A DNA stretch of 32,000 bases from Trichodesmium erythraeum IMS101 (lineage in GTDB: Bacteria; Cyanobacteriota; Cyanobacteriia; Cyanobacteriales; Microcoleaceae). The notes below the pieces were generated by a model. It was not told the origin of the DNA. It was given only the letters and a program-made list of their open reading frames with translations, and searched no databases. Position 1 is the first letter of the stretch. Each line of letters begins with the position of its first letter. The stretch is from positions 5,670,001 through 5,702,000 of the forward strand of contig NC_008312.1 in NCBI RefSeq assembly GCF_000014265.1, in the 5' to 3' direction. Positions 1-32,000 of the stretch are shown one piece after another. The position numbers and the translations under genes were made by a program.

Positions 1-1
1 A

Positions 2-295
2 TTAGTTCATGTGAAATTTTTTACCGAAGGCATGAGTAGTGGAAAAGGTTTTATTGCCTTAGCAGCCATAATCTTTGGTAGATGGCATCCAGTTTATACC
101 GTTTTAGCCTGTTTATTATTTGGAGCAACAGAAGCTTTGCAATTGAGAGTTCAAGCTTTTAATCTAAACATTCCCTATCAATTTTTAAAAATGTTACCTT
201 ATATTATTACTCTATTAGCCTTAATTGGTTTAGCAGGTAAATCTACCCCTCCTGCTGCTTTAGGAAAAGTGTATTTTAAAGATAGTAAAAATTAG
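2..295 (+). CDS. ABC transporter permease, C-terminal fragment (gene continues upstream of the window)
   Basis: The frame is open from the window edge, and the listed M at 11 is a GTG inside it. The product is strongly hydrophobic. The segment GKGFIALAAIIFGRWHPV...LFGATEALQLRVQ resembles the conserved C-terminal region of BMP/ribose-type (BPD_transp_2) permeases, recalled from memory and not searched. Confidence 0.6.
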   Translation, partial: LVHVKFFTEGMSSGKGFIALAAIIFGRWHPVYTVLACLLFGATEALQLRVQAFNLNIPYQFLKMLPYIITLLALIGLAGKSTPPAALGKVYFKDSKN

Positions 296-687
296 GAGGT
301 GTAGTAGAGGAGAAAATTTTCCGAAAAATAGCTACTGACACTTAAACAAAACATAACTAGAAAACAGACTCAAATTATCTTCACCTTAATGCTTATACTT
401 TGGCGGATATTACCAGATAGCAGAAAGCACTTATTCTCAAAGGTTAATTCCAATTGCGGCTATATTTTATACGCAAACTTTATACACAAACAATGCTACC
501 AAACATGATTAAAAACTAAGTAAGGACCTTCTATAGAACATCCCTACTTAGGCTTCTAAAATCACCCAGACTGTTGAATCAAGTAATCTCTAGAGCAACT
601 AATAGCAATGCTTCAACAGAACTATCAGCAAATAAATACAAACTCATATGTGAAAGTGACAGCTATTGAAAAACCGTATTTCTCTAC

Positions 688-2076
688 TCAACCAGACGTT
701 AAAATAGGCTGGCTAACTTTCTGCCACGATTTTTTTGGTTTCACAACCATCCGCATATTTGCTGGTGGCGCCATAGTTAACCCTCTCCGGACAGGGCTAA
801 TTCTTTGGTTAGGCAATAACTTAAGTTCCCACTGTGATAAAATTGTTGCCAATACCAATTTCATTTCAAATAAAGCAAAAGCTGAACCTATACAACGACG
901 ACTACCCCCTCCAAATGGTAAATATTCATAAGGTGAAAATTGTCTTTCCAGAAAACGTTCTGGTTTAAACTTTTTAGGTTCTGGATAAATATCCTCCCGA
1001 TGATGAGTCAGATAAATAGGCACTATCGCCACCATTCCCGGTTCAAGTTGATAACCCATAATTTCTATAGGTTTCTGAACAACTCTAGGGAAAGCATTCA
1101 TAGCAATAGGATAAATGCGAAGAGTTTCTTGACAAATAGCGCTGAGGTAAGGAAGTTTAGTAATAGCAACTTGATCCGAGTTACTAGGAATAGTTGCTAA
1201 TTCTGCCATGAGTTTTTCACCCACTGATGGGATCATATCAATCCAATATAATGCCCATGCTAAAGCTGATGCCGTAGTTTCGTGACCAGCGAAAAGCATT
1301 GTCAGTAGTTCATCCTTAATTTCTTCGTCGCTCATAGCATTACCTGCTTCATCACGGGCTTCTAGTAATAAACTAAGAATATCATCACGATGATTTCCTT
1401 CTTTCTTTGCAGTTTGAATTTCTGCAATTATTAGTTCATGGAGTTCTTGCTTTTTGCGCAAAAATCTCCCCCATGGACTCCAAGGACCCCAGTCTTTTCG
1501 TAAAAAATTGAAGAACAGAAAAGTAGAGCTGAGGGGAGAACTCATAGAGTCTAGAAGATCAGACATAAGAACTCTAAGTTTTTCATAACTTTTTCCTTCT
1601 TGATCTAAACCAAATACAGCAGCAAGAATTACTTTGAGAGATATTTCTTGAGTTGACTTGCGAATAGGAAAAGGTTGTTCTATTTTCCACTGACTAATAA
1701 CATTAGAAGTGATGTTATAGATTAGGTCTCCATATTTACGCATCCGATCACCATGAAAAGGTGGCATTAATAGTTTTCTTTGTCGTTTGTGGCGATCGCC
1801 ATCTTGGAGCAATAGAGAATTTAGGCCCACAAAATATTTTAAAATACCATTTATACTTCCTGAGGTAAAAGTATCAGGATCCGCGGTAAAAATTTGTTGA
1901 ATGGCTTTAGGATTGCAGAAGTAGATGAAAGGATACAAGGAGTTAGTATTCGTTCTAAAGATATCTCCATATTCAGAGTATCGCTCTTCTATGGCAGATA
2001 AGGGACTAAAAATAAATTTCCATGTCCGGAGTCTTCGTTGTAATGGTGACAGACTTGGGCCATCAGGTAGGGTCAT
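688..2076 (-). CDS. cytochrome P450
   Basis: 462 aa. Motifs: heme-thiolate loop FGGGSRRCIGSAFA (FxxGxRxCxG), I-helix AGHETT, K-helix ETLR (ExxR), and PERF motif FKPERF. Confidence 0.93.
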   Translation of the reverse strand: MTLPDGPSLSPLQRRLRTWKFIFSPLSAIEERYSEYGDIFRTNTNSLYPFIYFCNPKAIQQIFTADPDTFTSGSINGILKYFVGLNSLLLQDGDRHKRQRKLLMPPFHGDRMRKYGDLIYNITSNVISQWKIEQPFPIRKSTQEISLKVILAAVFGLDQEGKSYEKLRVLMSDLLDSMSSPLSSTFLFFNFLRKDWGPWSPWGRFLRKKQELHELIIAEIQTAKKEGNHRDDILSLLLEARDEAGNAMSDEEIKDELLTMLFAGHETTASALAWALYWIDMIPSVGEKLMAELATIPSNSDQVAITKLPYLSAICQETLRIYPIAMNAFPRVVQKPIEIMGYQLEPGMVAIVPIYLTHHREDIYPEPKKFKPERFLERQFSPYEYLPFGGGSRRCIGSAFALFEMKLVLATILSQWELKLLPNQRISPVRRGLTMAPPANMRMVVKPKKSWQKVSQPILTSG

Positions 2077-2384
2077 ATTATAATTTTTGTGATACTTAAT
2101 TAAGTTCTATTTTATCTATTTTATCTATATTAATGGCCACAAAAAAACCAAATATTAGGCTCAATTCTGTAAAAATGATTAAAATTAAACACTTATGTAT
2201 CGTATATCACTTTTAGTTGATACTTTATAGAATTATTTTGTTGCCTAGACTTAGTATAAGGAATATAATATAAACATCTACTCTCACCTCATTTAAAAGT
2301 TTCCTATAGAAAAACTCCTGTATGGTAAAGCTAGTAAGTATACTAACCTGATCTACTGAAATTAAATTGAAGACAGTAAAATTT

Positions 2385-2390
2385 AAGGAG
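2385..2390 (+). promoter_or_regulatory. Shine-Dalgarno-like AAGGAG, 5 nt upstream of the glgP ATG
   Basis: The sequence reads aaggag-cgcta-ATG at 2385-2398. Confidence 0.6.
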
Positions 2391-2395
2391 CGCTA

Positions 2396-4945
2396 ATGAA
2401 TAAACCTGTAAATAAATCTGTAAACTCTACTACTAAAACTCAAATTCAAATAGAAGACGATCGCACAGGCATGAGTGTCAAGACTCTGAGAAGGGCCTTA
2501 GCTGATAATTTATTTTATCTACAAGGGACTTATGAGTCAATGGCAAAAAAGGACGATTTTTATCGTGCTTTAGCTTATACTATACGCGATCGCCTACTCC
2601 AACGCTTTCTCTCTACAATTCGTACCTACAATGAGAAAGATGTTAAAGTAGTATACTACCTATCGGCCGAATTCCTCATGGGTCGTCACCTAGGTAATAG
2701 TTTAATTAACCTAGGCATATATGAAGAAATTCGTCAAGCCGTTAGCGAATCTGGATTGAACTTAGATGAACTACTAGAACAAGAAGACGATCCAGGTTTA
2801 GGAAACGGGGGTTTGGGTAGGTTAGCAGCTTGTTTTTTGGACTCTCTAGCTACCCTAGAAATTCCCGCTATAGGTCATGGTATTCGTTATGAATTCGGCA
2901 TTTTCACCCAAAACATACAGGATGGGTGGCAAGCAGAAATACCAGATAAATGGCTGCGCTTTGGAAACCCCTGGGAAATAGCTCGTCCAGGAGAACAGGT
3001 AGAAGTCAAGTTTGGTGGCACCACAGAAGGATATCATGATGAGAAAGGTAATTATCGGGTAACATGGGTTCCAGCTCAAACTGTTGTGGGTATCCCCTAT
3101 GACACTCCCGTTCCTGGCTATAAAGTCAATACAGTTAATCCCCTACGTCTTTGGCGTGCAGAAGCCAGTGTAGATTTTAAGTTTGAAGAATTCAATTCTG
3201 GAAACTACGATGGTGCAGTAGCAGAAAAAATGAGTTCAGAGACCATATCAAAAGTACTCTACCCGAATGACAACACTCCCCAAGGTAAAGAACTTCGGCT
3301 CAAACAACAATATTTCTTTGTTTCCTGTGCTTTACAAGATATTCTCCGCCGGCATTTATTGCACAACCAAAACTTAGATAACTTAAGCGATAAAACAGCA
3401 ATTCAATTAAATGATACTCACCCTGCTGTTGCTATTGTGGAAATGATGCGGTTGTTCATAGATGAGTATGATATTGACTGGGATCGTGCTTGGCATATTA
3501 CTCAACATACTTTTGCCTATACTAACCATACCTTATTACCAGAAGCGTTAGAACGGTGGGGGATCACCTTGTTTGGTAGTTTGCTACCTCGACATTTAGA
3601 GCTCATCTATGAAATTAATCGGCGCTTCATAGAGCAAGTACAAACTTGGTATCCTAAAGATAAAGAGTTAATCTCTCGTATATCTATAATTGAGGAAAGC
3701 CCAGAAAAAGCAGTGAGGATGGCTAATTTAGCGACTATAGGCAGTCATGCGGTCAATGGGGTAGCAGCTCTACACACAGAATTGCTCAAAAAAGGCGTAC
3801 TTCAAGATTTCTACAAACTTTTCCCAGAAAAGTTCATGAATAAAACTAATGGAGTAACCCCCCGTCGTTGGATTTTATTATGTAATCCTAAACTTTCGGC
3901 CTTATTCTCTGAGAAACTAGGAGATAGTTGGTTACGAAATTTAGATCAACTCAAGGAACTTGAAAAATATGTTGATGATGTAGAATTTTGTAAACGTTGG
4001 CGACAAATTAAGCAGGAAAATAAAGCTAAACTAGCAGAATACATTTTAAAACATAATCGGATAGAAGTGGATACTAATTCTCTGTTTGATATTCAAGTCA
4101 AACGTATCCATGAGTATAAACGCCAACATTTGGATTTATTCCACATCATTACTCTTTACAACCGCATTAAGCAAAATCCTAAGATTAATATTCAACCTCG
4201 CACATTCATTTTTGGTGGCAAGGCAGCTCCTGGTTACTATATGGCTAAGTTAATTATTAAGTTGACTAATGTTGTAGCTGATATAGTTAACAACGACCCA
4301 GATGTGCACGGTCGTTTGAAAGTAGTTTTCTTGGCTAACTTTAATGCTTCATTAGGTCAGTTAATTTATCCTGCTGCTGATTTATCCGAGCAAATTTCTA
4401 CTGCTGGCAAAGAAGCATCGGGAACTGGTAATATGAAGTTTGCCATGAATGGAGCGATGACTATTGGTACTTTTGATGGAGCTAATATTGAGATTCGAGA
4501 AGAGGTGGGAGCAGAAAACTTCTTCCTTTTTGGTCTAACTGCTGAAGAAGTTTTTGATTTGAAGGCTAAGGGTTATCAACCTTTAGATTACTATAATACA
4601 AATTCAGAGTTAAAGGCTGTGATTGATCGAATTACTAGTAGTCAGTTTAGCAAAGGTCATCCTAATTTATTCAAGCCTCTGATTAACTCTATACTGTACA
4701 ATGATCAATATATGCTATTAGCTGACTATCAGGCTTATATTGAATGTCAGGAAAAAGTTAGTCAAGTTTTCCAAGACCCCAAAAAATGGACAAAAATGTC
4801 TATTTATAATTCTGTTCGCATGGGTAAATTTTCTTCTGACCGTACAATTCTTGAGTACGCGAAAGAAATTTGGGGAGCAACACCAGTTAAGATTAATCAA
4901 GGAAAATATAATCAAAATGATGCTGGTTTGAAAGTAGATAATTAA
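2396..4945 (+). CDS. glgP: glycogen/alpha-glucan phosphorylase
   Basis: 849 aa. It carries the PLP-lysine signature EASGTGNMKFAMNGA, plus GLGNGGLGRLAACFLDS and TNHTLLPEALE blocks typical of GT35 phosphorylases. Confidence 0.96.
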   Translation: MNKPVNKSVNSTTKTQIQIEDDRTGMSVKTLRRALADNLFYLQGTYESMAKKDDFYRALAYTIRDRLLQRFLSTIRTYNEKDVKVVYYLSAEFLMGRHLGNSLINLGIYEEIRQAVSESGLNLDELLEQEDDPGLGNGGLGRLAACFLDSLATLEIPAIGHGIRYEFGIFTQNIQDGWQAEIPDKWLRFGNPWEIARPGEQVEVKFGGTTEGYHDEKGNYRVTWVPAQTVVGIPYDTPVPGYKVNTVNPLRLWRAEASVDFKFEEFNSGNYDGAVAEKMSSETISKVLYPNDNTPQGKELRLKQQYFFVSCALQDILRRHLLHNQNLDNLSDKTAIQLNDTHPAVAIVEMMRLFIDEYDIDWDRAWHITQHTFAYTNHTLLPEALERWGITLFGSLLPRHLELIYEINRRFIEQVQTWYPKDKELISRISIIEESPEKAVRMANLATIGSHAVNGVAALHTELLKKGVLQDFYKLFPEKFMNKTNGVTPRRWILLCNPKLSALFSEKLGDSWLRNLDQLKELEKYVDDVEFCKRWRQIKQENKAKLAEYILKHNRIEVDTNSLFDIQVKRIHEYKRQHLDLFHIITLYNRIKQNPKINIQPRTFIFGGKAAPGYYMAKLIIKLTNVVADIVNNDPDVHGRLKVVFLANFNASLGQLIYPAADLSEQISTAGKEASGTGNMKFAMNGAMTIGTFDGANIEIREEVGAENFFLFGLTAEEVFDLKAKGYQPLDYYNTNSELKAVIDRITSSQFSKGHPNLFKPLINSILYNDQYMLLADYQAYIECQEKVSQVFQDPKKWTKMSIYNSVRMGKFSSDRTILEYAKEIWGATPVKINQGKYNQNDAGLKVDN

Positions 4946-5010
4946 TTGGTCTAATTTTTAATTTTGTAGGATCAGGTATAAAACTGATTTGATTTAAGTT
5001 AATCTGATGA

Positions 5011-5042
5011 AGAGACATTCTTAGGAATGTCTCTTTATTATT
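5011..5042 (+). terminator. rho-independent terminator candidate downstream of glgP
   Basis: Perfect 10-bp stem AGAGACATTC / GAATGTCTCT with loop TTAG, followed by the T-rich tail TTATTATT. It lies 66 nt after the glgP stop. Confidence 0.6.
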
Positions 5043-5208
5043 AGAGAAGTTAAAGGCAAAAGGCAAATGGCAGGAGGATGAAATTCTCAATCATTTGTAG
5101 GTGTTAAGTCATGCATTCATAGATTAAGATTTTATAGACTCAAAACTTTGATACTACAGTAATTTCAGAAAATTATTGGTAATATTCTTTGGGGAATTAG
5201 TATAAATC

Positions 5209-5312
5209 TCATTATATTAACACACTAGGCAGTCAATCAGTCTTCTCCATTGACTAGTCATCATTATATTAACACATTAGGCACTCAATCAGTCTTTTCC
5301 AGTTACTAGTCA
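5209..5312. repeat. 2 x 52-bp direct tandem repeat
   Basis: The units at 5209-5260 and 5261-5312 align base for base with about 6 mismatches. Each ends in the palindrome-like TGACTAGTCA / TTACTAGTCA. Confidence 0.85.
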
Positions 5313-5523
5313 TCTCAGGTAAGTCCTGTAATCTTTAAACTTAAACAATAACTATGTATGATAGGTTGACACGAGGAACTAACAATATCGTCCATAAAGA
5401 GACAAATGGTTATAATTCTCCGGCTCCTTGGCATTATTTTATAGAAACCATTTGGTATCTTTTGAGGAATAAGGTATATAGTTAAGTAGCGATCGCCAAT
5501 TATCCTAAACAAAAGTTAGGCAA

Positions 5524-6317
5524 ATGCCATATTCAAGCAGTTTAACAGATCAAAAATGGGTTCTGATTTAACCATCCCATACCAAAAAAGAAGAAAACTT
5601 GTCCAACAAAATGGAGCAAGAGAGAAATTTTAGATGGTATCTTGTATCAATTAAAAAATGGTTGTAACTGGTGCGATCTACCCAAAAATTTACCTCCTTA
5701 TTCAACAGTATTTTGGCATTATAAACAATGGCGAGAATCAGGGATAATTGAGAAAATTAGAGATATATTGCATTATCAAGTACGTCAACAGGTAAAAAAA
5801 GCGCTCCGGGACAACTTTAATAATCATTGATTCACAAGCGGTAAAAAATACTTGTAATGCTAGAGTCAAGTCCAAGGGATTCTGTTTTTACAAGGCTAAT
5901 AAAGGAATTAAGAGAAACCTAGCAGTAGATAGTCTCGGCTTTCCTTTTTTTACTCATTGTACGAAAGCATCAGTATCTGATGATGTTGGATGAATAGAAA
6001 TGTTATCAGATAATATTAACTATTTTAGATCTAAACCAATTAACATTCCTAAAATTACTATCTTACTTGATAATGGATATCACCCCGAAAAAATCATACA
6101 GGAGTTAGAAAAAATTTATCCGGCAATTATGACCAAGATTCGGTTTAAACTATCACCAAAACCATCAAAGACGGAGAAAGAAAATCTTGGAAAAACAGGA
6201 TTTATTCCTGTGAAAGTAAGGTGGGTCATAGAAAGAACTAATTCCTGGATGGAAAGGTGTAAAAGCTTGACCAAAAAAATTGATGCGAACCCTGGAAAAT
6301 TCTACTGCCAAGATTAA
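5524..6317 (+). pseudogene. IS5-family (IS427/IS1031-like) transposase, degraded
   Basis: Fragments in three frames: MPYSSSLTDQKWVLI*, then ..KWSKREILDGILYQLKNGCNWCDLPKNLPPYSTVFWHYKQWRESGII.., then ..LIIIDSQAVKNTCNA..DSLGFPFF..LLDNGYHPEKI..VRWVIERTNSWMERCKSL. These are classic IS5-family blocks. Lesions include an early TAA at 5569 and an in-frame TGA at 5990-5992. The element ends were not identified. Confidence 0.8.
5794..5800 (+). promoter_or_regulatory. A7 slippery heptamer (candidate programmed -1 frameshift site of the IS5-family transposase)
   Basis: A -1 slip on gtAAAAAAAg joins ..QVRQQVKK to KRSGTTLIIIDSQAVKN, which is the expected orfA-orfB junction of this IS group. Confidence 0.5.
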
Positions 6318-6446
6318 TATTTGTTTTATTCGACTAATGCTTAAGAGATTGGCGTTGGAAGAGGATGGTGGCGGTAGCTATATCGCCTAAGTTTTGAGAG
6401 ATACACTCAGGGGTTCCATACAAAATTATTCGTATTGACGCACTAC

Positions 6447-6523
6447 TACGGTGCTTATTTGTTGGGTTTCGTTCTGCGACCCAACCTACAGGGCTGACTA
6501 TCCCCTATCCCGTAACCCCTGTT
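6447..6523. repeat. dispersed ~77-bp repeat, copy 1 (contains the GTTGGGTTTCG...CGACCCAAC hairpin)
   Basis: tacggtgcttatttgttgggtttcgttctgcgacccaacctacagggctgactatcccctatcccgtaacccctgtt. A near-identical copy lies 310 bp downstream. Confidence 0.85.
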
Positions 6524-6756
6524 TTCTAATCTAATACAGCACTTGACCTTGTTATGAGGTATCTCTAAGGGAGCAAGATGCTTGCACTACATAATTTTAT
6601 AATTTTTACTATCCATTTTGTACCTTATATCCCGAAATCTGCTGTATCATTTCCGGATAATCGTTCGTCAACCACTATTATAGCAGTAAGTATTATGGTT
6701 AGGATACTTATAAATACTAAAATAATTCAGGGACTACCTTTGACCTTTGAATTAGT

Positions 6757-6832
6757 ACGGTACTTATTTGTTGGGTTTCGTTCTGAAACCAAACCTACAG
6801 GGCTAACTATTCCCTACTCCGTACCCCCTGTT
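6757..6832. repeat. dispersed ~77-bp repeat, copy 2 (overlaps the 3' end of the ictB-like gene)
   Basis: tacggtacttatttgttgggtttcgttctgaaaccaaacctacagggctaactattccctactccgtaccccctgtt. Same orientation as copy 1, with about 85-90 percent identity by eye. Confidence 0.85.
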
Positions 6833-8192
6833 GACTGCTATAACTAGCAATAATAGCCACCATCAACCACCAAATAGTATTAACTTGGGGACGATACCAG
6901 ACCGTATCCACCAAACCATGACCTATCAAGCCCACCATAGCAGCTATCGCACCAATTAACCAATATCCTTGAGGGTTATCAGCATCTCGCAAACGTTTCA
7001 ACTGCAATACACCCTGATTAAAAGTCACCAAAAGCAACCACAAAAAAGCAGTCAAACCAATAAAACCAGTTTCCACAACAATTTCCAAAGGCACAGAATA
7101 AGAACTCAAAGCACTATAACGGGGACGCTGATAGAGAGGATAAATCTTATTAAACACATCATTACCCGGTCCAATACCCAAAATAGGGCGATCGCGAATC
7201 ATATCAAAAACAGACATCCAAACATTCATCCGAAAATTATTACTGCTATCTTGACGACCCGCAAAAACACTCAGGACGCGATCGCGCAAAGGTTCTAACA
7301 ACACCACCGCTAAAATCAACAACCCGGCAAAACTACCCACAGCTATAGGCAGAGACCAAATTTGCCAAAAACTGGGCATATAGCTCCTCCACCAATACCA
7401 CATTAAAATCAACATAGCAAACATCAAAGCTAAAAACCCAATCCAACTACCTCGACTACCTGTATAACGCAAACAAGCACAACTCACCAGCAATATTGTT
7501 ACTGCCAGAGATTTTCGAGCCCAACTACTCCAAGCAAAAATTGCCACAAAACTCAAAGCAATAGCAGGCAACAAATATCCACCCAATAAATTAGGATTTC
7601 CCAAATAACTATAAACACGAGTCGCACCTGCTTGAGCAGAAGTAGGATCATTCCAGGTAGCCAGAGGTTCAACCTTATCTATCCATTGGCGAATACCATA
7701 AAAACTAACAACTAGAGAAACCAACAAATAAATATTGATTAACCAAGAGCGGAGTCTAGGGGATCTTAATACCAAAGACCCCGAAGCAAACAACAATAAA
7801 TAAAGAGTCAACTTTACCCAGCCACTAAAAGCAGCAGTCTTTGCCGGAGATATCACCACTGCCAATGTCGCAATACTCCAGTAGAGGAATATTAATAGAT
7901 GAATAGGAGTTAAATATTCCTGGGTGTTATCCGAGACCTTCAGCAATACCCAAAAACCAGCGCTAGCAAGTAATAAGAAACCAATGAGAGTAGTATTTAC
8001 AAAAGGAGCTAGAGTAAATACAATTGCTAGCAACACAAAACCAAGAGGTTCTCCCCATTGCATTAACCAACTACCACGTCGCCAGTTATAGAGGGAACCA
8101 TTAAGTAAACCATAGAGATAGCTTGCATTTAACCATTCAGAGTCAGAGAATGAGAGATTAGTTAGTGTTAACTTTTTCCAAACTGAGTTCAT
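6807..8192 (-). CDS. ictB: IctB-family O-antigen-ligase-like membrane protein (putative bicarbonate transporter family)
   Basis: 461 aa and polytopic. Blocks RVYSYLGNPNLLGGYL, LEPLRDRVLSVFAGRQDSSNNFRMNVW, ILGIGPGN, SAYSVPLE-like SSYSVPLEIVVETG and HGLVDTVWYRP match my recollection of Synechococcus IctB almost block for block. Confidence 0.85.
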   Translation of the reverse strand: MNSVWKKLTLTNLSFSDSEWLNASYLYGLLNGSLYNWRRGSWLMQWGEPLGFVLLAIVFTLAPFVNTTLIGFLLLASAGFWVLLKVSDNTQEYLTPIHLLIFLYWSIATLAVVISPAKTAAFSGWVKLTLYLLLFASGSLVLRSPRLRSWLINIYLLVSLVVSFYGIRQWIDKVEPLATWNDPTSAQAGATRVYSYLGNPNLLGGYLLPAIALSFVAIFAWSSWARKSLAVTILLVSCACLRYTGSRGSWIGFLALMFAMLILMWYWWRSYMPSFWQIWSLPIAVGSFAGLLILAVVLLEPLRDRVLSVFAGRQDSSNNFRMNVWMSVFDMIRDRPILGIGPGNDVFNKIYPLYQRPRYSALSSYSVPLEIVVETGFIGLTAFLWLLLVTFNQGVLQLKRLRDADNPQGYWLIGAIAAMVGLIGHGLVDTVWYRPQVNTIWWLMVAIIASYSSQQGVRSRE

Positions 8193-8522
8193 TGTTTATT
8201 TTATGATACCAACAAAAATAATAACAGGAGTTACCCACATAATAGAAATTATCCCATTTCTCAAAACTTATCTACATTTCCTAATAGTAGGAGACCCAGC
8301 CTCAACCCCGACTTTAGAGAGTAAGTGGGTAGGGACATTTGATCAGGACTTCTCTACAACATAAGAATAATTAACATGAACTTGGATCAAATTAAGCAAG
8401 AAGTTATTATAACCGTGTTCATCACTTAAATTTCTAAGGTGCTACCTAAGTATAGGATTAATGCATGGGAATTGGTATAGTACTATGTCCAGTTAAATAC
8501 TTATACTTTGGAGGATTTTGGT

Positions 8523-8577
8523 AGAAAGCAGAAAGCAGAAAGCAGAAAGCAGAAAGCAGAAAGCAGAAAGCAGAAGG
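8523..8577. repeat. heptanucleotide tandem array (AGAAAGC) x7 plus a partial unit, STRR-like
   Basis: Read directly from the sequence: seven perfect AGAAAGC units followed by AGAAGG. Confidence 0.95.
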
Positions 8578-8843
8578 ATAAAATTAACAATTATGGGAGA
8601 AAGTTTTTAATCAGTGATTATCCGGGTATGATATAAGTCCTGAAAATATTAAGCATTGACTTGATCACAGAATAATGATATAATAAAGAAAGTGTGCTAA
8701 TATAGAGACTCAGTTTTTTCCTAGATATCTATTATTAGTTAAAAATAACTATTTATCCCAGAAGCCTGGTATTTTTTAGCTTGAGTTGGAGGGAAAACTT
8801 TCAAGCCTCAAATAAATATCTAATGAATAAAAATTAGCCAACC

Positions 8844-10253
8844 TTAAGATTTAATCATTCCTTCAAGGGCATTTTGCAAATCTTGAGTTAGATCTGATAT
8901 TGCTCTACGACGTTGAGTTTGGTAAGCTGGCCATCGTTGAGAAACAGAAATCGGCTTTCCCACCGTCATTTCCACCCTTTGTTTTCCTAATCTGGGACGT
9001 TTTAAAGTATCACGACCTTTAATCCGATTAATCATATCCCATATTAACAAAATTGTATCAGCAAATCTATCTACTGTAGGCTTTTCCTTAATATACTCAC
9101 CACTAATAGCCACACAACTTTCTACCAATCTCAGGTGCCACATATGGAGACTAGCTTCTTGTGCTAATCTGTCTGCCAAACCTCTATCTACAGCACAAAG
9201 AGTTCCCAGACTTTCAATATCTTCTCTATAAATACAATTCCATATTGCTTGTTCAAGGCGACGACAACGATCTATCAAATTACCCTTAGAATGAATATTA
9301 AAATATTCTTCTGCAACTTCTAGAGCAACATTGAGAAGAGTATTGAGGCGAGTCTTTATCATTTCATTCATCTGATCATCTGCTAGAGGTTCTTGGGAAA
9401 AACTTTCTTGAGTTAATTGAGGTAACTCTCGGTGATATGATCGTTTATAAAAATCTTCCATTTTTCCCAGTAAATGACCAGCTAACCTCAAAAGTCTTTG
9501 ATAAAGTTTAGAAGGAGCTAATTTTTCTTGGTCAGAAAGATTTTCCATCCCTGGAGACAACCCACTATCTTTTTCTAATGTAGTTAAAAGTTTTTCCAAA
9601 TTTTCCCAAGGTTCATCCAAATATTTGTATTGAATACCCACTGGGAGAATAAATACCTCTTCAGAACGACCTCCCTTAGATATGTCTTCAACGCACCAAA
9701 ATCCCATTTGGGCAATACCAGGTTCTAAAGAACTAACTATTTCATTATGACCATTGGTAGCCCCTTCTGGAGCAGCCATAATTGGTAAACGACCATTGGC
9801 AAATAATTCACGGGCTGATTTTAGTCCTTGACGATCTAGTTTCCCCCGGTGAATTGAACTTCCCCCCAAATACGAATACCATTTACCTACAAAATAACCT
9901 GCCCATAAAGGAATACCTCGGTCAAAAATAAAGTGATAGTGGAGAAGAGATGGAAGGATAATTCCTCTTTGTTTAGCTTCTTTGGGCAATAGATACCAAA
10001 TCATATATCCTATGCACAACTGGTCCTCAGTACTAGGATGACGAAATGCCATAAGGAAACGAGTTTTCCCTTGGTGAAAGCTTTGATATAGTTGAGCTAA
10101 AGTTTTTAGGTTGTCTACTTGTATATCAACAATAGATGTTTGGAACTTCAGCCACCAAGGTAAGATGAATTTAGTAACTTTTTGTACTAGAGGTTTGAAG
10201 TTAGGTGGGATCAACTCTAAAGGGGGTTGAGCTTGGATAATTGGGTGAGGCAT
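8844..10253 (-). CDS. acyltransferase family protein (PlsC/GPAT-type HX4D)
   Basis: 469 aa. Motifs: block I HPSTED (HX4D), block II-like IFDRG, and block III-like AAPEGATNGH. A long helical C-terminal extension has no motif I recognise. Confidence 0.7.
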   Translation of the reverse strand: MPHPIIQAQPPLELIPPNFKPLVQKVTKFILPWWLKFQTSIVDIQVDNLKTLAQLYQSFHQGKTRFLMAFRHPSTEDQLCIGYMIWYLLPKEAKQRGIILPSLLHYHFIFDRGIPLWAGYFVGKWYSYLGGSSIHRGKLDRQGLKSARELFANGRLPIMAAPEGATNGHNEIVSSLEPGIAQMGFWCVEDISKGGRSEEVFILPVGIQYKYLDEPWENLEKLLTTLEKDSGLSPGMENLSDQEKLAPSKLYQRLLRLAGHLLGKMEDFYKRSYHRELPQLTQESFSQEPLADDQMNEMIKTRLNTLLNVALEVAEEYFNIHSKGNLIDRCRRLEQAIWNCIYREDIESLGTLCAVDRGLADRLAQEASLHMWHLRLVESCVAISGEYIKEKPTVDRFADTILLIWDMINRIKGRDTLKRPRLGKQRVEMTVGKPISVSQRWPAYQTQRRRAISDLTQDLQNALEGMIKS

Positions 10254-10568
10254 TACGATTTTTGATTTTGGATTTGGTTATTTTCAAATATTTAATACCA
10301 ATATAAATTATGTGATGTCTAAGAGTCGAGTGTCAAATTGCTAAATTATTTAAATTTTTATTTCAGAACCTGAATTTTCTAGCTTTTTGCTCATAGAATC
10401 AAGAGATATTAGTCCTCACTGCCAGCTTCTTATGAGCAGGAATTGCGATTACCATAAATACTAGTCATAGCTAAATTCACCCCGGACTCATCAACAATTA
10501 CTAGATTATGTATATCTATGAAATCTAACTATTCTTGATACTTGTAGTCTTTTTTATTAAATTTTTAT

Positions 10569-11183
10569 CACTCCTGTTCCAAAGCAAAAATACTTTTTTT
10601 TTACACTTATATTGAGTGATTTCAAAGTTAGATATATTGTTTATAAACTAACTTTTACTCCTGTTTTACTTTTAAAAAACTGGCAGAGCTCACAAAGCAA
10701 AATATCTGGTTTTTGTTGAATTTTATGTTCTTGTTAAAAATCAAAATTATCCTCAAATTTAGTTTTTAGCCTAACTCCTGTTCCAAAGCAAAAATACTTT
10801 TTTTACACTTATATTGAGTGATTTCAAAGTTAGATATATTGTTTATAAACTAACTTTTACTCCTGTTTTACTTTTAAAAAACTGGCAGAACTCACAAAGC
10901 AAAATATCTGGTTTTTGTTGAATTTTATGTTCTTGTTAAAAATCAAAATTATCCTCAAATTTAGTTTTTAGCCTAACTCCTGTTCCAAAGCAAAAATACT
11001 TTTTTTACACTTATATTGAGTGATTTCAAAGTTAGATATATTGTTTATAAACTAACTTTTACTCCTGTTTTACTTTTAAAAAACTGGCAGAACTCACAAA
11101 GCAAAATATCTGGTTTTTGTTGAATTTTATGTTCTTGTTAAAAATCAAAATTATCCTCAATTTTAGTCTTTAGCCTGACTCCA
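10569..11183. repeat. three tandem copies of a ~202-204 bp unit, noncoding
   Basis: The anchor CTCCTGTTCCAAAGCAAAAATAC recurs at 10571, 10775 and 10977. Copies 2 and 3 are virtually identical. The last unit diverges at its end (ttttagtctttagcctgactcc). Confidence 0.95.
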
Positions 11184-11559
11184 TGTTATTTTAAATTGAC
11201 AGTTCCTGTCCTGTGTTTTGATAATGCTAATGAAATTAGGGAAAAAGTCAAACTTACTTGAAATTTTTGGTAATACATCAAAAAAGTATTAGGAAAGTGA
11301 TCAAGTTATATCAAGGACCGGAAGCGAGCACTAAACCAGAGCTTTATACTGCTGTGCTACCCTTGCAGCTAAAATCTAAATCAAATTGAAATAGTTAACC
11401 ACCAACCTAACTGTGATTTCAGTTTGCTCCCAAACCTTGACAAGTTTATTCTCAAGTTTATTCTCAAGTTTATTCTGTCGTTGATGCCTGAGACCATTCT
11501 TTTGTCTGACTATACCATTAGTTCACTCTAATTGTGGAGTTCGCTATGTCACCAAGATA

Positions 11560-11960
11560 ACTCAAACGCATCAATTTATTATAAGGGATATCTACAGTTT
11601 GTTTGAGGTAAGACACATCCGTATTGACTATCAACTACTACTATAGCTCTATGTTATAAGCAGGAAAAAGCTTGGGTTAACTGTTCACTTAACTTACTCA
11701 TAGCAGTATCACAACCATTAATTCTTTCATGTATTAAAGGTAATGCCCAACTGCCCTTTGCTTCTGAAATTTAGGCTAATGTGCTATACCCAAAACCTAC
11801 CCCTATTGGTTGATTGACTTTGATTTTACCAGGTTGATATTCATCGGTTCTTTCTTGCAGTACCACTGTATCTTGTCTGAGGCAAGCACTATGGTCTCCT
11901 AACAATAATAGTCTTTGATTTGAGGTGATACAATTAATATAAATTTCCATCAACTTGTAT
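11560..11960 (-). pseudogene. DDE transposase remnant (IS4/IS701-like), several stops and frameshifts
   Basis: Minus-strand reading gives ..QRLLLLGDHSACLRQDTVVLQERTDEYQPG..PIGVGFGYSTLA*..GSWALPLIHERI..SKLSEQLTQ..IVVVDSQYG. This is the D...WxLPL..RI...DSxYG arrangement of DDE_Tnp_1-type transposases. The boundaries are approximate. Confidence 0.4.
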
Positions 11961-13137
11961 TTTGACGGATAACAGTCTTTTATAGCTTCCTAAACACTAT
12001 GTTATTGTCACTGAAACACAGACGCCAAAGATAATTATGCTAGATAAATGGGATTTGAAGTTAAGATGCCTGCATCAGTAAGCTCAAAAACAGCATTCTT
12101 TGCATTTGCGAATAAATGATTAACTTGGTATCATCATTATTTTAACTTGTAACCAGGGATTTTGGCAAGATAATTTTTATTTCATGGTTGATTTTTTACC
12201 TTTTATTGACTTACCAAAGAACTAGATACTTACAAGCAAGACCAATCATACTAAATAGTATAATCATTAGTCATAAAAATGCTGGGATCTTCAATTGATA
12301 TCAAATCTTGTTTCTCAAATTTATTGATTGTTTAATTTTCTTAAATCCTCTCTTTGATTGCATCTTCAACTATTTAGTCTAAGCTCCAGCACCAGAATTT
12401 GAACCTAAAATATTTACTTGAAAAGATTGCGACTCTGTCTATTGGGCTAGGTCAGCACAAAACTTTTTGTTCTCTCTCTAATTTGAACTGAGGAGATGAT
12501 CACAAAAAAAAATAGCTATGATAAAAGACTTTTCCTGATTATTAAGTCTAGACTTGATCAACAATATTAGAATATTAGCGATCGCCTTAATTATATGGTA
12601 ACAAATACTAACTCGATTAACATGAAAATTTATCTTTGATGACAAACCTACTATTTTGAAAGTAAGTTCTGACTAATATTTGTTCTCTTAGTAGATAGAT
12701 AACTAAATCTTTATCAGGAGTTTAATTTTCCTTGTTTCTCCAACACAATCTACTTTTTCCCCAAGTCTACTTTGTCTTACCCCAGTTCTTCAGGTCAAAC
12801 CCATCTTCTTTTAGAACTTATCATTCCCTTTGGATCTAAGAGCTCCAAGTATTTATACTCATTACTCCTTAAAAATGCCACAAGTTTCTAGAATGATTGA
12901 TACATTCGCTCTGCCCTATTATCCCAATTATGCCCTTGTAAGCACTCCCCTATTCCCTAAACACGAAAATCATACATGCACTTTAGCGAGGCTAATCTTA
13001 AATATTTAGTTAACAGTACTTCACAAGATAGGTTACTATGGTTAAGGAAAGCTTAAAGTATTTTTAAGCTACACCTAGAGCTAATAATTTACTACCACCG
13101 AAAAATAACAATCCTGATTAGGAGTTAAATTTTAACA

Positions 13138-14619
13138 ATGACTGATAACTGCTCTTCAAATACAGAAGAATTTTTCGTACATTACCAAAAAATAGATAAG
13201 CCAGAAGAAGCTTGTGGTGTTTTTGGGATTTATGCCCCAGAAGAAGATGTAACTAAACTTACCTACTTTGGTTTGTATGCTCTACAACATCGAGGTCAAG
13301 AGTCAGCAGGTATTGCTACTTTTCAAGGTGATAAAATATATATACATAAAGGAATGGGGTTAGTATCTCAGGTCTTTAATGAGTCAATCTTAGAACAATT
13401 GCCTGGTGATATAGGAATTGGTCATACTCGTTATTCTACTACTGGCTCTAGTCGTATTATTAATGCTCAACCTACTGTTGTTGAAACTCGTTTAGGGCAA
13501 TTAGCCTTGGCCCATAATGGTAATCTTGTTAATACAGCAGAATTAAGGGAAATGTTAATTGAATGTGGGTGTAGTTTTAACAGCACTACAGATTCAGAAA
13601 TGATTGCATTAGCGATCGCCACACATGTGAAAGTTGGTAAGAGTTGGCTAGAAGCTGCTATTAGTGCTTTTCATCTATGTCAAGGAGCCTTTAGTTTAAC
13701 TATTGCCACTCAAGAAGGTCTAATGGGAGTGCGTGATCCCCATGGAATAAGACCTCTGGTGATTGGTACTTTAGAAAATACTAACTCAAAAAGATATGTT
13801 CTTGCTTCAGAAACTTGTGCATTAGATATTATTGGAGCAGAATATCTTCGAGATGTTGAACCAGGAGAATTAGTTTGGATAACAGAAAAAGGCATAGCTT
13901 CTTTCCACTGGAGTCAAAAAACTCAGAAGAAACTATGTATCTTTGAAATGATTTATTTTGCTCGCCCCGATAGTATGATGGAAGGGGGTAGTTTATATAG
14001 CTACAGACTCAGAATTGGACGTCAGTTAGCAAGAGAATCTTTTATAAGCGCAGATATGGTAATAGGCGTTCCTGACTCTGGTATTCCAGCAGCAATCGGT
14101 TTTTCCCAAGAATCAGGTATTCTCTATGCAGAAGGATTAATTAAAAATCGCTACGTTGGCCGTACCTTTATTCAACCAACTCCGCACATGAGGGAATCAG
14201 GTATCCGCATGAAACTTAACCCCCTCAAAGATGTTTTAGAAGGCAAGCGAGTAATTATAGTTGATGATTCCATTGTACGTGGTAATACTAGCAAGAAAAT
14301 TGTTAAGGCTTTAAGAGATAATGGTGCCACAGAAGTCCACATGAGAATTTCTTCCCCACCAGTCACGCACCCCTGTTTTTATGGAATTGACACAGATAAC
14401 CAGGAACAGTTAATAGGGGCAACAAAATCAGTCGCAGAAATTGCTGAACAAATAGGTGTTGACTCTCTAGCATATTTGAGTTGGGAAGGGATGTTGAAAT
14501 CAACACAAGAGGACCCCAACAGTTTTTGTTCTGCCTGTTTTACTGGCAACTATCCTATTCCTTTACCAGAAAAACTGAAGCGTTCTAAATTAATATTGGA
14601 AAATCAAGTTAAAGTTTAA
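13138..14619 (+). CDS. purF: amidophosphoribosyltransferase
   Basis: 493 aa. Motifs: propeptide then CGVFGIY (catalytic Cys), LQHRGQESAGIA, PRPP loop IIVDDSIVRGNTS, and Fe-S ligand contexts HPCFYGID and CSACFTGNYP. Confidence 0.96.
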   Translation: MTDNCSSNTEEFFVHYQKIDKPEEACGVFGIYAPEEDVTKLTYFGLYALQHRGQESAGIATFQGDKIYIHKGMGLVSQVFNESILEQLPGDIGIGHTRYSTTGSSRIINAQPTVVETRLGQLALAHNGNLVNTAELREMLIECGCSFNSTTDSEMIALAIATHVKVGKSWLEAAISAFHLCQGAFSLTIATQEGLMGVRDPHGIRPLVIGTLENTNSKRYVLASETCALDIIGAEYLRDVEPGELVWITEKGIASFHWSQKTQKKLCIFEMIYFARPDSMMEGGSLYSYRLRIGRQLARESFISADMVIGVPDSGIPAAIGFSQESGILYAEGLIKNRYVGRTFIQPTPHMRESGIRMKLNPLKDVLEGKRVIIVDDSIVRGNTSKKIVKALRDNGATEVHMRISSPPVTHPCFYGIDTDNQEQLIGATKSVAEIAEQIGVDSLAYLSWEGMLKSTQEDPNSFCSACFTGNYPIPLPEKLKRSKLILENQVKV

Positions 14620-14950
14620 ATAGTATCAGAGCTAATTATTTAATTTAGCTAAAATAAAGTTTTTATTTAACTTGGCTTTCATAAATATTAAACAACGGAT
14701 GCCATAAGTTGCTCAACCTAAGTTGATGGAATTTTTAATTAAATAATTAAATATAGAATACAAAAGAATACAAAAAAATTAGCTGGAAAGCACTTATGTA
14801 TTGATGATTCATAGATAATTATTGTAGTAATCAAGTAAAAAATGCTATAAAAAGCAATTTATTTTTTTCAATATATACTCTATCAATAAGCTCTTATCTT
14901 TGGTTGATTAATGATAATAAAGAATAAGCTTTTAAGCATTAATATTACCT

Positions 14951-15112
14951 ACAGCAGATCAGGAGCAAATTATGTACAGAGTTATGAGTAAAAATTATGT
15001 AGTGCGGGCATCTTACCCGCCGCCTAGCTGTAGCATTAAACAACGGAAAGGGCTCTATAACAAAAAAAAGGAAAGACAAGAAAATACTAAAATATACTGG
15101 CTAAAAGTTGTA
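14951..15112. repeat. dispersed repeat, copy A (partner at 29010-29133)
   Basis: Shared string ACAGCAGA...AAAATTATGTAGTGCGGGCATCTTACCCGC..CTAGCTGTA..AACAAC.GAAA...AAATATACTGG..AAAAGTTGTA, about 70 percent identical to copy B by eye. It contains the hairpin GCGGG-catctta-CCCGC. Confidence 0.6.
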
Positions 15113-15987
15113 AGTAGTTGTGCAAAATTAATTACACATTTATATAAGCTAATTTTTTGGCTTTCTTGTGAGCTCAAATAATTATTGCTTACTGAAAAAA
15201 ACTGTAATAATTTACAGATAAAGACTTGGGATTTTTTTGTGTGAAAAAGTTACAATCTTTTTACTCTAGTGAGCTGAAGCTTTAGAATTGTGAGCTTATT
15301 CGGGCAGAAAAATTGGGGGAAAATATTTCTTTTAAACGGAGGATAAATGAAGAAAAAATTATTCTTAAATGGAATCCTCAAATAACAAAAACAATTCTGT
15401 TAACATCATTTAAATACATAACAGCTTATATTGATAATTAAATACTAATAATCAATTTTTTTTTCCAAAAATAACCACACTGATTTTTCATATTATAGTG
15501 TGGTTTTGGAAATCAAAAGTCATACTAATACTTAATCCTTCTTTTTCATATTATCAATTCTTTCTTTATATTTATCCTCACCTTCTGTTTTAAACAAATC
15601 ATCCTTTAACCAATCCAATAACTCGTATTCATCATCATCCCACTTACCATAATCGATACCAAAAGTTTTATAGAAATAGCCTAAGTCTTTCGTGTCAAGA
15701 CTATAATAAATATATGTTTTCTGTAGCTTTTTTGACTTGTTTTATCAACTCTTGAAGTTTTTATTTATCTTTTTTTATTAACTCTTCTTTATCTTCTTTG
15801 GTTAACTCTTGAAGTTTTTCTTTATCTTCTTTATTACTCATATTTTATCTCCATTTTCCTCTAACTTAGAAACTTTAAACTTAAAGTATTTACTTACATT
15901 AAAAATAAAATACTTCATACAATCTTTGATAATTCTAATTTTTTAATAAAGTCTTAACATTTATACTTATGAAAAAACTAACAACTA

Positions 15988-16614
15988 TTACTCCGGAAAA
16001 TCCCTGTCCGTAATGCTTGTTTGTCCCAAATATTTGTTGAGATAAGGCGAAAACACCTCATAAATTAATGTCAGTGGTTGGCCATGATGCCAAAATAGAT
16101 AATGTCGTCCCCAAAAAGGCCCTGACTCACCAAAAGCAAACTCTAATTCTCTAGAATGCCCATAATAAATTCCCTGGACATCTCGATACAATTCTGTACG
16201 CAAACGAGCTAAACTTGCCCAAATTGGTAAAGACCGATTTTGCAAATACTCATCTACATGACTCGCTTCCCACCAAGATGAAGCATAAGCCAATCTTTGT
16301 CCAGAAGCTGTTCTTAGCCATACTTGTCGCCGTAATCTTGGGCCAGGTACAGTATGAATTAAATCAGGAGCATTATCCAGGTTCATCCCAATTGAGGACA
16401 TATCAATTACATCAACTTCTGTTGGTTCAGTTGTTAATAGCTGCAAGTGACGAGTTGGGGAGCCATCTCCCAGAAGTAATATTTGCCATGGGGGTGAAAG
16501 TAGCGAATGAGGTAAACCTTGGCGAACAACTTCTTCTCCTCCTTGCCATAAGGGAGTTAAGGAATACCATCCTCTCGGCTGTATTGTCTGGTTCTTAGGT
16601 GAAATAGTACTCAT
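15988..16614 (-). CDS. chorismate lyase-like (UbiC/DUF98 family) protein
   Basis: 208 aa. WQILLLGDGSPTRHLQLL matches the LL.sDGS.T..L signature of chorismate-pyruvate-lyase-fold proteins. The size is typical of the cyanobacterial plastoquinone-pathway enzyme. Confidence 0.65.
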   Translation of the reverse strand: MSTISPKNQTIQPRGWYSLTPLWQGGEEVVRQGLPHSLLSPPWQILLLGDGSPTRHLQLLTTEPTEVDVIDMSSIGMNLDNAPDLIHTVPGPRLRRQVWLRTASGQRLAYASSWWEASHVDEYLQNRSLPIWASLARLRTELYRDVQGIYYGHSRELEFAFGESGPFWGRHYLFWHHGQPLTLIYEVFSPYLNKYLGQTSITDRDFPE

Positions 16615-16619
16615 TTGAA

Positions 16620-16661
16620 TTATTAGTTATTAGTTATCAGTTATCAGTTATCAGTTATTAG
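16620..16661. repeat. heptanucleotide tandem array (TTATYAG) x6, STRR-like
   Basis: ttattag ttattag ttatcag ttatcag ttatcag ttattag. The array starts 6 nt from the start codon (16612-16614, minus strand) of the chorismate-lyase-like gene. Confidence 0.95.
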
Positions 16662-17117
16662 TGCCTCTGGCTAAAGTCTATAAATGAAATACTAAAGTTT
16701 ATTCTTTTTATCTCTTATCTAGTGGAGCAGGGGATATAATTTTTTGGTCAATGTTCTTTTTTGCAAAATTTAATTTTTTAGTATAATTATAGCGTCTTTA
16801 CTTAATGATTTATACTAGCATCACTAAAAAAAGTAAGTCTGAAGTCTCACCCATAAGCGGGGGGATTTTTATGCATTAAAATAGTAATAATTATGCTATT
16901 ATGTTATTAGTTTATATAAAAATCATGAAGGATATATTTAAGTATTTTTATTTAAAATAATACAACTAATTTAGGATTACTGTAGAGTGTTAATAATCAG
17001 ATTATTTATTATTTGGGAAAAAAAATTACAGTATTTATTCAATAGTTATATTATTTTTTTTCAAATTACCATGATAAAAAAAATACAATATAAATTAATT
17101 TTAGGCAATCAAAAAAA

Positions 17118-18737
17118 ATGAACAAAAAACAGGAATCATTCTTCTGGAAATCAATAAATAGCCAAGCATCAAAATTCAGAAAAAATCTCGGAAAAAAAGC
17201 AATAAATGTTAGGGATTCAATCAGGGATAATTATTGGGAAGCTTCTCAAAATAAAGCTTCAGAAATGGAAGAATTTATCAGCAATAAAGCATCAGATGTT
17301 AGCAAATATTTTAGAGAAACTGCTAAAGAATCTACTTTAGGGAAAAAGCAAATTAATTCAGAAGTCTCGGAAGAAACAGAAAATAATTTAGAACAAGAAG
17401 AAATATATCATATATTTGTTGCTTATCATATTGCTAGTCAGGGAGGTACTCAGAAAGTTACTCTTAAATCTGGTAAAAGCTATAATGTGAGAATTCGTTC
17501 TAATAGTACGGAAGGTTCTACTTTAAGATTACAAAAATGCGGTTTACAAGGTAATGATGCTTTCCTGGTTTTACATACTTTTTATAATCCCGAATTAAAC
17601 CTAGACCGCCGGATGAATAGTTTAGTAATTCGTGCATCAATTTATGAAAGAAGTAAAACTAGATGTTTAGAAGCTTACAGCAGAATTAATTCTGGTTTAC
17701 ATACCTATGATTTGCCAGCACTAAATCTATTGGATTTTATTGTAGAATTATCAAATATAGATTCACTTATTGGTTTACGCTACAGAATTGCTAGTGAAAA
17801 TTCTCGGTGGGTTGCCATTGATAAAGGTTTAGAACAAGTTTTATCTTATGGTAATTTAATGGAAGTTCAAAAGCAAAATTTAAAAGGTATTTATCTATAT
17901 ATTAAATCTGGAGAACCTCTACCTGATTTTGCTAATTTTAGACAATTAAATGCAATTATTTTAAATTCAGCGATCGCTTCGGAGTTAAAAAATAAATATT
18001 TATTAGCAAGTGCAACTTCTATGGCGATGAAAATAGATATATTAATTATCAATCTGATTTATAGTAATACGGAAATAGATCAGAGTAAATATCGTAAATA
18101 TTTATCTATTTATCAACAACTTAGGGAAGAAGGAAAAGTAATAGATAATAAAATGATACAAAATTTAGATGGTGTAATTTTTAAATCAGAAATTCCTCGA
18201 ATTTGTAAAATCGTATATCAGCTTTTAAGAGATAGATATTTTGAATCAAATTTGGAAAGAAATATCAATAATTTTAATGCAGCTTTTATGAAATTTAAGA
18301 AGGCAGAAAAGTTTGTTAAACAAGCAACAAATTCAGAAAAAACTACAAATAGCTTTGGTAATATTATTATTCAAACAGGTATGTTAATTCAGGAAGTTGA
18401 TGATGCTGTAGTTAGTGGTGGTGTTGGAATATTAGCAGGAGTAAAAGTATTGAAAGGTGGAGAAGCTTTAATTGGTGCAGTAGGTTTAGTGGCGATCGCC
18501 TCGACTTTAGAAATGAGTATACAAGAGAAAATTAAATTAGGAATTACTGAGGAAGGTAATTTTTCTGGGGAAGTTGCTTATAGTGAAATGATGAATATTA
18601 TTAATCAAGTTAGTTGGGTTATTGCTGATGGAGAAGAAAGCAAATTAGAGCAGGAAATTGATATTTTTAAGATATTTAAGGGAAATAAAAATAGAAAGCA
18701 AATTTTGAAGGACTTGGAAACTAAGTTGTATAGTTAG
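17118..18737 (+). CDS. hypothetical protein (orphan), K/S/E-rich N-terminus, C-terminal glycine-zipper hydrophobic segment
   Basis: 539-aa uninterrupted ORF in a very AT-rich region, containing two HIP1 octamers. Residues about 95-160 (GGTQKVTLKSGKSYNVRIRSNSTEGSTLRLQKCGLQGNDAFLVLH) weakly resemble a DnaJ C-terminal beta-repeat. The segment VVSGGVGILAGVKVLKGGEALIGAVGLVAIAS (nt ~18408-18515) is a GxxxG/glycine-zipper-like stretch. I recognise no catalytic motif. Confidence 0.6.
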   Translation: MNKKQESFFWKSINSQASKFRKNLGKKAINVRDSIRDNYWEASQNKASEMEEFISNKASDVSKYFRETAKESTLGKKQINSEVSEETENNLEQEEIYHIFVAYHIASQGGTQKVTLKSGKSYNVRIRSNSTEGSTLRLQKCGLQGNDAFLVLHTFYNPELNLDRRMNSLVIRASIYERSKTRCLEAYSRINSGLHTYDLPALNLLDFIVELSNIDSLIGLRYRIASENSRWVAIDKGLEQVLSYGNLMEVQKQNLKGIYLYIKSGEPLPDFANFRQLNAIILNSAIASELKNKYLLASATSMAMKIDILIINLIYSNTEIDQSKYRKYLSIYQQLREEGKVIDNKMIQNLDGVIFKSEIPRICKIVYQLLRDRYFESNLERNINNFNAAFMKFKKAEKFVKQATNSEKTTNSFGNIIIQTGMLIQEVDDAVVSGGVGILAGVKVLKGGEALIGAVGLVAIASTLEMSIQEKIKLGITEEGNFSGEVAYSEMMNIINQVSWVIADGEESKLEQEIDIFKIFKGNKNRKQILKDLETKLYS

Positions 18738-19608
18738 AATTCATAATATTTTATTGATGAAAAGTAAGCATTCAGCTCTTAGCAGTCAACTATCAGCAAT
18801 TAACAATGAGCAATTACTGTTAATATGAAATACAAAAAATTGTACTAATATCCTAATATTTCTTTCTACCCATTTCCCCCAGAACCCTACCAATTTTTAG
18901 TGGCAAATATTAACGTATTTTATAGATAGCACTACCTGCTAACCTCAGAAGATTTTGAAATTACTCAACAAACTTTTTGAGATATTGAAAAAGTTATAAA
19001 GTATCCTAAAGTCTTGTTATATTGCCATAAACTTAAGGAAAATTAGTTGGGTAGTAAATTTTAATTTTATTTCAATTTCTCAGTTTTTTTTACCTCCTTT
19101 TTTAAGCAATAAGTGATAAGGCAGGTCTTCTGCAAGAGACTAGTTAATAGCTGATGGCTGAATACTTATGATTAAATTATCCAAACTTTATTTAATAGCT
19201 AAATAAATTCAGAGTGATTTTTTGATAATATGGGGTTTGGTTACTAAACCCCAAAGTTGAGTTTGATACAGCCTATTTCTTGTCAAGTATGGTCAAGTAA
19301 TTTTAGTATATTTGCTCAACAAGAATGAAAACTTAGTTTTATACTTCAAAAACTATCTAACAACCTACTATCACCGTAACTTATAAACCCAGAATGCGCC
19401 CTTAAATATAATAATTAAAAATATACCAATTGCCTCAAGCATAGCTATATATTGTAAAATATAATTAAATCACATAATCTTATAAAATACAGCCATGTAG
19501 CCTAAATTTATAAAATTAGTCTTACACTCTATAGCTATAGTTTTTTGCTTCTATTTTATTTGTATTTCAAATTTTTCTATCTGAAAATATCGAACTAATT
19601 GAATTAAT

Positions 19609-20343
19609 ATGTCAGAATCAATAAAAGCACAATATCCTATTATTTCTTATAATCATATACTCTCAGAACTTTCTGTTAATAGTCAAGATCCATGTGAAGT
19701 TATTCGTGAGTTAATCTCTAATTCTTATGATGCTGAGGCTTCTCAAATTCAAATATACCCAATTACAACAGAAAGAGAAAAGGGATTTATATTTTTTGAT
19801 GATGGCATTGGTTTAAATGAAACAGAAGAAACTAATGGCATTACTCCTTATCGTGCATTTTTTTCAATTGGAAAATCTACAAAAGTTCAAGGAGATTATA
19901 TTGGCTATAAATGTCAAGGTTCTAAGCTTTGCTTTGCATCTAAAAAAATTACTATTATTACGAAATGTTCAGGTGAACCCTCGTGGCGATATATATCAAT
20001 AGATAATCCACAAAAAAATATTAATGAGTCATTTAATATTTCTTCTCAGCATAGTGATCAACCTTGGAGTATTCTAAGCAAACTTTTTCCTATACTAAAA
20101 AGTTCAACAAAAAACATACTAGAAAAATTAGATAAAGATTTTTTTGACCGTAATTTTAAGAGTCAAGGAACAATGATTATTTTGGAAGGACTACACATTG
20201 CAAACTTTAATAAATTTTATTCTACAGATGAGTATGCACGAGACGACTGGTCTTATTTAAAACATTATATCCGCTTCAACACAAGACACGGTGATATGAG
20301 AATACTTAGACCTGATAAAACAGGTTTTCCCCAAAGAAAATAA
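19609..20343 (+). CDS. GHKL (MORC/Hsp90/MutL-type, HATPase_c_3-like) ATPase, N-terminal part, ends at an in-frame TAA
   Basis: Bergerat-fold motifs in the right order and spacing: N-box ELISNSYDAEA (ExxxNxxDA), G1 box FFDDGIGL (DxGxG), and G2-like IGYKCQGSK. Confidence 0.75.
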   Translation: MSESIKAQYPIISYNHILSELSVNSQDPCEVIRELISNSYDAEASQIQIYPITTEREKGFIFFDDGIGLNETEETNGITPYRAFFSIGKSTKVQGDYIGYKCQGSKLCFASKKITIITKCSGEPSWRYISIDNPQKNINESFNISSQHSDQPWSILSKLFPILKSSTKNILEKLDKDFFDRNFKSQGTMIILEGLHIANFNKFYSTDEYARDDWSYLKHYIRFNTRHGDMRILRPDKTGFPQRK

Positions 20344-20361
20344 GCTTTATTTAAAGGAAGT

Positions 20362-21576
20362 ATGGGATACAATGATCAATGCAAACTGTTTCTATGGTCT
20401 AATACAAAAAAGGAATATACATTAAAAGAAATTGAATCGGGATATCCTTATTTACAAAAACCAAATGACAATGAAGAAATAAAAATAAGCACTCCTGCTA
20501 AAGTATCAAGCCTTGAGAATGGTAATTTTTCAGGGCGTTATTGTTCTACTTTTAAGTATCAAGAAACAATCTATTGTATCACTTTAGCAATAGATGGAAA
20601 TAGAAGAGCATTAAATAATTATAAAGAGCTAGGTAGACAAGGGAAAGATAATAGCAAGTCCGGAATTAGATTAGTAGATCAAAGAGGAACATTCATTTCA
20701 TCTGAAGGTGTGAAAATTTGTTCTTACAATAAAATTTTTGAGCATTTATTATTAGAAAAATATTCCATTCTTGCAGAGAATAAAGTTCAACGCCATTATA
20801 TTTTGATCATCAACGGTAGTTTTAACGTAGTCACAAATAGAAATTCTTTAACTGATACTTCTAAACAAATTTTAGAAGACCCTCCATTTATAGAAAAAAT
20901 CAAAAATTTTTTAGATGAAGCTGAACGAAACGTTGTTGTTTTTCGTGAATTGATTGAAAGATTAAAGAAAGAAAATCAAGAGAAAAAATTCGAAAAATAT
21001 ACTGAGAGGTTAAAAAAACTTAAAGAAAGTATTCAATATAGACCAAGGTTTAAAGTTAATAACATAGAACAATTAAAAGATAAATGGATTATAGCACCAG
21101 AACACGGAGAAGAGCATTGGGTAGGAGCATTATATACAATGTTTTCTCATTTAGTTACTGTTAACTCGCCTTGTCAAAAATTATGGGTACGCCCAAGAAC
21201 TTTTTGTGGTAATGGTCTTGATAGCATAGCTGTTCCTTTAGAAGAAAATAGTTTAAAAGAAACGGTTCATGAAGGACTAGAATATAAGTATACTTTTTCC
21301 GCTACTGATCAATATAACCATCCTTTTATTCAGACTAATTGGATCGTTTGTTGGGATATGTCTATGCCAGAAAAAGGAGCAAAAATTGAGGATGCTTATG
21401 AATATTTTGGATATGTTTCTTTTGAGAATGAAGAATTAACTAACATTGGCTATGAAATTGTTGATATTGAACGTCTAAAAGGTGAGAGTCATTCTTCCCC
21501 GATTAAAGTAATTAGCTTAAAGAAATTACTAAATGAGACATTTGATTGTAAATGGACTACTCCACCCACCAAATAA
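20362..21576 (+). CDS. C-terminal continuation of the GHKL ATPase gene (same frame): coiled coil plus PD-(D/E)xK-like module
   Basis: It is in the same reading frame as 19609-20343, separated only by TAA plus 6 sense codons. Features: coiled-coil-like FRELIERLKKENQEKKFEKYTERLKKLKESIQ, then EEHWVGALYTMFSHLV...GLDSIAV...GLEYKYTF...IVCWD, which fits an E...D...ExK restriction-endonuclease-fold pattern. That reading is inference. Confidence 0.6.
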   Translation: MGYNDQCKLFLWSNTKKEYTLKEIESGYPYLQKPNDNEEIKISTPAKVSSLENGNFSGRYCSTFKYQETIYCITLAIDGNRRALNNYKELGRQGKDNSKSGIRLVDQRGTFISSEGVKICSYNKIFEHLLLEKYSILAENKVQRHYILIINGSFNVVTNRNSLTDTSKQILEDPPFIEKIKNFLDEAERNVVVFRELIERLKKENQEKKFEKYTERLKKLKESIQYRPRFKVNNIEQLKDKWIIAPEHGEEHWVGALYTMFSHLVTVNSPCQKLWVRPRTFCGNGLDSIAVPLEENSLKETVHEGLEYKYTFSATDQYNHPFIQTNWIVCWDMSMPEKGAKIEDAYEYFGYVSFENEELTNIGYEIVDIERLKGESHSSPIKVISLKKLLNETFDCKWTTPPTK

Positions 21577-22358
21577 ATATCTTTTAATATTTAGGGCTAT
21601 GGTTTTTTTGTAGGGTAATTGTTAATATTGACTTAATTAGGGTTGTCTGATGAAATCTAAAAGTATTGACACATATAAACGTTCAAGCATTTTTTTTACC
21701 TTTAAAAAATACTTGTTTTTTAATCTTTAAAGCTCATGTATAGCAGTGCCCTCTGGTGTATTTACACATTATTTCTTTGACACCTTTTCTAGACTGGGCT
21801 TTGATCTATAATTTATAAATACCTCAGAGAGCAGCGCTATATGTTATGATTCCTATATAGCAAATATATCTAATTTGCTGATTTGCCGATTACTATATAT
21901 AGTGTTTTTCAAATTAAATACACACTATCTGTGGAAAATATATTGTCAACCATTACAATTTTTGCAATAAATTCTAGCTTATTGACAATTCCCATGGTTG
22001 ATTGTAATTGATGGGTTAGCTCTGACCATGAAATAAAAATCAAAGTACAAATATATCTAACCCACTTTCCGCACTTCAACTTGTAACATTAAAAATAGTA
22101 TAAAACCCGTAGCTTGCTACTAAATCGTTAATTCTTATTGGCCACTATGATTTTTTTCTTAATACCTGAATTCCCACTTTGAGGGATATCATCAAGGAGA
22201 TTGAATGCATGAGTTTTGAATTATATTTATGCTACATTTTGTATTAAAAAATGTAGGGCACAAGCAGTCTCCTAGACCTTAAAAAGACCTTTTCCCCTAA
22301 ACCCTAATTAGTATATATCTTAAACTATAGCGCTATAGTTTTTTTCTCTTCACATCAA

Positions 22359-23648
22359 CAGGACTTACGCAGAGAAACTATATATAGCGTATATTAAATA
22401 GAGCGATCGCTAAAAAAATCATAGCCATCCCCCAGCTTTTATTCATTAAAAACAATCCATAAAAACTTAAACAACTGTCATTTTAATTGTCGGATATTTG
22501 AGTTCAGAGACTAGATATTTAGATGATAATTGATGTTTTAGTTGATCAATAGTTTTTCCCAAATTATTGGCAATTTTTTTCAAATTATTCCATACCAACA
22601 TAGCACAAGCAATGTGATTTTTTTGAATTTTTCCCCGACGACATTGACAAAATTCAAGTCCTGTTAACTGTTTAATTTCTCTGTGGAATTCCTCAATTTT
22701 CCACCTAGTTTGAATCTCAAACTCAACATCATCTGTACTTTGACAACTAAGGTCATTAGTAGCAATATATTCTGCTGAAGTTTGTGGAAACACTACCCCA
22801 GAATAATTTAACTTTTTTATCTCTAGGAAAACCTTTTATTTTAATAATCTTTCCTGATGTTAATTCCCACTCATTCCATTTTAATTCTTCCAGTTTTTGA
22901 TACTTTTTTACACCCCCACTATCGTCTACTAAACCATTGCTTTTTAAAGGGCAATAGTAAATTTTACCTAAATTATCTATTAAAGCCATTAGTCTTTGGG
23001 TTGCATACCAGCTATCCATTAATACTGTTTTGACTGGTATTTTCTGATTTTCCACCATATCAACCAACCTCAACTTCTACATTATCTATTTTACTCTTTT
23101 CATCATTTTCTGGATTATAAATACGATAATCTATTATCCAGAATCGCTCTATTTTAGGATGAAAATATAAGCAATTAACTATTCCTATCCCACTCACTAC
23201 CCCATGTTCATTTCCACTGTACTGACGGCGGACAAGTTCAATTTTTAGGGAATATTTTTTATTAATAACTGTATCATCAGGCCTTTAAATAACCATCTTC
23301 AGAATTGACAATTTCTTTCCTGACATTTTGCCACAAAATTTCTGAACCTAAATCAACACTTTTCAAATAACGATTAATTTGATCGTGGCTAATTTTTTCC
23401 ACCTTGGATCGGCAAGATTTGTTAGAGTATAATTTTTATGACTACTTATTAAATACTGAAAATATTTGATATAATCAAAGTTCATATTAAAGGTATTACA
23501 AGTAATTTATATAATATTAATCAAGCATACCAAATAATTTGGGCTCAAGCAAATTTTTAAGGTTTTTGTATTTTGCTGTTCAAGCGATCGCTAAATAGAT
23601 AAATCTTTAAGGGTAAACACTATATATAGTGTCTTTGCGTAAGTCCTG
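22359..23648 (-). mobile_element. IS element (IS4/IS701-superfamily DDE type), 1290 bp, transposase frameshifted
   Basis: Terminal inverted repeats CAGGACTTACGCAGAGAAACTATATATAGCGT (left) and the reverse complement of the right end, CAGGACTTACGCAAAGACACTATATATAGTGT, matching at about 29/32 positions. There is a 5-bp direct duplication ATCAA at 22354-22358 and 23649-23653. Removing the element and one ATCAA restores the uninterrupted unit sequence seen at 24281-24300. Confidence 0.88.
22467..23485 (-). pseudogene. DDE transposase (DDE_Tnp_1-like), multiple frameshifts
   Basis: Pieces in different frames: MNFDYIKYFQYLISSHKNYTLTNLA.., ..ISHDQINRYLKSVDLGSEILWQNVRKEI.., ..DDTVINKKYSLKIELVRRQYSGNEHGVVSGIGIVNCLYF.., MDSWYATQRLMALIDNLGKIYYCPLKSN.., and RWKIEEFHREIKQLTGLE (the YREK-type C-terminal signature). 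Confidence 0.8.
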
Positions 23649-24062
23649 ATCAAAAACAATTAACCCTCAAACCCCAAAATACCCAGAGACCATTTAGTTC
23701 GCCTATGAGTATTTTAGGAAAGCGGATGGCGAGAGTCGAAACTTTTGAATTATATTTATGCTACATTTTGTATTAAAAAATGTAAGACATAAGCACTCTC
23801 CTACTCCTTAAAAAGACCTTTTCCCCTAAACCCTAATTAGTATATATCTTAAACTATAGCGCTATAGTTTTTTTTCTCTTCACATCAAAAAAAATTAACC
23901 CTCAAACCCCAAAATACCCAGAGACCATTTAGTTCGCCTATGAGTATTTTAGGAAAGCGGATGGCGAGAGTCGAAACTTTTGAATTATATTTATGCTACA
24001 TTTTGTATTAAAAAATGTAAGACATAAGCACTCTCCTATTCCTTAAAAAGACCTTTTCCCCT

Positions 24063-24209
24063 AAACCCTAATTAGTATATATTTGAAACTATAGCGCTAT
24101 CCTACTCCTTTAAACCCTAATTAGTATATATTTGAAACTATAGCGCTATCCTACTCCTTTAAACCCTAATTAGTATATATTTGAAACTATAGCGCTATCC
24201 TACTCCTTA
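24063..24209. repeat. 3 x 49-bp tandem sub-repeat inside the third 235-bp unit
   Basis: AAACCCTAATTAGTATATATTTGAAACTATAGCGCTATCCTACTCCTTT starts at 24063, 24112 and 24161, so the period is exactly 49. Confidence 0.92.
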
Positions 24210-24354
24210 AAAAGACCTTTTCCCCTAAACCCTAATTAGTATATATTTAAAACTATAGCGCTATAGTTTTTTTTCTCTTCACATCAAAAACAATTAACCC
24301 TCAAACCCCAAAATACCCAGAGACCATTTAGTTCACCTCTGAGTATTTTAAGAA

Positions 24355-24435
24355 TGCGGATGGCGAGACTCGAACTCGCAAGGCAAAGCCACACGTCCCT
24401 CAAACGTGCGCGTATACCAATTCCGCCACATCCGC
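24355..24435 (-). tRNA. tRNA-Leu (anticodon GAG), class II with long variable arm, no encoded CCA
   Basis: Reverse complement folds by hand. Acceptor GCGGATG/CATCCGC, D stem GCG/CGC, anticodon stem CACGT/ACGTG with loop TTGAGGG, variable arm GGC-ttt-GCC, T arm GCGAG-TTCGAGT-CTCGC, discriminator A. Confidence 0.95.
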
Positions 24436-24716
24436 TTTAGTTAGTTAGGATTTGTCAACTAAACCTCTATGTAATTAGAAATATATTAGCTAACAATATA
24501 TAACGATAACATAAAATTCTGGAATGTTTACAAGAAATTTTCCCAAATATTTTTCAGATAGCAGTCCTCAGAATACTAAATAAATTCTCCACACTCCCAA
24601 ATTGAGTCATAGTAAGAATATACAGTACACCCAACTTCTGAGTCAAACAAAAACATCTTTCCAGATTACCCAAAATACTCTATGCTAACTAAAATAATTG
24701 AGTGAAAAGCACGAAA

Positions 24717-26072
24717 ATGCGTTTCTCTAAAATTCTAATAGCCAACCGAGGTGAAATAGCTCTGCGTATTCTGCGCACCTGCGAAGAAATAGGCATAGCT
24801 ACCATTGCAGTCCACTCAACCATAGACTGCCATGCCCTCCATGTGCAACTAGCAGACGAAGCAGTTTGCATTGGTGAACCTACTAGCAGCAAAAGCTACC
24901 TCAACATACCCAATATTATCTCGGCAGCTCTGACTCGCGACGCCACTGCCATTCATCCAGGGTATGGCTTTCTGGCAGAAAATGCTCGATTTGCAGAAAT
25001 CTGTGCTGACCATGATATTACCTTTATTGGTCCATCTCCAGCAGGAATTAGGGCCATGGGGGACAAATCTACAGCCAAAGAAACCATGCAAAAAGCTGGA
25101 GTTCCTACAGTTCCAGGAAGCGATGGTCTTCTGACAGATGAAAATGAAGCAGTGGCGATCGCCGAAAAAATTGGCTTTCCCCTAATTATCAAAGCCACAG
25201 CTGGAGGAGGAGGACGAGGGATGAGACTGGTTCGCCATCCTAATGATCTGTCCAAATTATTCCAAGCAGCCCAAGGAGAAGCAGAAGCAGCCTTTGGCAA
25301 CCCAGGAGTTTACATGGAGAAATTCATTGAACGCCCACGTCACATTGAATTTCAAATATTGGCCGATAGTTACGGAAATGTGATTCATTTGGGAGAAAGA
25401 GACTGCTCAATTCAACGTCGCCATCAAAAATTACTAGAAGAGGCTCCCTCTCCAGCATTAGATCCTAAACTCCGGCAAAAAATGGGGGAAGCTGCGGTCA
25501 AGGCAGCCAAGTCTATCAACTATCTTGGTGCTGGTACTGTAGAATTTCTTCTAGACCAGTCAGGTAAATTCTACTTTATGGAAATGAATACCAGAATTCA
25601 AGTAGAACATCCAGTCACAGAAGCAATTACAGGACTTGATTTAATTGCCGAACAAATTAGAATTGCCCAAGGAGAAAAATTACAGTTAACCCAAAAACAG
25701 GTCAAGTTTAATGGTCATGCTATAGAATGTCGCATTAATGCCGAAGACCCAGAACACAATTTTCGCCCCCATCCAGGTCGTATTAGTGGATATCTACCAC
25801 CAGGAGGCCCTGGAGTCAGGATGGACTCTCATGTTTATACAGATTACGAGATTCCACCCTACTATGATTCTTTGATTGGTAAATTAATAGTTTGGGGGCA
25901 CAACCGTCCCACTGCTATCCAGAGAATGAAACGTGCTTTAAGGGAATGTGCTGTTACGGGAGTTCCAACTACCATAGGTTTTCATCAAAGAATTTTAGAA
26001 ACTCCTGAATTTGTTGATGGGGAAGTCTATACCAATTTTGTTGAAAATATTATGAACCAAGACCCAAAATAA
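24717..26072 (+). CDS. accC: acetyl-CoA carboxylase biotin carboxylase subunit
   Basis: Motifs: [21 protein letters not shown]-terminus, glycine loop [14 protein letters not shown], and [14 protein letters not shown]. The ORF track starts at GTG 24702, but ATG 24717 gives the canonical N-terminus. Confidence 0.95.
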
Positions 26073-26580
26073 TTCCCAAATAATTGCTTGGAGTTGTCTT
26101 AAATGAGCTACTCAAATAAGTAGGTATTATATTGCCTTTCCATAAAGGCATTAAGATATTTTCAGGGAGATAAACTTTGATAGAGCTACTTTTATTCACC
26201 CATACTATAAGTGCTAAAAATTTTTAATAATGCAGAGTAAAACGTGTCTTAAATTGGGGGTATGTCGCAATGCCTATTGTGAAAACCTGTAGATGCTTTT
26301 AAGTATTTAGATCGCCTTGGTGCCTTGGTGCTTAAATAATTTTAATTATAAGGCCCAGCGGTTAGGCAACTTATCAGGAATTCTCTTGCTTAGTAGGTTG
26401 CTTCTACACTACAGTAGTTACTCTTACTATCTGAATTTTACTGCAATTAGTTAAGCTTGATAAGTATAGCCATATCAATATATATAAAGTTATATCAATA
26501 AAATTTCAGGAAATCAGTAATAGTTAAATAGCTCCTTCATAATTTCCGCAACGTTGAAAATAACTTTACTGTTCTTTTCG

Positions 26581-26865
26581 CTACAGCATGATTTTCAATA
26601 AACCTTGCTGACCTAAAAGCATCTCTCGCAGCAAGCTAAAAATAGCTACCCAAATAATTGGGCTAATATCTACCCCTCCCAAAGGGGGTACAATTTTTCT
26701 TGTGGGAGCTAAGAATGGTTCCGTAGGTAAAAATATCAAATTAAATGGAAATTGATTAATATTTACTTGAGGATACCATGTCAGAACAATTCGGAAAATA
26801 AATAAGAAAGTCATCAACCCTAGGGTAATGCTCAGAGTCCAATTAACTAATGTCATATAGTCCAT
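26581..26865 (-). CDS. yggT: YggT family (Ycf19-like) membrane protein
   Basis: 94 aa. FRIVLTWYPQV...PTEPFLAPTRKIVPPLGGVDISPI is the YggT signature. Confidence 0.88.
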   Translation of the reverse strand: MDYMTLVNWTLSITLGLMTFLFIFRIVLTWYPQVNINQFPFNLIFLPTEPFLAPTRKIVPPLGGVDISPIIWVAIFSLLREMLLGQQGLLKIML

Positions 26866-27293
26866 AAAGCTAGAAATTAACTTTTGTAAAGAAAACTAAT
26901 ATTATTGTATTGCAAATTATTAAGCCATAACAATATAGCCAGGACTTACGAATGTCTTACAAAAAAACAAATTTATGCCCCTAATTGTGTTTTTTCCCTC
27001 TCGCTAAATTTCCTTAAGTAACCCAGTTTTTAGGATTTTAGCTGTATCGGTCCTACTAGCCTATCCATCACAACGAAGTTATAGAAGTAGTAAATTAAGC
27101 TAATATGCATTTAATTCTTATGTTTTTTTGTGTTCCTAGTTAATCGGCCAACGTTTATGACTTCTGATTTTTAAATCATGACAAAAGTCATAATTATAGA
27201 TAATAGTAGATACTAGGGAAAAATTTTAAGTAAATGATAAATTAATATAGAGAAATAAGAGAAATCAATTTTTGTAACTAAGGGTAATAATTT

Positions 27294-27413
27294 ATGACTC
27301 CTTCTTTATTAAACTTCGTCTTCAGTCTGTTGGCAGGAATTTTAATTGTAGTTATTCCAGCTACAGTTTTTTTGATCTTCGTCAGTCAAAAGGACAAAGT
27401 TAGCCGTTCTTAG
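27294..27413 (+). CDS. psbX: photosystem II reaction center protein X
   Basis: A 39-aa ORF below the ORF-track cutoff: MTPSLLNFVFSLLAGILIVVIPATVFLIFVSQKDKVSRS. This is the canonical PsbX pattern (MTPSL.NF..SL......VIPAT..L..ISQ.D...R.). Confidence 0.88.
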   Translation: MTPSLLNFVFSLLAGILIVVIPATVFLIFVSQKDKVSRS

Positions 27414-27502
27414 GCTCCAAATATTTTTTTTTATAATTCAAAGGTTGATTATACAGTAATGTAGAAGACTTTCTTCTTTCAAATTAGCCTGCTCTTTATT
27501 TG

Positions 27503-27573
27503 AAACCTCAGCTAAAGTAGAGGGAAGACAGTAATAAAATTGTCAAATCCCAACAAACTGAGGTTTTTCTTTG
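27503..27573 (+). terminator. long imperfect hairpin with U-tail downstream of psbX (terminator or small structured RNA)
   Basis: Outer stem AAACCTCAG/CTGAGGTTT (9 bp). Nested inner stems GGGA/TCCC and GACA/TGTC. The hairpin is followed by TTCTTTG. Confidence 0.4.
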
Positions 27574-27710
27574 TTAAGTTGAGAATGTATGATCAAACAA
27601 AGATTAAGTGTAATTTATATATAAGAAAACCTTAAAGCCCTAATAACTGCTCTGTTGGTAGAAATTGTCGACTTTAAAAGTTAACTTAATGACTGGTTAG
27701 GAGATTTATA

Positions 27711-28598
27711 ATGGTAAATTTAGGATTTGGATTTCAGACTCTCATGGGAGTTATTTTGGCCTTAGCTGGAGCTGGCCTCTACTTTATGCGTGCATGGCGT
27801 CCGAAGTTAGCAAGAGATCATGATATTTTCTTTGCGGCAATTGGTCTATTATCTGGAGGTATTTTAATATTTCAAGGCTGGCGACTAGACCCAATTTTAG
27901 CTTTTGGTCAGTTCTTATTAACCGGTTCTACTATGTTCTTTGCAGCAGAAGCCATAAGTTTAAGGGGACTAACAACTAAGCAAGCGAAAGAACGCACATC
28001 TCCTATAGTAGATGAAGAACGCTCAGTTAGTCCTTTTTATAGCTATGGAGAAACAGGGTTTGATGAACTAGAGCCATTAGAAGAATATCCGCCCAAACGT
28101 CGCATTAGAGGCGCGCGAGATGATGGCTATTCTCGATCAGATTATTATGAAGATGACTACCGCCGTCGTCCGACTCGCAGAAGCAATTACGATCAACCAG
28201 GAGAACCAAAACCAAAATTACGCAAGCGTAGTACTCGTTCTGAAGATTATTCTAGATCATATCAAGATTGGGAAACTTCTGTAGATCCAGAAAATAGAGG
28301 ACCTCGTTATGATAGTCGAGAGAACTTTCGTGATGACAATGGGCAGGAAAATATATCTTCTCCTTATAGAAGTCGAGATAGCTGGGAAACTTCAACTTAT
28401 GAAGAAAAAGTATCCCGTAACCGTAGTGGTCAGTCTACGCCCATAGCAAGTTATTCAGAAGAAAAAACTCCTAGAACCAGAAAAATTCGTCCTCCAGAAG
28501 CATCATCTACTAGTAGAGAAGCGAACCCTACAAATTATGTAGAGTATACTCCCATGGACTATACTGATAATGATGTTGATGGTTCTACAAACTCTTAA
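27711..28598 (+). CDS. ycf66: Ycf66 family protein with long low-complexity R/D/E/S/Y-rich C-terminal tail
   Basis: The N-terminal ~85 aa (LAGAGLYFMRAWRPKLARDHDIFFAAIGLLSGGILIFQGWRLDPIL) match the Ycf66 N-terminal domain. The remainder is compositionally biased. Confidence 0.8.
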   Translation: MVNLGFGFQTLMGVILALAGAGLYFMRAWRPKLARDHDIFFAAIGLLSGGILIFQGWRLDPILAFGQFLLTGSTMFFAAEAISLRGLTTKQAKERTSPIVDEERSVSPFYSYGETGFDELEPLEEYPPKRRIRGARDDGYSRSDYYEDDYRRRPTRRSNYDQPGEPKPKLRKRSTRSEDYSRSYQDWETSVDPENRGPRYDSRENFRDDNGQENISSPYRSRDSWETSTYEEKVSRNRSGQSTPIASYSEEKTPRTRKIRPPEASSTSREANPTNYVEYTPMDYTDNDVDGSTNS

Positions 28599-29009
28599 TA
28601 ATAGTAGGAATAAGGCTAGGGTAGTTATAGCTATTAATGACAAAACTTTGTATAAGGGATATCTTAGGAAAACTTTAGCTCACTTTTGATGAAGTGTACC
28701 TTATTTTCATTGGCATTTCACTAGGGAAGTCAAAAGAAAAGTTTTTAGTTTCCTTATTCCTTGTATTGAAAAGCTAGCTTAATAGGAAGTTTTATTACTT
28801 AGATTGAGAATGACAAATGCTCAGAAATATAACTGAGTCATTTAGATTTAAATTATGATTTAGTTAAAGCTAACTAAAGATACCTTCTACATCCATAATA
28901 GTTATAATTCCAATTTTTCTAATCACTAAAACTATTTATATTTTATGAATTCCGTAAATCCTTATTTATTGAGATAAAAGAACTATTAGAAGGTAAATGA
29001 CAGCAGAGT

Positions 29010-29133
29010 AAATATTGAAAATTATGTAGTTTGGGCATCTTTATCCCGTAGCTGTAATTTATAACAACAGAAAATGCTGTAATATATAGTTGATAGCAAG
29101 AAAAAATTTAATATAACTGGAAGAAAAATTGTA
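29010..29133. repeat. dispersed repeat, copy B (partner at 14951-15112)
   Basis: ACAGCAGAGTAAATATTGAAAATTATGTAGTTTGGGCATCTTTATCCCGTAGCTGTA...ATATAACTGGAAGAAAAATTGTA aligns with copy A. Confidence 0.6.
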
Positions 29134-29407
29134 TTTATTACTAACATCAGCCGCGATAAATTTTTGCTATAAATATTTAGTGCTGATTAGGAGTTAGGTA
29201 TCAAACATTTGGAATTGCTGAGCTAAAGTTAGAAGGAATAGAATCGTAAATTCAAGCATTTTTTCTTTTTATGTTGATTATCTATTTTTACTCAAAGTAA
29301 AGATTAAAAGAAAATTATTTGATGGCTCAAGCTTGTTTGTCATATTATTTTTTAACCCTTAGTATAACAAAACAATTAGTTGTTTAAATTAGATTCCACT
29401 AGGAACA

Positions 29408-30592
29408 ATGAAGGTCAAATTTTTGCAAAAAGCTACATCAAGAATATTAGCACTAGGGATAGGAGTAAGTGTAAATTTCACTAACTTTTCTGTTGTCAAT
29501 GCTCAAATAAGAGCAGATAAAACTATAAAAATTCGGTACAAAAACCAAATAGAATCAATATTTGTTCAGAGTATAGAAGAACAAACTAATATTCGTGTTT
29601 ATCAACAAACAAATCAAGCAGTAGTCTCCATAGATACAGATAAAGCAAACGGTAGTGGTACGATTATTTCCCGCGATGGAATGGTACTAACTAATGCTCA
29701 TGTCGTGTCCCAAGGTGGTATTGTAAAAATCACTTTAGCAGATGGAAGAAAAGTTGAAGCAGATGTCATAGGTTTTGGTGAAAAAGGTTTAGACTTAGCA
29801 GTTCTAAAAATTAGAGGAGAAACAAATCTTCCTACCATTAGGATAGCTAGCTCTGGTGATATAAAAGTAGGTCAGCGAGCTTTTGCTATAGGTAATCCTT
29901 TTGGTAGATTTCAAGGTACTCTTACTGTAGGAATAGTTAGTCGTATAGATGAAGAAAGAGGTTTGATTCAAACAGATGCAGCTATTAATCCTGGTAACTC
30001 TGGGGGACCATTGTTAAATAGTGCTGGAGAACTCATCGGTGTTAATACTGCTATACTTACTCCTAGTCAATTAGGGGGTAATATTGGTATTGGCTTTGCT
30101 ATATCTATAGATAAAGTCCCAGAGTTGCTCAAGGCAGTTCGAGAAAGACGAGCACCTTTAGTCGCTCAACATTCAAGAAGTAGGATGTTTGATGAGGACT
30201 TTGCTAAAAAATTAGACTTTGATGCTTTAATTGAAGTTCAAGGCAATTTAGATGGAGAATCTAATGTATTACCTGTAGATAATAGTTACTATGATCTTTA
30301 TGCTTTTAAAGGTAGAGCAGGTCAAAAAATTTCTATTGATATGAGTAGTAATCAAATAGATTCTTACTTGATTTTATTAAACTCAGAAGATCAAGAATTA
30401 GCTCAAGATGATGATAGTGGGGAAGACAAAAATGCTAGGATTATAATTATATTACCAAAGGATGGAACTTATAAGTTATTAGCAAATTCTTATGAAGCAG
30501 GAGAGTCAGGAAAGTATGAGTTGAAAATTGAAGCAATTTCACCTAAAATGAGAATTTTATTTGAGCAAGAAAAGAGTAACTTTTATAGATAA
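29408..30592 (+). CDS. secreted trypsin-like (S1C/HtrA-type) serine protease with C-terminal PPC-like domain, no PDZ
   Basis: Signal-like N-terminus. Catalytic triad contexts TNAHVV, LDLAVLKI and NPGNSGGPLLN. The C-terminal ~100 aa (YDLYAFKGRAGQKISIDMSS..DSYLILLNS..DDDSG..GTYKLLANSYEAGESGKYELKIE) resemble a bacterial pre-peptidase C-terminal domain. Confidence 0.85.
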   Translation: MKVKFLQKATSRILALGIGVSVNFTNFSVVNAQIRADKTIKIRYKNQIESIFVQSIEEQTNIRVYQQTNQAVVSIDTDKANGSGTIISRDGMVLTNAHVVSQGGIVKITLADGRKVEADVIGFGEKGLDLAVLKIRGETNLPTIRIASSGDIKVGQRAFAIGNPFGRFQGTLTVGIVSRIDEERGLIQTDAAINPGNSGGPLLNSAGELIGVNTAILTPSQLGGNIGIGFAISIDKVPELLKAVRERRAPLVAQHSRSRMFDEDFAKKLDFDALIEVQGNLDGESNVLPVDNSYYDLYAFKGRAGQKISIDMSSNQIDSYLILLNSEDQELAQDDDSGEDKNARIIIILPKDGTYKLLANSYEAGESGKYELKIEAISPKMRILFEQEKSNFYR

Positions 30593-31247
30593 ATTGGATG
30601 ATTTTTTCTCGAATACTTATTTATTAGGAAGAGAATATAACATTCAGAGAATAGAGTGGAGGTTGATTACTGATACCCAGTATCTCCATTGATGATTTTT
30701 TTTCAAGTTATAGCTATTGTTAAATAAATGATTGCGGGATAAGAAGATTATACTTTTAGTTTTAGATTTTATCTCAACTAAAAATATAATATATAGAAAA
30801 AATTTAATATATAATATATAGAAAAAAAATTTATAATTAACTAAGTTACGATAAATTTTTTCATAATTTGATTTTTAATAAGACTTAGGTAAGCATCTAA
30901 AATTATACACAAGAAGTATATGTTAAGGTTGTTCCCTCTACTAGATAAAGTGATGGATATGTATCCCACTTTTATTCATATTTAAACATTGATTTTAAAC
31001 TCTGTTCTACTGATGAAGACAGTGTACCTATTGTGTAATTATCTTCATTGAATAACTTAATTTATGTTGAATGTTATTTTTTCCAGCTTATAATTACTAG
31101 GCTTATGTATAGGAATATTTTTAATAATTGTTATACATACTAACTAAAATCTTCAATAATGTTTTTTAGTTAATAATTATTTGTGGTTATTTCCTACTAT
31201 GCTAGTAGACTAGTTGGATAATTTAATTAATATATTTGAGGTGATTA

Positions 31248-31946
31248 ATGCATCAAACAAAATTTTGGGCGATCGCTCCTTTTGGTCTACTAACTATTTT
31301 GGGAAAACCTTTACTTTCCCCCGCACTTCCAATTCATCAGGCCGTTGTTAATTTTAGCTATGTAGATGAAAGTTCAACGAAGTCTGAAATTTTTGCCCAG
31401 GATACTTCATTTCCCAAAGTGACTCCATCACCAGAAATGACTCCGACTTTAGAGGACAGTCCATCACCAGAAATGACTCCGACTTTAGAGGACAGTCCAT
31501 CACCAGAAATGACTCCGACTTTAGAGGACAGTCCATCACCAGAAATGACTCCGACTTTAGAAGACAGTCCATCACCAGAAATGATCCCTCCCACCCAAGA
31601 ACCAGAAATAATCTTACAGCAACCAGGAATGCTTAGTGATGATGATTTAGTACTTCCATCTGATGAAAGTGTTTACGATGAACATACTTTTGAAGGGACA
31701 GAAGGTCAGGTAGTAACTGTAACTGTAGAAAGTCCTGATTTTGATACTTACTTAGCAGTTTTTAGTCCTGATACTAAACTACTGGGAGAACATGATGATA
31801 TTAGTAAGAAAAATACAAACTCTCAACTAACAATTACTTTACCTATGACAGGTAAATACCGTGTAATAGTTAACTCTTACGATAAAACAGGTAGAGGTGA
31901 GTATAATTTACAAGTAATTCAATCAGGGCAAACATCAGATTTTTGA
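31248..31946 (+). CDS. secreted repeat protein: signal peptide, 4.5 x PSPEMTPTLEDS linker, C-terminal PPC-like domain
   Basis: Hydrophobic N-terminus FWAIAPFGLLTILGKPLLSPA. The C-terminus (DEHTFEGTEGQVVTVTVES.DFDTYLAVFSP..HDDIS..GKYRVIVNSYDKTGRGEYNLQV) parallels the C-terminus of the 29408 protease. Confidence 0.75.
   Translation: MHQTKFWAIAPFGLLTILGKPLLSPALPIHQAVVNFSYVDESSTKSEIFAQDTSFPKVTPSPEMTPTLEDSPSPEMTPTLEDSPSPEMTPTLEDSPSPEMTPTLEDSPSPEMIPPTQEPEIILQQPGMLSDDDLVLPSDESVYDEHTFEGTEGQVVTVTVESPDFDTYLAVFSPDTKLLGEHDDISKKNTNSQLTITLPMTGKYRVIVNSYDKTGRGEYNLQVIQSGQTSDF
31425..31585 (+). repeat. 36-bp perfect tandem repeat x4 plus a partial unit (coding)
   Basis: CCATCACCAGAAATGACTCCGACTTTAGAGGACAGT starts at 31425, 31461, 31497 and 31533, with a partial unit at 31569. 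There is one G/A difference in the fourth copy. Confidence 0.95.
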
Positions 31947-32000
31947 AGTTCTTCCCAAAGAAGCGTATTATTTACTGAATATTTTTGGCGTTGCTGAAGA

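What the first reader, a model, noticed from the sequence alone, without database searches (positions are those of the whole stretch)
16662..22213. AT-rich orphan island between core genes and a tRNA-Leu integration hotspot
The left flank (purF, chorismate-lyase-like) and right flank (tRNA-Leu, accC, yggT, psbX, ycf66) are standard cyanobacterial core genes. The ~5.5 kb between them holds only three long ORFs, all on the + strand and none with a housekeeping signature. They are separated by unusually long ORF-free spacers of about 500, 870 and 640 bp. The region is visibly more AT-rich than its neighbours. As illustrative hand counts only, the 60-nt line starting at 20401 has 13 G+C and the accC line starting at 25201 has 30. 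The island ends at an IS-disrupted array of tRNA 3'-end scars. This context is typical of horizontally acquired defence or conflict cargo, and the cargo matches no system I can name.
Basis: partly seen in the sequence, partly recalled or inferred. Interest (0 to 1): 0.8.

Follow-up and report, generated by a model that had tools for sequence, protein, structure and literature searches.

The report
Old insertion with decayed defence nuclease
The AT-rich stretch is an ancient, vertically inherited insertion next to a tRNA-Leu gene in Trichodesmium and its relatives; it carries one conserved lineage-specific protein of unknown role and one Shedu/paraMORC-like ATPase-nuclease defence gene that a stop codon has broken in this genome, so it is mostly ordinary.

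Summary
The sequence facts hold. 16662-22213 is the lowest-GC 5.5 kb of the window (0.287 against 0.346). All its ORFs are on the + strand, and an IS-split array of tRNA-Leu 3'-end copies follows it.

Two points need correcting:
- There are two genes, not three. ORF2 and ORF3 are one 655-codon gene cut by a single in-frame TAA, and the gene is intact in T. erythraeum 21-75.
- The long spacers are normal here. The whole window is only 54% coding.

In 48 other cyanobacterial species, tRNA-Leu(GAG) sits about 180 bp from chorismate lyase, so this is a real insertion at the tRNA 3' side. It is old, though. Trichodesmium, Okeania and Dapis share the same gene order, dS matches the flanking core genes, and the tetranucleotide signature is host-like.

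Gene 1 (539 aa) is an Oscillatoriales-restricted protein with a DnaJ-C-terminal-like domain. It is intact in every relative examined.

Gene 2 is a GHKL ATPase with a middle domain and a C-terminal domain carrying an E-D-ExK motif. That is the paraMORC3 / GHKL-Shedu (VcSduA) architecture, but it matches neither the DUF4263 nor the PADLOC models. It is nonsense-mutated, truncated or deleted in 9 of 13 lineages or alleles, and its alleles are mosaic.

Verdict: partly supported, low-to-moderate interest.

The parts
15988..16614 (-). Chorismate lyase, the left boundary of the insertion. Its start codon faces the island.
   Evidence: Pfam PF01947 4.9e-63; NCBIfam cyano_chori_ly 6.7e-87.
16620..16662 (.). 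Heptamer tandem repeat, TTATCAG x6, directly upstream of the chorismate lyase start.
   Evidence: TRF.
17118..18737 (+). ORF1, 539 aa, a lineage-restricted conserved protein. Residues 1-92 are a disordered N-terminus with KAS repeats. Residues about 95-160 form a beta domain like the DnaJ/Hsp40 C-terminal domain. Residues 162-403 form a helical bundle. Residues about 430-465 are a Gly-rich hydrophobic segment.
   Evidence: No Pfam or PADLOC hit. 58 homologs, those with a source name all filamentous cyanobacteria of Microcoleaceae-type genera (Trichodesmium, Okeania, Dapis, Hydrocoleum, Limnoraphis, Planktothrix) or unclassified cyanobacterial MAGs. AF2 model pLDDT 75 with the core above 90. 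Foldseek hits to Hsp40 CTDs at E about 0.05, prob 1.0. NCBIfam DnaJ PRK14299 5.7e-4. Full length in all clade loci. dN/dS 0.32-0.37. Against strain 21-75 there are 4 synonymous and 0 nonsynonymous differences.
19609..21576 (+). One GHKL-ATPase/nuclease gene of 655 codons, interrupted by a nonsense codon in this genome.
   Evidence: ORF2 and ORF3 are in the same frame with a single stop. The intact ortholog is P0001 in T. erythraeum 21-75. AF2 pLDDT 87.5. Foldseek hits to Hsp90, MORC2/3/4, GyrB and TopoVI-B at E about 1e-13 over about 470-520 columns.
19609..20343 (+). ORF2, codons 1-244 plus the stop: the Bergerat-fold ATP-binding domain. It carries the N-box E34-x3-N38-x2-D41 at 19708-19731, the G1 box D64-x-G-x-G68 at 19798-19812, and the G2 box G99..G104.
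   Evidence: PF13589 HATPase_c_3 6.8e-11. These residues are invariant in 42 homologs.
20341..20343 (+). Premature TAA stop at codon 245. Strain 21-75 has GAA (Glu) here, so this is a G>T change at 20341.
   Evidence: The same stop is present in assemblies L001 and L003-L006.
20362..21576 (+). ORF3, codons 252-655: the middle (transducer/S5-like) domain, a coiled coil at residues 416-477, and a C-terminal alpha/beta domain with a restriction-endonuclease-like E-D-ExK motif. Motif positions are E501/E502 at 21109-21114, D538 at 21220-21222, and E558-Y-K560 at 21280-21288.
   Evidence: These residues are invariant in 42 homologs. The predicted topology is H502-513, E527-529, E539-543, E555-563. 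There is no Pfam, PADLOC or PDB sequence match for this domain.
22198..22358 (.). The leftmost copy of the roughly 142-nt repeat element. It is cut off from its partner sequence by the IS.
22359..23648 (-). Decayed DDE-type insertion sequence with 35-nt terminal inverted repeats and a 5-bp ATCAA target duplication. The transposase reading frame is broken into several frames.
   Evidence: Inverted repeat I1, 89% complementary. Sequence read. Weak DDE_Tnp_1 / DDE_Tnp_2 hits, E about 3e-3.
23649..24354 (.). Tandem 235-nt units, 98% identical to each other, with a 49-nt x3 sub-array. Each unit carries the 73 nt found downstream of the tRNA plus a 20-nt copy of the tRNA-Leu 3' end, at 23722-23741 and 23957-23976.
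   Evidence: TRF; pattern search; alignment A4.
24355..24435 (-). tRNA-Leu(GAG), the right boundary of the insertion. Its 3' end faces the island.
   Evidence: ARAGORN; Rfam tRNA 53.5 bits. The same tRNA is present at the empty site in 48 species.
24702..26072 (+). accC (biotin carboxylase), a conserved neighbour of the tRNA.
   Evidence: tblastn synteny; Pfam domains on the orthologs.

Best explanation
The window comes from a Trichodesmium erythraeum-type genome. The low-GC stretch is an ancient insertion into the short gap, about 180 bp in most other cyanobacteria, between the 3' end of tRNA-Leu(GAG) and the start of chorismate lyase. The insertion predates the split of Trichodesmium, Okeania and Dapis and has been inherited vertically since.

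It holds two functionally independent genes:

1. ORF1 is an Oscillatoriales-restricted protein of unknown role. It has a disordered N-terminus, an Hsp40 C-terminal-like beta domain, a helical bundle and a Gly-rich hydrophobic segment. Purifying selection keeps it intact in every relative. I infer that it is a lineage-specific cellular protein and not a defence component.

2. The second gene is a stand-alone GHKL ATPase-nuclease. The inferred mechanism rests on analogy with MutL, MORC, Hsp90 and VcSduA. ATP binding dimerises the N-terminal Bergerat domains. The middle domain and coiled coil form a clamp around DNA. The C-terminal E-D-ExK domain cuts DNA. Together these would make a single-protein restriction-like anti-phage nuclease of the paraMORC3 / GHKL-Shedu type.

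In this genome the second gene is cut by a TAA at codon 245, at the junction between the ATP-binding domain and the middle domain, so it is most likely inactive. The gene is being lost repeatedly across the clade.

The AT-richness reflects the intrinsic composition of these two weakly constrained genes plus Trichodesmium's AT-rich non-coding DNA. It does not indicate recent transfer. The tRNA-proximal end remains structurally unstable, with 235-nt tandem duplications that include the tRNA 3' end and a later IS insertion.
For: Organism:
- The window is 100% identical over 11.3 kb to a contig of GCA_018457135.1 and 99.3% identical to T. erythraeum 21-75.

Empty site:
- 48 of 80 species loci have accC, tRNA-Leu(GAG) and chorismate lyase contiguous, with the tRNA 3' end a median of 184 bp from chorismate lyase.

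Shared, old insertion:
- Nine species-representative loci, plus L007 and L010, in Trichodesmium, Okeania, Dapis and unclassified relatives have chorismate lyase followed by ORF1, with or without the ATPase; where the contig extends that far, tRNA-Leu and accC follow, except in the rearranged L014.
- dS is 0.30-0.54 for ORF1 and the ATPase, against 0.30-0.75 for purF, accC and chorismate lyase.
- The tetranucleotide correlation of the island segments is 0.61-0.77, against a window mean of 0.67 with sd 0.07.

The two genes are independent of each other:
- ORF1 homologs in Planktothrix and two other taxa sit in unrelated housekeeping contexts without the ATPase.
- ATPase homologs in Nostoc, Kamptonema and Sorangium have no ORF1 neighbour.

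GHKL and nuclease architecture:
- See the parts list.
- The literature describes paraMORC3 as GHKL + S5 + a restriction-endonuclease-fold domain with E-D-ExK, with some members stand-alone (PMC2292703).
- VcSduA is a GHKL + PD-(D/E)xK single-gene anti-phage system that is abolished by E27A or K557A (PMC12137116).
- Shedu homologs that carry HATPase_c_3 and an Hsp90/MORC-like middle domain, listed among those with enzymatic N-terminal domains (Type 1D), are described in bioRxiv 10.1101/2023.08.10.552793.

Mobility and conflict character of the ATPase:
- Its distribution is patchy: many named homologs are from filamentous cyanobacteria, and others are from Sorangium, Stigmatella, Myxococcales and Planctomycetes MAGs.
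- Its GC is below that of the locus in every host, for example 0.51 against 0.66 in Sorangium, where it lies next to an integrase fragment and an IS66.

Erosion of the ATPase:
- It is intact in 4 lineages (L002, L010/L016, L018, L021).
- It is broken or missing in 9. These are nonsense at codon 245 here, an in-frame stop near codon 278 in L022, 5' truncations in L007 and P0003, an internal deletion in L019, 3' fragments only in L015 and L020, and absence in L014 and L017.
Against: - The nuclease assignment rests on invariant E-D-ExK residues and predicted secondary-structure order. No HMM supports it: Pfam including DUF4263 at E<=10, PADLOC including Shedu, and PDB sequences were all negative. 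No domain-level fold search was possible.
- No experiment on this family is known to me.
- The family is well conserved (55-60% identity between Trichodesmium and Nostoc over 650 aa) and sits among housekeeping genes in Nostoc. That would also fit a cellular DNA-transaction role.
- The ORF downstream of the stop is still open for 404 codons, and the nonsense allele is present in assemblies from several separate samples. A functional split protein is therefore not excluded.
- Whether ORF1 and the ATPase arrived together or separately is unknown.
- No integrase or flanking att repeat remains to prove tRNA-directed integration.
Confidence: 0.72

Rival explanations
1. One reading: a recently acquired, mobile defence or conflict island that integrated at a tRNA-Leu hotspot, with three cargo genes forming an unnamed system.
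For: - It is the lowest-GC stretch of the window.
- It is an insertion relative to 48 empty sites, and it lies at the tRNA 3' side.
- tRNA 3'-end copies and an IS lie at one end.
Against: - The same genes, order and flanks occur in three genera, with dS equal to that of the core neighbours.
- The tetranucleotide signature is host-like.
- No integrase was found.
- The tRNA-end copies all lie within 700 bp of the tRNA inside 98%-identical 235-nt tandem units that also copy 73 nt of tRNA-downstream sequence. They look like local tandem duplication and do not bracket the island.
- There are two genes, not three, and they are not linked outside this clade.
Confidence: 0.05
2. ORF1 and the GHKL-nuclease form a two-gene system. 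An Hsp40-like client-binding protein would deliver or sense (phage) proteins for an Hsp90-like GHKL module that licenses the nuclease.
For: - The two genes are adjacent and co-oriented in every clade genome that retains both.
- ORF1 has a DnaJ C-terminal-like domain.
- The ATPase's best structural matches include Hsp90.
- Gu et al. speculate that GHKL-type Shedu N-terminal domains may sense misfolded proteins (bioRxiv 10.1101/2023.08.10.552793).
Against: - The genes are separated by an 871-bp spacer that is mostly unconserved between genera.
- ORF1 stays intact where the ATPase is deleted or broken (9 lineages).
- Outside the clade, each gene occurs without the other.
- ORF1 has no J domain.
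Confidence: 0.07
3. The GHKL-nuclease is a cellular DNA-maintenance enzyme of filamentous cyanobacteria (MutL/MORC-like repair, recombination or chromosome organisation), not an immune gene.
For: - Sequence conservation across cyanobacterial orders is high (55-60% over the full length).
- In Nostoc it sits among ordinary metabolic genes.
- No PADLOC model matches it.
- Where intact, it is under purifying selection (dN/dS 0.37-0.46).
Against: - It has been lost or inactivated repeatedly within one clade, with no loss of neighbouring genes.
- Its taxonomic distribution is patchy and reaches Myxococcota and Planctomycetota.
- It is AT-rich relative to every host examined, and in Sorangium it sits in a mobile-element context.
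- Alleles are mosaic, and nonsynonymous differences are in excess between near-identical strains.
- The same architecture has been shown experimentally to be anti-phage (PMC12137116).
Confidence: 0.12
4. The TAA does not inactivate the gene. ORF2 (ATP-binding domain) and ORF3 (re-initiated at ATG 20362) would work as a split two-subunit enzyme, or the stop would be read through.
For: - The allele occurs in assemblies and sequencing runs from several separate samples.
- ORF3 remains open for 404 codons.
- An AAGGAAG motif precedes the ATG at 20362.
- The ORF2 part shows 0 differences from strain 21-75 over 732 nt.
Against: - The break falls inside predicted helix 242-249, which links the GHKL domain to the middle domain.
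- The SD-like motif is only 1 nt from the ATG.
- Met252 is not conserved in the family.
- Many independent disruptions in sister lineages argue for general decay.
- The window allele carries radical changes at conserved positions, for example L575Q.
Confidence: 0.15

Closest known systems
VcSduA and other GHKL-type Shedu proteins (Type 1D in Gu et al.), single-protein anti-phage nucleases (PMC12137116; bioRxiv 10.1101/2023.08.10.552793)
   Same: - It is a single stand-alone gene.
- It has an N-terminal HATPase_c_3 GHKL domain with intact ATP-binding motifs, an Hsp90/MORC-like middle domain, and a C-terminal domain with a D...ExK motif.
- The catalytic Glu and Lys fall at nearly the same positions (E34 and K560 here; E27 and K557 in VcSduA).
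- Its distribution is patchy.
   Different: - The C-terminal domain is not recognised by Pfam DUF4263 (PF14082), even at E<=10, nor by any PADLOC Shedu model.
- A C-terminal-domain profile finds only 101 proteins among 1.84 billion representatives, nearly all with this same architecture.
- It has a roughly 60-residue coiled coil before the nuclease domain.
- It is centred on cyanobacteria.
- The copy in this window is broken.
paraMORC3 family (Iyer, Abhiman & Aravind 2008, PMC2292703)
   Same: - The architecture is GHKL + S5-like + a C-terminal restriction-endonuclease-fold domain with E-D-ExK.
- A subset of the family is stand-alone with no conserved neighbours. That is the situation here.
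   Different: - paraMORC3 was described as prevalent in Proteobacteria and Bacteroidetes.
- No model or reference sequences were available here to test membership.
- No RM-type methylase or helicase partner lies nearby.
BbrUII/HgiDII family restriction enzymes (NCBIfam NF050001)
   Same: - The length is similar (659-position model against 655 aa).
- The N-terminal GHKL region aligns weakly (residues 31-176, E about 1e-5).
   Different: - The score is 24 bits against a cutoff of 550.
- Only the ATPase region aligns.
- No cognate methyltransferase gene is adjacent.
tRNA-associated genomic islands
   Same: - The insertion is exactly at the 3' side of a tRNA gene, relative to a conserved empty site.
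- Its GC is lower than that of its neighbours.
- Partial tRNA 3'-end copies and an IS lie at the tRNA end.
   Different: - There is no integrase.
- No tRNA-derived repeat marks the distal border.
- The content is fixed across three genera, and its divergence equals that of the core genes.
- The oligonucleotide signature is host-like.
Hsp40/DnaJ C-terminal client-binding domain (for ORF1)
   Same: Residues about 95-160 model as the same beta-sandwich (Foldseek prob 1.0, E about 0.05), and NCBIfam gives a weak DnaJ match.
   Different: - There is no J domain, no Zn finger and no second CTD.
- The remaining roughly 380 residues (helical bundle and Gly-rich segment) have no structural or sequence match.

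Membership tests
GHKL (Bergerat-fold) ATPase | Motif I (ExxxNxxD), motif II (DxGxG) and a G2 glycine-rich loop. | tested here: met
   E34, N38, D41, D64, G66, G68, G99, K101, Q103 and G104 are invariant in 42 homologs. PF13589 scores 6.8e-11, above its cutoff.
GHKL (Bergerat-fold) ATPase | A GHKL domain followed by a transducer/S5-like middle domain, at the fold level. | tested here: met
   The AF2 model has pLDDT 87.5. Foldseek finds Hsp90, MORC2/3/4, GyrB and TopoVI-B at E 1e-13 to 1e-11 over 460-570 alignment columns.
Shedu (SduA) | A DUF4263 (PF14082) nuclease domain detectable by the family HMM. | tested here: not met
   No PF14082 hit for any of 17 C-terminal domains at E<=10. No PADLOC hit at E<=1 for P0001, P0048 or P0106.
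Shedu (SduA) | PD-(D/E)xK catalytic residues in a C-terminal alpha/beta domain. | tested here: inconclusive
   E501/E502, D538 and E558-x-K560 are invariant and sit on a predicted helix-strand-strand-strand order. No domain-level fold comparison could be run.
Shedu (SduA) | Confers phage resistance as a single gene. | not testable with these tools
   This needs an experiment. It has been shown only for VcSduA and other Shedu proteins in the literature (PMC12137116).
paraMORC3 | GHKL + S5 + C-terminal restriction-endonuclease-fold domain with E-D-ExK. | tested here: inconclusive
   The architecture and motif pattern agree (PMC2292703). No paraMORC3 profile or reference sequence was available for a direct comparison.
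BbrUII/HgiDII type II restriction enzyme (NF050001) | A score above the curated cutoff (550 bits) and an adjacent cognate methyltransferase. | tested here: not met
   The score is 24 bits, confined to the N-terminal 146 residues. No methyltransferase lies in the window near the gene.
tRNA-integrated genomic island | An insertion next to a tRNA 3' end, relative to an empty site in other genomes. | tested here: met
   48 empty sites have tRNA-Leu(GAG) 96-523 bp from chorismate lyase. Here the distance is 7.7 kb.
tRNA-integrated genomic island | An integrase or recombinase gene, and tRNA-derived direct repeats at both borders. | tested here: not met
   No ORF longer than 56 aa lies in the spacers, and the only mobile-element protein is a decayed DDE transposase. 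The tRNA 3'-end copies are only at 23722-23741 and 23957-23976, with none near 16.6 kb.
tRNA-integrated genomic island | Variable presence among close relatives, and a foreign oligonucleotide signature. | tested here: not met
   ORF1 is present in all clade loci and the gene order is conserved. The tetranucleotide correlation falls within the window's range. Only the G+C content is deviant.
DnaJ/Hsp40 (for ORF1) | A J domain with an HPD motif. | tested here: not met
   No Pfam DnaJ hit. Residues 1-92 are predicted disordered or helical with pLDDT below 40.
DnaJ/Hsp40 (for ORF1) | A C-terminal client-binding beta-sandwich (CTD). | tested here: inconclusive
   Foldseek hits to many Hsp40 CTD structures at E 0.045-1, prob up to 1.0, over 70-100 columns. 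NCBIfam PRK14299 scores 5.7e-4, far below its cutoff.

The most novel reading that the evidence does not exclude
The 655-aa protein may represent an uncharacterised, cyanobacteria-centred branch of GHKL-nuclease immune proteins. Its nuclease domain lies outside DUF4263. In Trichodesmium populations the gene would be a live conflict locus: alleles recombine into mosaics, the region after codon 245 differs between near-identical strains almost only by amino-acid changes (29.5 nonsynonymous against 1.5 synonymous), and the gene is lost again and again. A bolder version adds that the neighbouring Hsp40-CTD-like ORF1 is its client-sensing partner.
Probability: 0.3. Interest if true: 0.45.

Novelty: new variant of a known kind. 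Interest (0 to 1): 0.3.

Why it matters
As a genomic island, the locus is ordinary. It shows that low GC, long spacers and a neighbouring tRNA can mimic fresh horizontal cargo in a genome such as Trichodesmium, which is AT-rich and only about 60% coding.

Its modest value has three parts:
- It gives a dated example of a tRNA-side insertion that became fixed in a whole clade of bloom-forming marine cyanobacteria.
- It points to a compact family of about 650-aa GHKL-nuclease proteins, common in filamentous cyanobacteria, that current defence-finder models miss. The family shares the architecture of the experimentally validated VcSduA. The intact alleles in T. erythraeum 21-75, Dapis and Okeania are ready test cases.
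- The pattern of repeated inactivation and mosaic alleles could say something about phage pressure on Trichodesmium.

ORF1 is a well-conserved protein of unknown role, found in Trichodesmium, Okeania, Dapis, Hydrocoleum, Limnoraphis and Planktothrix.

Tried and rejected
- PADLOC on the split ORFs, on intact homologs, and on ORF1 gave no hits.
- Pfam on 17 C-terminal domains at E<=10 gave nothing relevant.
- PDB sequence searches with single sequences and with profiles A1 and A3 matched only the GHKL N-box.
- A profile of the C-terminal domain against 1.84 billion representatives returned only the same family. The distant hits of about 780 aa have no informative Pfam domains. No bridge to a named PD-(D/E)xK family was found.
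- The third fold search (viral library) was also dominated by GHKL hits: topoisomerases, rIIA and Hsp90. The nuclease domain could not be searched separately.
- tblastn against plasmid and phage collections found no full-length homolog.
- Rfam on the whole window found only the tRNA.
- The promoter and terminator scan gave counts equal to the shuffled expectation, which is uninformative.
- The spacers were compared with ten related loci. The bulk of each spacer is not conserved between genera; what matches is short stretches directly next to the genes (up to about 150 nt upstream of ORF1 and about 95 nt upstream of the ATPase in some relatives), a few other short blocks, and dispersed repeats such as AAACTATAGCGCTATAGTTT. 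I found no support for hidden conserved elements.
- I considered a diversity-generating retroelement as the cause of the clustered amino-acid differences and rejected it. The changes are spread over 1.1 kb, are not adenine-specific, and no template repeat or reverse transcriptase is in the window.
- The VcSduA sequence could not be retrieved from the paper's supplement because the table is truncated, so no direct alignment was made.

Full report
**What is in the sequence**

The window has 33.6% G+C. The stretch 16662-22213 has 28.7% against 34.6% for the rest of the window.

- purF at 13138-14619.
- Chorismate lyase at 15988-16614 on the - strand.
- tRNA-Leu(GAG) at 24355-24435 on the - strand.
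- accC at 24702-26072, followed by yggT and ycf66.

The island ORFs are the three most AT-rich of the window's 15 ORFs. Their GC is 0.293-0.301 and their GC3 is 0.155-0.190, against 0.32-0.44 and 0.17-0.36 for the others.

**Two corrections to the observation**

First, ORF2 (19609-20343) and ORF3 (20362-21576) are in one reading frame and separated by a single TAA at 20341-20343. The identical locus in T. erythraeum 21-75 has GAA there and encodes an intact 655-aa protein. The island therefore has two genes, one of them nonsense-mutated.

Second, the spacers of 503, 871 and 637 nt are not unusual for this genome. ORF-free stretches of 319-2884 nt occur all along the window, which is only 54% coding. 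That fits the published figure of about 60% coding for T. erythraeum IMS101 (PMC4143802).

**Organism**

The window is 100% identical over 11.3 kb to a contig of assembly GCA_018457135.1. It is 99.3% identical to T. erythraeum 21-75.

**Is it an insertion, and how old is it?**

A scan of one genome per species with the chorismate lyase protein returned 80 loci. I screened them with tblastn and ARAGORN.

- In 48 loci (many named ones are Nostocales such as Nostoc, Calothrix, Scytonema and Tolypothrix, and Coleofasciculus is among them) the order is accC, tRNA-Leu(GAG), chorismate lyase. The accC-chorismate lyase gap is 416-1049 bp. The tRNA 3' end lies a median of 184 bp from the chorismate lyase start.
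- In the window, 7.7 kb separates the same two points.
- However, all nine species representatives from Trichodesmium, Okeania, Dapis and unclassified relatives carry ORF1 at this position. So do the separately fetched Okeania and Dapis loci. Where the contig extends that far, the ATPase or its remnant, the tRNA and accC follow in the same order; the exceptions are L017, which lacks the ATPase, and the rearranged L014, which has neither the ATPase, the tRNA nor accC at this position.
- Synonymous divergence of ORF1 and the ATPase from their Dapis and Okeania orthologs is 0.30-0.54. That is indistinguishable from purF, accC and chorismate lyase at 0.30-0.75.
- The GC-normalised tetranucleotide signature of the island segments (r = 0.61-0.77) lies within the window's range (mean 0.67, sd 0.07).
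- ORF1 also carries two of the window's 13 HIP1 (GCGATCGC) sites.

The insertion is therefore real but ancient, and it has been vertically inherited.

**ORF1 (17118-18737)**

ORF1 has no Pfam, NCBIfam or PADLOC family above threshold. It has 58 homologs; those that carry a source name are all from filamentous cyanobacteria of Microcoleaceae-type genera or from unclassified cyanobacterial MAGs. Identity falls with phylogenetic distance: about 80% in other Trichodesmium, 70-78% in Okeania and Dapis, and 35-40% in Limnoraphis and Planktothrix.

The AlphaFold model has a confident core. It shows:
- A disordered N-terminus, residues 1-92, with KAS repeats.
- A beta domain at about residues 95-160. 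Foldseek matches it to many Hsp40/DnaJ C-terminal domains at E about 0.05 and prob 1.0. NCBIfam gives a weak DnaJ hit.
- An 11-helix bundle with no structural neighbour.
- A Gly-rich hydrophobic segment.

In Planktothrix and two other taxa the homolog sits in unrelated housekeeping neighbourhoods. ORF1 is full length in every clade locus. Its dN/dS is 0.32-0.37 between genera. Against strain 21-75 it differs by four synonymous and no nonsynonymous changes.

I read ORF1 as a lineage-specific cellular protein of unknown role, not as part of a defence system.

**The ATPase-nuclease gene (19609-21576)**

*N-terminal and middle domains.* The N-terminal 140 residues match HATPase_c_3, with all Bergerat motifs invariant. 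A high-confidence model (pLDDT 87.5) aligns over about 470-520 columns with Hsp90, MORC2/3/4, GyrB and TopoVI-B. That means a GHKL domain plus a transducer-like middle domain. A long coiled coil follows at residues 416-477.

*C-terminal domain.* A C-terminal alpha/beta domain comes next. In it, E501/E502, D538 and E558-Y-K560 are invariant across 42 homologs. They sit on a helix-strand-strand-strand succession, the E-D-ExK pattern of restriction-endonuclease-fold nucleases.

*Comparison with described systems.* This is the architecture described for paraMORC3, some of whose members are stand-alone (PMC2292703). It is also the architecture of the Shedu homologs that carry a GHKL ATPase fold, listed among those with enzymatic N-terminal domains (Type 1D) in bioRxiv 10.1101/2023.08.10.552793. 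One of these, VcSduA, protects against T1-like phages as a single gene and needs both its ATPase Glu (E27) and its nuclease Lys (K557) (PMC12137116).

*Membership in Shedu is not shown.* DUF4263 and the PADLOC models do not detect the protein. PDB sequence searches match only the N-box. A profile of the C-terminal domain finds just 101 proteins in 1.84 billion representatives, almost all with this same architecture. I therefore say it works like a GHKL-Shedu or paraMORC3 nuclease. I do not file it as a Shedu member.

*Conflict-gene traits.*
- Its distribution is patchy: many named homologs are from filamentous cyanobacteria, and others are from Sorangium, Stigmatella, Myxococcales and Planctomycetes MAGs.
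- It stands alone in unrelated neighbourhoods. In Sorangium it lies beside an integrase fragment and an IS66.
- Its G+C is below that of its surroundings in every host examined.
- Within the Trichodesmium/Okeania/Dapis clade it is intact in only four lineages. It is independently broken or gone in nine:
  - nonsense at codon 245 in this window;
  - an in-frame stop near codon 278 in L022;
  - 5' truncations in L007 and the P0003 allele;
  - an internal deletion in L019;
  - 3' fragments only in L015 and L020;
  - absence in L014 and L017.

**The tRNA-proximal end**

The region 22198-24354 consists of repeats of a roughly 142-nt element. Each element is followed by the 73 nt that lie downstream of the tRNA and by a 20-nt copy of the tRNA 3' end. 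The final copy is the real tRNA. Two units are 98% identical, and one unit contains a 49-nt x3 sub-array.

A decayed DDE-type IS (22359-23648, with 35-nt inverted repeats and an ATCAA target duplication) has split the leftmost unit.

The copies include 73 nt beyond the tRNA and are nearly identical, so local tandem duplication explains them more simply than serial integration scars. They do not bracket the island, and no integrase is present.

**Noted in passing**

Between the window and strain 21-75 there are 31 substitutions in codons 265-626 of the ATPase and none in codons 1-244. Of these, 29.5 are nonsynonymous and 1.5 synonymous, giving pN/pS of about 4.8. The density is about 4 times that of the nearby intergenic DNA, and the transition/transversion ratio is 0.48 against 1.6 elsewhere.

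A third allele, P0003, is a patchwork of both. Its C-terminus matches the allele of another Trichodesmium lineage. This shows recombination and hints at diversifying selection, but with only three alleles it stays a lead.

**Verdict**

The sequence features are real, but the interpretation needs correcting. This is not fresh, unnamed cargo. It is an old, fixed insertion at a tRNA. It holds one conserved lineage-specific protein and one eroding GHKL-nuclease gene, which is a variant of a known defence architecture. Interest is low to moderate.

Noticed in passing
window 20403-21486 (ATPase codons 265-626) compared with L002:12492-14459: Against T. erythraeum 21-75 this segment has 31 substitutions, 29.5 nonsynonymous and 1.5 synonymous (pN/pS about 4.8). 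Codons 1-244 have none, and ORF1 has 4 synonymous changes only. The substitution density is about 4 times that of nearby intergenic DNA, and the transition/transversion ratio is 0.48 against 1.6 elsewhere.
   Followed up: partly
P0003 (548 aa, on a 44.8-kb contig whose ORF1 is identical to the window's): A third allele of the ATPase. It is truncated at the 5' end. Up to residue 545 it is a patchwork of window-type and 21-75-type residues. From residue 546 on it matches the P0002 allele of another Trichodesmium lineage, which is evidence for recombination between alleles.
   Followed up: partly
loci L007, L014, L015, L017, L019, L020, L022: The ATPase has been inactivated independently in sister lineages. 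L022 has an in-frame stop near codon 278. L007 has a 5' truncation. L019 has an internal deletion. L015 and L020 keep only 3' fragments. L014 and L017 lack the gene. ORF1 stays intact in all of them.
   Followed up: yes
window 10254-13137: A 2.9-kb stretch with no ORF of 80 aa or more. It contains a 202-nt x3 tandem repeat (10570-11187, 98% identical) and a 12-nt x3 repeat (11441-11476). Strain 21-75 lacks one 12-nt unit.
   Followed up: no
window 16620-16662 and 8523-8575: Perfect or near-perfect heptamer tandem repeats: TTATCAG x6 directly upstream of the chorismate lyase start, and AGAAAGC x7.6.
   Followed up: no
window, 13 sites (e.g. 17970, 18492, 22403, 23584): The HIP1 octamer GCGATCGC occurs 13 times where about 0 are expected by chance. 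Two sites are in ORF1, none are in the ATPase gene, and two lie just inside the IS ends.
   Followed up: no
L012 (Kamptonema) 5377-17383: The ATPase homolog lies next to an AAA_15/AAA_21 ATPase gene and radC. It is about 6 kb from ycf66 and the trypsin-PPC genes, which also flank the Trichodesmium locus on the other side. This may be regional persistence or coincidence.
   Followed up: no
window 22322-22342, 23851-23871, 24249-24269; also L010, L015, L020: A short palindromic element, AAACTATAGCGCTATAGTTT, recurs in the repeat units. It also appears in the corresponding intergenic regions of Dapis and other relatives, so it is a dispersed hairpin-forming repeat.
   Followed up: no
L014 (Trichodesmium sp. 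MAG_R04): The locus is rearranged. yggT and ycf66 lie directly next to ORF1, and the ATPase, tRNA-Leu and accC are missing from this position.
   Followed up: no

What the first reader, a model, noticed from the sequence alone, without database searches (positions are those of the whole stretch)
19609..21576. MORC/GHKL-type ATPase joined through a coiled coil to a PD-(D/E)xK-like module: candidate single-polypeptide defence nuclease
The N-terminus has the Bergerat ATP-binding motifs: ELISNSYDAEA, FFDDGIGL and IGYKCQGSK. Read through the TAA, the ~655-aa product continues with a lysine/glutamate-rich heptad-like segment (ELIERLKKENQEKKFEKYTERLKKLKE). It ends with EEHW...GLDSIAV...(about 16 aa)...GLEYKYTF...IVCWD (nt ~21090-21400), which has the order and spacing of an E / D / ExK restriction-endonuclease-fold active site. 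Prokaryotic MORC-like GHKL ATPases are known from comparative genomics to sit in restriction and conflict systems. A GHKL clamp fused directly to a nuclease in a tRNA-adjacent island would be an ATP-gated DNA-targeting effector. I recognise no other partner genes nearby, such as a methylase or helicase.
Basis: partly seen in the sequence, partly recalled or inferred. Interest (0 to 1): 0.8.

Follow-up and report, generated by a model that had tools for sequence, protein, structure and literature searches.

The report
Broken GHKL ATPase–putative nuclease gene
This is a stop-codon-broken copy, in Trichodesmium erythraeum IMS101, of a single gene that fuses a MORC-like ATP-driven clamp to a probable DNA-cutting domain, and it resembles known one-protein anti-phage nucleases while belonging to an uncharacterised family.

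Summary
Window 19609-21576 is one 655-codon frame broken by a TAA at 20341-20343; the two halves are Tery_3702 and Tery_3703 of Trichodesmium erythraeum IMS101. Other Trichodesmium genomes carry intact alleles of 650-656 aa with GAA at that codon.

The N-terminal ~425 aa are a real GHKL ATPase plus S5/transducer module (Pfam HATPase_c_3; Foldseek best hit MORC3, 5e-13). A pair of helices leads to a 180-aa C-terminal domain. Its E502, D538, E558-x-K560 and N570-H571 are conserved in 47 homologues and in distant relatives, on a predicted helix-strand-strand-strand order typical of PD-(D/E)xK nucleases. The nuclease fold is not confirmed: the domain matches nothing in Pfam, PADLOC, PDB sequences, or Foldseek PDB/BFVD, despite pLDDT 95.

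The "tRNA-adjacent island" idea fails. The locus, tRNA-Leu included, is syntenic across Trichodesmium, Okeania and Dapis between housekeeping genes. Forty-six homologous loci show no conserved partner.

A conflict role is supported indirectly. Five Trichodesmium alleles give dN/dS of 1.2-4.9, against 0-0.5 next door. A second, independent frameshift allele exists. Taxonomic distribution is patchy.

The closest known analogues are paraMORC3 and the GHKL-Shedu protein VcSduA, but membership is not shown. Verdict: a new variant of a known kind, dead or split in this strain.

The parts
19609..20343 (+). ORF1 (Tery_3702, 244 aa): the GHKL/Bergerat ATPase domain, ended by the premature stop
   Evidence: Pfam HATPase_c_3 E=6.8e-11, 42.8 bits against a cut-off of 25. 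Identity with Tery_3702. 100% identical at the protein level to the first 244 aa of intact P0001.
19708..19731 (+). GHKL motif I (N-box), ELISNSYD: E34 is the putative catalytic base and N38 the putative Mg2+ ligand
   Evidence: E34, N38 and D41 are invariant in 47 homologues. Aligned to the MutL N-box by HMMER. Coordinates.
19798..19812 (+). GHKL motif II (G1 box), DDGIG
   Evidence: D64, G66 and G68 are invariant. Coordinates.
19903..19926 (+). GHKL motif III (G2 box/ATP lid region), GYKCQGSK
   Evidence: G99 Y K C Q G104 and K106 are invariant. Coordinates.
20341..20343 (+). Premature TAA stop at codon 245 (GAA = Glu in intact alleles); it separates the GHKL domain from its S5 domain
   Evidence: The same allele occurs in GBRTRLIN201 and on 33 contigs.
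20344..21576 (+). Remainder of the ancestral reading frame; the annotated ORF2 (Tery_3703, 404 aa) starts at ATG 20362
   Evidence: Collinear with residues 246-655 of P0001.
20356..20880 (+). S5/transducer-like middle domain (aa ~250-424)
   Evidence: AlphaFold2 model pLDDT 87. Foldseek alignments of 460-540 columns to MORC3, MORC2, SMCHD1, Hsp90 and GyrB ATPase modules, which include this domain.
20881..21039 (+). Helical linker (helices aa 425-441 and 443-477), Lys/Glu-rich; a possible coiled-coil or lever arm
   Evidence: DSSP on the model. The best a/d hydrophobic register scores only 9 of 15, so coiled-coil pairing is inferred, not shown. Highest density of amino-acid polymorphism: 9 N, 0 S in 38 codons.
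21040..21573 (+). C-terminal domain (aa 478-655), a putative PD-(D/E)xK-type nuclease followed by a beta-rich subdomain
   Evidence: Model pLDDT 95, pTM 0.90. Only 123 representatives in 1.84 billion proteins carry it. Full-length hits carry it at the C-terminus, and every Pfam domain found in the 20 distant hits scanned was GHKL, apart from one added NYN domain. No fold or profile match.
21109..21114 (+). E501-E502 at the start of the first helix of the C-terminal domain (candidate metal-binding Glu)
   Evidence: Invariant in A1 and A2. E502 is kept in distant relatives wherever that segment aligns.
21220..21222 (+). D538 at the N-terminus of a beta-strand (GxD-S-I-A), the candidate 'D' of the PD motif
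   Evidence: Invariant, including in green-algal and ~565-aa-family relatives.
21280..21288 (+). E558-Y-K560 on the next beta-strand, the candidate (D/E)xK
   Evidence: Invariant in all relatives. Secondary structure.
21316..21321 (+). N570-H571, a family-specific conserved pair after the ExK strand
   Evidence: Invariant; role unknown.

Best explanation
Window 19609-21576 is a nonsense-disrupted allele of a single-polypeptide enzyme.

Shown:
- The enzyme has four parts: a MORC-like GHKL ATPase, an S5/transducer domain, a long helical linker, and a ~180-aa C-terminal domain.
- The disruption is GAA to TAA at codon 245.

Inferred for the intact protein:
- It works as a dimer. ATP binding at E34/N38/D64-G68 closes the N-terminal gate, as in MORC, MutL and GyrB.
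- The S5 domains and linker helices then form a clamp around DNA.
- Clamp closure licenses a Mg2+-dependent PD-(D/E)xK-type active site (E502, D538, E558, K560) to cut the captured DNA.
- The likely role is stand-alone defence against invading DNA, analogous to the GHKL-Shedu protein VcSduA (paraMORC3-type). In VcSduA both the ATPase Glu and the nuclease Lys are needed for phage defence.
- Fast-evolving surface positions, especially in the linker helix and C-terminal domain, fit an arms race with phage factors.

In IMS101 the stop cuts the GHKL domain from its S5 partner, so the gene is most likely inactive here. It is a loss-of-function polymorphism of a dispensable immune gene.
For: Architecture:
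- Pfam HATPase_c_3.
- Full-length model with pLDDT 87.
- Foldseek hits to MORC3 (4.8e-13), Hsp90, MORC2, SMCHD1 and GyrB over 460-540 columns.
- All Bergerat motifs are invariant.

Catalytic-looking C-terminal domain:
- E502, D538, E558, K560, N570, H571, W582 and D595 are invariant in 47 sequences of 42-78% identity.
- D538, the ExK and the NH pair are kept in every distant relative aligned, and E502 wherever that segment aligns. These relatives include green algae and a sister family of at least 1,535 clusters, which aligns over its full length at hhalign probability 99.8%, E=6e-28.
- The residues fall on helix, strand, strand (D at its start) and strand (ExK) in a model with pLDDT 95.

Analogy:
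- VcSduA has a GHKL N-terminus and a PD-(D/E)xK C-terminus. E27A and K557A abolish defence, and similar proteins were "previously annotated as paraMORC3" (PMC12137116).
- paraMORC3 is GHKL + S5 + an E-D-ExK nuclease, often stand-alone (PMC2292703).

Conflict signatures:
- dN/dS is 1.17-4.94 in all 10 pairs of 5 Trichodesmium alleles, against 0-0.47 in the adjacent gene at similar dS.
- There are 70 nonsynonymous and 9 synonymous polymorphic codons, against 12 and 12 next door (Fisher p=1.5e-4).
- Two independent inactivating lesions exist: the TAA here, and a 10-bp duplication at codon ~112 in metagenome contigs L080/L081.
- Distribution is patchy: 65 loci found by a motif-limited scan of one genome per 185,579 species, in cyanobacteria, Myxococcota, beta- and gamma-proteobacteria, Planctomycetota and Verrucomicrobiota, with strain-variable copies in Pseudomonas aeruginosa and Burkholderia.
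- Some copies sit beside DUF4238, integrase and IS66 genes, an AAA_15/21 ATPase pair, RadC or Uma2.
Against: - No profile or fold evidence supports the nuclease assignment. Pfam and PADLOC are silent for all members. PDB sequence profiles are silent. Foldseek finds nothing significant in PDB or BFVD; the best PD-(D/E)xK-containing hit, SPARDA 9jsz_J, has E=0.44 and probability 0.09.
- The helix normally found between the ExK strand and the fourth strand is reduced to one turn.
- Genomic context is not that of a defence island. Most neighbours are housekeeping genes and no family occurs in more than 4 of 136 neighbours.
- The Trichodesmium locus is vertically inherited between a chorismate-lyase-like gene and accC.
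- No copies occur on plasmids or phages.
- dN/dS near 1-1.7 among intact alleles is also compatible with relaxed constraint. The pairwise values are not independent, and several alleles are MAG consensus sequences.
- No experiment exists for this family.
Confidence: 0.5

Rival explanations
1. The protein is a chromosomal DNA-maintenance enzyme, not an immune protein. It would be a MutL/MORC-like ATP-driven clamp with its own endonuclease, acting in repair, recombination or chromosome organisation in filamentous cyanobacteria and some other lineages.
For: - The locus is conserved and vertically inherited between housekeeping genes in Trichodesmium, Okeania and Dapis.
- A paralogous clade lies next to alaS.
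- Neighbours in 46 loci are mostly housekeeping genes.
- Homologues occur in green algae (Mantoniella, Apatococcus).
- MutL itself is a GHKL ATPase plus endonuclease (established knowledge).
- Iyer et al. speculated that stand-alone paraMORC3 proteins may have functions independent of restriction-modification systems.
Against: - It was found in only 65 loci among genomes of 185,579 species, with a patchy spread across phyla.
- Two independent knock-out alleles segregate in Trichodesmium.
- Amino-acid polymorphism far exceeds that of the adjacent gene, with dN/dS above 1.
- Several species carry two copies.
- None of this is expected for a core maintenance factor.
Confidence: 0.2
2. The C-terminal domain is not a nuclease. 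It would be a new-fold dimerisation, ligand-binding or other catalytic domain, and the protein would act as an Hsp90/sacsin-like ATP-dependent sensor or remodeller whose output is not DNA cleavage.
For: - A model with pLDDT 95 has no significant structural neighbour in PDB or BFVD.
- No profile hit was found anywhere.
- hhalign against the PD-(D/E)xK family Uma2 gave probability 0.3%.
- The best, insignificant Foldseek hits are tyrosine phosphatases.
- Hsp90 is as good a structural match for the N-terminal part as MORC.
Against: - The invariant set E, D, ExK plus N-H and D is what a metal-dependent phosphodiesterase site looks like. It occupies the canonical secondary-structure positions.
- PD-(D/E)xK domains are notoriously missed by sequence and 3Di searches (established knowledge, e.g. 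Steczkiewicz et al. 2012, recalled from memory).
- GHKL-nuclease fusions are a recurrent, experimentally validated design.
Confidence: 0.15
3. The IMS101 allele is not dead. Tery_3702 (the GHKL domain) and Tery_3703 (S5, linker and C-terminal domain, re-initiated at ATG 20362 behind an AGGA-like sequence) would reassemble as a functional two-subunit enzyme.
For: - The ATG at 20362 lies 18 nt after the stop and is preceded by AAAGGAAGT.
- All catalytic residues are intact in both halves.
- The split allele is widespread in nature, being found in GBRTRLIN201 and on 33 contigs.
- Only 3 residues downstream of the stop are unique to IMS101 among the 14 Trichodesmium proteins compared.
Against: - The break lies between the GHKL and S5 domains, which together form the ATPase site in all studied GHKL enzymes (established knowledge).
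- The AGGA and ATG are simply coding sequence (…KGSMG…) in intact alleles.
- No full-length homologue was seen as a natural two-gene split. The only other split is the frameshifted Trichodesmium allele in L080/L081.
- Trichodesmium has a second, clearly destructive frameshift allele, which points to decay.
Confidence: 0.1
4. The gene is a solitary restriction endonuclease of the BbrUII/HgiDII type, that is, a GHKL-containing type II enzyme whose methyltransferase is elsewhere or lost.
For: - The best NCBIfam hit of P0001 is NF050001, the BbrUII/HgiDII family restriction enzyme (E=1.2e-5).
- A sister-family member hits a PADLOC REase_II model at E=9.5e-4.
Against: - Both hits cover only the GHKL N-terminus: aa 31-176 at 24 bits against a cut-off of 550, and aa 20-82.
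- At most one or two of the 136 neighbours look like DNA methyltransferases; each methyltransferase model matched a single member.
- The C-terminal domain has no similarity to any REase model.
Confidence: 0.05

Closest known systems
VcSduA / type I-D Shedu (GHKL-Shedu) of Vibrio cholerae (Adams et al. 2025, PMC12137116; Gu et al. 2023/2025)
   Same: - A single polypeptide with an N-terminal GHKL ATPase, an Hsp90/MORC-like middle domain and a C-terminal E/D/ExK nuclease-type domain.
- The functionally tested residues lie at very similar positions: E27 and K557 in VcSduA, E34 and K560 here.
- It is a stand-alone gene.
   Different: - The defining Shedu domain DUF4263 is not detectable here. Pfam found it at E<=1 in none of the 47 members, and PADLOC SduA models gave no hit.
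- Foldseek against the PDB returned no significant hit of any kind.
- No Vibrio protein appears among the 120 best relatives of a gamma-proteobacterial member, and no plasmid copies were found.
- The VcSduA sequence itself could not be obtained for a direct comparison.
paraMORC3 family (Iyer, Abhiman & Aravind 2008, PMC2292703)
   Same: - GHKL + S5 + a conserved C-terminal globular domain with E-D-ExK motifs.
- Frequently stand-alone, without conserved neighbours.
- Sporadic distribution suggesting lateral transfer.
   Different: - paraMORC3 was described as prevalent in proteobacteria and Bacteroidetes, and its C-terminal domain recovered RecB-family nucleases in profile searches. Here no nuclease profile is recovered.
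- Identity of this family, or of its ~565-aa sister family, with paraMORC3 could not be checked, because no member lists are held.
Eukaryotic and prokaryotic MORC ATPases (MORC2, MORC3), SMCHD1
   Same: The best structural matches for aa ~1-470 are GHKL + S5 ATPase modules that dimerise on ATP and clamp DNA.
   Different: - There are no CW, chromo or SMC-hinge domains.
- The S5 signature GhXhhpXXRhl is not exactly present: G352-IRLVDQ-R359 has one residue fewer.
- The protein carries its own putative catalytic C-terminal domain.
MutL (GHKL ATPase with a C-terminal endonuclease)
   Same: An ATP-gated GHKL dimer coupled to a metal-dependent endonuclease in one chain. The N-box aligns to MutL.
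   Different: - The similarity is confined to ~50 residues of the N-box and lies far below the family cut-offs.
- The C-terminal domain lacks the MutL DQHA(x)2E(x)4E motif and does not match MutL C-terminal structures.

Membership tests
GHKL (Bergerat-fold) ATPase superfamily | Motif I ExxxNxxD, motif II DxGxG, a glycine-rich motif III, and a Pfam HATPase_c/HATPase_c_3 match above the gathering score | tested here: met
   E34/N38/D41, D64/G66/G68 and G99…G104-S-K106 are invariant. HATPase_c_3 scores 42.8 bits against 25. All 47 members match.
GHKL (Bergerat-fold) ATPase superfamily | Bergerat fold followed by an S5/transducer domain, by structure comparison | tested here: met
   Foldseek hits to MORC3 6o1e (E=4.8e-13), Hsp90, MORC2, SMCHD1 and GyrB, with 460-540 aligned columns, using a model of pLDDT 87.
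MORC family sensu Iyer et al. 2008 | The specific GhXhhpXXRhl motif in the S5 domain | tested here: inconclusive
   The nearest match, G352-I-R-L-V-D-Q-R359-G, has one residue too few between G and R (sequence, read by eye). Hsp90 and GyrB score almost as well as MORC3.
Shedu (SduA), including type I-D GHKL-Shedu / VcSduA | C-terminal DUF4263 (PF14082) nuclease domain | tested here: not met
   Pfam found no DUF4263 hit at E<=1 in any of the 47 members or in the window halves. PADLOC SduA models gave no hit at E<=1. Foldseek against the PDB gave no significant hit.
Shedu (SduA), including type I-D GHKL-Shedu / VcSduA | Anti-phage activity that depends on the nuclease Lys and, for VcSduA, on the ATPase Glu | not testable with these tools
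   Requires expression and phage challenge. The equivalent residues here would be K560 and E34.
paraMORC3 (Iyer et al. 2008) | GHKL + S5 + a conserved C-terminal globular domain with an E-D-ExK motif, often a stand-alone gene | tested here: met
   Architecture. E502/D538/E558xK560 are invariant. No conserved neighbour in 46 loci.
paraMORC3 (Iyer et al. 2008) | The C-terminal domain recovers RecB-family nucleases in profile searches; sequence membership in the published family | tested here: not met
   Profile searches of the C-terminal domain against PDB sequences and 1.84 billion representatives recover only its own family. The published member list is not available.
PD-(D/E)xK (restriction-endonuclease-like) superfamily | Conserved acidic residue(s) and (D/E)xK placed on the alpha-beta-beta-beta(-alpha-beta) core: Glu in helix 1, Asp at the start of strand 2, ExK on strand 3 | tested here: met
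   Predicted elements in the numbering of the 184-aa C-terminal model (residue 1 = full-length residue 472): helix 31-42 (E30/E31), strands 56-58, 68-72 (D67) and 84-92 (E87, K89), and strand 107-113. Conservation.
PD-(D/E)xK (restriction-endonuclease-like) superfamily | Significant fold or profile similarity to a known member | tested here: not met
Defence-island gene | Homologues enriched next to known defence or mobile genes | tested here: inconclusive
   Some loci have such neighbours: DUF4238 + integrase + IS66, an AAA_15/21 pair + RadC, and Uma2 on both sides. Among 136 neighbours of 46 loci, however, the commonest families occur at most 4 times and most are housekeeping.
BbrUII/HgiDII restriction enzyme family (NF050001) | Full-length match above the curated cut-off | tested here: not met
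   24.1 bits against a cut-off of 550, covering aa 31-176 only.

The most novel reading that the evidence does not exclude
The ~180-aa C-terminal domain is a previously unclassified catalytic module. It would be either a strongly derived restriction-endonuclease-like fold or a new fold, with an E…D…ExK…NH…D active site.
- It is almost always found on a GHKL+S5 ATPase.
- It would define a large uncharacterised enzyme superfamily: the ~650-aa family here plus a ~565-aa sister family of at least 1,535 clusters.
- That superfamily spans cyanobacteria, Pseudomonas and Burkholderia, many other phyla and green algae.
- In Trichodesmium it evolves under diversifying selection.
- Its activity and target could differ from those of Shedu/paraMORC3.
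Probability: 0.2. Interest if true: 0.7.

Novelty: new variant of a known kind. Interest (0 to 1): 0.45.

Why it matters
Single-chain "ATP-gated clamp plus nuclease" proteins have only just been validated as phage defences, in VcSduA (2025).

This family has the same design, but no current defence-finder or domain library recognises its effector domain. Immune inventories of cyanobacteria would therefore miss it, including the bloom-forming nitrogen fixer Trichodesmium. The same applies to Pseudomonas and Burkholderia.

If the function is confirmed, the work would:
- add a new nuclease module to the GHKL-coupled defence repertoire;
- offer a natural series of alleles (intact, nonsense and frameshift, with strong amino-acid diversification) for studying how such genes are gained, diversified and lost in ocean populations;
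- extend the known prokaryote-to-eukaryote spread of MORC-like systems to green algae.

For this particular window the practical message is smaller. Tery_3702 and Tery_3703 are two pieces of one broken gene, not two genes.

Tried and rejected
1. Pfam, NCBIfam and PADLOC scans of the halves, the intact homologue, 47 family members and 20 distant relatives found only GHKL models, plus one N-terminal NYN domain in a green-algal relative. No DUF4263, NOV_C or other nuclease model was hit.

2. Profile searches of the C-terminal domain and of the sister family against PDB sequences gave nothing relevant.

3. Foldseek of a dedicated C-terminal model (pLDDT 95) against PDB and BFVD gave no hit below E=0.17. 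The top hits (Edc3/Sm-like chains, tyrosine phosphatases) are judged to be noise.

4. hhalign of the C-terminal domain against a small Uma2 (PD-(D/E)xK) alignment built from neighbouring genes gave probability 0.3%. This is uninformative.

5. Attempts to obtain VcSduA or GHKL-Shedu sequences for a direct comparison failed. The supplementary tables are truncated or not held, and a search from a gamma-proteobacterial member found no Vibrio protein among the best 120.

6. A partner gene was sought.
   - The 539-aa upstream ORF (Tery_3701) is syntenic only in Trichodesmium, Okeania and Dapis and is absent elsewhere. It has no family assignment and evolves under purifying selection, so it was rejected as an obligatory partner.
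   - The 874-aa ORF lying 80 bp upstream of the paralogous clade is alaS.

7. A diversity-generating-retroelement explanation for the clustered amino-acid changes was considered and rejected. The changes are spread over more than 1.1 kb and most are shared mosaically among alleles. No search for a template repeat was run.

8. Promoter and terminator scans were at chance level.

9. Model coordinates are not exposed to the scripting environment, so active-site geometry could not be checked.


Full report
**1. The observation**

Translating window 19609-21576 in one frame gives 655 codons interrupted once, by TAA at 20341-20343.

The window is Trichodesmium erythraeum IMS101. The two pieces are the annotated proteins Tery_3702 (244 aa) and Tery_3703 (404 aa, from ATG 20362). 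Identical proteins occur in the environmental genome GBRTRLIN201, and the 244-aa piece is recorded on 33 contigs, so the stop is a genuine natural allele.

T. erythraeum 21-75 has an intact 655-aa protein (P0001) at the syntenic position, with GAA at codon 245 and no indels. At least ten further Trichodesmium alleles of 650-656 aa are intact. More than 100 homologues of ~640-690 aa are collinear over the full length. In detail: this is one gene broken by a nonsense mutation.

**2. Anatomy**

An AlphaFold2 model of the intact protein, built with a 47-sequence alignment, has mean pLDDT 87.

- Residues ~1-245 are a Bergerat-fold ATPase. Pfam HATPase_c_3 gives E=7e-11, above the gathering score, and all 47 members match. 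E34, N38, D41, D64, G66, G68, G99, G104 and K106 are invariant.
- Residues ~250-424 are the S5/transducer domain. Foldseek aligns 460-540 columns to the ATPase modules of MORC3 (E=4.8e-13), Hsp90/HtpG, MORC2, SMCHD1 and GyrB.
- Residues 425-477 are two helices, the second 35 residues long and Lys/Glu-rich. Its heptad hydrophobicity is modest, 9 of 15 a/d positions in the best register, so coiled-coil pairing is plausible but inferred.
- Residues 478-655 form a separate domain. Modelled alone, it has pLDDT 95 and pTM 0.90.

**3. The C-terminal domain**

The case for a nuclease:

- E501, E502, D538, E558, K560, N570, H571, W582 and D595 are invariant in 47 sequences that are only 42-78% identical to the first.
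- D538, E558-x-K560, N570-H571, W582 and D595 persist in every distant relative aligned, and E502 persists wherever that segment aligns.
- In the model these residues lie at the start of a helix (E502), at the first residue of a beta-strand (D538), and on the next strand (E558, K560), followed by another strand. That is the order of the PD-(D/E)xK core.

The case against:

- The helix normally present before the fourth strand is reduced to one turn.
- No independent method recognises the domain. Pfam is silent at E<=1 for all members. PADLOC is silent. PDB sequence profiles are silent. Foldseek finds nothing below E=0.39 in the PDB or E=0.17 in BFVD.
- The only nuclease-containing entry among the top hits is a SPARDA chain at E=0.44 and probability 0.09.

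I therefore treat "PD-(D/E)xK-type nuclease" as the best reading at about 60-65%, not as a finding. I could not inspect the model coordinates.

**4. How widespread it is and what it is related to**

- A profile of the C-terminal domain, searched against 1.84 billion representative proteins, finds only 123 sequences. In full-length hits the domain is C-terminal. The only Pfam domains found in 20 distant hits scanned were GHKL, plus one N-terminal NYN domain.
- A profile-profile comparison links the whole protein, C-terminal domain included, to a much larger family of ~565-aa "ATP-binding proteins" from many phyla. That family has at least 1,535 clusters; the hhalign probability is 99.8%, E=6e-28, over 539 columns.
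- In a motif-limited scan of one genome for each of 185,579 species, the ~650-aa family occurs at 65 loci. Most are in filamentous cyanobacteria. Others are in Myxococcota, beta- and gamma-proteobacteria, Planctomycetota, Verrucomicrobiota and Desulfomonilaceae, and several species have two copies.
- A search from a Luteimonas member adds Pseudomonas aeruginosa, Burkholderia, Ralstonia and Xanthomonas.
- Distant members come from green algae: Mantoniella, and Apatococcus, where an NYN domain is added.
- No copy was found on 72,556 plasmids or 50,697 phage records.

**5. Genomic context**

The "tRNA-adjacent island" reading does not hold.

- In Trichodesmium, Okeania and Dapis the order is always: chorismate-lyase-like gene (-), a ~540-aa ORF (+), this gene (+), tRNA-Leu(gag) (-), biotin carboxylase accC (+).
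- The tRNA is therefore part of an old, vertically inherited neighbourhood. The Trichodesmium loci fetched contain no integrase.
- I took the nearest ORFs (136 in all) from 46 non-redundant homologous loci and scanned them against Pfam and PADLOC. No family occurs more than four times: Uma2 4, response regulators 3, integrase 2. Each DNA-methyltransferase model matched only one neighbour. Most neighbours are housekeeping genes such as alaS, enolase and murG-like genes.
- Individual loci do look like conflict or mobile regions. In Sorangium the gene sits beside DUF4238, an integrase fragment, RadC and IS66. In Kamptonema it sits beside an AAA_15/AAA_21 ATPase pair and RadC. One metagenome contig has Uma2 on both sides.
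- Two sister-family loci are likewise stand-alone.

The gene is thus a solitary unit without an obligatory partner, as Iyer et al. described for stand-alone paraMORC3 genes. Context alone neither proves nor excludes defence.

**6. Evolutionary signatures found here**

- IMS101 and strain 21-75 differ at 29 codons in this gene. Of these, 28 are amino-acid changes and 1 is silent, and all lie at or after codon 245. The flanking 9.4 kb is 99.7% identical.
- Across five Trichodesmium alleles with DNA available, all ten pairwise dN/dS values exceed 1 (1.17-4.94). The adjacent 539-aa gene gives 0-0.47 at the same dS.
- Polymorphic codons number 70 nonsynonymous and 9 synonymous, against 12 and 12 next door (Fisher p=1.5e-4). 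The density is highest in the linker helix and the C-terminal domain.
- Most variants are shared mosaically among alleles. Only three residues downstream of the stop are unique to IMS101.
- A second, independent knock-out exists. Ocean-metagenome contigs L080 and L081 carry a 10-bp tandem duplication (AAAAATTACT) at about codon 112 that frameshifts the GHKL domain.

Diversifying amino-acid evolution around an invariant catalytic core, together with recurrent loss of function, is what immune genes typically show. There are caveats. The alleles are few, some are MAG consensus sequences, the pairwise values are not independent, and values near 1 could reflect relaxed constraint.

**7. Mechanism**

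Shown: the domain architecture, the intact ATP-binding motifs, an invariant acidic/Lys/His constellation in the C-terminal domain, and the absence of a partner gene.

Inferred from established GHKL biology (MutL, GyrB, MORC, Hsp90) and from VcSduA:

- The protein is a dimer.
- ATP binding closes the N-terminal gate.
- The S5 domains and linker helices form a clamp on DNA.
- Clamp closure positions or activates two Mg2+-dependent active sites that cut the trapped DNA.

In VcSduA, E27A (ATPase) and K557A (nuclease) each abolish phage defence. The corresponding residues here are E34 and K560.

In IMS101 the stop separates the GHKL domain from the S5 domain that completes the ATPase, so the gene is most probably inactive. 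Re-initiation at ATG 20362, behind an AGGA-like sequence, could give a split enzyme, but I rate this at about 10%.

**8. Comparison with what is known**

The design is not new.

- Iyer, Abhiman and Aravind (2008) defined paraMORC3 as GHKL + S5 + an E-D-ExK nuclease, often stand-alone.
- Gu et al. listed GHKL-type N-terminal domains among type I-D Shedu proteins.
- Adams et al. (2025) showed experimentally that VcSduA defends against T1-like phages.

Membership is another matter.

- The defining Shedu domain DUF4263 was tested and not found.
- The paraMORC3 criterion of recovering RecB-like nucleases was not met.
- No Vibrio protein appears among close relatives.
- The family "works like" paraMORC3/VcSduA, as far as can be inferred, but it cannot be filed as a member.
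- It also fails the cut-offs for MutL and for the BbrUII/HgiDII restriction enzymes, where only the N-box matches.

**9. Verdict**

- This is a pseudogenised, or at best split, copy of an uncharacterised GHKL-S5-helix-putative-nuclease protein. It is a new variant of a known kind.
- Interest is moderate. A specialist would recognise the architecture. The unrecognised effector domain, the strong diversification with two natural knock-out alleles in an ecologically important cyanobacterium, and the presence in tractable pathogens and green algae make the family worth a targeted experiment.

Noticed in passing
window 20341-21576, compared with L001:10001-11968, L007, L008 and L009: There is an extreme excess of amino-acid changes between Trichodesmium alleles: 28 nonsynonymous to 1 synonymous between IMS101 and 21-75, all at or after the stop. 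dN/dS exceeds 1 in all 10 pairs. Polymorphic codons are 70 N and 9 S, against 12 and 12 in the neighbouring gene. The spectrum between IMS101 and 21-75 is rich in transversions (10 transitions, 22 transversions, counted by eye).
   Followed up: yes
L080:2182-4150 and L081:2182-4150 (ocean metagenome contigs): A second, independent inactivation of the same gene: a 10-bp tandem duplication (AAAAATTACT) at about codon 112 splits it into overlapping 123-aa and 549-aa ORFs. The proteins P0130 and P0133 (and P0003, its own 90% cluster) are such 5'-truncated calls.
   Followed up: yes
P0193/P0371/P0372 (Mantoniella beaufortii transcripts) and P0246/P0373/P0374 (Apatococcus fuscideae): Green-algal proteins carry the same C-terminal domain, with weak or clear GHKL hits where scanned. 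Some have an added N-terminal NYN domain and basic tails. This suggests transfer of the family between bacteria and Chlorophyta.
   Followed up: partly
window 17118-18737 (+), Tery_3701: A 539-aa ORF with no Pfam, PADLOC or convincing NCBIfam assignment. It is always immediately upstream of the GHKL gene in Trichodesmium, Okeania and Dapis but absent from that position in other carriers. It is under purifying selection (dN/dS 0-0.47). Its function is unknown.
   Followed up: partly
window 23649-24212: Tandem repeats lie between the gene and tRNA-Leu: a 235-bp unit in 1.9 copies (98% identical) followed by a 49-bp unit in 3.1 copies. The end of the 21-75 contig matches this array at three places.
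   Followed up: no
window 22467-23485 (- strand): A string of short ORFs of 40-108 aa looks like the remains of a larger gene, possibly an IS transposase. The two largest have no Pfam hit. ORFs of the same size (108 and 100 aa, - strand) lie downstream of the gene in L080.
   Followed up: partly
window ~10774-11190, compared with L001:1379-1591: IMS101 appears to carry an extra tandem copy of a ~210-bp segment relative to strain 21-75, giving overlapping BLAST matches at 10774-10984 and from 10976 onwards.
   Followed up: no
L033, L034, L035 (Microcoleaceae, Dapis): A paralogous clade, ~48% identical to the query, sits directly downstream of alaS (80 bp in two genomes). Dapis BLCC M172, Microcoleaceae MO_207.B10 and Microcoleus bin48 each carry two family members.
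   Followed up: partly
P0432, P0397-P0400, P0392, P0386: Members of the proteobacterial clade occur in Pseudomonas aeruginosa (67 member sequences), Burkholderia cenocepacia and B. contaminans, Ralstonia pseudosolanacearum and Xanthomonas axonopodis. All are annotated only as 'ATP-binding' or hypothetical proteins. These are tractable hosts for testing the family.
   Followed up: no
A5 neighbour set: Three of the 136 neighbouring ORFs match a PADLOC SduA (DUF4263) model at E of about 2e-6 or weaker. I did not determine which ORFs these are, or whether they are Uma2-like proteins cross-matching.
   Followed up: no
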